A DNA stretch of 64,000 nucleotides, from positions 161,634,001 to 161,698,000 of the forward strand of contig OX597816.1 in assembly GCA_951406725.2 (NCBI GenBank). Direction: 5' to 3'. Position numbers and translations under genes: made by a program. The notes under the pieces are model-generated. The model was not told the DNA's origin and searched no databases. It was given only the letters and a program-made list of their open reading frames with translations. This DNA is from Octopus vulgaris (Eukaryota). Shown here piece by piece: positions 1 through 64,000 of this stretch. Positions within the stretch are counted from its first letter, which is position 1. Every line of letters begins with the position of its first letter.

Positions 1-473
1 TGTATGTGTGTGTGAATGTGTGTGTGCACGTGTATGCATGTGAGTTGTCTTCAGTAATCATGATATCACATGATTATTGTATACAAGTGTCACTTTATCT
101 GTGTCATAAACCCCCTCCACTTAAAAGACTATTCCAGTGGGAGGTGCCACACAAAAAGCCTCCAGTGCACTCTATAAAGTGGTTGGTGGGGTATTGGGGA
201 GGGCATCCAGCTTTAGAAACCATGCCAGAACTGACAATGGAACCTGGTGCTGCTCCTGGCCATACCAGCTCCTGTCAAACCACACAGCTCCTGTCAGCTT
301 GGAAAACAGATAGTAAGTGATGACGATGACGACGCAATCCCTATTGCTCATCCCCACTTTTTTTCCCCCTTCTCTTCTTCCCAAAAAGAAAAGCTCTACT
401 TTGTATTTTGTCCCTTCTGTGTTTAGCCCTGCATGGCCAATAAAGAAATCTATTATCATTATTATTATTATTG

Positions 474-800
474 TGAAGGTGCATGGCTCAGTGGTTAGAG
501 CATAGAGCTTATGATCATGAGGTTGTGAGTTCGATTCCCAGACCGGGCTGTGTGTTGTGTTCTTGAATGAGACACTTTATTTCATGTTGCTCCAGTTAGC
601 TGTAGAAATGAGGTGTGACATCACTGGTGCCAAGCTGTATTGGCCTTTGCCTTTCCCTTGGATAACACTGGTGGCATGGAGAAGGGTGGCTGGTATGCAT
701 GGGTGACTGCCAGCCTTCCACAAACAATCTTGTGCCTCGGAGGGTAACTTTTTAGGTGCAATCCCATGGTCATTCATAACCAAAGGGGGTCTCCTCCTCC
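474..800 (+). mobile_element. tRNA-derived SINE family C. Related heads at about 11745-12075(-), 24535-25110, 39757-39990, 43146-43410, 48530-48850
   Basis: A-box TGGCTCAGTGG, B-box GAGTTCGATTCCC; body shared with 24535-25110; (TTA)n flanks. Confidence 0.82.
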
Positions 801-837
<37 letters not shown>

Positions 838-1103
838 TAGGGCAATCATTATGCAGTGCGCTGGCAGAATCATTAACATACTGGGCTTCACAGCGATTCT
901 TCTGTCTTTACATTCTGAGTTCAAATTCTGCCAAGGTCAGCTTTGCCTTTCATCACTTCAAGGTTGATAAAATAAGTACCATTTGGGCTCTGCAGTCAGT
1001 GGTATGGCCCAGGGCTGCACCCTTCTTCCAAATTTCAGGTTTTGTGCCTATAATAGAAAGGATTATTTAGTACAATTATTGAATCAAAGTTGTTTCTTAT
1101 TAA

Positions 1104-1324
1104 CACTTTTGTTTCCGTATTTACTTTGAAATGCTCTGTGTTTCTTTCAATTAATTTTAAATATAACAAAGAATTTAGTAAAATAACTTAGTTATCATTA
1201 AGCTAGTGTTAGGAACATAAATTGTGACTAAGGGTTGGTAGAAAATTTTAATTCAAAACTTATGAAACAAGACATTTGTACTGCAGTGCCAGAAGTGGTT
1301 TCAGCTGGGTTGGTATCAAAAGGG
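1104..1324 (+). mobile_element. piggyBac-type MITE family 1, copy 1
   Basis: TTAA flanks (1100-1103, 1325-1328); ends AAAAGGG; about 220-bp body shared with other copies. Confidence 0.8.
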
Positions 1325-1355
1325 TTAAGAATTGTTTCTCTATTATATATTTTAA

Positions 1356-1577
1356 CCCCTTTGTTACCATATTTCTATTGAGATGCTCTATGTTTCTTTC
1401 AATTAATTTTAAATATAAGAAAGAATTTAGTAAAATAACTTAGTTATCATCAAGCTAGTATTAGGAACATAAATCGTGACTAAGGTTTGGTGGAAGATTT
1501 TAATCCAGAACTTTTGAAAACAAGCCATTTGTACTACAGAGCCAGAGACGATTTCAGCCAGGTTGGTACCAGAAGGG
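1356..1577 (+). mobile_element. piggyBac-type MITE family 1, copy 2
   Basis: TTAA|CCCCTTTGTTACC...GGTACCAGAAGGG|TTAA. Confidence 0.85.
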
Positions 1578-1613
1578 TTAAATTAATCCTTTGTTAAATT
1601 AATCATTTGTTGA

Positions 1614-1828
1614 CCCTTTTGTTACCATATTTCTGTTGAGATGCTCTCTGTTTTTTTTTTCCAGTTAATTTTAAATATAACAGAATTTAGTAAAATAACT
1701 TAGTTATCATCAAGCTAGTGTTAGGAACATAAATTGTGACTAAGGTACGGTGGAAGATTTTTTTTATGAAACAAGACATTTGTACTACAGAGCCAGAGGT
1801 GGTTTCAGCCAGGCTGGTATCAAAAGGG
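1614..1828 (+). mobile_element. piggyBac-type MITE family 1, copy 3
   Basis: TTGA|CCCTTTTGTTACC...GGTATCAAAAGGG|TTGA. Confidence 0.85.
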
Positions 1829-2736
1829 TTGAAGGAGGGTAGGGATACAGAGGAGAGATAATTTCAAACCAAATTATGTTTTGGGCTCAAGGCCAGCAAG
1901 TTCAGGTGAGAGGTAAGTCGATTCTGTCAACCTCAGTGCTTGAGTGGTACTCAACATTTTGCCTGATGTGTTAACAATTTGCCAGCTCACTGCTGTGTAG
2001 AAGAGAGATAGTTGACAGCATGGATGACTACCTTGTGACCACTTACTCTTTTACTTGCTTCAGTCATTTGACTATGGCCATGCTGGAGCACTGCCTTTAG
2101 TTGAACAAATCAACCTCAGGACTTACTCTTTGTAAGCTTAGTTGTCAAGCGATGATGGAGGGACAAACACAGACACAGATACATATGTACATATATATGT
2201 GTGTGATGGGCTTCTTTCAGTTTCCATCTACCAAATCCACTCACAAGGCTTTGGTTGGGCCAAGGCTATAGTAGAAGACACTTGCCCAAGGTGCCACACT
2301 GTAGGACTGAACCTGGAACCATGAGGTTGGGAAGCAAGCTACTTACCACACAGCCACTCCTGCGCCTTGTCCAAATGTTTTGCAAAATACTTCTGTGCAG
2401 ATGCCCTGACCTATCACATTGATAGTTTAAATGATGTTAGTATTTATCTTCTCTGTCAGAAGTGACTTTACTTTCTATTTCTTGCAAATTAATGAAAAAT
2501 AAAAAGAAAATTGTAAAAACATAATTAAAAAAAAATAAGCAGTGACGAAGTAATGAAAATTTCTGCTCATGTACAACTGGAAAAGTATAAGAAGTGATAA
2601 AAGTTTAGGAAAGTAAAAACATATTGGTTTTGATTTCTGAGAAGCTGAAGTGGAAAGATTTATGTCTCAGGAGTGTTGGATTTTTTTCATGATAGAAATT
2701 ATATTTTCAAATTTGTACACTAAAATCAGTCAATAT

Positions 2737-2897
2737 AGGAGAGAGAAAGAGAGAGAGAGGGTGGGGTGAGAGAGAGTTCTTCTCCAACATTATTCCAACC
2801 AATGAACAAATTCTCTGGAGATTCAAATAATAAATTTACCACTTGCCAATTGCTAAAACTTCATAATATTCCCAGACAGATTGAAAGAACAAGTTAG
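2737..2897 (+). other. Candidate upstream, probably non-coding, exon of the kinase gene
   Basis: Consensus donor TAG|GTGAGT at 2897/2898 in a repeat-poor island after a GA-rich tract; contains a 31-codon ORF (2802-2897) ending at the donor. Confidence 0.3.
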
Positions 2898-3385
2898 GTG
2901 AGTGTCATGATTTAATTATGTAGTTGACTTTTGTGAAAATTTGTGTTTTGTTAATGGAGTTAAGGAAATCGAAATTCTGACGTCCTTAGACTGGATTCCA
3001 TTCTATTCTCTTACAATTATTTTAGACTGGGGTGTGGTTAACACACTTAATAGTCTTAACTACTTAGCAAATAGGACTTTGTTACTACAGCTAGAGATTT
3101 AGTAACTTAATTTGGCCAGGCATGTGATGTAGGCATTCTGATTAATTAAGAGTGTGTTTTGATTTAGAAGGTGGTAATGTATTTTGATCATGAACCAGAA
3201 CATACACATGCATGCGTATGCTCACACACACACACACATATGTGCGTGTGCACACCCACACACTTGCGTACACACGCACACGCGTGCACACACTAAGGGT
3301 GGGGACCCTTTAGTCAGGGAATGGTACGGTGACTGATGTGATTCTGCCAACATCATAAGATATTTTAGTAGAGTATCATTTACAG

Positions 3386-3924
3386 CAGGGTTTCTCAACC
3401 ATTTATTTACCTATGGACCCCACTTTGATTTTTATTTTACTCAAGTGGACCTTCTTGGCCATTCATCATCATCACCATTTAACATCTGTTGTCAATGCTG
3501 GCATGGGTTGGATGGTTTGACCAAGGCTGGCACGCTGGAAGGCTACATCAGACTCCAGTCTGATTTAGCATGGTTTTCTATGGCTGGATGTCTTTTCTAA
3601 CCAGTCCGAGAGTGTAATGGGTATTTTTACATGTCACTTGCACGACCCCGGTATCTGCCATGGCTACGAGTTTCCTTGGCTTGATGGGTCTTCCTCTCAA
3701 GCATGACATAATGCCAAAGGTCTCAGTCATTGCCTCCGTGAGGCCCAACATTCAATGTTTAAAAATACCCTATTACATTTTCACAATTAAATATTATTAA
3801 GATTTGCATAAGAAAAATTGTTAAAACATTTTGTTTATTATAGAAGTATAACCAATTTATTGCACATAAATTTTAACAGCAAAATCTCATATGGACCCTT
3901 AGGGGTTTTTGCTGAGAACCACTG
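3386..3924. mobile_element. hAT/Charlie-type MITE with a nested RTE tail (about 3464-3750)
   Basis: TIR CAGGGTTTCTCAAC...GCTGAGAACCACTG; 8-bp flanks ATTTACAG/GTTTACAT (6/8 match). Confidence 0.65.
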
Positions 3925-4334
3925 GTTTACATGGACATTATTAGGGTATTTATTAAAGTGAAATCCTTTTTTTCTCATTTCTCTTTTATAATTGGCAAGT
4001 ATTATATTCACTTTGATAATTAATAATTGACATTTTAACACCAAGGCTTTCATATTGATAAAAAAGGACTGTTTATTGCAAAGATACTGGCCTGTTTCTA
4101 TGATAGACTGCTAAGTTGTTTGGCTGTTAACATAAATATTGATCCATTGGGGGATCAGAACCATCAAGTCATTTTATGTTTCTTCAAGGGGTGGGGATTG
4201 GGGTATCCCCCCCTCCTGCCTAGAAATTTGAAATTCCTTCTTCTTGATTTGTAAGTTTTATATGTTGACTGTGCTAGATTATTTCTCAATTTCTAGCAGA
4301 AAAAGTAATATATACATACATACATACATACATG

Positions 4335-4376
<42 letters not shown>

Positions 4377-5290
4377 TACTAAAATAGTGCTAATAGTTCC
4401 TATAAAATACCATATCTTGGAACTATTTTATGGTAATTGAATCAATTATCGTAAAATATCATCATGAACTTGCATTTAGTTAATAGCTGTCAAAATCTGA
4501 TTTCAAAGGTCTAATGCATTCTGATTCATTGTGAAATACCAACTGTAGAATTTGGTTTACTAAAAATTAATAGGAGGCATAGCTTGTATAGGTTATGACA
4601 TTCACAACAACAGGGAGATATGCCATTTATTTCTTGAAATGGGGAAAAAAGGAATTTTTTGCATTGTATTCTTTTTAATCTGGAAAAAAAAAAGAATAAA
4701 TAAAAAAATAAAAACGTAATAAATCCCGAATCAAACCATCAACTTTGGTACAAAATCTTGATGCATTAATTGGTATAGAATTTGAGAGAAAGGAAACAGC
4801 TTTTAGTTAGTCACTTATGTAGCCAGATCCACTAAGTCAAGTTTTCAACTAAAAAGATATGTTTACTTCGGAGAATATTATATAAACAGGCTATATGTAT
4901 GTATATGTATCATTATCATCATCATCATCCAGCGTTTTAAATCTGGGCTTTGTCCCTGTTAACAGGGGTGGCTAGATCTACCTCAATGCCATAGCAACTG
5001 AAGTAGGCAGGTGCAGCCCACCCCAACCTTTGGGCTGGCTGGTGGCCAGTCTCCTTTGCTATCATGAGGCTCTTTTGAAGCTGGATTTTCTACGGGGAGC
5101 ATGCCCTTGCTTACCCTAACCTCAGTCTCTAGACATGGGTGGTCCTGAGACCGAAACATCTACCACAATTTTTAAGAAATGTGGTGGAAAACTTGCTCAG
5201 GAAGGCAGGGACACTACTCCCTGAGACCCTTTTTGCAGCACCCCCATGTATACATATGTATATATGTGTATATATAGATATCTATATCTA

Positions 5291-5359
<69 letters not shown>

Positions 5360-6791
5360 ATCTATATATATATATATATATATATACTTCTAATATAGGA
5401 TAAAATTTATTTCAAGAATGCCAATAGAATAGACTTTCAATCATCAATCACCACAAATACACAAATGTATATACAAATGGCTTACATACATACATGTTGC
5501 TGTGTTGTTAGGAAGTTTGCTTCCCAACCATGTGGTTTCATGTTCAGTCCCACTACATGGCATCTTGGTCTAATCTCTTCCACAATACTCCTGGGCCAAT
5601 CAGTTTTGTGAGTAGGTTTGAACTAAGGATCTTTATTTCTAAACTGACAGTAATAACATTCCCTCTGGCACCCCACCACTGACATCTTTTTTCTTCTTGG
5701 CTACTCTATCCACCCTTATATAATGCAGGTACCATGTATCTCCACTATAGCAAGCCTCCTGACACAAACCCAACCACTCTCATCTCAAATAACCCCCTGC
5801 CAAATTAGTTGCAAGGAGTGAGGGTCCTTTATATGTTATAACTGGTTTATATTAAAGAATAAAGATATTGTGAGTCAGTATAGTTTTACCGATTCTGACT
5901 CTAACTCCAGTTATCACTTGTTTCTGACTCCGACTCCACGACCCTGAATCTGAGTTGACAACTTTGAATCTGACTCCACAGCCCTGGTAGAAACTATGCC
6001 AAAGCTGACACTGGAGCTGAACACAGCTTTGTGGCTTACCAGCTCCTGTTAAACCATCCAACTCCTGCCAGCATGGGAGACAGACATTAAATGATGATGA
6101 CGATAATGTTTCTCAATCCAGTATTTGCTTTACTATGTATTTCTCCAGAAATAAGACATTTGATAGTGATCTAATCAATATCTAGCTAATCAAAGGCGGA
6201 GAGCTGAGCATGTCGGGCAAAATGCTTAGTGGCATTTCATCTGCTGTTATGTTCTGAGTTCAAATTCCACTGAGGTTGACTGTTCCTTTCATCCTTTGGG
6301 GTCAGTTAAATAAGTACCAGTTACGCACTGGGGTTGATGTAATTAACTTAATCCCCTTGTTTTTCCCTCTATGTTTAGACCCTTGTGGGCAGTAAAGAAA
6401 TAAATATGTTGCTTTACTATGTATTTCTCCAGAAATAAGACATTTGATAATGATCTAATCAAAGGTGGTGAGCTGGTGGAATCGTTACCATGCCGGAAAA
6501 CCCACTTAGCTGCATTTCTTCTGACTTTATTTTGGGTTCAAATGGTGTTGGGGTTGGCTTTGCTTTTCATCATTTCAGGGTTGATAAAATAAGTACTAAC
6601 TGAACACTGGAATCAATGCAATCAAAATACGCCTCCCCTGAAATTGCTGGCCTTGGACCAGAATTTGAAACCAATGTTTAGCTAATTGAAGCAGTAGAGA
6701 AGTAAATATTAATAAATAAAAGGAAAAAAGTGAAGTTTTTCTTTCTGAAAATGGGATTAAAAGTTCTAACTAATTCTCGTATTATAATATA

Positions 6792-7016
6792 TATTTCTTT
6801 ATTGCCCACAAAGGGCTAAACATAGAGGGGATAAACAAGGACAGACAAAGGGATTAAGTCGATTACATCGACCCCAGTGCGAAACTGGTACTTTATTTAT
6901 CGACCCCGAAGGGATGAAAGGTAAAGTCGACCTCGGCGGAATTTGAACTCAGAACGTAATGATAGACGAAATACCGCTAAGCATTTCGCCCGGCACGCTA
7001 ATGAGTCTGCCAACGC
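6792..7016 (-). mobile_element. SINE family B with a perfect 16-bp TSD
   Basis: CTCGTATTATAATATA at 6776-6791 and 7017-7032. Confidence 0.9.
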
Positions 7017-8089
7017 CTCGTATTATAATATAATGTATTTAACCACCTCAATCTAACTTCAATTTTTAATGAATATAGAAATATATTAACTAAGCTGAGT
7101 ATCCATATTATGCAAAGGACCTTCTAATTGGTTTGATTATATGTGAAAACAGTACAACTAATTAGTATTCTTCACAGCATGTATGTAAATATATCTTGTC
7201 ATGTGAACATATGAGTGTATGTGTGTGTGTGTGTGAGCATGTGTGGCAAGTAAAAAACACCATTTGAGCGTGGTTGTTGCCAGTGCCACCTGACTGGCTC
7301 CCACCCATGCTGGCACATAAAAAGCACTATTTGAGCATGGTGGTTGCCAGTGCTGCCTAACTGACTCCTGTGCTAGTGGCACATAAAAAGCACCCAGTAC
7401 ACTCTCGGAGTAGTTGGCATTAGGAAGGGCATCCAGCTGTAGAAAGCTTTGCCAGATCAGATTGGAGCCTGGTGCAGCCTTCTGGCTTGCCAGCCCTCAG
7501 TCAAACCATCCAACCCATGCCAGCATGGAAAGCAAATGTTAAACGACAACGATGATGATGATATATATGTATACAGAGAGAGAGAGAGAGATGTATGTAC
7601 TTGTGTATACATCACTATATAAATAACATTTTTTTACATGTATTCACATATGTAGTATATATAATGGGTGCATGCATATTAAAACAGACTCCACCTAGTA
7701 ACACAAGTCAATGTTAATATCATACACACACACACACACAGCATTATTCATTCTTTCTACTTTATATACTCATTGCTTGTTGTCTTTGAAGCTGTTGTTT
7801 TTGTAATTTTATTTACATTTCAATTCAGTGATAATAATATTTACGTTCTAAAGAGTCTCCTAATTTATTAATTATATGCAGCTTTTTTCAAAGCTTGTGA
7901 GCAATTAACATAGATAAATGGGTTAACACTTTTGTTGTCATCATTTTTTTTTAATGTTAGAGATGAAGAAACATCGCAGATTTTAATTTTTCTCCTCTCT
8001 TTCATCATCTTTCTCATTCCCTCTGTCTCCGATCTCCCACCCACCTCTGCCTTGTTTTTGTTTTCATTTTCAAATGCCATTGTTTGTAT

Positions 8090-8725
8090 ATCTGTGAGTA
8101 TGTGTGTGTGTGTGTGTGTGCGGGTGTGTATGTATGTATGTAGGTATGTGTGTATGTATGTATATTTATATGTACACACTCACACACACACACAAATATT
8201 AACACACATCCACTCTCCTATATATAAGTGTATGAATGTATGTTGTGTATATGTATGTATATACTCATTCACACACATCCACTCTCCACACATCCAACCA
8301 TATCTGTGTGTGTGTGTGTATGTGTGTGTGTGCGCGGGTGTGTGTGTATGTATATTTATATGTACACACACACACACTCACACACAGATATTAACATACA
8401 TCCACTCTCCTATATATAAGTGTATGAATGTATGTGAATATATATGTTGTGTATATGTATGTATATACTCATTCACACACATCCACTCTCCACACATCCA
8501 ACCATATCTGTGTGTGTGTGTGTGTATGTGTGTGTGTGCACGGGTGTGTGTGTATGTATATTTATATGTACACACACACACACTCACACACAGATATTAA
8601 CATACATCCACTCTCCTATATATAAGTGTATGAATGTATGTGAATATATATGTTGTGTATATGTATGTATACACTCATTCACACACATCCACTCTCCACA
8701 CATCCAACCATATCTGTGTGTGTGC
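8090..8725. repeat. Tandem repeat, about 200-bp unit x3, built from CA/TG microsatellites
   Basis: ATTAACA.ACATCCACTCTCCTATATATAAG recurs at about 8198, 8390 and 8596. Confidence 0.9.
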
Positions 8726-10535
8726 ATCCGTATGTGAATAAGCTTGTGCAGCAGTGCAAATGAATGCATGCGTAAGTAAAGGAGATGAGTAAATTGAACA
8801 CATGTCCTGCAGAACAAAATATTATTTTCCTGTGAGATAGTTCCTATAAAAACTGTATGTGCATATCGAAATGGTTTACTCTACTCCACAAATCGGAGTT
8901 TAGTCTTCTAACTTACAATAATAATATACATTGGAAGCAAGACTGGTTTCTCTCGTTAATAAAATTATCTTCATTATAGTGGATTCTTATTATATGAAGA
9001 GGTATTTGCTGACATCTTTGTCATGTGGTCGTTATGAAGGGCCATCAGCGTTTAAAACTACTTACAATTATAACATACTTAAGAATACTTTAAACACTAC
9101 ATATGTCCGTTAGTAATTATGTTACCACTTGTAACAGTATCTGTTATAATTAATGTAATTGCTTTCATTTCTTTGATAATGAGGTCTTGATACATTTCAT
9201 AGAATATTTTAATCAAATTTTGTAATGAAAGTATAAAGAAGACAAAAATTGATATACCCCAGTATAGCCACAGCTAAATGGTTGAAACATCTTTGTGACA
9301 GGAGTGGCTGTGTGGTAAAAAGCTTGCTTCCCAACTCCATGGTTCTAGGTTCAGTCCCACTGCATGGCCAACCAAAGTCTTGCAAGTGGATTTGGTAGAT
9401 GGAAACTGAAAGAAGCCATCATATATATGTATGCATGTATGTATATGTTTGTGTCTGTATTTGTTCTCCCATCATCACTTGACAACCGATGTTGGTGTGT
9501 TTACATCCCCATAGCTGTTCGACAAATGTGACCAATAGAATAAGTACTAGGCTTACAAAGAATAAATTCTAGAGTTGATTTGTTCAACTAAAGTTGGTGC
9601 TCCAGAATGGTCAGAGTCAAGACTGAAACAAATAAAAGATATATATATATATAATGTATTTGTGTCTCTGTGTTTGTCCCTCCCCCCACCATTGCTTGAC
9701 AACCAATGTTGGTGTGCTTACATCCCTGTAACTTAGCTCTTCAGCAAAAGTGACCGACAGAACAAGTACTAGGCTTACAAAGAATACATCCTGGAGTCAG
9801 TTTGTTCGACTAAAGGCAGTGCTCCAGCATGGCCGCAGTGAAAATGACTGAAACAATTAAAAGAATAAAATTGCCAAGTTTAACTCTTTAGCATTTAATC
9901 TTGGCCCCAATAATCTGCCCGATTATGTTTAAAGTGGTTAAATCTAACTTCTCACACCTACCCTACATTGTCATTCTAAAAATATACAAAAATCTATCTA
10001 GTAAAATATCCATTTTACGGATCCTCACATCGTGGAAAATTTGCAGATCTTTTAGTCTCATTTTTCTCCCATTGCTAAGAATACCTGATGTCTAGTTTTT
10101 CTTATAATTACCTATTATTGTGTTTTGTTGCCATCCACTCCATTCTATCTTCCCAGTAGAAAATGGAGCTAAACTTTGATGTATGCAGAGGTAGGTGTTA
10201 GCATTAGTGATGTGTATAGGTGTGAATTGAAAGAAATAGGAGTCTTATGGAAGCTGTTTGTGAATGAGGTTACAGACATAGCACTAGTTCCAAGAGTGTG
10301 TATCATGATAAGCTGTATGGAGATTGGTGGTGGGGTTGGGCAGTGTGACTGTACCAGCAACAAAATACACTTGGATTTTCCACCTATGTAGGCGCAGGAG
10401 TGGCTGTGTGGTAAGTAGCTTGCTTGCCAACCACATGGCTCTGGGTTCAGTCCTACTACATGTAGCCTTGGGCTGATCAAAGCCTTTTGAATGGATTTGG
10501 TAGACGGAAACTGAAAGAAGCCTGTTATATATATA

Positions 10536-10591
<56 letters not shown>

Positions 10592-10710
10592 CGTTCCTTG
10601 ATTGTGATGTTGAACTTATAAATGGTATATGACTATTTAATTTTTTCCCACTAGGCCGCTGGTGGCAAAAAAATTCTACAAAATTTTTTTCGCCACCCTA
10701 TATTGATTAA

Positions 10711-10799
<89 letters not shown>

Positions 10800-10805
<6 letters not shown>

Positions 10806-11090
10806 TTATTATATAGAAGGAGCTTCTACAGGACTAGAACTGTTTCATTCAAGAGAAATCTTCAGGAAGCTAGTTAACAAGAATTGTATTGGCATTTATA
10901 CATTTAGGCAGGTTTAAAGGGGTGGTGGTGGGGGACTTTTTGGGGGTAGGCATAGCGCAAAATATCATACTTGGGGGAGTGGTCAAGGAGTCAGTGGTAA
11001 ATTAGATAAAAGAATAAATAAAAAAATAAAAATATATATATAAAAAAGAATAGAGTTTTAGGTAAATAAGGAGATTCTCACTTATACCTA
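10800..11090 (-). mobile_element. Probable Penelope-like retroelement remnant inside a (TA)n tract
   Basis: Non-microsatellite block flanked by (TA)n that carries the hammerhead; the Penelope assignment is inferred from that association. Confidence 0.45.
10821..10871 (-). ncRNA. Type I hammerhead ribozyme motif
   Basis: Minus strand reads AGCUUC-CUGAAGA-UUUC UCUU GAAU-GAAA-CAG UUCUAGUC CUG-UA^-GAAGCU: conserved core, 6-bp stem I, short stems II and III, GUA cleavage triplet. Confidence 0.8.
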
Positions 11091-11189
11091 TACACATATG
11101 TATACATATATACACACACATACATACATATATACATACACACATACATACACACACACACATATACATATATATACACATATACACAC

Positions 11190-11245
<56 letters not shown>

Positions 11246-12649
11246 ATATATTTGTGTGTCTGTGCTTGACAACCAATGCTGGTGTGTTTACATCCCCCGT
11301 AACTTAGCAGTTCAGCAAAAGGGACCAATAGAATAAGTACTAGGCTTACAAAGAATAAGTCCTGGGGCCAATTTACTCAACTAAAGGCAGTGCTCCAACA
11401 TGGCTGCAGTCAAATGACTGAAACAAGTAAAAGAGTATGTATAGAAAAATGTAATTTTGTACAAATATTATTCAAATGATAAATATTTGCATAAAATATT
11501 CTTTTCTGCTCTAGGCACAAGGCCTGAAACTTTTGGAGAGGGGGCCAGTCGATTAGATCAAACCCAATATGCAACTGGTACTTAATTTATTAACCCTGCA
11601 AGGATGAAAGGCAAAGTCAGTATTGGCGGAATTTGAACTCAGAACGTAGTAGCAGAGGAAATATTGCTAAACATTTCACCCGGCGTGCTAACATCTCTGC
11701 CAGTTTGCTGCCTTATTTGCATAAAATATTAATTAAACAATAGATAGAGGGCACTCTGTTGGTTATAATGATGAGGGTTCCAGTTGATCTGATCAACAGA
11801 ACAGCCTGCTTGTGAAATTAACATGCATGTGGCCAAGCACTGCACAGACACACGTACCCTTACAATGTAATTCACAGGGAGATTCAGCATGACACAGAGT
11901 GTGACAAGGCTGGCCCTTTGAATAACAGGTACTACTCATTTTTGCCAGTTGAATGGACTGGAGCAACATGAAATAAAGTGTCTTGATCAAGGACATAATC
12001 CATCACCAGGAATTGAACCCACGACCTTGCGATTGTGAGCCAAATGTCCTAATCACCAACCCACATGCCTTCTAATTATACAAGCTTGTAATTAAATGGA
12101 TTATTAATAATCCTTTCCATTATAGGCACAAGGCCTGAAATTTGGGGGAGGAGGATAGTCGATTATATTGACCCCAGAATTTCACTGGTACTTAATTTAT
12201 CAACCCAGAAAGGATGAAAGGTAAAGTCAACCTCAGCAGAATTTGAACTCAGAATGTAGCGATGGGCGAAATACCATTAAGCATTGTGTCCAGCATGCTA
12301 ATGATTCTGCCAGCTTACCACCTTAAATAGATTATTAACGATAATGTTTGCTGATGAAATAAATAATTCTTTCTGATTTCGGCACAATGCCAGCAATTTT
12401 GAAGAGATGGGGAAGTCGGCTACATTGATCCCAGTCTTCAACTGGTACTCGTTTTATTGGCTCTAATAGGATGAAAGGCAAAGTCAACCTTGATGGTATT
12501 TAAACTAAGAACATTGAGCCACAAGCAATGTTCTTAGTTGACATGCTAACAATTCTGCTAGATGATCACCATCAATGAAGTAAATAATGTAAATGAAAAA
12601 TTAGGTTCTTAGCTGGATTGTCAATAATAATAATAATAATAATAACAAC

Positions 12650-12682
<33 letters not shown>

Positions 12683-13769
12683 CATTATCATCATTTAACA
12701 GCTGCTTTCCATGTTGGCATGTGTTGGATGGCTTGAATGAGGACTGGCAAGCCAGAAGGTCGCACCAGGCTCCTGTCTGATCAGCAAGTTTTCTACACAG
12801 CTGGATGCCCTTCCTAATGCCAACCACTCCGAGAGTGTAGTGGGTGCTTTTTTACATGCCACCGGCCAGGGAGGAGGTGGGCACTCAAGTTCAGCTTAAG
12901 AGGCTGATAGAATTAGTACCAGGGTTTTAAAAAAATAGATCCTGGAATCAATTCATTCAACTAAAAATTCTCCAAGGTGGTGCCCCAGCAAGGCCACAGT
13001 CTAATGATTGAAACAAGAAAAGCTAAAAGTTAAAAGATAATCAAGTCAAATACTAAGGTTGATTTAATATTCCTATTAAAGCCTCCTAGCTTTGCATGGA
13101 ATTATAATAGAAGACTTGAGACTTAGAAGTGAAAATGCCATAAAAATAACCTGGTATTGATTATCTTACTATAAAGGTTTACCAGTATATTTATTCATCT
13201 CTTGCACCTTACATATGCATGGCTCTGTGATTAGTTCTCAGCTGGAAGATGTTTAAATACAACTTTAGCAATATAAAGTTTTACTGTGCCTCATAAAATG
13301 TGGAACAAGTTATTCATATGAAAATTAGAGGGAAAAAATTATTTAAAACAGTGAAAGTCAAGTTAAACTGTAACGAGCAACTGAAATAAAATTTCAGGTT
13401 ACAGTGGAGATTTTATTAACTTTTACTAATTTACATGTCTAATTAGAACTGAAGCTAGACTGTTTTGTGAATGGCCTACTAAAATATCTGCTTCAGGTTT
13501 TTACAGCTTGGTAGGTTGGCATTTCACTTGGTTGGGTTGGTTGATACCTCTCACTTGCAATGTCTCATTCATAATCCTGCGCATAGCATAAATGCAGTCA
13601 AATAACAGCCTTGAGAAAATTAATCATATATGTTAATTGCCAGGAATGTTGCGGAAACGAAATTAAAGATGGCAAGGGAAGCAACAATGGCAGCATCCAT
13701 GATGATGAAAGCAACAAAGGTGGTCATAGTGATGAAGATTGCAACAATAACATTGGAGGTGTTAATGTG

Positions 13770-14412
13770 CTGCTGTCTCACTCAATAATAATAACAATAA
13801 TGATAATAATGATAATGATAATAAACATGGGTGTTTCGTTCATCATCCTTTAACAACCCTTATTCAGGGACCTTTTGTGCAAGATGGGCTACTTGAGCTG
13901 AAGAAAATTCTAATTAGGCCCCACCTACAAGGTGATGTGCTGTGTATCTTGATGTAAGATCACTACGTTGTGCACATGTGGTTGTGATGCATGTGCCTGG
14001 TGTATCCTTATCAGATGGGTAGTCATGATGGATATATTGGGCTTTGTATAATTGTACTCCAGTGTCACTTTGATGGTATGCACTGCTCTCTCACTCAATA
14101 ATAACAATGATAATAATAAACATGGGTGTTTCATTCATCATACTTTAACAACCCTTAACCCTTATTCAAGGACCTTTTGTGTGAGATGGGTTACTCAACT
14201 TGAAGAAAATTCTAACAAGGCTCCACCTGCAAGATCATGTGCTATTTATCTTGATATTAGATCACCATGTCATGCACATATAGCTGTGATGCATATGCCT
14301 GGTGTACCCTTATGGGACGAGTAGTCACCATGGGTATACTGGGCTTTATATATTTGTATCCCAGTGTCACTTTGATGGTATGCACTGCTCTCTCATTCAA
14401 TAATAATAATAA
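13770..14412. repeat. Diverged tandem duplication, about 295-bp unit x2, joined by (AAT)n
   Basis: AAACATGGGTGTTTC at about 13822 and 14118; CTCTCA.TCAATAATAA at about 13780, 14090 and 14390. Confidence 0.85.
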
Positions 14413-14939
14413 TGATTTCTAACTGTAGCAGAAGGGCATACATTTTTGGAGGGAAGAGTAATGTGAGTTATAATGATTGCAGTAGATTAAATGTTACCTT
14501 ATTTTATTGATCCTGGACAAATTAAATCAAAGTCCACTTTGATGGGATTTTAACAGAGACAGCAATGCCACTAAATATCATAACACACTGTTGCTCTACT
14601 TATTCTGCATTCTGCTGCCCTAATAATGATGAGGATGATGATGGTAATAATAATAATAATAATAACAAGAATGTTCAGAATGTGCAAACCTCTGGCAAGG
14701 CAACACCAACATCCTCTCAATGATTAGCCGGAGATGATTTTTAAAATGAGAATATCTGAAATAAACAGTTCTTGACAGGTACTTTATTGTAAAATTCCCA
14801 GAGGGAAGAAAAGTAAAGTTAACATCAGAGGGATTTTAACCCAGAACTTGAAGAACCTGAAAGATATACTGCAAATCTGATGCTTTCACAATTCTGCCAA
14901 GTTGCCACCTAGATGAGTATGATGATGATTACAACAATA

Positions 14940-15100
14940 ACCAATTCATGCAGCAAACCAAGAATGTTGAAAATAATGAATGTTGGTTGTGGCTGACAGA
15001 TGGAAACCTGAAACAAGAAGCTGAATTGTTAATTACAGTTGTGCAAGAACAAACCGTTATAACAAGCTTGATACAGACAAAAATTGGAAATAACTCAGTC
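14940..15100 (+). mobile_element. Fragment of an R4/Dong-like restriction-endonuclease-type LINE
   Basis: WLWLTDGNLKQEAELLITVVQEQ, the post-RT motif also seen near 41320-41370 on the minus strand. Confidence 0.55.
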
Positions 15101-15421
15101 AGAGAGCAAATACTGAATCTGTGGAACCTGGGGCTATAATACAAGACATTTTCCCATGGTGCCATGCAGTAGGACTGAACCTAAATCCTTGTGGTTGCAA
15201 AAAGAGCTTCTTAACCATGCAGCCATGCCTGTGCCTATTACATTGTATAGTTTGGTCCAAAATAAGCCAAAGTTGGGATGTTCATGGCTGGAATGCCTCC
15301 AATCATGTGTCTGCTTGATTGGGGGTATTAGGGAGTTAAACTCCAACAGATAGTTTGCCATATATCATTTTAAATTCTAAAAACCTCTGTTTATAGACTT
15401 TGACATTGAAGTCTTTTAAAA

Positions 15422-16735
15422 CATAGGTTCTCAAAGTGGGCACTACTGCCCCCTGGTAGATGTTGAAATGGTCTAAGTGGGCACTGGTGCCTAAGGTGAG
15501 GGTGGGGGCAGTAGAGAAAAAGGAGGCATTGGAAGGAAAGAAGTGGATTGGGGGATGCTATAAATTTATAATATCACTAGCTTTCGTGTGCGGCAGATGT
15601 ACAGGGGCAATAAACACCGCAGATGCTCAGGAAACAGATTCCATCACATGCCAGGGGGAGAAACTAGAAGTAGTTGATAGCTTCCGCTACCTAGATGACC
15701 AAGTCTGTAGTTGGGGTGGATGCTCAGAGAGTGTTACCACTAGAATAAGAATAGCCTGGGCAATGTTCAGAAAGCTCCTTCCCCTACTGGTGACAAAGGA
15801 CCTCTTGCTCAGAGTGAAAGGTAGGTTGTACGATGCATGTGTGTGAACTGTTATGCTTCACGGCAGTGAAACATGGGCTGTGACTGCTGAAGACATGTAG
15901 GCTCAAAAGAAATGAAGCTAACATGATCTGCTGGATGTGTAATGTCAGTGTGCACATGCAACAAAGTGTAAGCACCCTAAGAGAAATGTTGAAAATAAGA
16001 AGCATCAGATGTAGTGTGCAAGAGAGACGTTTGCATCAGTATGGTCATGTACTATGGATGGGGATGAGGCTGTGAAGCATGACCTTCGAACGTTGGGCCT
16101 CACAGAGGCAATGAAAAAAGACCGAGACCTCTGGAGATATGCTGTGACTGAGAAGATCCAGCAAATAAAGTGAGTTCACAGCTGTAACCTACTCAAGTGT
16201 CACATAACCAGCCCACTCAAAAGTACCTTGGATCATATGGCGACATGCTGTGCTTGAGAAAACCTTCTGAGTCAAGTACATCAAAACCAAAATCAAATGG
16301 AAATTGTAATTGTGATCCCCGTGCCAGTGGCACGTAAAAAGCACCATCCAAACATGGCCGATGCCAGCGCCGCCTTGACTGGCATCCATGTCAGTGACAC
16401 GTAAAAAGCACCCACTACACTCTTGGAGTGGTTGGCATTAAGAAGGGCATCCAGATGTAGAAACACTGCCAGTTCAGACTGGAGCCTGGTTTAGCCTCCT
16501 GGATTCCCAGACACCAGTCAAACCATCCAACCAATGCCAGCATGGAAAATGGATGTTAAACATTGATGATAATGATGATGATGATGATGATTATATTAAA
16601 TATCAAATGATTCATAGTATACATAAATTAGTAAAATATAAAATATTTATTTATACATAAAAATAGGGGTGGGGGCACTGAGGGTATTATGTGAACATGA
16701 AAGGGGCAGTGGACTAAAAAGTTTGAGAACCTCTG
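15422..16735. mobile_element. hAT-type MITE interrupted by an RTE LINE fragment
   Basis: TIR CATAGGTTCTCAAA...TTTGAGAACCTCTG. Confidence 0.55.
15578..16591 (+). mobile_element. 5'-truncated, degenerate RTE-clade LINE
   Basis: Translates LEVVDSFRYL...RIRIAWAMFRKLLPLL...KGRLYDACV*TVMLHGSETW with stops; followed by the 3' UTR and a (GAT)n tail. Confidence 0.88.
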
Positions 16736-16737
16736 TT

Positions 16738-17475
16738 TTGTGCATACACGACAGAGTGTAAGCACTCTGAAGGAAAGTTGGACTTAAGAAGCATGAGATG
16801 TGATGTGCAAGAGAGACAAATGTGCTGGTATGGTCATGTGTTGCGAATGGGTGAGGACTAGCAGTTGAAGGAACATGTGGAAGAGGTAGACCCAGGAAGA
16901 CCTGGGATGAGGTGGTGAAGCACAACCTTCGAACATTGGGCCTCACTGAGGTAATGACAAGTGACCGTGAGAAGACCCAACAAGCCAAGTGAGACCATAA
17001 CTGTGGCTTATGCCAATGCTGCATAACCAGCCCTTTTAAGAGTACCCATTCAATCATTGGATAATAAACTCTGCTTGCAAAGACCTGTAGAGGCAAGTGA
17101 GATCATCATGGCCAATGACAGTACCACTTGATTGGCACCTGTGCTAGTGGAATGTTAAAAGCACCATTCGAATGTGGTTGTTGCCAGTGCCATTGGGCTG
17201 GCTCCTGTGCAGGTGGCATGTAAAAAGCACCATTTGAGCATGGTTGATGTCAGTACTGCCTGACTGGCCCTCATGCCGCTGGTACATAAAAGCACCCACT
17301 ACACTCTTGAAGTGGTTGGCGTTAGGAAGGGCATCCAGCTGTAGAAACTTTGTCAAATCAGATTGGAGCCTGGTGCAGCCTTCTAGCTTGCCAGCCCACC
17401 GTCAAACTGTCCAACCCATGCCAGCATGGAAAGCAGATATTAAACGATGACGACGATGATGATGATGATGATGAT
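16738..17475 (+). mobile_element. Second, shorter RTE LINE 3' fragment
   Basis: Homologous to about 15950-16590; encodes a G...RGRPRKTW-type C-terminus; repeat-containing UTR; (GAT)n tail. Confidence 0.85.
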
Positions 17476-17719
17476 CACATCATTGCAATAAGTTATAAAT
17501 CCTTTAACTCAGATGCGGTAATTTAAACAAACATGTCACTTTGACTTCATCTCTGTTCTTTACCGCATTTCTAATTGGATTATCTTCGTTATTGCAATAA
17601 TCACTAACCTCAGTTTGTTTTCCTATTGTTTGCAGTATGTATGTACCAATACAATGTTTGTCTATGTGTCAATATGTTCTAGGATAATGATCTCCTCTTC
17701 CTCCTCCACCCCACCTTTA

Positions 17720-17761
<42 letters not shown>

Positions 17762-18289
17762 ATTCATTTAGTGTTTTAATTTTATATTTAGCACATTAAA
17801 CTTGTTTTTTAAACAATCTTTGTGATTTTACTTATTGTTAATATCAATTTGTTTTCAATATGGACTCATTTGCTATATCATTGGCTATATCAGCTTGGAG
17901 TGTTAACTCAGTATATCTATATATATTAGCTTGTGTTTGTATATTAATCTACATATGTTTCTGTGTTATACACCATCTATTGTTATTTTTATATTTTTCT
18001 TTCCGTGGCTCCTGGTTTAAAGTACCTAATTTATTATTATCATTATTGATATTGGTGGTAGTGTTGGTAGTAGTAGTAGTCGTAGCAGCAGCATTATTAT
18101 TGCTATTATTGTTATCATTTTTGTTTTTATTTCCTATTTTTACCAAACTTTTTATCAGAAATGCTACCTTTTCTTTTGAACACAAATGTTTGGAATGCAG
18201 GAATTAGACGTCTACATGAAAAGCTTTATGTATTCACTGCTTGGGTGACTTTCATTGCAAAGGATGTAGTAGTATATTACACTGCTTTA

Positions 18290-18324
<35 letters not shown>

Positions 18325-21300
18325 TTTTTTTTTTTTTTTTTTTTTTTTGTAGACTCTTATCTCCATCACCTTGTTCTCTTTCATCTATTTATCCAGCAAT
18401 TTCTATTTTCCATGTTAACAATCAAGTGAAAGCAAATACGAAGGAAATGATTGTCTGGCCCAACTAGTTTATTTGTGACTTCCAACAGATGCTGATTCAG
18501 CTGATGGAGGAGTGTTCAGCTAGAAAACTGTTCTAAAGAAAACAAACAATACTATAAGTAAACTGTTAAATATGCACCATATCAAAGGCAAAATGAACAA
18601 TGACAAGTTTCAAGGAAAAGACTTTCGAGACTGATTAGAAAGAAATAAACAAAAACCTCCCATTAAAATGATTGTTTGATTAATTAAGGTGAAAACTCGC
18701 TTTGGTGGAATGCTATATTTCATCTATTCAGATACCAAATTCTCTGATCTCTGTTGAAATCTGTGTTATATTGATTGATTTCAGACAGCGAAACAGCTGT
18801 AGAAGTTTTCCCATAATTTACGTTTGTTTACTCTTAATTCAATTTAATTCAAAATTAAGTCGAACAAGATTGCCATTCCCTTGCAGAACAGACAGACAAG
18901 ACTGAATTGTTTGATAGTTTAAAGTTGGCACAACCCAGTGTTAAAATCATGATAAAATTAACTTAACTTTTGGTACTTAAAACAGTTAATATTATAACTT
19001 ACCTGTTCTTTTCTTTTACTTGTTTCAGTCATTTGATTGCGGCCATGCTGGAGCACCGCCTTTAGACTTATTCTTTGTAAGCCTAGTACTTATCCTATTG
19101 GTCTCTTTTGCCGAACCGCTAAGTTGTGGGTACATAAGCACACCAACATCAGTTGTTAAGTGATGTTGGTGGGGGGAACACTGACATGCAAATATACACA
19201 CACACACACACACACACATACGATGGGCTTCTTTCAGTTTCTTATTTCTTTATTGCCCACAAGGGGCTAAACATAGAGGGGACAAACAAGAACAGACAAA
19301 GGGATTAAGTCGATTACATTGACTCCAGTGCATAACTGGTACTTAATTTATTGACCCCAAAAGGTTGAAAGGCAGAGTCTACCTCAGCAGAATTTGAACT
19401 CAGAATGTAAAGACAGCCGAAATACCGCTAACATTTCTGCCAGCTCAGTTTCTGCCTGCTATATCCACTCACAAGGCCTTGGTTAGCCCGAGGCTATAGT
19501 AGAAGACACTTGCCCAAGGTGCCATGCAGTGGGACTGAACCCGGAACCATATGGTCGGTAAGCAAGCTACTTACCGCACAGCCACTCCTGCGCCTGGCTA
19601 CTTACCCCACATCCACTCCTGTGCCTATAGTTAATTGAAATATATAAAGAAGAATAAAGCATATCTGATACACTACTCTCTTCTATATCTGGGTGACTGC
19701 AATGTTCACTACAGTAATCACTCCACTATCATGGGTGTTACGTTCCAAAACACTCGTGATAAGTGGAACTCTGTGAAGTAGAAACAGTACTGTACTAGTC
19801 TTTATTCTTTTACTTGTTTCAGTCATTTGGCTGTGGCCATACTGGAGTGCTGCCTTTAGTTGAACAAATCGACCCAGGACTTATTCTTTGTAAGTCTAGT
19901 ACTTATTCTACCAGTCTCTTTTGCTGAACCACTAGTTATGGGTATGTAAACACACCAGCATCGGTTGTCAAGCGATGTTGGACACACACACACACTGCAA
20001 AATACTATACATAGTTTTAATACTGAATTGAAAAGCAGGGGTGAATTATTCCTACCTAATCTACAAAAAAATATAACATTTTGCATTTTATGTACAGTAA
20101 TCAGAGTAACCTTCATAATTTTATTGAATTATGTGCATATTTTGCCATAAAAGGAAAATGTTGCTATCGATCTATTTTATTTGAGGTTGGCACTGCCTAG
20201 CTTGCCTACCTAGGCGGCACTTCCCTAATCAAAATGGTTAAAACAGGAAGTTTGTAACAGAGAAATATGGGTAGCCTGAGTTAGATGGTATCACAAGGAT
20301 TAATTGAATTGTATATTGAATTATTGGTTATTTTACTGTATGAACCATATGGTTCTGGGTTCAGGTGGTACCTTGGGCAAGTGTCTTCTACTATAGCCTC
20401 GGGCCGACCAAAGCCTTTTGAGTGGATTTGGTAGACGGAAACTGAGAGAAGCCCATTGTATATATGTATGTGTGTGTGGTGTGTTTGTGTTTGTCCCCCC
20501 AACATCGCTTGACAACTGATACTGGTGTGTTTACGTCCCCATAACTTAGTGGTTTACGTCCCCATTTAGCAAAAGTGACCGATAGAATAAGTACTAGGCT
20601 TACAAAGAATAAGTCCTGGTGTCGATTTGCTCGACTAAAGGTGGTGCTCCAGAATGGCCACAGTCAAATGACTGAAACAAATAAAAGAGTATATTTCTGT
20701 CCTTTCCTTTTCCTCACCAAGTTTTGTTATGGTCTTTCTTTAGGTCTTCATGGTTTGGAACAATAAGTACTAGTTTGACTAAGTAGGTTAGTATGGAACT
20801 GACAAGACAATTGATGTAGCAGTTAAATGCGTTGTAATTGCTGCTAATTCCGGTCCTTACTCGAGCAGTTACTCAATAACTTAGCCACAATAAACTTACT
20901 CTCCAAGACAGGAAAAAACTTTAGTTCTTTACAGCATTGACATTTATAGTAAGGAAATAAAAGGAAAATGAGAAAAAATGAAAATGTCATTCATTCTGAA
21001 AGAGAAAATTGAATTCAAGGAAATATGGAAATATCTAAGAACTTTATAAAATTAAATTGTTATTAGATTAAGTAATTGAGTTTTTGCTGTCAAGTCTATA
21101 GCAATGACATTGAAGATTTGTCTTTGCATTCCAAGTAACTTTAGAAAATGGTATAACACTAGGCAAAGTGTTTAGCTGATTCACCCTTCTGTAACTTCAG
21201 AACTATGTTCAAATCATACCAGATCTAACTCGATACCTGCCTTCGACTGTTTCTAAATTCTGATATGGATTATGGCTGAAACAATATCTGTTTTTTGTGA

Positions 21301-23255
21301 AGTACTGTGTAGCTGGTCTGTGTGCACTAAATTATCTGTTTAATTCATATTTATATCTGGCTTTTCAGGATAGAAATATTCCTTTTTAATGTTGAACCTA
21401 TGTACACCCACATAACATTGTGTGTGTGATGGGGGAGGGCTAAGTGCATTTATCACATCCCAACAACATGGTTTTCAGTTCACTCCCACTGTGTGGCATC
21501 TTGGGCAAGTGTATTCTATTTAGCACCAAACTGGCCAAGGCCTTGTGAGTAGATTTGCTAGACAGAAAGTGAAAGTAGCTCATCGTGTGTGTGTGTGTGT
21601 GTGTCTGTTTGTGCCTCCCTGTCTTGACATCACATGGCAGTTGTAAACAAGTGCTACCCTCATGCAAGTGATGTCATTCATTTTCAGTCTTCCATGAAAA
21701 ACATGTCTCACCATGGGAAAATATTGCCTTGCTTGGAAACAGGTGAAGGTTGGTAATAGTAAGAGCATCCAGCTCTAGAAAACCTGCCTCAAATTCTATC
21801 TAATACATGCAAGCTTAGAATGTACATGTTGAAATATATATTATTTCTCTGCATATTTGCATGTATGTACAAACGTATCTTAGTGTTTATGTTTACATAT
21901 TTTTTCCAACTACTATTATAATTGGGGATTACCATCTGCAAATTATAAATTTTAATCATATCTTAATAATTAAAAGAATACTCGATCTGAAGTTATTTCA
22001 TCTATTACTGATCTGCAAAAAAAAAAAAAGAGAGAAAAACAGAGAAAAATTATGTTAGTATTACTCAGCCTAGCTGAGAGATCTTTCTTTAAATGCACCT
22101 GCTGCTTAGGAATAATCAACCAAACTTAGAAACAGAAGGATTTAAATGATTTCATCTGAAGCTGAATCTACACACTACAGCTTATCTTTAGAGAGCATTG
22201 CTAATTTTTTCTTTCATAATGTCTCTTATATTTCATGTGTATAATTAGAGAAAGAAATTATTTTTAAATGCCAGAAAGTTATTCCAACAAATCCACAGTA
22301 TGGTTCTAAAAAAAGCATCTTTCTAAACATGTTTTGACATTTTCTTAAATTTGATTTTTTAAAAGTAGTTTTTTTTTCCTTTTTAATTTGATTTGGTCAT
22401 TTTTAGTTTATTTCTAAAATAATGAATAAATTAAGAATTTTGGACTTGTGGAGATTGTTTTCATAACACCAATTCTTTTAAAGGTTGAGCGACATAAAAA
22501 TAAATTGAATGTTTGTGTGTGTGTGTTCTGTGTGTGTGTAAGGAAAACTCCCCTTGACATATTTAACCATAATTTGAATCTAAGGACTTCACTTAGTACA
22601 CTTGGTGTAGTTGTATCTATCAAAAATTGATAGAAACTACCTTCAACGTTATGGATCTTATAAAAAAAAAAAAACAATTGAAACTTCTAATGATGCATAA
22701 ACATTTAGAAATTCATATAGCCCTGACCATTTGTCATTCAACAAGATGGCCAAATTGATGGAATACCTTTGAGACAGGTTAATAGTTTGCATGCAGTAAC
22801 ATTTTCACTATGGTGTATCAGTGGTCGGAATATTTAGCTCTGTTGCCAACTCTAGATTATTTTTTTAAATATCAGGGTTGACTGTTTGGTAAGAAGCTTG
22901 CTTCCCAATCACATGGTTCTGGGTTCCAGAACTATATGGCACTTTGGACAAGTGTCTCCTACTATAACCCCCAGACCAACAAAAGCCTTGTGAGTGGATT
23001 TGGTGGATGTAAACTGAAATAACCTGCTGTATATATAAACCTGGAATTTTGGGGATAGGGTCTAGTCAATTACATCAACCCCAAAGGGGTAAAAGGTAAA
23101 GTTGACCTTGGTGGAATTTGAACTCAGAAACAATTTACAATAATAATGCAATGTAAGATAATGAAAAAAAGCCAGGTGAATTAAGCAGCAGAAATGTTAA
23201 TGGAGAAAAATTATACATTTTCATTTTCATTTCTTTTCTCTTTTTTTATTTGCAG

Positions 23256-23359
23256 CTGGTATTTTGGAAAAGTGAGTCGGAATGCTTCTGAAGAATGGCT
23301 TCTACATCCTGGTCTTCAGAAAGGCTCTTTTCTTATTCGCCAAGGAGAGGCTCTTCCAG
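23256..23359 (+). CDS. SH2 exon 1: WYFGKVSRNASEEWLLHPGLQKGSFLIRQGEALP
   Basis: Pyrimidine tract + tgcag acceptor; cag|gtaact donor; WYFG start and FLIR (FLVR) motif; 104 nt. Confidence 0.95.
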
Positions 23360-26346
23360 GTAACTAATTTGTTGTCAATTCTCTGTACCTTATCTGAGTT
23401 TGTAATTGTTTGTTTCCCAGCTATTTCAAGAATCTCCATCTAATTGTGGAATTTCAAATTAGTTTCCATAATAGAATTGTGTGTTTTGGTGCATGATTGG
23501 CTCATTTCATGAATTCTAATCTTATTGATCTAAGGTTAAATTTGTCTTTAAGATTTCTACATGTATTTTACCAGTTTTGTATGAGAAATGTTTGAGCTAA
23601 AAATTACTTTAATTTAAGACATTTCATTAAAATAATCACTCAGTTTAATTATACATTGTGAACCTCAGCCAAGTATTCTAGTATTGTCGAAATATAATAG
23701 TAGAGTTGTCTTTTGTATTTCATTTGTCTCAGTCGTTGCACTGTGGCGATTTTATTGAATAAATTTACTCTTTAGTATTGCAGGATAATTTTGGTAAATA
23801 TATCTGTTAAAATGAGATGCCAGTGTTATTTTCATTTTTGTGTAATTTAGACAACAATTTATTCACCGCACCCTGTCAGTAAAATATTGGGATATTTAGT
23901 AAAATATTGGTACCTCAAATTGGCCACAATTGTGTGGCTAAGAATAAGACAGAATTGCTACCTCTTTTAATGATGAAGACATTATTTGATCCAATAAAGA
24001 ATGTATTTTATGCTGTGTCATTGTCATCATCATCACCAGTTTTAATGTCCAATTTTCCTTGCTTGTATGGGTTAGATGAAATTCATCAAATCAAATTTTC
24101 TACAGCTGGATGTTCTTGTCATCAATTCTCATCTATTTCCAAATAAAGGTCATAATATTTCCTCTAGTCCAATCCTTTACCAGACTTGTTTTCATGAAGA
24201 GATAGGAAACAGACACCACTTGTATAACAGTGAGGTTTGTTTACAATTTACACACAATGTCATGGCAAAGTGGCAGACGCCATCAAGTGATGGTTGTGGT
24301 TGTAAACAAGTGTCACCATGACACAAGCAGTGTTATTCATGAAAACCATACCTGTCCATGGGGGAAATATCACCTTGCTTGGAAACAGGTGAGGCTTGAC
24401 ACTGCATCTGTGACAGGAAGAACATCTGGCAATGAAAAATCTGCCTCATTGAATTCCATGTGACCATCCATGGAAATATTGTATATGAAAACAAAAACAA
24501 CGATGACAACGATGATGATCATGAAGATGATTATGACATAGTTCAGTGGGTAGAGCATCGGGCTCACAATCATGAGGTAGTGAGTTCCACTCCCGAACAG
24601 GGCTGTGTGTTGTGTTCTTGAGCAAGACACTTTATTTCATGTTGCTCCAGTTCACTCAGCTATAGAAATGAATTGAGACATCACTGGTACCAAGCTGTAT
24701 CTGCCTTTGCCTTTCCCTTGGATAACATTGAATGCACGAAGAGGGGAGGTTTGTATCCATGGGCGATTGCTGGTCTTCTGTAAACAATCTCATTTCTTTA
24801 TTACCCACAAGGGGTTAAACATAGAGGGGATGAACAAGGACAGACAAAGGGGTTAAGTTGATTACATTGGCCCGGGTGCATAGCTTGTGCTTAATTTATC
24901 GACCCCGAAAGGATGAAAGGCAAAGTCTACCTCGGCAGAATTTGATTTCAGAACATAATAGCAGACGAAATGTCGCTAAGCATTTCGCCCAGTGTGGTAA
25001 CGATTCTGTCAGCTCTCCACCTTCCATAAACAATCTTGCCCAGACTTGTGCCTCAGAGGGTAACTTTCTAGGTGCAATCTTATGGTCACTCGTGACTGAA
25101 GAGGATCTTTAACCCTATTTTTAATTATGGTTATGATGTTGATTATGATTAGTGGTGATGATGATGAGGACAAGGAAGAGAGAAATCTTTTTTATTTAGT
25201 GCCAACCAATTTCTAGGAATATTTTCAAGTTAACGGAATTAATTAAAAAAAAAAAAGTAGTAAAATGCCTCAACAAAAAAAAAGAGAAAAATAAAAATGG
25301 TTAAAAAAAGTATTGCTAGCAGTATGTTAAATGGTATGAAACCACAGAACTTTATGTTGAAAAATGTGTAAGAGACACCAGTGTGTGTGTGTGTGTGTGT
25401 GTGAAGATATTTCCCAACAATTTACACAGCAAAGTACAATAACCTTTACTCTGGATCCATTCAACTCACACTGTACCCATGTCATCAAATGTTAATATAT
25501 TATTTCTCTTTTAATACTGATGATGATGATGATACCGCCACTCTCTTTCTATCTTTTATGTTTGTATTCTTCCTACCACCACCACCACCACCACCACCAC
25601 CATTACTACTACTTGTGATCTCCTGGTTGTAACTATGGGTGCAACATATAAAACTGACTCTCACAATTATTATTGCAATGTATTGTCAGCAGTCGCTGAC
25701 AGCAGGTAATGGTAAAATTGGGACACTTTGCGCATCCTGTTGTTAGCTTTTCCCCTTGTCACTAATGATTATTTATACAAACACTCACACACACACACAC
25801 ACACACACATGTGCACACTCACATACATATATTTAAATACATATATACATACACACAACATACATCCAATACATGTACATACACATATACATGTCTACAC
25901 CTACATACACTTATATATGTACATTCATGCGTACATGCCTCCGCATACATGCACACACATACACACACACCCAGAGGCACTCACACTCAGGCAAGATAGT
26001 CTCCGTTCTAATGACACTGATAGTCTCCGCATACACAAATTGTTTTTTCTGACTTCCTTTCAACATATGAAAATCTACCAGTTATATACAAACAACAATA
26101 AACATGTTGCTTTTTTTCATGTTTTTTTTTGAAAATTCACATTTGCACATCACAAATGCACACATACACACACACACACACCATGGATTTCCTTTGTTTC
26201 ACCCTTTAGCTTTTTAGACTGAGCCATATCCAGCCTCTCATATCTACCCTGCAATATTCTTTTCTACTTTAGGCACAAGCTCCAAAATTTTGCGAGAGGG
26301 GGCCCAGTCGATTAGACTAATCCCCAGTATGCAACTCGTTACTTAA

Positions 26347-26566
26347 CCCTTTCATTACTGTATTTATTTTGAGATGCTCTGTGTTTCTTTCAATTACTTT
26401 AAATATAACAAAGAATTTAGTAAAATAACTTAGTTATCATTCAGCTGGTGTTAGGAATATAAATTGTGACTAAGGTTTGGGGGAAGATTTTAATTCAGAA
26501 CTTTTGAAAACAAGACATTTATACTGAGAGCCAGAGCCGGTTTCAGCCGGGTTGGTAACGAAAGGG
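26347..26566 (+). mobile_element. piggyBac-type MITE family 1 inserted in a SINE
   Basis: TTAA|CCCTTTCATTAC...GTAACGAAAGGG|TTAA; removing it restores the SINE motif found intact elsewhere as ggtacTTAAtttatc. Confidence 0.9.
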
Positions 26567-27764
26567 TTAAATTATCAACCCCAAAAGGATGAAAGACAAA
26601 GTTGACCTCGGCGGAATTTGAACTCAGAACATACAGACAGACAAAATGCCGCTAAGCATTTCACCTTGTGTGCTAATGCTTCTGCCAGCTCGCCACCTTT
26701 AATATTCTTTTCTTCTCTTGGCACAAGGCCCAAAATTTTTGGTGAGGGGCCAGTCGATTAGATGAACCCCAGTGTGCAACTGGTACTTAATTTATCGAAC
26801 CCAAAAGGATGAAAGGCAAAGTAGACTTCGGTGGAATTTGAACTCAGAATGTAAAGATGGACGAACCTACCCTGCAATATTATTCTAAAAATAAAATAAA
26901 CAATCTCATCATTGACATCAAAACTCTACCAGATAATGCTCCCATACCAGTGGCACTTAGAAAGCACCATTCAAGCATTGTCAATGCCAGTAACGCCTGA
27001 GTGGCCCTCTTGCTGGTGGCACATAAAAAGCACACACTACACTCTCGGAGTGGTTAGCGTTAGGAAGGGCATCCAGCTGTAGAAACTTTGCCACATTGGA
27101 TTCGTGCCCGGTGTAGGCTTCTGGCTTGCCAGCCCTCAGTCAAACCGTCCAACCCATGTCAGCATGGAAAGTGGACATTAAATGATAATGATGATATATA
27201 TATCTTCGGTCTGACATTAGCAATGCTGGCCTTTCTATGACACCCTCTTCTCCTGCTCGACAATGTCACATTAGATTCCAGTAACCTTTTCCTTCAGTAA
27301 TAGATTAGTTATTCATTTTCTTATTAAAGGTATCTTCCATCCTCGTTACTGCCACCACTACAAACACCATCAACAACACCACCACCACCAACACCAACAA
27401 TAACAACAACACCATCATCATCATCATTGTCGTTAGCAACACCACTACTATGACCATCACCAACACCACCAACATCATCATCACCTCCATCATCGTTGTC
27501 ATCTAGTCTTTAATGATGAAGTCTTACTCATCCATTTTATGCGTAAGATTCATTGGATGATATAACTTTGATGTAATCCACCCCAGCTGCTGTTTGTGTG
27601 TGTGTATGTGTGTATCTATATATATCTATGTGTATATATATATGTGTGTGTGTGTGTATGTGTGTATCTATATATATCTATGTGTATATATATATATATG
27701 TGTGTGTGTATATATATGTGTGTGTATATATCCAACCCATGCTAGCATGGAAAACGGACGCTAA

Positions 27765-27800
<36 letters not shown>

Positions 27801-28394
27801 TATGTGTATATGTATGTATATGTATATATATATATATATATAGAGTTGAAGAAAGATTAGAGATCTATGTATGTGTATATGTGTGTGTGTAGTAGGAGGC
27901 CAGAACCAAAGAAGAGAGAGAGGGAGAGCATCTGTCTTATTTCGAAAGCTCAATATCAATTTACAGCTGTGTTCCATTCATTTTTGCTGTGGAAGGAGAT
28001 GGTACTGAGACATTAGCTCTCAGACCTAATTTAAAGTTGGTAACCACCTATAATGGTTTGCTATAAAGTCCATTCCATTAATGAGAGAAGGTCATCGGTA
28101 GAGGGCAATGACCTAAAAGTGGTGCAATGCCCTCACCAAACATCTTCATCAAGAGATTTATAAAAAAGAAAGAAAAAATGAAATAAATAAAATTCTAATA
28201 ATAATGTTGAAATTGAATTAAATGCTCTGATAGAGAGGTTTATTAAGGAATTTTAATTTTTTTTTTTTCCTAAGCTTTGCAAAATCTGAGAAAGTATAAA
28301 AAAAAATTTCAGAAGACGGAGAGAAGGAGAAATGGAGAAAGAAAAAAAAAAGAGCCAAAGAGAGCAGGTGGGAGAGAAAGAGAGAGTAGTAAGG

Positions 28395-28429
<35 letters not shown>

Positions 28430-31400
28430 AAGAATTCACTTGTATTGAAAATTTTTCTGCTTTAGACATTGCTAAGAAAAAGGATTCAGTATGGAGGAGG
28501 TGGCGGAGGTGTGCATGTAAATAAAGCCAAGAAAAAAAACAAAAAATTGGTTAGCTGTTGAGTCTAATCTCTTATCTTTTACTTATTTTTTTCATTCTTT
28601 TACATGTTTCAGTCACTTGACTGTGGCCATGCTGGAGCACCGCCTTTTGTCAAACAAACCGGCCCCAGGACTTATTCTTTGTAATGCTAGTACTTATTCT
28701 ATCGCTGTCTTTCTGCCAAACTGCTTGGTGACAGGGACGTAAACACACCAACATCGGTTGTCAAGTGATGGTGGCAGGGACAAACACAGACACAAGAAAA
28801 CAAATACATACGTATTTATACAATGGGCTTCTTTCAGTTTCCCTTTACCAAATCCACTCTCAAGGCTTTGGTCAGCCCGAGGCTATAGAAGACATTGCCT
28901 AAGGTACCATGCAATGGGACTGAACCCGGAACCATGTTGTTGGGAAGCAAGCTTCTTACCACACAGCCTCTCCAGCACATATTGTTTCAGTTATTAGACT
29001 GTGGCCATGCTGGAGCACTGCCTTGAAGAATTTTTGTTTGAATCAATTGGATTATTTTTATTTTGTTAAAGCCTGGTTCTTCTTCTATCGATTGCTTTTG
29101 CTAAATTATGGGGATGTAAACATGCCAGCATCAGTTATCAAGCAGTAGTGTGTATGGGGGAGGGGAGACACATGCACACATTGGGCTTCTCTCAGTTTCC
29201 ATCTACCAAATCCACCCACAAGGCTTTGATTAACCTGAAGCTATAGCAGAAAACACTTGCCCGAGGTGCCATGCAGTGGGACTGAACCTGGAACCACATG
29301 ACTAGGAAGCAAGCTTCTTACACTCAGCCATATATTTATTCATTTATTTTATCACACTGTTATTAGTTTCAAAGACCACTAGTTGTTAGTGAGATTGCAT
29401 ATAATAACAAACATAGAATTATAGGTACCAACATGATTTAAAAAAAAAAAAAGAAAGAAAATTTTAATTTGCAGAGAAGTGAGGAAAATTTAGAATGTTT
29501 TTGACAATGAATGGAAGGGTGGGGAAAAGGGGTGGAAAGAAGGGAAAAATTGAAATTTCACTTTTTTTTTTTGGAGTGGAATAAATTACAGGAACTAGAG
29601 CTCTGTAAAGTTAAAGATCAAGATTGTCACTGTGTCATTCATTGATGCATGGGTATTAGATGCATCAGGTATTGTTTACTGAGGAAAGAGAGAAAGATAG
29701 ATAGACAGATAGAGATAGAGAGAGAGAAAGAGAGAGTGAGAGAGAGGTGTAGAATAGCATATGAAGAGTAGTTGTTGTAATTGTAGCGGTAGCAGTAACA
29801 GAGATGATTAAGACGGCTTGTTAGTCATTAGTAAGAGCTGGATGATGGATGAACACATAACCTCTCCAAGTAATAATTAGTGACAAGTCGAGCCTAGGAA
29901 ACTACACACAGCAAAGTAGAGGTTAAATTTAGATCGGCATTTAAGGGGTAAGACAAAGTAGAGCGAAGCTATTATTGCTGATATAGCACAATAATTGAAT
30001 CATGCTGCACATTATCTTACATTTACACAGCAATTTTTGTTCGCTTTCGTTAATAATATGGTGGTACAATGGACGTTTCAAACTCAAAAGTTTGTGATCA
30101 AGTCTTGAGTGGATGATATTATAAAGATGCATTAGGTTTCTGGTGAGCTATGTCTGAAAAGCAGTTGAATATTTCCAGTTGCGGTGATTTCACTTCAATT
30201 AAATCTCTTGTCTCTGTCTGTCTGTCTCTCCTCCTCCTCCTCTCTCTCTCTCTCTCTCTCTTCACCTCTCAGTGTATGTAAGAATCAGTGGTGTTTTCTT
30301 CTTGAATGCATGCTTGTATGTGTGTATACACACACACACCACCCCAGCTTACCAGTTTTCAGTCAAATTGTCCAACCCATGTCAGCATGGAAAAACGGAT
30401 GTTTTATCATGACGATGATACTAGTAATTGTTTCTTGCCATTGAGACACATGATGGTAAGGCAGATTTTTATAACGTATCTCGTGTCTCCGTGCACATTG
30501 TAGAAATCTGCCTCGCAACATATCTCAATGGCAAGAAGCTATTAGCCGCTCATATATCTTTATACTGTGTACATTAAATGATATTCATCTCTCACTGGAC
30601 GGAGCAGGTCTTTTGTTGATCCTGCCTAAAATGGAACAGTAAATTACATATATTTTTCATCATCTTCATTATTGTCGTCATCATCATCATCATCATCATA
30701 CTAGTCTTCCATGTGTATGTATGTATGTATGTATGTATGTTTGTGTGTGTGTGTGTGTATGTGTGTATACTGGTTTTGAGAACAAGGTTTTGGGCTATTT
30801 TGGGTTGTTTCCACGACTAACAAAAATTTACATTCTTCATAGTTGGGTGCTCATTAGTAGCAGGGAAAACACCCAGTTTTAAAAACAATTGCCTTGATAG
30901 AAGGGAAAAAATAAACCAAAATTCCACAGAAATGGATGTTAATCATCAAGGAAAAAAGGGGCTTAGGCCGTATTAGGGTTAGGAAGCATAGGACTCATTT
31001 CTCAGTTTCTCTGGTGCATGTACTCTCCACTGAACAGGATGCTGGTCTTGTTGCAAGATGTTTGCCAGTTGAGTGAACTGAAGTAAGGTGAAATGAAGTG
31101 TTTTGCTTAAGAACACAATGCGTCGCCCAATCCAGGAATTGAAACCACATCCTTATGATCATGAGTCCAAAACCCCTAATCATTAACTCACATGCTTTGT
31201 TTCCATACAATCAAGAAAAAAATGTGATTGTAATTTATCATCATCGTTGTTTACTATCTGTCTTCTATGCTGGCATGGGTTGGACAGACAGCCCAACAAG
31301 AACCCAACTGGCTGGAGGACTGCACCATGTTCCAATGTCTACTTTGGCAGGGTTTCTATGGTTGGATGCCCTTCCTGATCCTAATGTCATCTACTTTACA

Positions 31401-31472
31401 AAGTGTACTGCGGGAATTATTTTATGATTTATGTTTCTTATATGTGTTTTTTTTCTTTTTGTCTTTTTTTAG

Positions 31473-31637
31473 ACACATACACATTATCAGTACGAGACTG
31501 TGATGAACTTCGAGGATATTTGGTGAAGCATTACAAGATCCTCTCCAAGAAAAATGGAGACAATGAAAAAGATCATTACTACATAACTGCAAAGAGAACA
31601 TTCAGCACACTTGAAGAACTTGTTAGTCATTACTCAG
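31473..31637 (+). CDS. SH2 exon 2: DTYTLSVRDCDELRGYLVKHYKILSKKNGDNEKDHYYITAKRTFSTLEELVSHYS
   Basis: Poly-T tract + ttag acceptor; cag|gtaaac donor; LSV, VKHYKI and F.TL.ELV.HY SH2 motifs. Confidence 0.95.
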
Positions 31638-34144
31638 GTAAACCATAATTCTTACTACACTTCAACTGTTCCTCTATGTATTTCTGTTACTGATTTACAC
31701 TCATTTTCTTAACAATTGCAGCATGGAAGGTGTTTATAAACCATTTAAGAAACACCTTCCACGTTGCAATTATTTTCGTTCCAGCACACGATCTCAGATC
31801 AGGTCACTTGCTATGCAAGTACATCTCTGTAACTCATTTTCTTACTTTTATGTAATTTCTACCCTTCCCACTTATATCTTTTTATCTTTTATCTTTCACA
31901 TGTTTTAGTCATTGGATTGTGGCCATAATTGGGCACTGCCTTGAAGAATTTCTTCCTTAAGTGAATCAACCCCCATACTTATCATTTTAAGCCTGATACT
32001 TATTCTGCTGGTCTCATTTTGCTGAACTGCTAAGTTATGGGGATGTAAACACACCAACATCGGTTGCCAAGTGATAGTGGAGGACAAAGACAGACAGACA
32101 CATACACACACTTACACACACATATGACAGACCTCTTTCAGTTTTCATTAGACAGAATCCATTCCCAAGGATTTGGTTGACCCAAGGCTATAGTAGAAGA
32201 TACCTGCTCAAGGTGCCACACTGGGGGACTGAACTCGGAGCCATGTGATTGGGTAGCAAGCTTTTTACCACACAGCCATGCCTACATAGAAAGTAACAAA
32301 CAGAATTTAGAAAAGAAAATTTCTTTTAAATTAATAATATGCTAAAAATAATATGCTCCCTTTAATGTTTTATAGCTGCTCCATGATTTTATAAAGAGTG
32401 GATAATACTGAATAAATGGCAGACAAAGTTTAAAAATAGAGAACATTTAAAATCTTTTCTACTCTAGGGCATAAGGCCCTAAATTTTTGGGGAGGGGGCC
32501 AGTCGATTAGATCACCCTCAGTACACAACTGGTACTTAATTTATTGACCCCGAAAGGATGAAAAGCAAAATCAACCTCAGCTGAATTTGAACCTAGAACC
32601 GCTAAGCATTTCACCTGGCATGCTAATGTTTCTGCCAGCTTGCTGCCTTACTAATACCGTATATTCTTTTCTACGCTAGGCACAAGGCCTGAAATTTTTT
32701 TTCGGTGGAAGCAGTCAATTAGATCACTCCCCCAGTAACATTTCTGTCAGTTCGCTGCCTTGATATACAAATTAATATTACACATAAAATAGATCAAATT
32801 TGGCATATTTCTCTCCTGCATTTAATTGCTATGATTCACACTTCTTGCACATGCTTCCTGCAGAAGAGAAATCTTTCTTAAGCTAACTTCCTAGATTTAA
32901 TTCTTCTCTTCCCTTCTAGTTACTACACTTTTGCTGCATCCACATCTACATGCCTTAATTAAATTTAAGTCATGGTGCAGTTCACAGACTTTCCTTTATC
33001 GGTGCACTTAGTAATGGTTTCAAATTTTAGCACAAGGCCAGCAATTTCAAAGGAGAGGTAACCCGAATACCTTGACCCCAGTGTTCATCTAGTACTTATT
33101 GTCATCATCATTATCATTTAGCATCCTCTTTCCATGCTGACAGGGAGCTGTCCTTCCTTGATGCCCTTCCTACTGCCTAATTGGCATGGGTGTGTTAATG
33201 CGGCACCAGCACGGATGCTTTTTAAGTGGCACCAGCACTTGAAGGACAAACATATGTGCGTGGAAGACAGCAATTATTGTATTGACCCCACAAAAACATG
33301 AAATGCAAAGTCAACCTCAACAGCATTTGAACTCAGATCATAAAGTCCCAAGAAATTCCTCAAAGTATTTTTACCCAAGCCATAACGATTCTGCCAACTC
33401 ACTGCCTTTGGGTGCACCTAGTAATTCCTTCTAGTATAGTCACAGGGCCTGAAATTTTGGAGATGGGGCTAACCCCAGTACTTGACTGATACTTAGTTTA
33501 TCGACCCCAAAATGATGAAAGGCAAAATTGACCCCTGCAGCATTTGAACTTGGAATCTAAAGACAGAAGAAATGCTGCTAAGCAATTTATTTTTCAGCAT
33601 GGTTATGATTTTGCCTGCTTTCCACCTTTGGGTGCACCTGATAATGCTAACCATATTTATGCATTTGTCACGGGCCTCACGGAGGCAATGACCGAGACCT
33701 TTGGCATTATGTCGTGCTTGAGAAGAAGACTCATCAAGCCAAGCACAATTGCAGTCGTGGCAGATACCGGTGTCATGCAAATGGCACCTGTGCCGGTGGC
33801 ATGTAAAGGCACCCATTACACTCTTGGAGTAGTTGGCGTTAGGAAGGGCATCCAGCCATGCCAAATCAGACTGGGGTCTGGTGCAGCCTTCCAGCTTACC
33901 AGCCTTGGTCAAACCATCCAACTCATGCCAGTATGGACAATGGACATTAAATGACGATGGTGGTGGTGGTGGTGGTGGTGGTGGTGGTAGCGGATGGCAG
34001 CAGCAGTGGTGGTTCCACATCGGTGATCAAAAATTTGGTATTTGCCACGAGACTGTCATCTCTTTTATTACAAACAGTGAAATGCTGGAAAGTAATCTTT
34101 TAGTTTAAGTTTTAAGCTAAACATAGAATTAAAAATGATAGCTG

Positions 34145-34400
34145 TGGGTACCCTGGTAGATATTTCATGATATTTGGAAGTTCTATAGAGGAATTAATAA
34201 CTAGACATAAGTACACAGTCATGAGTGCCTTGGTAGACGGTTGATGATATTTAAAAGTTCTCTGAAGCTATTAATAAGTAAAAAGAAGTATAAAGTACTA
34301 AGTACCCTGATAGATATTTCATGATATTTAGAAGTTCTATAAAGACATTAATAACTAGAGAGAAGTAAAAGTTTGTGCGACATCTGTAGATGATTCTCAG
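34145..34400. repeat. Minisatellite, about 77-bp unit x3 plus a partial copy
   Basis: GTACCCTG.TAGATATTTCATGATATTT.GAAGTTCTAT...ATTAATAA at about 34148 and 34302, with a diverged copy at about 34224. Confidence 0.8.
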
Positions 34401-35167
34401 CTGGTGTCTTTTACTCTGACAGCATGCAGGCTATAATTATAATGCTTTAAATGTTGTACTCAAGTGAAATTACTTTTCACCTCCTGTCTGGATCTATTCT
34501 CTATTTGGCTGTGATATTTAGTTGTGCGTACAAACTAGAAAAGCCGACATCAAAACAATAAACCTTGATTACATAATCGTTAAAAAGCAGCGGAATCAGT
34601 CTCGGTTTTATCTTTAGAGAAAAACGTAGCCTCAGTTCTAATGATGTCACTGGCATCTCTTAAATAAATAACATTTGTTACTTATAAAAAAAAAAAGAAA
34701 AAAAAGAAAAGAAAAATGCTGAACGCTGCATAATTTTTTGACCTACTGCATTAGAGTACTGAAATTAATAATATTAGTGTGTAACGGATAAAGTGAATTA
34801 CTATCATTATCTTCATCACAACAACCATCACCACCACCACTACCATCCACACCACCACCATCATCATCATCGTCATCACTGTTATTATTATATCATCGTT
34901 ATCATTACCACCACCAGCACCGTCGCCATCATCATTATCACCGCCGTCGCCGTTCCTATGAAAGAATCCCCCCACAGTTTATGGATGGCATCTTTTAAAA
35001 CTGAAACACTGTGTGGGTGTGGGTGTGTGTATATTCAAAATATGGGACATGGTTTTACTCACTGTCAACATGTTTGGAAATAAAATATTCTGCCTCTGTG
35101 TGTATGTGTGTGTGTGTTTAGATACACATTGACACACATGTATAAATTCACACACACATACAAGAAA

Positions 35168-35181
35168 CATATATTTATATA

Positions 35182-35213
<32 letters not shown>

Positions 35214-35260
35214 CACATATATATATATATATACACACATATATATATATATACACACAC

Positions 35261-35291
<31 letters not shown>

Positions 35292-35310
35292 CACACATAT
35301 ATATATATAT

Positions 35311-35360
<50 letters not shown>
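35168..35360. repeat. Long (TA)n/(CA)n microsatellite, one of many in the window
   Basis: Read directly. Confidence 0.95.
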
Positions 35361-35363
<3 letters not shown>

Positions 35364-35986
35364 CAGGCATGCATACACACACACATGCATGTGATGTCAT
35401 TATAAGCACTAGCTTGTTTTATATATCATGTATTTTAAAATTCAAATTTATAGCTGCACAGAAAGAGCGAGAGAGAGAGATACACAGACTGACAGACAGA
35501 CAGAACACACAAACATACGCATACCATATAATTATACAGTGCAATTTAAATTGTATGACAAATAAACCAGTATTTAGAGTTCTCTGTGCATTGTTATATG
35601 AAGGGTGAGCAAAAGTATGGTATACAATTGCTCAATATGAGTGGAATGTTCTTTTCATTTCTCTATTTCTTTCTTAGGATAAGAATTCTATGGCTCTGTG
35701 TTCTTTTTAACTAATTCTTTCTGTAATAAAATAATTATTCCTAATTTCAGGTATTTATTATATAAAAAGAAACGTAGAAATGGAAATGAAGGAGAATTTG
35801 TAGTATTATAGTTTGAATTTTCTTTGATTGGTCTCCATAGATAAAATCACAGAGCACAATAGGAAAAAGAAGTGTGTGTGTATGGGGGTGGAAACCAAGG
35901 GAGTTTGTTCATAATTTATTTACCATATTCAATGTCATAAAAGATGCACAAGTATATTAGACACACCCTGATTTCAGCTGCGCATA

Positions 35987-36023
<37 letters not shown>

Positions 36024-36712
36024 CCATCACCACCACCACCATCATCAACATCAACATCATCATCATCATCATCATTTAATGTCCGTTTTCCATGCTGGCA
36101 TGGGTTGGACAATTTAACAGGAGTTGGCAAGTGAAAGAGCTGCCCCAGGCTCCAGTTGTTTGTTTTGGCATGGCTTTTGTTGATTTTTGTTTTCAGTTTA
36201 TTAAAGCATATAAAATTTAAAGCGACTTCTTATATAAGACCTGTTCTTTTTTTCTTTCTTTTTCTGAGACCCATTTTTTTGAGTGTGTGGGATAGCGTGT
36301 CTTATGTCATTAAACAGGGTAGTCACATCAAAACTAAACAAATTATGGACAAACTCTCTTGTATGATTAAGAAGTTTGCTTCCCAACAACATTGTTTGGA
36401 GTTCAGCCCCATTGTGTGGTACTTCCAGCAAATGTCTTTTACTCTAAGTTGAAAAAAAGCCTGCAGCAGGTGTTTGTGTGTGTGTGTGTATTTTCTATAT
36501 GTAGCCTTGTGTTGACATTGTGATGATTGTAAACATGATACAAGTGACATTGTTTGTTTCCAGTATTCCATGGGAAACATGTCTAGCCATAGGGAAACAC
36601 TATCTTGTTTGGAAACAGATGACGGTTGATAACAGGAAGGACATTCAGCTATAGAAAACTTGGCTCCATGAATTCCGTCTGACCCATGCAGACATGGAAA
36701 AGTGGATGTTAA

Positions 36713-36922
36713 CCCCTTCATTACTGTTTTTATTTTGAGATGCTCTGTGTTTCTTTCAATTACTTTAAATATAAAAAAAAATTAGTAAAATAACTTTGAT
36801 ATCATTCAGCTAGTGTTTGGAACATAAATTATGACTATGGTTTGGTGGAAGGTTTTATTTCAAAACTTATGAAAACAAGACATTTGTACTCCGTGATTTC
36901 AGCTGGGTTGGTAATAAAAGGG
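36713..36922 (+). mobile_element. piggyBac-type MITE family 1 inserted in an RTE-type tail
   Basis: ggatg TTAA|CCCCTTCATTAC...GTAATAAAAGGG|TTAT atgatgac. Confidence 0.8.
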
Positions 36923-39900
36923 TTATATGATGACAATGATAATGCGACTGCATCCAAAGAAGAAATACTTGATTGATTGCATGCAGTAGCTCAGAAGCAC
37001 ACTTTGACCCACAGACTCACTCTCTCCTCTCTATGCCTGGAGTTAGGACAATGGCCTTTGTTTGCCAGACTTGGCTGGCCCCATACAACTTCCACTCAGG
37101 CATTCCTGGTTGACCCATTTCTCCTCTTGTTATTTATATTGTGTCCACTCCCTCAACTCTGCTCTCACAACTACACCCAATCCATCCTCTCCAAAATATT
37201 ATCCCTCTGGAATTTACCTTCCTGCACATATTTTTTCAGCCTTTGATTTGCAACATTTCCAACTGAAAGTTAACAACTTTTACCCTATTGATCCCAAGTG
37301 GGTTTGCAAAGGCTGTGTGCACAGCTCCTTTGAACCAAGTCAATAAACCTACCAAAAAAAAAGAAGAAAGAAAATACTAACAAAACCATTGTCATCTCCA
37401 GCCGACAGCTGTTGATGGGTGTGTCCTTAATGCAAACTGTATGATAAATACATACACAAGTTCATATAATGCAAAGTCATTTGAAAAATCTCTGGTAAAT
37501 AACGAGAGCCTAACTATTTCTGTTAAGAAAACATACAACTGTACAGCTGATACCGACACACTTGATTGTGAACTTGTCATCTGGTGTATTTTACAATAGT
37601 TTATTCAGTTGTTGGTCTGTCTTATTACTTCAGTAGGATCAATAACACATGCTTCAAACTTATCTTTACATATAGAGAAACACGCATACGTGTGTTTGCG
37701 CGCGCATGTGTTTGTGTGTATATGTATTTCATTTCTTGGTTCATTTTTCCAAGCTAGATGAGAGTCAGACACATACTTTATTTAAGTATTGTTTTACAAC
37801 CGGATGCCCTTCCTGTGGTTAACTCTTACCTGTTTTTCAAGTAAATGATCTCTTATTTCACACATCTTCAGTGTAAATCTAGTAGATGATGTGTTAGCAG
37901 GAGAAATAACAACGTTACTTGTAGCTTACAGTATTTGGACGAGCACAAACAAAAAGAAAGACATGGACACAGACACACTTGTATTTATACATATTTATAC
38001 ATATCATGTGTGGGTCGTTGCCAGTGCTGCCTGACTGACTCCCCGTCCTGGTGGCACATAAAAAGTACCATCTGAATGTGGTCGATGCCAAACACCCCCT
38101 GCCCCAACTGGCTCCTGTGCTGGTAGTATGTAAAAAGCACCATCCAAATGTGGCTGTTTTCCATGCTAGCATGGGTTGGATGGTTTGACTGAGGACTGGC
38201 AAGCCAGGAGGCAGCACCAGGCTCCAATCTGATCTAGCAAGGTTCCTACTGCCGGATGCTCTCCCTAACGCCAACTACTCCAAGGGTGTAGTGAGTGCTT
38301 TTTATGTACCACCAGCATGGGAGCCAGTCAGAGGTGGCATTGGCACTCACCACATTCAGATGGTGCTTTTTATGTGCCACTAGCACAGGAGCCAGTAAGG
38401 GCTGGCATCGACCACGTTTGGATGTTGCTTTATATGTGCCACCGGCACATGAGCTAGTCAGGGTGGAGTGGAGTGTGGGTGGGCTAGCATTGACAACATT
38501 TGGATGGGGCTCTTAGCATGACACCAGCACAGGGAGCTAGTCAGGCAGCACTGGCAATGACCCACGCATGCATGGTGCTTATTGCGTACCACCAGCACAG
38601 GAACCAGTCATGCAGCGCTGGCATCGGCCACAACTACAATTTCCATTTGATTGTGATTAGATTTGATTTGATTATGGAAGTTGGATTCTAAATGAGGATG
38701 TTAATGATAATGAGATTCACTCACAAGGCTTTGCTTGACCTCGGGCTAAGTAGAAGACTTGCCCATTGTTGTTTCGTGGATCACACATAGTGAGAAATTC
38801 TGAGTAGCGATGGTATGAATAATCTACTTTGAACAAATGAATGCTCTCTACTACATGTGTTTTGTATTTCATTTTCCTTGTTTGTACATCCAATGTATGT
38901 GTCCTTTTCTTGGCATTACTTGATAGTTAGTGATGAGTGTCACTGTCGCAGAAGCCGTATCATTGACGGCCAGTCATCCTTGTGTATAGCCAAAAGGAAA
39001 TATTACCTTACTTGAAAGCAGGTGAGACTTGACAAGCAGACAGGAAGGACATTTGGTTGGAAAATAGTTGCCTTAGCAAATTCCATCCGACTCATGCAAG
39101 CATAGAAAAGTGGATATTAAAACGATGCTGTATTTTCTTATATATAAATAAACCTCATCCCTAATTTAATACTAAATCTTGGTACCAAATTTTATTCTCT
39201 TCATATTCAAACCTGACCTCAACCTTTCCCCATGTCTAAGTCATACCCCAGTTTTTTTTTTTTTTCAGTTAAATTCAGGCGCAAAATAGTGCAACTTATA
39301 TAAATAGATACGATATACACATAGTATGTCATTTTGTAACTATACTTTGAATGCACTGGTATTTACATGAAAGTGCAGTTGCGTACTTATAATTAAGCCA
39401 TTATATATAAAATATAAACAGTGAACATGTGTTAGTTCTGTTTGCTAAATTGATTAATATGACTTTAAGCAAGACAGATGGTTTAGTGATATGCTGTAAC
39501 TGTGTAAGGTGTAAAGGTAGTTGATAGAATTTTAACCAAATGTCACTTGGAAGGGAAAGGCTGCGTGTAGAAAGAAAGAAAAAGAAAACAAGATTATAGT
39601 TTATTTTGTTGTGTCTGGGGAGAATCATTTTCTTTTTGTGCCTTAACACACTCACCTGTAAAATTTCCACTTATTGCTTATTTTTATTTTCCTAAAATTT
39701 TCAAAAACGAAATATAGTATATTTTGTTTCTAGTATAAAAGTATATTTTGTCTTAGCTAGTGAAGACATCTGGCTTTGAGGTTAAGGTGTTGCACTTGTG
39801 ATAGTAAGATTGTGGTTTCAATTCCTGGACTAGGTGGTGCCTTGTGTTCACGAGCAAAACAGTTCATTTCATAATTTTCCTGTTCATTCAACTGTAAATA

Positions 39901-40462
39901 ACTTCCAGCAATAGGTGGGAAGTTAACCCTGAGATGCATTAGTGTCCTGTTCAGAGGGGAGTGTTGTGGTCTCAGTCATTTATGCCATGAAAACCTTGTG
40001 AGTTCTAGCACTCCTGATAGACCTAAGCTAAGCCTATGTATGAGTTTCCTGTAATTTCTCTAACATTGAAATCAGGGTTTGCTGGCGACTGTATCACTAT
40101 ATAATGTTTTCTTTTTATGTTCTTGTAAATAAACTTTAATTAACCTGAAATTATTCTGACATTCTGTGCTTACAAAATCAAAAAACAACATAGCACCCAT
40201 GACTTTCAGAAACATTTTTTCACACTCAGAATTGCTGAAGCATGGAACAAATTACCTGCATCAGTTGTTAGCTGTTGGAATGCTAAATCCTTCAAAACTT
40301 CTCTGCTTCCCAAAGTTTGCCAACAGTATACATGATGCCCTGCCACTTTTTTTTTTAATGGCTCATTCACTGTTCACTTCTTGGGCATTATTTCTTGTTT
40401 ATGCATTTTTGGTTACTTTCTCTGCTGAGGTGTGGTGCATCTGAGCACAGTATACAATAAGT

Positions 40463-40610
40463 TTCTTCTTCTTCTTCTTCTTCTTCTTCTTCTTCTTCTT
40501 CTTCTTCTTCTTCTTCTTCTCCTCCTCCTCCTCCTCCTCCTCCTCCTCCTCCTCCTCCTCCTCCTCACCACCACCACCACCACAACCACCACAACCATCA
40601 TTATTATTTT
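40463..40610. repeat. Compound trinucleotide microsatellite (CTT)n(CCT)n(ACC)n(ATT)n
   Basis: Read directly. Confidence 0.95.
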
Positions 40611-41470
40611 TTAATTAAAACTCTCAGCTTATTTTGCTGAGTATGATGGAAAGTGTCTGCTCTCTGCAGCCAGCAGACTAAGGTGACACTTGTTTACTGA
40701 TTATACTTCAAGAACCCTGCAGGGAACTCTTGTAGTTCCAAGCAGTGCTGATTTTCGTTGGTTATTCTATCTTCACATTTGCACCAATCTTTTGGAACCA
40801 TATTTGTAGTGCTGATACTATTAACTATGCTGTTATTACTGGTACCACATCCACTCTCCTCATTGCTTACAACCTACGTATTTCCCATGTCAAATTGTCA
40901 TAAATGTTCAGTTTTTCTTCTTTCTCTTTGATCCTGTTGTCACTGGGACATGCGATGTCGATTATCATGCATGCTCTTTCTCTTTTCATTCACCACAACA
41001 GTGTCAGGTTTCCAATGTCTGATCTGATGGTCACACTGAATCATTTGCATCCTACAGGATTTTGTAATCTTCATTCTTGGTGACTCCTTCTGCAGTTTGT
41101 TCATACCACATCTTTGTTCTTTGTAGGCTGTGATTTCCATAGAGTTCCCAATGAGTCATTCTTACCACATTGTTAGTCACCTTTTGTATTCATATTGTGC
41201 CAATCTCGGGCTGTTGCTAATGATGTGCCATACTGTTTCACCCCTCTCACCACACATTCTTAATTTGTCATTCTTGGTAGTGTTGTTGAATCTTCACTTC
41301 CCATAGTTCTTAACATTCTTGTGCTGTGCATATAAGTGCTTCTGTCTCTATCTTCAGGTCATTCCTCCTCGTCCATAGCCACTGGTCTCTTGTATTTGTC
41401 TTGGCATTTGTATCTCTTTCAAACTGACCATACATGTGTTTTTCCTTCCATGCTACATATTTATATATTT
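40600..41470 (-). mobile_element. Degenerate R4/Dong-like LINE 3' end
   Basis: Minus strand gives DLKIETEALICTAQE, a decayed zinc knuckle RMCGERGETVWHII...LAQYEYKR, and DHQIRHWKPDTVVV; ends in TAA-rich repeats. Confidence 0.75.
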
Positions 41471-41529
41471 TTTTCTCCTCTAAGTTTTTCTTTCTTTACA
41501 CAATTATCAATTTTTATGTTGTTATTATT

Positions 41530-42391
41530 TGCCTGGCACTTAGAATGTCGTCAGGCACTCACAGCCCTCTATCAGTCAAGCAATGGGATTGGTGGATATT
41601 CTGCTTTAGAAATTAGGATTAGTGGTGGGGAAGTGTGATGACATTCTCAGGGAGACTCTGAGTGCCAATGAGAACAAACTGGCTAGTCTGTTCCCAGGGG
41701 ACTTTCCAGGAACTATCATGGATAATTTCCAGTTGCTGTCACATGTGGGACAGATCTGTCTGTTGGCCAAGTTTGTAGTGATGATCGCATTGCTACTCTC
41801 CTTCAATTGGGCAGGCAAGGCAGTTTTCCTTTGTCTAGTAGCTGTGGTGAACAAGGCTGAACTGTATGAGGACAGATACATTCCTCTTTGGTAGAGCTCT
41901 CATTGACTTCTTCAAGTTTCACTTGAAAAGGAAATTGAGAGTGGGGTGGGAAGTGCTGTCCTCAAGTGAGTTTATTGAAAGGCGGGTGAAAGTTGTGAAA
42001 ATGGCAAGAGTGGATGGTACCTCTCTAAGTGTCGACCTGTGAGTCAGAGAGAATGGATTGGAGAGGGTACTTGCTCCTGGGGTTTCAAGGAAATATCAGA
42101 TAGTGAGGTTCCTCGATTATTCCTAGAGGCCTTCCTGTATCAGGAGGACCACATCTCTATCATCCTCCCCGCTGCTTTTCTTTTTTTTTTTAAACTTTTG
42201 TATGCTATTCATATGAACCTTCTTTTTCAGTCTATACTGTGTTTACTTTCTTTCTTTCTTTCACTTTTTTTTATCATTTCATTTATGTAAACCCCCCAAC
42301 ACTTTATGTCTGTCTATGTATTGTCCCCCTCATCCTTTACCCTTGTGGAGAATAAATGAAATTATCATCATCATCATCATCATCATTATCA

Positions 42392-42448
<57 letters not shown>

Positions 42449-42450
42449 TA
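41530..42450 (+). mobile_element. Probable L1/Tx1-like LINE 3' remnant
   Basis: Decayed ORF (LLSHVGQI...AGKAVFLCLVAVV), T-rich UTR, AATAAA, then an (ATC)n(ATT)n tail; clade assignment tentative. Confidence 0.4.
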
Positions 42451-42498
42451 ATATCTGTTTTATCTTTTCTTCTCTTTTCTGGTTTCGCTCATTGCTAG

Positions 42499-42663
42499 TA
42501 GTGGCAGACGGGCTTTGTTGTAAACTAACTCAGATCTGTGACAAACCTAGATCGTTGCTTTGGGCAATGGATCGGGGCAAACCAGATGAATTCATGACAA
42601 CTAAAGACACATTACAACTAGTCAAAAAGATTGGAAGTGGGCAATTTGCTGAAGTTTACTATG
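42499..42663 (+). CDS. SH2 end, linker and Gly-loop exon: VVADGLCCKLTQICDKPRSLLWAMDRGKPDEFMTTKDTLQLVKKIGSGQFAEVYY
   Basis: ADGLC and GSGQFAEV motifs; atg|gtaagt donor; acceptor at 42498 preferred, with in-frame alternatives at 42501 and 42507. Confidence 0.92.
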
Positions 42664-42947
42664 GTAAGTTAATAAAATTATCTCCAACTAGAAACGATGT
42701 TTCTTGGGGCTAAATAACAGTAGCATTCTTCCCTTTCCTGGGACTGCTACATTAAGTTGGCAACAAACCATCACTTTATCATGCTGCTACTGTATAAGTC
42801 TCTCTAAGAGATTTTGAAATGCAATATTTCTAATTATTTATATCATTTTCTTGTAACCCCTGTCATTTGTAAAATTGTTGTTACTGGTTGTTGTTGTTGT
42901 TCTTAGAAATGAGGTAAGGTAGAATTAAAAAAGAAAAGCTTTGCTAA

Positions 42948-43440
42948 CCCATTAGAATTTGAACTGGCCATATCTGGTCCAAAATATTCTACCTTATTTT
43001 ATGTTGAAACTGGCTTCTCACACCTACCCTACAATGTTGTTCTAAAAATAAACAATCACATCATCAAAATCTCAAAGCAACACCATAATAATGCATGATT
43101 AATTCAAAACAATGTGAATAAATAAGAATAAATACATTTGACAGAATGAAGGTATGTAGCTCAGTGGTTAGGCTGTTGCATTCATGATTGCTAGATTGTG
43201 GGTTCAATTCTCTGATTGGGAAGTGTATTGTGTTCTTGCCAGAAATATTTCATATCGCATTGCTCTAGTCCCTCTTTTGGTCAAGGTGAAATGTTGACCT
43301 GCTCGCCTAGCCAACGGGGTGGCATTGTTTGAAGGCTAAAACAATGCAGAATTGCATTGTGACCAGTGATGTGTAATAATATCTAATAGCTTGGTCAGTA
43401 ATGTGATCATATTTGACAGAGTAATCTGAATGCTAAAGGG
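42948..43440 (+). mobile_element. piggyBac-type MITE family 2 with a nested SINE (43146-43410)
   Basis: CCCATTAG...CTAAAGGG|TTAA termini; nested SINE flanked by ATTTGACAGA duplication (43136-43145, 43411-43420). Confidence 0.7.
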
Positions 43441-43468
43441 TTAATGTCATGTCTCCTTCCATGTATGT

Positions 43469-43511
<43 letters not shown>

Positions 43512-43635
43512 AAATTTAAATAATGAGGGTGTTAAATTTAATATTAATTTTATTAACATCAATTTAAAACCAGTAGCCTAGCATATAGAAAAATCTGAAA
43601 ATTGTGAAAATTTATATGTATTCTGTATGTATTAC

Positions 43636-43681
<46 letters not shown>

Positions 43682-44314
43682 CTCCTAACAGTTTTTCAAG
43701 CCAATCAGATGGAGGAATGGATAAACACCATGTGTGTGTGTGTAGTTGTAATGCCAATAATGCTAAAATTGATATTAAATATGACTAGGCCAGCAAAATA
43801 ATCGAACAGGAAAGGTAAAGTGTAACGATGATCATTAAGAAAATTCAATGCAACCACAACATATGTGATTCAAAGTACACTTAACTGTTTTGTGACCATA
43901 TCTCTAATGGAATACGCTGTTTTAATTCATTTGGCGGTGTTAACTGACTTATCCATTATTAAGTTGGTGTTAGAATGTAGCTTAACATAAAATGATGAGG
44001 GAATATTTAGACAACTTGAAAACAGTAATTAACAGCAAGTTATGACAGTTTCTGTGCAGTCAACTATTAAATTACTTCGCAGAATCATATATTGGTATTT
44101 GTAATTCTGTGTTTGATTTTTAAATTATTCTCTGTGATTTTTGAGTTATATTTACATAAACCACCTTAATAGCTCAGAATGTAACAGATGTTTATACAAG
44201 TATGCACTGAGCACTATATTGATTTCAACATGTCAATCACATTTTCTTCTACATCTGTTGCAGGTGAGCATCTGGCTCGTAGGCAACTGAAGCTAAAGAC
44301 TTAATACTTCTTAA

Positions 44315-44665
44315 CCATTTAGCATTTGACCCTTTGGATACCAACCCATTCAAAGAGGCCCTGGTATCTCTGATACAAACTTCATGTTTTAAAGGGATTT
44401 ACATTAAAACCTGTCATCAAAATTCCGTGTTAATTTATGTTTCAAATACTGGCTTGATTTAGACAAAGTTATGTTAGTAAATTAAAAATTTTTTTTCACA
44501 ATTAGGCGCAGGAGTGGTTCTGTGGTAAGTAGCTTGCTTACCAACCACATGGTTCCGGGTTCAGTCCCACTGCATGGCACCTTGGGCAAGTGCCTTCTAC
44601 TATAGCCTCGGGCTGACCCAAGCCTTGTGAGTGGATTTGGTAGACGGAAACTGAAAGAAGCTCAT

Positions 44666-44707
<42 letters not shown>

Positions 44708-45432
44708 TGTGTGTCTGTGTTTGTCCCCCCAACTTCGCTTGACAACTGATGATGGTATGTTTACGTCCCCATCACTTAGCAGTTTGGCAAGAGAGACCGA
44801 TAGAATAAGTACTAGGCTTACAAAGAATAAGTCCTGGGGTCGATTTGCTCGACTAAAGGCAGTGCTCCAGCATGGCCGCAGTCAAATGACTGAAACAAAT
44901 AAAAAGAAAGAAAGAATTGATTGAAACAAGGGCAGCATATTTCAATAGCGATACGGTAACAAAAGGATTAAGCAAGCCATATCCAACTCAAATATTCTAC
45001 CTGTTTTATATTCAAACCAACCAGATCCTGCCCCTCACACCTACCCTGCAATGTTATTCTAAAAATTAGACAATCACATCATCGAGCTCTTGAAGATATG
45101 AGATAATGCATGATTGATTCAAAACAATCATCATCATTTAACACTTGTTTTCCATGCTGACATGGATTGGATGGTTTGGTAGAAACTGGTAAACTAGTGA
45201 GCTTCACCAGGCTCCAATTGTCTGTTTTGACATAGTTTCTATAGCTGACTACCAACCATTTTACAAAGTGTACTGGGTGCTTTTTTTATGTGGCACCAGC
45301 ACCAGCAGAGTTGCCAAGTAATTTGCAATACAATGACTTCTTACTCGAGAGGAGTCAAACTGAGGGAAGTGGCTGTGTACCAGTTGAATAAATAAACATT
45401 ACAAATGACAGAGTAATTGGATTGCTAAATGG
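44315..45432 (+). mobile_element. MITE family 2 carrying nested insertions (family-1-like MITE, SINE, RTE tail)
   Basis: Perfect 10-bp TIR CCATTTAGCA/TGCTAAATGG with TTAA/TTAT flanks; body homologous to 42948-43440 once inserts are removed. Confidence 0.7.
44504..44915 (+). mobile_element. tRNA-derived SINE family A, representative copy. Others at about 2043-2367(-), 9298-9870, 10390-11435, 19010-19627(-), 20345-20690, 28595-29330(-, two), 31905-32285(-), 52940-53335, 56028-56395, 61043-61420
   Basis: A-box-like TGGTTCTGTGG, B-box GGTTCAGTCC (44558-44567), CCTTGGGCAAG core, internal (TA/TG)n, A-rich tail; many homologous copies. Confidence 0.88.
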
Positions 45433-45492
45433 TTATGTAAAAAGTTCAATTCCCTTATCATTTTATATGCTAAGAAGAAATATATCATACAA

Positions 45493-45727
45493 TAAGGGTG
45501 GCAAGCTGGCAGAATCGTTAGCATGCCGGCAAAATACTTGGTGGTATTTCGTCTGTCTTTACGTTGTGAGTTCAAATTCCGCCAAGGTCGACTTTGCCTT
45601 TCATCCTTTCGGGGTCGATAAATTAAGTACCAGTTATGCACTGGGGTCGATGTAATCGACTTAATCCCTTTGTCTGTCCTTGTTTGTCCCCTCTATGTTT
45701 AGCCCCTTGTGGGCAATAAAGAAATAA
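45493..45727 (+). mobile_element. tRNA-derived SINE family B, young copy. Others at about 6192-6675 (two), 11497-11714(-), 12108-12570(-), 19242-19447(-), 24793-25023(-), 26254-26865(-), 32450-33640(-), 51413-51820, 59346-59535
   Basis: Head AAGG..G.AAGCTGGCAGAATCGTTAG, B-box GAGTTCAAATTCC, core GTCGACTTTGCCTTTCATCCTTTCGGGGTCGATAAA; 19-bp TSD TAAGAAGAAATATATCATA (45471-45489, 45725-45743). Confidence 0.9.
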
Positions 45728-45828
45728 GAAGAAATATATCATAATTATTCTCTCACTATCAATGTCTAATTAGTATTTAATGTAATTAATATTCATGTAA
45801 AAAATTTTTGTTAATATTTTTGTTGCAG

Positions 45829-46085
45829 CAAAATGGAATAACCAAGTTGAAGCCGCAGTGAAAATGCAGAAAAAAGACTGTGTGACGACTGCTGCATTTT
45901 TAGATGAAGCTCAAATTTTAAAAAGCATACAACATAACAACATCGTCAAGCTACTGGCAGTTTGTAGTGATGAACCTGTCTATTTAGTAACTGAGTATAT
46001 GGTAAACGGACGTCTTTCACAATACCTTCGTGAAGGGAAAGGAAAGCAGCTAGGTTTGACTAGCTTACTTTGGATATCAGCACAG
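45829..46085 (+). CDS. Kinase N-lobe and hinge exon: AKWNNQVEAAVKMQKKDCVTTAAFLDEAQILKSIQHNNIVKLLAVCSDEPVYLVTEYMVNGRLSQYLREGKGKQLGLTSLLWISAQ
   Basis: ttgcag acceptor; cag|gtaaga donor; AVK lysine, FLDEA alphaC Glu, LVTEYM gatekeeper and hinge. Confidence 0.96.
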
Positions 46086-46149
46086 GTAAGATAAAACATA
46101 AACATTTCATTGGTGGCATGGGTTTCTAAAAAACAATGAGTTCCTTTCA

Positions 46150-46605
46150 GTTTTACATGGCATGTAAAAAGTGCCATCCGAGAGTGGTCGATGCCAGTGC
46201 CACATGACTGGCTCCTGTACTGGTGACACGTAAAAAGCACCATTTGAACATGGACGATACCAGTGCTGCCTGATTAGCTCTTGTGCTATTGGCATGTAAA
46301 AAGCATTATTTGAGCGTGGCTGATGCCAGTGCCGCCTGACTGGCTCTTGTGCTGGTGGCATGTAAAAAGCATCATTCAAGTGTGGTCGCTGCTAGTACCG
46401 CCTGACTGGCCCCCATGCCAGTAGTACGTAAAAACACCCACTACACTCTTGGAGCAGTTGGCATTAGAAAGGGCAGGGCATCAAGCTGTAGAAACCTTGC
46501 CAGAACAGATTGGAGCCTGCTGCAGCCTCCTGGCTTGCCAGTCTTCAGTCAAACTGTCCAACCCATGCCAGCATGGAAAGCAGAAATTAAACGATGATGA
46601 TGATG
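46150..46605 (+). mobile_element. RTE 3' UTR fragment with about five 66-bp internal tandem units. Similar tails at about 7250-7562, 12680-12870(-), 26940-27195, 33670-33960, 38010-38660, 50790-51115, 53385-53605
   Basis: Unit GCCAGTGCCGCCTGACTGGCTC.TGTGCTGGTGGCA.GTAAAAAGCACCATT; shared terminus CCAACCCATGCCAGCATGGAAA...TTAAA(C/T)GATGATG. Confidence 0.85.
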
Positions 46606-46739
46606 TAGTAAAGTCCCTTTATTTGTTAATTTTATTTAACCCACCTAACATCATCCTTCTTTTGTCTTCTCCTTTCTGCTGTTCCATCATTACTATTCTG
46701 CTGCTCAGCACTGTCAGCCATGCCTCTCACTACTGATGG

Positions 46740-47070
46740 TGTGGAGAGCACAAGTTAAGCAGGCAGGCCACCATCTTTGAATGCCCGACACATGATTCTC
46801 CAAGAGACTATTTTACAGCAAATTGTCAGGAGGCAAGCACTGACAAGGTGGACAGAAAAAATGTTATAAGGGCACAAAGAAAATGTGAACTACATAAGTC
46901 CGGAGCCAACTCCTTACCTTCAATTCTAACAGACCCCCAGTGCCTGACTTGTGGCAGAGCCTTCTGAGCATGCATCAGACCGAATGGCTACAGCCAGACA
47001 GAACATGCCCCCCACTTCTCTATTGTGATGCCCTTGGTCATTATCAACATTGATGGAATGAACTAATAAT
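46740..47070 (+). mobile_element. RTE/BovB-like LINE remnant
   Basis: Frameshifted AGH...MPD...KRLFY...GGK...GGQKK.YK segment and a C-terminal CLTCGRAF motif. Confidence 0.65.
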
Positions 47071-49041
47071 ACTGTCAGTCATCTCCTACTATGCCTCCTC
47101 TTCATCACTCTCTGGTTCCACTTTAGTCTCAGATAAGGTACTTCTGTTGGTAAGTGACCAAAGCGAAGGAAGTGTTAAGAACATCAGTAGAAGAGTTTTA
47201 TGGCCAATTGAACAGTTTTATCTGGTCCAGTGAGTCATCATTTCAGAGTTGAATAGTGTCCAGAATTATTCATGTATCTGATAATGATCATTACTGATAA
47301 ATTAGGGATGAGATAATGCAAAAACAACGATGGTATTCATTTAATAGTTGGATTAACAATGATTATAAATGCGTGTGCATATGTGAGAAGAAAACAACAA
47401 AAATGTATGTATACAGACATGCATGTGTACGTACATGAGAGAATGAGCAAAAGTGTTTGTGTGTGTGTGTGTGTGTGTGTATATTTCTGAGTGTGAATAT
47501 GTATGTGAGTATGCATTTGTGTGTGGAATTGGCATACATACCTATGTGTGTACATTAGTGTGTTAGTATACTTGTATGTATGTGTGCATGTTTGCTTTGG
47601 TCAGCTTAGCATTTCATTGCTCGTTAATTAACAGTTATCAATCTAATTAAAGCAGCAACTTGAATGTAGAGTATTGACTTGTCTGCTTATTTATACAGAG
47701 ATTGTGTGGCCGAGACAGTTGGCATGAGTCATTACTGGAATCGGATTCCTCTTGATTTTGATAAACAAAGCTTTCAGCCAACCATCTTGAAAACTGAAAG
47801 AAAATGCATTCATGTAACTATATATGAGTGTGTTTCAGTTGGCAGTTTAGCCTTGGTCAGCCTTGATAGAATAGATGGTCTCGGCTTCATGACCATCCTT
47901 CTTGTCTTTTTAGAGTTACCCATGACTACATTATTCTTCTTTATCCTTTTATTCTCTTAATGGTTTCAGTCGTAGGGCTGCAGCCAAGCTGAAGCACTGC
48001 CTGAATTTATTTTCTCTCTGTTTTGTTGTTGCTTCATGACTGGAAGTTTGTCTGTGATTGAGTTTGTTGCAGCTGATCTTCCCTGAGTGTATCTTCGAAT
48101 GGTTAGCTGGCCTGGTGTCATCGTTAGTTTATCTAATCATCATCATCATCACTCGATACCCATTTTCCATGCTGGCATGGGTTGAACAGTTTGACAGGAC
48201 CTGGTGAGTTGGAGACCTGCACCAGGCTCCCATTGTCAGTTTTGGATTGGTTTCTATGGCCGGATGCTAACCACTTTACAGAGTGTACTGAATACCTTTT
48301 ATGTGGCGCTGACACAGGTTCTTCCCACATGGCACCAGCACAGTTGCTTTTCACATGTTTCAATAGAGGTTCTTGAGATGTGATATGAGGTTTACATGAC
48401 TGCTATTTTAGCATGTTGCTTGACAAGGTAGTGGATCCTTTGTTGGCCTCTATATATAATTCATGTGGTGTTTATGTGTACATGTATGTGTATTAAAGGC
48501 TTCTATATAGTCAATGTTTGTTATAAGAAAGCACATAGCTTAGTGGTTAGGGCATTCAGCTCTTTAGTGTAGGATCATGAGTTCAGTTCCTAGCAACATA
48601 TTGTGTCCTTGAGTGAGACATTATTTCACATCGCTCCAGTCCACTCACCTGGCAAAAATGAGTTGTACTTATAATTGGAAGAGTCAACCTTGTCACATTC
48701 TGTGTCACACTGAATCTCCCTGAGAACTACATTAAATGTACGCATGTCTGTGGAGTGCTCAGCTGCTTGCATGCTAATTTCATGAGCAGGCTATTTGGTT
48801 GTTCGAATCGACTGGAACCCCCATTGTCATAACTGACAGAGAGCCAGGCCATTTGTCACAGACAGAAAAGTTCACTTAACATCAGTGTTTCATGATTTAT
48901 CAATTAATTCTGAAATTTAAAAAAAAACTAAATATTTATCAGCAGGAAAGCTTATTAATCACATGACATTTTTTCAAGACTTTTATATGATTTTGTTGGT
49001 CCTTGTTTTGTTAAAATTTGTGTTTTTTCTTTTTGTCGTAG

Positions 49042-49195
49042 ATTGCTGATGGGATGGCATATATGGAAACTGAAAATTTCATTCACAGAAACCTCGGAGC
49101 TCGTAATATATTGGTCGGAGATCAAAATCTTGTGAAAATTGCAGGGTTTGGAATGAGTAAAGTTGCTGACGATCCCGACTTCAATTTTAGAAAAG
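49042..49195 (+). CDS. Catalytic and activation loop exon: IADGMAYMETENFIHRNLGARNILVGDQNLVKIAGFGMSKVADDPDFNFRK
   Basis: tcgtag acceptor; aag|gtatat donor; 154 nt; IA.GMAY.E and ARNILV kinase motifs. Not in the supplied + strand ORF track. Confidence 0.96.
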
Positions 49196-52100
49196 GTATA
49201 TTGCTTTATTGAATTTACTGGCTCATTTAGGAGTAATTGTATCAATTAGCCAAACATAATGTTGAGTATTTCTTGAGATTTCTGTTATAGACATGGTTTT
49301 GCTACTGAAGATACATTACACTATTTATCATCATCATCCTCATCATCATCATCAACAACATCATCATTTAACTCATTTAACTTTCCATGCTGGCACAGGC
49401 TGGAAGGTTTGGCAGGAGCTGGCAAGCTGGAGGGCTACACTGGGCACTAGTCATTTGTTTTGGCATGGTTTCTACAGCCGGATGCCCTTCCCAAGGCCAA
49501 CCACTTTACAGGGTATACTGGGTGGTTTTTACATGGTGCCAGCCCCAATGCTTTTTACATGACACCGGTAACAAAAAGGTTAAATTTTCATTAATAACCT
49601 TAACATCTTGTTTGTATTGTTGTTGTTGTTGTTGGGTAGGTTTGATCAATACTTTCTATGAATGCTCTTGGTTTGCTGTCCTGTCAAAAGATATCAATAT
49701 CCTATATTGGTATCTTTGGCACCTGGACTCTATCTGAGTCTTCTATTACCATGTGATTGATTTATTAATAATATGCAAACTGTCTGCTGTGTATTTTCTT
49801 TGATGTCACTGTTGGAAGGATTAAATGGAGCAATTAATATAATTAACAGTAATTACTGAAGTTCATTCATATCTGATTTTATAGACCCGATGCTTTATTC
49901 ATCATATTTCACTTCACTTACCTATTAGAAACGGCTACTAGATCTTTTGACAACGCTGTCTCTGATAATATAATTGTCTTTTGTATTAATAACACAACTC
50001 ATTTCACAGCTGTATTATCAGAAGCTACATGAGTCCTTCAAGTTCATAGAGATTATTATTTTAATATCTGTATTAATAGAAATCTTGTAATTATATGCAT
50101 AAATGGTAATAGTGATTCTGATGAATCACAAATTTTCATGACTTGTTTGTGAAAAAGCAGACAATAATGATTAATTATATTATAATGTGTATAAGTCTAC
50201 CTGGTTTTTAAAATTTTAAGTTCAGTCTTTTTTTTTTTTTTTTTTTTGCTGTAGCTATTTATTTGATACATTTTATTTCCAGCCTGTGGATTTTGCTATT
50301 GTTATCACTAAATAAGGAAATAATGAGTTAATTGTCTCGTTATATAAACATTGTTGCTAACAAGTTCATGTTTAAACTTTAATTAAATATTAAAAAAAAA
50401 AATCTTGGAGACAAAAAAAAACAAAACTAAATATTTGATTGATGACATCTAATATCATGGAGATTTTCCCACATGAAATGAATGCAAATGATCCTGCTTA
50501 AAATCTCGTTTATATCAAAGACATAATATTCATTATAGCATCACCTTCTCAAATGAAATTCTTTTTTCATTGACAATTCTGACTCATTCAAACATCATCA
50601 TCTTCGTCATCATTTTATATCTATCTTCCATGCTAACATAGGTTGAGCAGGTTAACAGGACCGGATGGGATAAAGCAATATGTTGTGATCCAAATCTCAG
50701 TTTTGTCCTCTCCTAATACCAACTACTCTACAGCATATATTGGGCACTTTTTTTCTTCTTTTTGTGATGCTTGCCAGAGCAGCCAACTAGCTTCTATGTC
50801 GGTGGCACGTAAAAGGGCACCATTCGAGCGTGATCGTTACCAATGTCACCTTACTGGTACCTGTGCTGGTGGCATGTGTAAAAAGATTCGAGCGACATTG
50901 TTGCCAGTACCGCCTGACTGGCCCCTGTGCCGGTGGCACGTAAAAAGCACCCACTACACTCTCAGAGTGGTTGGCGTTAGGAAGGGCATCCAGCTGTAGA
51001 AACTCTGCCGAATCAAGATTGGAGCCTGGTGCAGCCATCTGGTTTGCCAGCCCTCAGTCAAAATCGTCCAACCCATGCTAGCATGGAAAGCGGACGTTAA
51101 ACGATGATGATGATTTACATTCTGTGCTGAGCTGATCTATCTACAGACAATGTCATTTGTTGACATTTCCCAGTAAATATATCATGTGACAGCTCTACAT
51201 TTTCGAAAAGAAAGTGCCATGCTGATACCATGAGAAACAGCACCTGGTATACTCTGTAAAGTGCTTGATGTTAGGAAGAGCATCCAGCTGTAGAAACCAT
51301 GCTAAAATAGACAATTGGAGCCTGGTGCAGCTCTCTGACTTGCCAGCTCTTGCCAAACTGTCCAACCCATGCCAGCATGGAAAACAGGCATTAGATGACA
51401 ACAATGACAACAAAAGGCAGCGAGTTGGCAGAAATGTTAGCACACCGGGCGAAATGCTTAGCAGTATTTCGTCTGTTGCTATTTTCTGAGTTCAAATTCT
51501 GCCGAGGTCGACTTTGCCTTTCATCCTTTCGGGGTCAATCAAATAAGTACCAGTTACGCACTGGGGTCAATGTAATTGACTTAATCTGTGTGTCTGTCCT
51601 TGTTTAGCTCCTTGTGGGTAGTAAAGAAATAGGTATTTCGTCTGCCACTACATTCTGAGCTCAAATTCCGCTGAAGTCGACTTTGCTTTTCATCCTTTCG
51701 GGGTCGATTAAATAAGTACCAGTTACACACTGGGGTCAATATAATCGACTCAGTACTTTTGTCTGTCCTTGTTTATCCCCTCTATGTTTAGCCCCTTGTG
51801 GGCAGTAAAGAAATAAGAAATAAGATGACAACAATGATGATAATAAAGGGGAATGATAACACCCTTAATTAAGAAGCATTTATGGGTTTGTGAGAGGAAG
51901 GGCATCCAGCTATAAAGCAATGCTTTCCGTAACATGTATTCACCTAAAACCATTCCAGCATGGGAAAAGATGAACATAAACTGAACGACCAGTGGACACG
52001 TCCAACCCAGGGCTAACACTGGAAAGTGATGTAAAATGATGATAAAGATGATGATGATGGTGATGAAACATTAAAGATTTACATCCATTTTATTAACTGT

Positions 52101-53337
52101 TTTTATTTCTATAGGAATGCAGAAAGGAAATAATATCTGGCAATGTTGAAATACTACTTTTTTGCCTTTTTAAAAGGATACATTAGTAGCTAGCCATGTT
52201 AATCACTGCCAAGTAGCATTCATGTAGACTTTTAGTTCCCAGCTTTTCCTTTCTTCTTTCTTTCTTTTTTTTCTGTTTTTTTTTTCTTTTTTCTTTTTTT
52301 TTTTTTCCACCCTACATTCTGTTATTATAAGAGAAAGGTCTCTAATAGTTAGGACAGAGAATATTCCAGCTAGAAATCTACTGATGTCTAAATTAATAGC
52401 TGAAACAATAATTTTAGATCTCGTTACAGCTACATTTAGAGGTTATTTTACTGTCTTTGAGCTCAGTTGTTACTACCACTACCACCACCACCACTACTAC
52501 TGCTACTACTACATTTATTTCCTGCCATTTGAAATTTCCCACAAGTCAAGTCAGCACTTCCTGTGCAACAGGAAGTGAAGTTAGAGATTTCCTTGTGTAG
52601 CTTAATAACACATTTGTATTTGGCATATTTCATGTTTTTTCTTGGTTTTTTTTTTATTCACTAATTCTGATGTTCTGTTAGTGTGTGTGTATGTGTGATG
52701 TACTAATGCAGTGAATTTTAGAGAGGTTCTAAGTATTTATCTACCATTTGATGGTTTCCCAGCATTACACTGTTGTAAGCTTTTTGCTTATCATTTGACT
52801 ATAACACAACCAAAATTATGTAGCTAATGGTTTTTAAGTATCTTTTCTATAGGTAAAAGTTCATTTACAAAAACTGTGGATGAAAGAAAAAGATTTTTCC
52901 TAATCCAACTGGTATATATATATATATATATTTAGATAAATGTGGCTGTAGTAAGATGTTTGCTTCCCAACTACAGAGTTCCAGGTTCAGTCCCACTGCC
53001 TGGCACATTAGGCATGTATCTTCTGCTATAAGCTCTGGCCAGGCAAAGCCCTGTGAGTGGACTTGGTACACGGAAACCTGAAAAAAGTCTGTTGTATCTA
53101 TGTGTGTCTTTCTATCTCTGTCTGTCCCCATGCACACTCACCCACTACCACCACTGCTTGGCAACTGGTGTTTGTGTGTTTACATCCCCATAACTTAGCA
53201 GTTCAGCTAAAGAGACCAATAGAATAAGTCTCAGGCTTGAAACGAAAATAAGCACTAAACTAAAAGATTCTTCAAGGTCATGTCCCAGCATGGGCACAAT
53301 CTAGAAGCTGAAACAGTTAAAAAATAAAAGATGAACA

Positions 53338-53384
<47 letters not shown>

Positions 53385-55109
53385 GGCCGTTTGCCAGCCT
53401 CCTCTGACCCCTGTGCTGGTGGCACGTAAAAAGCACCCACTACACTGATGGAGTGGTTGGTGTTAGGAAGGACATCCAGCTGTAGAAACACTGCCAGATC
53501 AGACTGGGGCCTGGTGCAGCCTCCTGGCTTCCCAGGCCCTGGTCGAACCGTCCAACCTATGCTAGCATGGAAAACATGTTAAACGATGATGATGATGATG
53601 ATGATGATATATATATATATGTACATCACCATCATCATTCTATATCTGCTTTCCATGCTGGCATGGGTTGATGGTTCTACAGGATCCAGTTTCTGCTCTA
53701 GTGTATCAGTTGTGACTCGGTTTCTATGTCTGGGTACCTTTCTAATACAGAGTGTATTGGGTGCATTTTCTATGGTACCAGCATGTGTTGGATTGCCTTG
53801 TGACTTACAAGGCAGAGCCACCACATATGAAAGAGCAGAAGTTTAAGTAATGATGGAAGGAAAATGAATTATCTAGTGTGCGTAGGTTTTTTTATTTTTT
53901 AATTAGTACCAGAAGGCAAACTTTTAACTCAATTTAAGCAGTGAGCTAAATTACTAAATTGAACTCAATTACTCCATAACATGTAATCTTAACTCTTACT
54001 ATTTTCATTATTTCTTTCATTCTATTTATAACAATAATAAATATATAAATAGCAGCCATATTCTAAAAAATAAAAAAAAATATATTTAAAGACTAATTTC
54101 CCAGTTGTAGTTTGTTGCTTTTCATGTTTTGTTTATAACGTAAAAGCATTTTCATTTTTTTCATTAAAATTTTTTTTTTTTAATTTCATGTTGACAACAG
54201 ATAAGATAAACTGTTTAAACCAAAGATGCTATCTTGAAATTAGTGCATTTTTTAAATGTTAAATAGCTTCTGACATAAATAGTAAATGTATGACTGGAAA
54301 AAATATTTTGCCCGATTCTCAAAGCAATTTTTTTTGTCTTGATAAGGAAGATATACACATAAAGTAGGCCATTAGATGGGAAATACAGATTTTGTTCTTT
54401 TTTAGATTTGATATTGTCGATCTCGTTATATTAAAAAAGTAATTGAGTACAAGCATTAGTGTTAATACTCGTTTTGTATGCTCACATCCTCTACTTATGT
54501 ATTAAATGTGTTCATTTATGTGCCTGTGTGGGTATGTGTGTTTCCTTATTGATCTGATATTATTAGTGTCTGACTAATAAGTAGTTAGCCTCATGGTATT
54601 GACAAAATTTACATGATTGAATCCAATCAATATTTGTTACCCACCCAGCCATCCTTGGTTCTTTGTCCCTGCTCTCTCTCTAACCATCTTGATGGTACTT
54701 TCTGACATCTCATCCCATCCATCTTTTCCTATTTTTCTTGCTGGGTTAGCCATGTATCTCCTTGACAGCAAGACACCTGTTCCTGTCCTTTTTTCCTACT
54801 TTAGCCTCTCTACACCTACTTTCATACTGCATTCCCATTTTGTCTTGGGGGTCTTGACTTGTAAGTTACTGATGGCCTTACTAGTGCTGGTGCCATGGAA
54901 AAAGTGACCGGCATACTTTGTAAAGTGGTTGGCATTCAGCTATAGAAATCATCATCGTTGTTGTTTAATGTCCGCTTTCCATTCTGGCATTGGTTGGACG
55001 GTTTTGACTGAGAGCTGGCAAGCCAGAAAGCTACACCAGGCTCCAATCCGATCGGTCTCGCTTGAATGATGTTTTTTACATGCCAACGGCACAGGAGCCA
55101 GTCATGTGG

Positions 55110-55156
<47 letters not shown>

Positions 55157-55941
55157 TGTATATGTTTATGTATGTGTGTGTATATCTTTGTATGTTATGC
55201 TAATAAAAAAAAATGTTCTCTCCAGAAATCTGTAAAAAGTTGGTATCAGGGCTCAGTTATGGAATTCATATATTTCAAAGCCTGTTGCAAGCATTACATT
55301 GGCCATTTGAGTAAAGCACCTTTCTCTTCTCACTGATCTGCACTGCCTTGCTCTGCACTTTCACTTTTTATACTCCGTCTTTTCTTTTCAACACCCTCAC
55401 TGCTGCTGGATCTCACATCCTTTCATTTCTCAACACCTACACAATGACAACAACAACACCACCACCAACACCAACACCATATCAGTTACATTGCATCCGT
55501 CTGTTCTTGACTGGTGCATGTAACTGATATTCTAATATATTTGGCAACATTTAATTACATGCCTGTTTTCTGTACCTTGATAGCTTCAAAAGTCTTTGTT
55601 GTTTTATTATACATGGTGTTCATTAATTATATTTACAACTTCCATGATATGTTGCAGTGTTTTGTCTACATGTGTTGCATGCAACCAATGGAATTCACAC
55701 GGAAGTGGTCTATATTTATCTCTCATTTGTTTTTCTGAATTTTTCAAATTGTAAAGGTAATATATGGACTCTGAACACCCGCTGTGTGTGTATATTTATA
55801 AGTATTTGTGTGTGTGTGTGTGTGTGTGTATGTATACATATATATCATCATCATCATCATCATCGTTTAACGTCCGTTTTCCGCACTAGCACGGGTTGGA
55901 CGGTTCGACCGGGGTCTGGGGAGCCAGGGGCTGCCCCAGGC

Positions 55942-56014
<73 letters not shown>

Positions 56015-56953
56015 GCACACACATATATAGGCACAGAATTGGCTGTGTGATAAGTAGCTTGCTTACCAATGACATGGTTCTGGGTTCAGTCCCACTTTGT
56101 GGGAACTTGAGCAAGTGTCTTCTACTATAGCCTTATAAGTGGATTTGGTAGACGGAAACTGAAAGAGGCCTGTCATATATGTATGTGTGGGTGTGTTTGT
56201 CCCCCTCCCACCATCACTTGATAACTGAGGTTGGTGTGTTTACATCCCCGTAATTTAGTAGTTTGGCAAAAGAGACAGATAGGATAAGTACTAGGCTTAC
56301 AAAGAATACGTCCTGGGGTCAGTTTGCTCAAGTAAAGGCAGTGCTCCAGCATGGCCACAGTAAAATGACTGAAACTAATAAAAGAATAAAAGAATATGGA
56401 TATATTAGTAGTGTTTTTTGATTCACTATCTGAAGAAGTTCTAATAGAAAATTTCTTACATGTTTATCCAACTTGTACAACTTTGTGATTCCTATTAGCA
56501 AAAGAAACACATGTAATGGTGAATAAATAATACTGAAAACATTTTACAACTTCTTGTTTTATTATATTTATCAGAGTAGCATAGTTTTCAGGAAGCATTG
56601 TCTCATACACACACACACCAAGTAATTGCCAAACAGAATTTGAACTCAGAATGTACAAACATATATATAATGAGCTGTTTTCACTTTCTGTCTACCACAT
56701 TTATCCACAGGGCTTTGGTCAACCTGAGGCTAAAATAGAAGGCACTTGCTCATGGTCTCGTACAGTGGTATTGTACCCAAAACCACACAGTTGGGAAACA
56801 AACTTCTCAACACACAACCCAACCTTGCTTCTCTTTATTACGTATGTAATATAAATATACATCTATTACCATTTCAGGAGGTTTCTTCAACATGTACAGT
56901 TCTAAACTTTCAAGGACATTTATTAACTCTACGACTCATTTCATTGTGACTAA

Positions 56954-57139
<186 letters not shown>

Positions 57140-57203
57140 TAATTTTTCAATCTATTATTATCCAAAGTACCAAAGCAGTAGTTGACGGAATTATTACCGC
57201 ATT

Positions 57204-57850
57204 TAAGGCAGCAAGCTGGCAGAAACGTTAGCATGCCGGGTGAAATGCTTAGCGGTATTTCATCTGTCTTTACGTTCTAAGTTCAAATTCCATCAACTTC
57301 ACTTTTTATCTTTTCGGGGTTGATAAATTAAGTACCAGTTGCATATTGGGGTCGATCTAATCGACTGGCCCTCTCCCCCAAAATTTCAGGCTCTGTGCCT
57401 AGAGTAGAAAAGAATATTGTTGAAAGGTAGCAAGCTAGCAGAAATGTTAGCATGTTGGGCAAAATGCTTGACGCTATTTCGTCTGTCTTTACGTTCTGAG
57501 TTCAAATTCTGGTAGGATTGACCTTGCCTTTCATCCTTTTGGGGTTGATAAATTAAGTACCAGTTACATACTGGGGGTCGCTCTAATTAACTGGCCCCCT
57601 CCCCCAAAATTTCAGGCCTTGTGCCTAGAGTAGAAAAGAATTGTTAGTGCATTGGAAAAAAAGGCATAGTGGCATTTTTTCCTACTGTACATTCTGAATT
57701 CAAATGCTGCTGCTAGGGGTCAACTTTGGCTTACATCTTTTCAGGGTCAATAAAATAAGTACCAGTTGAGCACTGGGGTTGATGTAATCGACTTAACCCC
57801 ATTGCCCCATGAATAGTTGAGCTTGTAGCAAAATTCGAAACCATTATTAT
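57204..57850 (+). mobile_element. Three tandem SINE family B copies
   Basis: Head, core and tail repeated at about 57204, 57423 and 57660. Confidence 0.8.
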
Positions 57851-59550
57851 TCAAAGTGCCAGTCACTCCAGATGAAGTATCAAGGCTTATCTGATCCCTG
57901 TTTTGTAAATTCTTTGTAACTTGTTAATATGAATTACAAGACTGGGCATCTGACAAAATATCTTGCAGGATTTAGTTCTCTCCCATTTCTTGTGTTAAGT
58001 TCAGATTCTAGTTTGGTATTCACCAAGATAAAATACCAAGAACAATCGGAAGTAGATTATTCAATGAACTATCTCCTACTTTGATTTTGTGTGTGTGTGT
58101 GTGTCCAAGATAAGAATTCAATATAAACGATCAAACAGTGTGAGATAAATATGTTGAACTACTGATTGAACCATTAAGACAACTGACTGTTTGGTATAAT
58201 ATTCAATTACTGCATTTAGTTCAACATTGAACTTATTTACTTTTAGCTGTATCTGAGGAAATTGTTTGTGACAAGGTCAGTTGATTTGTTTGTACAGTTC
58301 AGAAGTTTAATGTCTTTAGAAATTAGTTTTGTCTTTTATACAAAAATTCTGACATCAAAAACAGTTTCAGGTTTGTCAAGGTCAAATTATTACACTGCTC
58401 TCTTTCTCAAAGGGCAATGGATAGGGAAATTCATTATTGACCCATAAAAGAACATTAGCTTACTGCTTCTAGCTGACAGGGTTTTATATCTTTGGAAAAA
58501 AGTCAAATGTTCTTTCTACTAAATTAAGGTGGAAACATTTCTATATTTTTATCTAAAGTTTCATTTAACATTGGGATATCTGGAAGTAACACCAGAAAAT
58601 ATGGTGGTTGCTAGAAGCTTCAATTGTTAACCCTTCTATTACTATATTCGACATTTTGATTTTGAAAATAATGAATTTCATAAAAATGACCTTATTATAA
58701 CTGGTGTTTAGAACATAAATTAAATTTTGATGAAAACAAAAGGAACGCAATGTAAATAATGGACAGTCAAGATTATTGAAAAGGTTGCAAGACGCAATGA
58801 AAATTTTAAGAAAATAAAAATAAGAAATGTGGAAATTTTACCGGTGAGTGTGTTAAATTATAAGACACAAAAAGAAAATGACTCTCCCCAGATACAACAG
58901 AATATGCTTCAACACACAAACTCATGTCAAGAATCTTGCAAACCAAATCCAAAAACGAAATAGTTTTAATTTAGATCTCTTTAAAATGAGAAATTTACGT
59001 CATAGAAGTAAGAGTGTTCTTGGGCAGGATGCTATCAGAAGGGTTTAGAGAAACTCAGACTATTGACTATAGGAAGAAAACAGTTTTTATCCCAAAATTA
59101 TTGATCTTGAAGCAGGTTGCAGTCTTTGCTGTGTTATTTCACAAAATTAAGATGTGTGGGGTTCCTTGGTTGGGCCTAGGTAGAACTTCCCACTTTTTGG
59201 GAATTTTATTGTTGAATTTAATTGTTGCTGTTTTTATTGTATACACATATTTTCATGCTAAACCTCACTTGTCTCTTGTTTTATATTGTCCAGTTTTGTT
59301 TTGTGTTTGGTTCTTATGATAAATAAAGAAAAGATTATTATTTTTAAGGCTGGATGAATTGCTTAGCGGTATTTGGCCCATCGCTATGTTCTGAGCTCAA
59401 ATTCTTCCAAGGTCGACTTTGCCTTTCACCCTTTCAGGGTCGATAAAATAAGTACCAGTGGAACACTGGGGTCGATGTGATTGACTTGTTCCCTTCCCCC
59501 AAATGGTTGCCCTTGTGGTAAAATTTGAAACCATTATTATTGTTGTTGTT

Positions 59551-59594
<44 letters not shown>

Positions 59595-59671
59595 CATTAT
59601 TATTATTACTTTATTATTATTATTGCTATTGTTATTAATAATTATTATTAATTATTTAATGTTTTTCCTAG

Positions 59672-59850
59672 GTATGGGAAGCAAAGAGGCCTTTGAGAAA
59701 GTTCAGTCTGGCTACAGGATGCCATGTCCACAGTATTGCCCTGCTGAGATTTACAATGTTGCCCTCACTTGTTGGAACATTAATGCACCAAGGCGACCCT
59801 CGTTTGACTTTCTGAACAGCTTTCTTCATGATTGCCACTCTACTTCCTGA
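59672..59850 (+). CDS. Terminal coding exon: SMGSKEAFEKVQSGYRMPCPQYCPAEIYNVALTCWNINAPRRPSFDFLNSFLHDCHSTS*
   Basis: tcctag acceptor; GYRMPCP, CW and RPSF motifs; TGA at 59848-59850. Confidence 0.95.
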
Positions 59851-60215
59851 CCTGACCCCAATTTTCTCACTTCATCTTCTTCTTCTTTGTCTACTACTAC
59901 TACAACAACAACAACAACAACAATTACTACAACAACTACTACTACTACTACTACCACCTATGCTGTTAATTCTTAAAATCTGGTGACCAATGGACACAGG
60001 AACAGATTATCAACTCACACACAAGTACAAACACACAGCAGAGATATCTACAAACACAATCTTCTTTTCCTTAATCTTGTAGAATTGTCACAGCCAGCCA
60101 GTAAGGCCTAGAATAGATATGAGACTGAGCTAACAAACAGCCTAAGTAAACTTAACAGGAAAAACAGAAAAAAAAAAAACCCCATCGTGGACCAACTTTA
60201 GTAGAGGGTCCTTGA

Positions 60216-60221
60216 AATAAA
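60216..60221 (+). promoter_or_regulatory. Candidate polyadenylation signal AATAAA
   Basis: First AATAAA I saw after the stop codon, about 370 nt downstream; the AT-rich context makes it weak. Confidence 0.25.
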
Positions 60222-60489
60222 TTATACAATTATTTAAGTCAAAGAGTATTGCTTATGTTAATCTTTACCTTACATACCAAAGGAGCTAATTAACACAAAT
60301 ATAGAACTTGTTGGGCAAAACCATTGACATTGTACCTATACAATACACACCACAGAGAGATACACTTTTTTTAATTACTAATCGTATGTATATGTAAATG
60401 TAAAAATTAATGTAAAATTGTTGTGTATATGTTAGTATATGTCTGTGTTGTATGGATGTTGGTGTATGACTATGTGTAGTGTAATGATA

Positions 60490-60526
<37 letters not shown>

Positions 60527-62166
60527 GTATATAGAGAGAGAGAAAAATATATATATATTATTGTTCTGTAATAACATGTTTCTCATTTAAACCACAAAAA
60601 TATGTCATTTGCTCACAATATTGTGTCTGTTGCTTGCTTCCTACCCATCAATCTTTTTTTTTTCCATCATCTTTTGAACTATTTATTACATTTCAGAAAG
60701 GATTACACACTCACACACACACACACACAGGAGAGAAACTGTCATATATTTTTCTAGTGATTTAGTAAAACCTTGTCCTCGTCCCTGCAACTAGAATGTC
60801 TGTAATACTGTTATTGACATCTTACAAAGCAGTATTTTTCTGAAAGGTTGCAGAAGCATTTTGTGTATGAACATACGTACATATATATGAAGTCAAACCA
60901 TGTAATATAAGATATATGTATGTATATATGTTTGTATATATATATATATATGTATATATATACGTATATATGTCTATATATACATACATATATATATGTA
61001 CCTATATATTATATATATATATATGTATGTATGTATATATTGTAGGAGTGGCTGTGTGGTAAGTAGCTTGCTTACCAACCACATCATTCCGGGTTCAGTC
61101 CCACTATGTGGCACCTTGAGCAAGTGTCTTCTACTATAGCCTCGGGCTGACCAAAGCCTTGTGTGTGGATTTATTAGATGGAAACTGAAAGAAGCCTGTC
61201 GTGTATATATATATGTATATGTTTGTGTTTGTACCCCCACCATTGCTTGACAACTGAAGTTGGTGTGTTTACATCCCCATAACTTAATGGTTCGGTAAAA
61301 GAGACTGATAGAATAAGTACTTGGCTTACGAAGAATCAGTCCTGGGGTTCGGTTTGTTCAACTGAAGGCAGAACTCCAGCATGGTCACAGTCAAATGACT
61401 GAAACAAATAAAAGAATATATATATATATATATATATATGGTGACATTTCAAAGCTATTTATTGATGTAACTTGAAATACTAAACGCTGACTGAGGCAAG
61501 TTACATCAAGAAGAAGTTTTGAAATTCCACCATCACCTTACAGATACCCTTGCATGTCAGTGTGCCCCAGGGTGTTCTTTGGTTTGGCAGCAACATTAGG
61601 GTAGTGGACAAAATGCTTCACAGAATGTTTGCTGTAGAATGTTTTCTACCATATTATTATTATTATTATTATTATTTCTTATAGTATTCTGAATATTATT
61701 AGTCAAGTTCATCTCTAATTTACACTGATTCTATTCTCAAGTGTCAAATATATGCTAATTGCAAATTGCCTTGCTATATCTTCTGACTAAAAGCCTACTA
61801 TTACCACTACTACCATCATCGCCACTTCAATCACATCCTTTGCTTAAAATGAGTCCCTGACATTACATATACTACAGGATAAATATGTATTGTATGTCAC
61901 TTCCCTCTCTACTGTAGTTGCACTCGTTCGAAGGAGCTCTTAGCTTTATGAGCTGCTAATAGCAACCTTACTAGTGCTGGCACCAAGAAAACAGCTCCCA
62001 GTACACTCTGCAGAGTAGCTGATGTTAGGAAGGGCATCCAGCCACAGAAACCCATGCCAAAACACGCACTGGAGTTTGATGTTGTCCTCCAACTTGTCCA
62101 CATCACATCAAATTATCCTACCCATGCCTACATGGAAAATTGACATTAAGATATCATATATATATA

Positions 62167-62225
<59 letters not shown>

Positions 62226-63144
62226 ATATATGTGTGTGTGTGTATATATATATATTGACTTCTGGATAGTAGAATTAACAGACTTTTCAACAAATTACCT
62301 GGTGGTATTTTGTTATGTCCTTTCTTGAAATTCTGATTTTATGTCACACCCAGGCTTGTCCTTAAACTTGGATTTTCCCAAGTTTAACAAATAAGAGGGG
62401 AAAGTTGCTGTAATTGACTCTCCCTCACAATGTGATTGCTCAGCATGACCACAGTTTAATAACCGAAAATAATAGAATGTGTGTGTGGGCGGAGAATATA
62501 TTACACTAGCTTACACACACACACTATATTTATATTTATTAAATGTATAAATTTTGTTGTACCCTTCGTAATTACCGTATCATTCTGGTGCATATGTATT
62601 GTCACCCTTGTTCTTTTAATGATGTCAAGTTAGTAATTGTTCGTTTGTTGGTTTGCTGCTTATACTTACATCATGTAGGCATGAGTATTTCATTTGTTTC
62701 ATCAATTAATGTAATGGAATAACCAAATTCATAGATATATATATATATATATACGCACACACATATATATATAGATGTGTGTATATTGCAACACTTTCAT
62801 CTCCACCCTTCCCATCCCTAATTGACGTCCATGTTTGAAAATAAGATTTTCTTCTCTTGTAATAACGAATATGGGTAAATCAATCAAATTCTTCTGTGAT
62901 AATTTTGACTCTAATTTTCTTTAGGAATCTTTTGTCCTCCAGCTTACCCACTGTTCCAAGACCACCCACAATCATTTCTTTATAAAGTTTAGTGAAAGAA
63001 CCGAACCATAGTTATGGCATTACTGAATATCTTTTTATTTTTTTCTGTTTGATTCGATGCCATCTTTTGGTGAGAAGAGAAGTAGGCAATGGCATATCTC
63101 CTTCAGATAGAGGTTATTGAAAAGACCACTCATTATTATTATTA

Positions 63145-64000
63145 GTAAGGTGATAAACTGGCAGATTCGTTAGTGCACTGGATGAAATGCTTAGTGGTGT
63201 TTCGCCTGTTGTTACCTTCTGAGTTCAAATTCCGCCAGGGAACGACTTTGCCTTTCAGGGTCAATAAATTAAATACTAGTTGAACACTATGGTTGATGTA
63301 ATCGACTTCACCCTTTCCCTCGAAATTACTGACCCTGTGCCAAAATTTGAAATTACTATCTTTATTAGTATTAAGAAATTCAGCCCTTGTGTCCAATAAA
63401 AGGAAATATGATTAATATTAAAGGATTGTTAGGGTAGCAGAAAAGGATGCACTGTGGTACTTCTTCTAGCTTTACATTCCAATGTTTGCTGTGGTCAGCT
63501 TGGTCTTTCATCCTTTTGGAGTTGATAAAATAAAGTATCACTTGAACACAGGGATGCTGTAATCCACTAAAACTCCCTCCCTCCAAAATTGCAGGCCTTG
63601 TGCCAAAAATACGAAACCATTATTATTTTTATTATTATTCTTATTATTATTCAAATTCTACTGAGGTCGACTTTGCCTTTCATCCTTTCAGGGTTGATAG
63701 AATAAGTACCAGTTATGCATGGGGGTCAATGTAATCAACTTAATCCCCACCCCCAAGTTGCCCTTGTGTCAAAAATTTGAAACCATTATTATTACTAAAA
63801 TTCTGCTGGGGTCAATTTTGCCTTTCATCCTTTCGGGGTTGATAAAATAAGTACCAGTTAAGCACTGGAGTCGATGTAACTGGCTATCCCCCTCCCTCGA
63901 GTTTTGGACCTTGTACCTACCATAGAAAAGATTATTATTATTAAGGTGGTGGAAGGCAGTGAGCTGACAGAATCGTTAGCACACCGGGTGAAATGTTTAG
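63145..64000 (+). mobile_element. Cluster of SINE family B copies, running off the window end
   Basis: Repeated CTTTGCCTTTCATCC...AAGTACCAG core with (ATT)n tails. Confidence 0.8.

Follow-up and report, generated by a model that had tools for sequence, protein, structure and literature searches.

The gene that we describe here descends from a Src-type kinase, has lost both catalytic aspartates and carries, ahead of its SH2, an exon for a TRIM-type RING domain. By its gene tree it belongs to a mollusc-wide, single-copy family and is no cephalopod oddity, and this family is real, conserved and apparently undescribed. Since the residues by which the RING would contact its E2, together with the linchpin residue, are invariant, and since the arginines with which the SH2 domain would hold phosphotyrosine are kept, we think that the protein is probably (we would say about 0.58) a single-chain, phosphotyrosine-directed E3 ubiquitin ligase, in which a logic like that of Cbl would have been assembled from Src parts.

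The window, by which we mean the whole stretch of 64,000 nucleotides of Octopus vulgaris DNA that was analysed, contains seven coding exons between 23256 and 59850, all flanked by AG and GT, that join into an open SH2-kinase frame of 383 amino acids and a stop. The preliminary description of this DNA had reported just such an unbroken frame with canonical splice sites. Its seven-exon model holds for the window and is incomplete as a gene, as the exon coding for the RING lies about 4 kb upstream of the window's first base. That exon runs from phase 1 to phase 2 and encodes the conserved start methionine, a C3HC4 RING, its flanking helices and a linker. The features are the following, in window positions unless another reference is given:

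L015:5725-6169 = G000:C3:161629725-161630169, + strand: RING exon, 445 bp, outside the window (tblastn of P0018/P0022, AG/GT boundaries, Pfam RING)
1..23255, + strand: part of the phase-2 intron from the RING exon to the SH2 (tblastn of P0018/P0022, AG/GT boundaries)
23256..23359, + strand: first SH2 exon, 104 bp, with the alphaA2 Arg and the betaB5 Arg in FLIR
31473..31637, + strand: second SH2 exon, 165 bp, with KHYKI
42499..42663, + strand: end of the SH2, SH2-kinase linker and Gly loop GSGQFA
45829..46085, + strand: N-lobe exon of the pseudokinase, with beta3 Lys, alphaC Glu and hinge
49042..49195, + strand: catalytic-loop exon, 154 bp, with HRNLGARN, AGFGM, the activation loop and Phe at the Tyr416-equivalent
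49090..49092, + strand: AAC, Asn replacing the catalytic Asp of HRD
49144..49146, + strand: GGG, Gly replacing the Asp of DFG
57003..57134, + strand: exon of 132 bp with the remodelled P+1 loop (Pro to Ala), APE and alphaF
59672..59850, + strand: last exon, from alphaG to alphaI, and the stop, without a regulatory tail

The resulting protein, of about 530-550 aa, has the architecture RING-linker-SH2-pseudokinase and ends just past helix alphaI; P0018 (551 aa, source name Octopus vulgaris) matches the window exons. Pfam recovers RING, SH2 and tyrosine-kinase domains in seven of the eight proteins scanned, the remaining one being a model without RING, and finds an SH3 in none of the eight. An SH3 upstream of the SH2 was considered and rejected, as the RING exon occupies that place and is spliced straight to the SH2. 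Neither a B-box nor the domains of Cbl gave a Pfam match in the proteins scanned, where the domain order is RING-SH2-kinase and the RING is followed by a variable linker that is modelled with low confidence.

Splicing varies at several points. A tandem acceptor at 42499/42502 adds one Val, and the stored isoforms include both forms; O. sinensis models also use an alternative acceptor 12 nt upstream of 57003 (56991-57003), which adds four residues to the activation segment; and various models splice alternative first coding exons to the RING exon (L016:6346-6399, L015:4951-4992, L026:1089-1127), from up to ~120 kb upstream. The introns are rich in high-copy SINE-like repeats, seen as depth spikes in contig coverage, and four stretches of the window (15460-16170, 16740-16990, 40144-40335 and 41606-42040) hold short ORFs that by eye resemble decayed fragments of LINE retrotransposons and have no Pfam match. 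In Batillaria, the model P0347 fuses a Rubicon-like protein to a member of the family, probably through an annotation merge; no Rubicon match was found in the 150 kb upstream of the octopus locus, in the window or in the 50 kb downstream.

Window positions 49084-49152 read HRNLGARN...KIAGFG, and the two unusual codons withstand scrutiny. The catalytic-loop exon has a single 100% match in the genome (G000), while 13 of its 14 matches are paralogues, 41-66% identical. Contigs from four runs, belonging to four studies, could be placed on 45780-49300. In three of them (X12, X16 and X20, from three studies), which we took as RNA by guess and on the evidence of their splice joints, 46085 is joined to 49042 over a GT..AG intron, with no differing letter in the exon. 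The fourth, the DNA run X2, spans the same exon and its sole difference is intronic. The AAC and GGG reported in the preliminary description are therefore borne out by the genome, by the spliced contigs of three studies and by DNA, and no GAC or GAT appears at these codons. They are not an assembly error, nor the product of A-to-I recoding in the majority of transcripts; contigs drop rare variants. Restoration of an Asp by A-to-I editing was looked for and not seen in the contigs, in which rare variants are invisible, and editing cannot convert GGG to an Asp codon.

The loss of catalysis extends to the whole family. We assembled 101 stored sequences, isoforms included, of which 94 contain the catalytic loop and seven are partial models that lack it, among them P0021 and P0023, two O. 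bimaculoides models without the catalytic-loop exon, be it through a gap in the assembly or through exon skipping. All 94 read HRN, as HRNLGARN in 92 and as HRNLGTRN and HRNIGARN in one each. None keeps the Asp of DFG, which is Gly in 93 of the 94, the other being a model without the segment. Two of the three residues by which a pseudokinase is defined in sequence (beta3 Lys, HRD Asp and DFG Asp) are lost, then, family-wide. The activation-loop tyrosine has mostly gone too, with Phe in 90 sequences, Tyr in three and one unassigned (n=94). The three with Tyr (P0024, P0025 and P0029) lie in the cephalopod clade, where it would be possible that a site of phosphorylation in trans has been regained.

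Much of the kinase fold is nevertheless retained, as the preliminary description had noted for the octopus protein, in which the beta3 Lys, the alphaC Glu, the alphaF Asp, the His of HRD and the Leu/Leu/Phe of the R-spine are all in place; the Thr gatekeeper that it added to this list is no trait of the family (T 19, M 5, L 4 of 28). Lys323, Glu338, hinge Glu367, Arg418, Asn419 and Asp472 are found in 28 of 28 aligned sequences, as are Val309 and Ala321 around the nucleotide, with Leu421 in 27 of 28. The third Gly of the Gly loop has become Ala in 26 of 28, and the Arg/Gln373 at the pocket entrance is unusual. Val309, Ala321, Lys323, Glu367 and Leu421 suggest that the nucleotide pocket has been kept, and the binding of ATP without a cation is plausible.

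Constraint is strongest where a kinase would meet its substrate. Conservation peaks in the activation segment (mean 0.92), and among the 48 positions that are fixed in a family-specific way, by comparison with 26 active Src/Frk-type kinases, 15 fall within residues 432-462, that is, the activation segment, the P+1 loop with its Pro-to-Ala change and the APE region, others being located on alphaG and on the SH2-kinase linker. These residues point to a substrate-binding face that was rebuilt and then frozen as a new binding surface. Over the kinase exons, octopus and bivalves are 74-75% identical in the pseudokinase versus 63-65% in an active HRDLRAAN paralogue, whose orthology is assumed.

From these comparisons we conclude that the catalytic loss is ancestral and selected, and not the decay of a pseudogene. 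Indeed, a pseudogene or an assembly artefact can practically be set aside. The models P0021 and P0023 that lack the catalytic-loop exon, and the five further stored models that are partial, could be quoted in its favor, but it is contradicted by spliced contigs in three studies, by orthologues in four mollusc classes (57-70% identity outside cephalopods) and by a conservation above that of the active paralogue. The earlier view of a folded, expressed and selected pseudokinase of Src descent thus finds its support in the contigs, the tree and the conservation.

Descent does not amount to membership. Src-family kinases carry an N-terminal myristoylation Gly2 and a C-terminal tail with an inhibitory Tyr. 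Only two of the 101 models start with MG, neither of them at the conserved start, and first exons differ between models; a Tyr occurs within the last nine residues in 31 of 95, is not conserved and is not at the tail site. The gene that was first assigned to the Src-family type is of that origin, but lacking the SH3, the tail Tyr, a conserved Gly for myristoylation and, mostly, the activation-loop Tyr, it can hardly be counted as a member.

Protein searches recovered named relatives in cephalopods, bivalves, gastropods and the chiton Liolophura. In a search scored on nothing but RING plus SH2, all the named proteins with both domains among the 40 listed of 313 candidates are molluscan. A profile search against 1.84 billion representatives returned the family as one cluster, with a RING in none of the other 149 top matches, so that protein searches, as distinct from genome scans, found no RING-SH2-pseudokinase orthologue outside molluscs. 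A gene tree of 30 rows, with the chiton set as root, separates cephalopod, gastropod and bivalve clades in which the unnamed sequences are all nested, the pattern of a stable single-copy gene with no expansion. Asp loss alone is sporadic elsewhere. P0066 has two Frk-like kinase domains in tandem, each of them degenerate; in the second we find HRNLGARN and AGF, but no RING or SH2, a likeness that is possibly convergent; P0131 (Physella acuta), P0117, P0105 and P0163 are other SH2-containing tyrosine-kinase-like proteins without the HRD or DFG Asp, and P0131, which resembles two SH2 domains plus a pseudokinase, groups weakly (0.65) with our family. Judging from such Src/Frk-like cases (P0066, P0117, P0131), what is unusual here is not Asp loss by itself but that a RING was fused to such a protein and that the fusion became fixed throughout a phylum.

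The genome contains three active Src-type paralogues with HRD and DFG intact: two of Src type on C23 (G000:C23:14.92-14.94 Mb and C23:43.50-43.54 Mb) and one of Src42A/Frk type on C19 (C19:6.67-6.71 Mb). All seven intron positions and phases of our gene are shared by the two C23 genes, with one of which the exon lengths 104, 165, 154 and 132 are also the same. A Src42A/Frk origin, at which the xARN catalytic loop hinted, was rejected: among the kinase exons checked, that gene has only the last intron in common, and it falls in a separate clade. In a 47-row IQ-TREE analysis the family is supported at 100/100 on a long stem (1.0), with the chiton branching first, and is placed inside the Src-type group (93/97); the tree was built after 30 of 77 rows, most of them long or redundant, had been removed, and with such a stem the long-branch warning applies. 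This tree agrees with the Src-type assignment and names no parent subfamily.

The RING has its best PDB matches in TRIM2 (E 1e-18), TRIM56 and TRIM3, and its nearest genomic matches run on into a B-box and coiled-coil-like sequence, as read by eye; in a RING tree only 1 of 19 inner branches is well supported and no donor TRIM is named. In one of the C23 genes the SH3 exons start in phase 1 and finish in phase 2, exactly like the RING exon. Given this match, a phase-compatible swap is the simplest history, in which the RING exon would have replaced the SH3 exons in a duplicate of a Src-type kinase gene.

The RING has the sequence features of a TRIM2-type domain, that is, C3HC4 ligands, E2 contacts, linchpin Arg and dimer helices. 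Excerpts of the TRIM2 study (PMC9732051) report that activity needs a RING dimer, that it is abolished by mutations of V12 (V12E), R64 and F81, greatly reduced by L86R and lowered by V89A, and that the E2 is contacted through I25, Y50 and P61. In the register given by the alignment of the RING's PDB match, the equivalents of V12, R64, F81 and L86 (as a set, L31, L109, R87 and F104) are invariant in 28 of 28 aligned sequences, as are those of the E2 contacts (I44, Y69 and P84) and all eight zinc ligands, and the V89 site is Thr or Ser. The same excerpts describe the isolated RING of TRIM3 as inactive though its core is conserved (PMC9732051), and conserved residues therefore do not prove a ligase. 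In the SH2, Arg175, Arg195 and His221 are present in 28 of 28 sequences, and the Ser of betaB7 is replaced by Gly in 28 of 28; we take these to be the residues of the phosphotyrosine pocket, and the Gly may weaken or change binding. In two AlphaFold2 models (mean pLDDT 70 and 69, pTM 0.53 and 0.52) the three domains are folded, while neither their mutual arrangement nor the activation segment is resolved. The best Foldseek matches are Hck and Src, and the ESM Atlas yielded only generic SH2-kinase clusters.

The architecture, motif loss, spliced transcripts, conservation and origin described above are observed, and the biochemical steps given next are what we infer. A duplicate of a Src-type gene would have gained a TRIM2/3/56-type RING in place of its SH3, and its kinase would then have lost catalysis and fixed a new surface. 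The SH2, to judge from its pocket residues, would dock on phosphotyrosine sites made by active tyrosine kinases, and the three active paralogues are candidate upstream kinases or clients. The pseudokinase, which probably binds ATP in a metal-free manner, as EphA10 with its GFG does (PMC8454701), would offer a second binding surface for a client or a partner protomer; this surface would be formed by the activation segment and P+1 loop, both remodelled, and by alphaG, since it is there that the invariant residues peculiar to the family are concentrated. In the absence of a coiled coil, the RINGs would dimerise when molecules gather at phosphotyrosine sites, and the dimers would then activate E2~Ub and transfer ubiquitin to the client, as the case of TRIM2 suggests, and the likely outcome would be negative feedback on tyrosine-kinase signalling. 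A bolder version, which we put forward tentatively, would assign the part of substrate receptor, or of switch, within the ligase to the dead active site inherited from Src: the rebuilt activation segment and P+1 groove, together with the SH2, would read a degron or an active kinase, possibly under the control of ATP binding, and pass it on to the RING of the same chain. If true, an E3 of a new class would have been built from a proto-oncogene kinase when molluscs arose and retained from then on, uniting in a single polypeptide the circuit of Tribbles, COP1 and an SH2.

The preliminary description had proposed a scaffold, allosteric partner or dominant-negative of an active Src paralogue, and the discovery of an N-terminal TRIM-type RING with E3 hallmarks shifts the likely role toward a ubiquitin ligase. 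A role as scaffold for an active Src paralogue or a receptor, or as its allosteric regulator, with the RING serving mainly for the protein's own turnover or dimerisation, would suit the intact fold with its spine residues and its beta3 Lys/alphaC Glu pair, the strongly conserved face of alphaG and activation segment, and the presence of two active Src-type and one Src42A-type paralogue in the same genome; we consider it rather doubtful, for the invariant I44, Y69, P84, R87 and F104 are explained less simply by it than by ligase activity. An E3 could also build non-degradative chains (e.g. K63) that act as a platform for signalling and do not shut it down, which is how many TRIMs work in innate immunity, and the TRIM-derived RING speaks for this, together with the precedent of TRIM25, which is reported to make K63 chains for RIG-I signalling. 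The gene tree, however, is that of a stable single-copy gene and is not expanding, and we hold this option to be quite unlikely.

Some catalysis might persist instead, by metal-independent phosphotransfer or through rare A-to-I recoding of the AAC to a codon read as Asp. Recoding is common in coleoids, and Lys323, Glu338, hinge Glu367, Arg418 and Asn419 are invariant. It has also been reported, in excerpts of a review that is itself sceptical of the activity (PMC13519141), that CASK, with GFG, is active. But both aspartates are lost together with the P+1 Pro and, in 90 of 94, the activation-loop Tyr; GGG cannot be edited to an Asp codon while AAC stands in three sets of spliced contigs; and the same HRN is found in bivalves, gastropods and the chiton, all of which makes persistent activity very improbable.

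Full-text searches of freely accessible papers found no published description of a RING-SH2-pseudokinase. The main text of the oyster kinome paper (PMC4883820) contains no mention of RING, SH2 or pseudo, and its supplement has a divergent SFK entry, EKC22027.1 (46.8% identity), that may be the same gene; RING is likewise not mentioned in the main text of PMC8662651. In databases the family goes under the names of SRK2-, SRK3-, Fyn-, Lck-, Yrk-, Fgr- or Src64B-like kinase, or of partial TRIM2/3, and our results would correct many entries, for farmed as well as model molluscs, in which it figures as an active kinase of the SRK2/Fyn/Lck/Yrk/Fgr kind. More broadly, a single phase-compatible exon swap would have shifted the output of a Src-type kinase from phosphorylation to, probably, ubiquitylation, under a constraint tighter than that on the active paralogue and held across a whole phylum from which the chitons split off more than 500 million years ago within its own history. 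The family would offer a natural model of what the Src fold does without catalysis and, if it is a ligase, an independently evolved Cbl-like regulator.

Among known systems, Src-family kinases (Src, Fyn, Lck, Hck and the invertebrate Src64B type) share with it the SH2-linker-kinase module at ~40-45% identity, an SH2 placed before a tyrosine-kinase domain that descends from Src and that Foldseek matches to Hck/Src, and the 7/7 introns of the Src-type paralogues; our family differs in lacking the SH3, the tail Tyr, the conserved N-terminal Gly and both catalytic Asp, in its Phe at the activation-loop Tyr and in the added RING. TRIM2, TRIM3 and TRIM56 share the RING with N- and C-terminal dimerisation helices, the linchpin Arg and the F81-equivalent, whereas B-box, coiled coil and NHL domain are missing here and the targeting part is an SH2 plus a pseudokinase. 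The Cbl family, and SLAP acting with Cbl, combine a phosphotyrosine-reading module with a RING, and in Cbl the reading module is a TKB domain (4H-EF-SH2) on the N-terminal side of a RING that is monomeric. The likeness of both functions in one chain is analogous and not orthologous: in our family the RING is of TRIM type and stands ahead of a canonical Src SH2 and a pseudokinase, no TKB domain comes before the RING, and Cbl RINGs are only weak PDB matches (E about 0.002). Tribbles proteins, which do not derive from tyrosine kinases, recruit their E3 in trans via the tail, unlike our family with its RING in cis. The resemblance to Tribbles/STK40 with COP1 lies in a dead kinase fold tied to the ubiquitylation of a client, TRIB pseudokinase domains being described in excerpts of PMC13519141 as engaging C/EBPalpha and recruiting the E3 COP1. 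EphA10, lastly, also has GFG for DFG, and excerpts of PMC8454701 report that EphA10 and EphB6 bind ATP (about 95 uM) and that Mg2+ destabilises both; these two are receptors with a substituted beta3 Lys, whereas the molluscan protein has no membrane-spanning part and has kept its Lys-Glu pair.

Follow-up and report, generated by a model that had tools for sequence, protein, structure and literature searches.

The window, the whole 64,000-nucleotide stretch of Octopus vulgaris DNA analyzed here, carries most of a gene that, judged from its sequence, is a single-copy mollusc RING-SH2-pseudokinase derived from the Src64B-type lineage. The encoded protein stops short of the position of Src Y527. 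This short tail is a conserved and old end of the mollusc RING-SH2-pseudokinase, and neither an error nor a private allele. By itself, the loss of the tail is minor and to be expected, as one sign of the wider rebuilding of a Src duplicate. On balance, we lean toward a Cbl-like phosphotyrosine-directed E3 ligase, for which the loss of the tail would be part of the dismantling of Src autoinhibition.

The window consists of AT-rich animal DNA. On the forward strand, seven GT-AG exons (23256-59850) assemble into one open frame of the SH2 plus tyrosine-kinase type. The first SH2 exon reads WYFG...GSFLIRQGEALP (23256-23359), with the alphaA2 and betaB5 Arg kept and the betaB7 Ser replaced by Gly, and the second contains the betaD4 His and the motif KHYKI (31473-31637). 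The following exon (42499-42663) encodes the end of the SH2 domain, a family-specific linker, KPRSLLWAMDRG, predicted to form a helix and carrying F/Y at the Src W260 position, and the glycine-rich loop GSGQFA. The N-lobe and hinge of the pseudokinase, with beta3 Lys and alphaC Glu kept, come next (45829-46085; positions 45831-46085 are 100% identical to an Octopus protein). They are followed by an exon carrying the catalytic loop HRNLGARN, GFG instead of DFG, and the activation loop DDPDFNF (49042-49195), and by an exon for the P+1 loop LKMAVKW, APE, and alphaF (57003-57134). The last coding exon, from alphaG to alphaI, occupies positions 59672-59850, with its AG acceptor at 59672, and ends in HDCHSTS-TGA without a Y527 tail. 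The first AATAAA past the stop (60216-60221, forward strand) is a candidate polyadenylation signal. Positions 1-23255 correspond to the downstream part of a 27,086-bp phase-2 intron, in which no SH3 exon was found, and which leads from a RING exon to the SH2 domain. This 445-bp RING exon lies 3.8-4.3 kb upstream of the window (G000:C3:161629725-161630169, L010:5725-6169). It encodes a C3HC4 RING of the TRIM2/3/56 type, both flanking helices, and a low-confidence linker. Three exon searches, in which only the best candidates were scored, found the gene as a single copy in the octopus genome.

Positions 59803-59850 (forward strand) encode FDFLNSFLHDCHSTS-TGA, and the protein specified by the last exon ends ...RRPSFDFLNSFLHDCHSTS-TGA, with the stop at 59848-59850. 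When the AlphaFold model is aligned with structures, residue 551 of P0018, the final one, falls at about Src residue 523 in most Src rows (range 521 to 527), approximately four residues short of Y527. By sequence count, 18 residues extend from the R of RPxF to the protein end, and Y527 is the 22nd in all four control Src-family proteins. The first-pass annotation had claimed that the tail ends before the Csk-site tyrosine and that the Csk-dependent clamping of the tail by the SH2 domain is missing. Both claims are borne out: no Y527 equivalent is present, and therefore no such clamp is possible. Comparison of the stop position across species gave the same picture. In 30 of 31 orthologue rows, from cephalopods, bivalves, gastropods, and a chiton, the tail comprises 16-19 residues from RPxF, stops 3-6 residues ahead of the Y527 position, and lacks a Tyr there. 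The remaining row, P0002, is a mis-joined model with an unrelated C-terminus. In 9 of 30 rows, the last helix contains a Tyr that corresponds to Src Y519, which is not the Csk site. The nine named octopod isoforms listed in the cluster share an identical short tail, and all the full-length cluster members checked have the short end.

After these comparisons, we give next to no credence to the alternative that a Tyr-bearing tail is supplied by an alternative last exon or by read-through, the stop seen here being due to misassembly, restricted to a private allele, or only one end among several. A TGA followed by C is a stop context that can leak, and the TGA of this gene has a C next to it. However, read-through would yield PDPNFLTS..., with no Tyr at the Y527 position, and an error or a private allele, both raised in the first-pass annotation, does not fit the recurrence of this short end in 30 of 31 orthologue rows and every full-length cluster member checked. 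An alternative last exon had also been envisaged. With a profile of the last exon, we found no second alphaG-alphaI exon in the window or in the 60 kb downstream (best downstream score 6.4 bits, against 69-89 bits for true exons). A tail-only profile had no power, its control itself reaching only 6.3 bits, and a very short additional exon could escape that search. The Pro directly following the stop aligns with Src P525, which we treated as a chance match. At least 0.90 of the sampled words of 59672-60260 are contained in 19 of 22 listed sequencing runs (six studies, two organism codes), an observation that we did not use as support.

Conservation of the kinase domain was assessed on the same orthologue set. 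The HRD motif is changed to HRN (Asn codon 49090-49092), with Asn in 30/30 orthologue rows, and DFG to GFG (Gly codon 49144-49146), with Gly in 29/29. Two of the three residues VAIK Lys, HRD Asp, and DFG Asp are thus lost in an intact fold, and the domain is most likely non-catalytic. The Y416 equivalent is Phe (codon 49180-49182) in 29/29 orthologue rows. P0024, a member of the octopus cluster outside the 31 rows, has a Tyr at this position, and the site varies within the branch that holds the octopus sequences. The proposal that both regulatory tyrosines and both catalytic aspartates were lost together is correct for the octopus gene, but the loss of Y416 is not absolute. Conversely, beta3 Lys, alphaC Glu, the catalytic-loop Arg and Asn, the APE Glu, and the alphaF Asp are each invariant in the 30 rows with letters. 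Conservation of beta3 Lys and alphaC Glu would fit ATP binding, and residual activity is formally open. The P+1 motif is changed to an invariant MA (30/30). Conservation is highest in the catalytic and activation segment, with a mean identity of 0.81 within the family versus 0.43-0.50 to active Src-family kinases; the dead site is therefore still under constraint. In the AlphaFold model, built from a 97-row alignment (mean pLDDT 82, pTM 0.67), the kinase domain folds like that of Src (Z 38, 254 residues at an rmsd of 1.0 A), and the orientations of the domains are not fixed. Tyr is common at residue 467 of P0018 (27 of 30 rows), where control Src-family proteins have other residues; it is a candidate regulatory phosphosite.

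At the other end of the protein, Pfam identifies RING, SH2, and kinase domains and no SH3 domain in full-length relatives. The RING is present and the SH3 absent in 27 of 31 orthologue rows, the other four having no N-terminus or being mis-modelled. A Pfam scan of seven family proteins detected no SH3 domain in any of them. Similarly, a profile search over 100 kb upstream, the window, and 60 kb downstream revealed no SH3 exon (best score 7.9 bits, against 15-46 bits for four control SH3 exons), and none of the 55 genome-wide matches to PF00018 is at this locus. The PDB structures closest to the RING are those of TRIM2, TRIM56, and TRIM3 (E 2.5e-18 to 1.1e-15). All eight Zn ligands are invariant in the 27 RING-bearing rows, as are the equivalents of TRIM2 I25, L39, H40, Y50, P61, R64, F81, and L86. 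In TRIM2, activity requires RING dimerisation, mutation of R64 or F81 abolishes activity, and L86R greatly lowers it (PMC9732051). The equivalent of TRIM2 V89 is Thr or Ser in 29/29 rows, which may weaken the predicted core of the RING dimer. Mean identity to the octopus sequence is 0.64 in the RING core and 0.22 in the adjoining linker. RING and SH2 lie too close together to accommodate a coiled coil, and B-box, filamin, and NHL domains are absent from the seven family proteins scanned with Pfam. Of the 20 close octopus RING paralogues found, five were scanned, and all five show a B-box match (four above the Pfam cut-off). The local B-box profile was weak: controls scored 19 bits, and the best match in the region 13 bits on the other strand.

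The RING-SH2 junction is found in annotated proteins of octopods, bivalves, gastropods, and a chiton. Complete ORFs on Logan contigs contain it as well, namely P0024 (up to 3.0 kb, 16 contigs) and P0030 (up to 4.7 kb, 307 contigs). As the octopus coding span is 64 kb, these contigs probably represent spliced transcripts. Gly2, the myristoylation residue, is absent from 22 of 23 N-termini examined; one row starts with MG, and first exons vary between models.

Like the kinase domain, the SH2 domain combines kept and lost residues. Its residues are labelled following the Src SH2 nomenclature (betaB5, betaB7, betaD4, alphaA2, BC loop). The pocket keeps betaB5 Arg (29/29), alphaA2 Arg (28/29), and betaD4 His (30/30). 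It has lost two hydroxyls, betaB7 Ser being Gly (29/29) and the BC-loop Thr/Ser being Ala, Met, or Gln (29/29), which could make the affinity for phosphotyrosine low or otherwise change it. Phe or Tyr occupies the Src W260 position in 30/31 rows, and the linker carries a family-specific Trp, invariant in 31/31 rows, within the predicted helix. An SH2-pseudokinase contact of the Csk/Fes/Abl kind may exist, and the SH2 domain, which the first-pass annotation took to be permanently free, may therefore be so only in part. Superposition of the AlphaFold model gave rmsd values of 9.6 with open Src 1Y57, 7.5-8.1 with Fes, and 16-18 with clamped Src/Hck; no template being a real fit, we dropped the reading of the SH2 orientation from this model. 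Two tyrosine positions are further candidate regulatory phosphosites. One is a family-specific Tyr of the SH2 CD loop (DELRGY in exon 31473-31637, residue 217 of P0018), present in 28/30 rows. The other, at the position of residue 187 of P0018, is found in 25/29 rows and is Leu in octopus; controls differ at this position.

Of 7,061 candidates in a profile search, 838 proteins reached an E of 1e-30 or better, and the best 120 of these were examined. Among these 120, a gap in score separates 34 proteins at 536 bits or more from the next at 458 bits. We left out of the orthologue set the multi-kinase repeat proteins P0078 and P0080 and the isoform P0011, which gave 31 rows, P0018 standing for the octopus cluster. 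All 23 rows with a species name are from molluscs: octopus, chiton, bivalves, and gastropods. Seven of the eight rows without a species name were placed in the tree and nest among named molluscs, and no member from outside the molluscs was found among the best 120 of the 838 matches. Among the best 150 of 1.84 billion representatives, only one, the family's own, carries this RING; annelid or brachiopod orthologues may be concealed within its 50% cluster or have escaped the word index. A database search with the RING region retrieved only six family members from seven candidates and did not reach TRIM donors. The combination of RING and SH2 was absent from the ESM Atlas families shown (clusters of 50 or more), which include SH2-kinase clusters and some in which a kinase accompanies a U-box or a RING. 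P0078, P0080, and P0170-P0175 contain tandem tyrosine-kinase-like domains, several with degenerate catalytic motifs.

According to a phylogeny of 44 rows and 379 SH2-kinase columns, rooted with Abl as outgroup, the family forms a single clade (100/100), sister to the protostome Src64B-type kinases (96/87), with a stem of length 1.25; such a long stem can be misplaced. Branching within the family largely tracks the mollusc groups, the chiton branching first. Intron positions and phases, compared by eye at the junctions, match those of the two Src paralogues on C23 at 7/7 and 6/7 sites, one being shifted by about three codons in the BC loop. Introns of the Src42A/Frk-type gene on C19 differ at the internal boundaries examined. 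In both C23 Src paralogues, the SH3 exon ends in phase 2 just before the Trp of the SH2 domain; in the present gene, the RING exon stops at that very position, likewise in phase 2. Exon shuffling would be expected to leave a matching phase-2 junction of this kind. The octopus genome retains three ordinary Src-family genes that have the tail Tyr. One Src paralogue, at G000:C23:43.49-43.54 Mb (L050-L054), has a catalytic loop of the vertebrate type, HRDLRAAN, instead of HRDLAARN, and a short tail ending in SEHSYLE.

The gene shares with the Src family (c-Src, Fyn, Hck; protostome Src64B type) its SH2-kinase sequence (PDB Src, Fgr, and Hck, E about 1e-102), fold, introns, and tree position. It differs by a RING that replaces the SH3, HRN and GFG motifs, a Y416 position that is mostly F, the absence of the Y527 tail, F/Y at W260, and in most cases no Gly2. 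SH3, tail Tyr, and both aspartates were tested and are absent, and the gene is thus outside the Src family though descended from Src. The first-pass annotation had likened its end to that of v-Src, which also lacks the Y527 tail. The oncoprotein keeps its SH3 and catalysis, is activated by the tail loss, and has other residues in place of the tail. In contrast, the mollusc protein has neither an SH3 nor either of the catalytic aspartates and its kinase is predicted to be dead, which makes the parallel misleading. A natural loss of the tail is already known from SRMS, an active SH3-SH2-kinase related to Src that has neither the C-terminal regulatory Tyr nor myristoylation (PMC7352994). Unlike this member of the Brk/Frk group, the mollusc protein has a RING and no SH3, is predicted to be dead, and groups with Src64B-type and not with Frk-type rows, SRMS not being identified in the tree. 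The same pair of substitutions, HRN and Gly for the DFG Asp, with beta3 Lys kept, characterizes the MLKL pseudokinase (HRN and GFE; PMC12463104, human according to the text and mouse according to the legend). MLKL belongs to a separate lineage and has another architecture, and the resemblance is convergent.

Two other systems are comparable. The RING has both flanking helices and the activity-critical residues of TRIM2, TRIM3, and TRIM56. Nevertheless, B-box, filamin, and NHL domains are missing (0/7 proteins scanned) and a coiled coil has no room, so that the protein is not a TRIM member. In the Cbl family, as in Hakai, SOCS, and SLAP-Cbl pairs, a phosphotyrosine-reading module is joined with a ubiquitin ligase function. 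Compared with Cbl, the order is RING then SH2, the RING is of the TRIM dimeric type, a pseudokinase is carried, and the TKB four-helix/EF-hand part is lacking; no Cbl_N family was detected in the Pfam scan of family proteins. Cbl is an analogue and not a homologue.

These features suggest the following scenario. Before the split between chitons and shelled molluscs, a Src duplicate would have acquired a TRIM-type RING exon at the phase-2 intron ahead of the SH2 domain. It would have been left without catalysis and have shed the autoinhibitory kit, that is SH3, W260, usually Y416, and the Y527 tail; once catalysis was lost, we propose, a Csk-controlled tail had nothing to restrain and was shed. 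The untethered SH2 domain, probably aided by the conserved pseudo-active-site surface, would dock on tyrosine-phosphorylated receptors or Src substrates. Clustering on these targets would pair two RINGs into a TRIM2-type four-helix dimer, without the help of a coiled coil. The RING dimer would activate E2~ubiquitin, the target would be ubiquitinated, and Csk would be unable to switch the protein off. Several points speak against the ligase reading. An intact-looking TRIM RING can be inactive, as is the isolated human TRIM3 RING, which is monomeric (PMC9732051). In addition, the V89 position is Thr/Ser, and no coiled coil would aid dimerisation. The loss of both hydroxyls from the SH2 pocket, and the invariant beta3 Lys and alphaC Glu with the residual activity that they would permit, also count against it. 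A bolder extension, which we put forward tentatively and with more doubt than belief, is that the dead cleft and the tail-free SH2 jointly read active Src or phosphorylated substrates and that clustering switches on the TRIM-derived RING. The protein would then provide tyrosine signalling with a third brake that depends on neither Csk nor Cbl, obtained via one exon swap at the SH3-SH2 intron.

The first-pass annotation had proposed a Csk-independent phosphotyrosine adaptor or competitor. The absence of the Y527 clamp and the probable lack of catalysis agree with this part of the claim, but it was made from the window, and the TRIM-type RING found upstream in place of the SH3 makes an E3 ligase likelier than a plain adaptor or competitor. 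We consider it quite improbable that the protein is such an adaptor or a dominant-negative Src, with a RING that serves for dimerisation or protein binding only. The missing tail, SH3, and catalytic aspartates and the kept SH2 arginines would suit this role, and some TRIM RINGs are inactive (PMC9732051). However, the residues contacting E2 and ubiquitin (equivalents of I25, Y50, P61, R64, and F81), invariant in 27/27 rows, would be superfluous in a RING used for dimerisation only. The pseudokinase domain could instead pick the target, such as an active Src paralogue that it binds via the conserved activation and P+1 surface, the SH2 domain being structural or independent of phosphotyrosine. 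The high identity of the activation segment (0.81 versus 0.43-0.50), the invariant MA (30/30), the loss of the SH2 pocket hydroxyls, and the linker Trp invariant in 31/31 rows are in agreement with such a selection. We nonetheless judge it unlikely, as betaB5 Arg (29/29), alphaA2 Arg (28/29), and betaD4 His (30/30) are kept as in a working phosphotyrosine pocket. A constitutively unclamped kinase with residual activity, similar to v-Src or ErbB3, is highly improbable. This reading could draw on the six kinase-domain residues described above as invariant, from beta3 Lys to alphaF Asp (30/30 each), on the Src-like fold (Z 38, rmsd 1.0 A), and on the Tyr of P0024 at the Y416 position. Against it, no row with letters retains either the catalytic base (replaced in 30/30) or the Mg-binding Asp (replaced in 29/29); ErbB3 itself retains the DFG Asp.

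We found no description of the RING-SH2-pseudokinase architecture in the literature covered, as judged from titles and the beginnings of abstracts and with subscription journals outside the coverage. The SH3-SH2-kinase unit and its tail under Csk control are described as a module of ancient conservation whose parts co-evolve (PMC8662651), and the word "RING" is absent from the available text and supplement of this holozoan kinome paper. The oyster kinome paper reports six Src-class kinases in its table S1, among which an orthologue, if any, is not distinguishable (PMC4883820); the terms "RING," "SH2," and "pseudokinase" do not occur in the available main text, and the passages covered remark on neither the activity nor additional domains of these kinases. 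In molluscs, an ancient SH3-SH2-kinase unit has been dismantled in one lineage and kept so since the divergence of chitons and shelled molluscs. If the RING is active, nature would have made a degrader directed at phosphotyrosine out of Src itself, and the gene would be a clear example of a kinase turned into an E3 by exon shuffling. Databases label these proteins as SRK2, SRK3, Fyn, Lyn, or Yrk "tyrosine-protein kinase." Consequently, what is likely a negative regulator may be taken for an active Src in studies of mollusc signalling.

The gene models and introns show additional features. First exons differ among annotated isoforms, with at least four N-termini ahead of a common MAKAG start (L011, G000:C3 about 161.62 Mb); one alternative N-terminal exon was mapped 9.3 kb upstream of the RING exon. 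In some annotated Octopus isoforms (P0001, P0019), LFSG is added to the activation segment, and 12 intronic bases of the window (56991-57002) match this insertion. They are preceded by TG and not AG, which may reflect a non-canonical acceptor, a species difference, or a model error. Short open frames at 15460-16170, 40900-41200 (reverse strand), and 41610-42290 gave no Pfam match in any of five fragments and presumably are decayed pieces of non-LTR retrotransposons, which they resemble. The introns in the window also hold many copies of short interspersed repeats and microsatellites.
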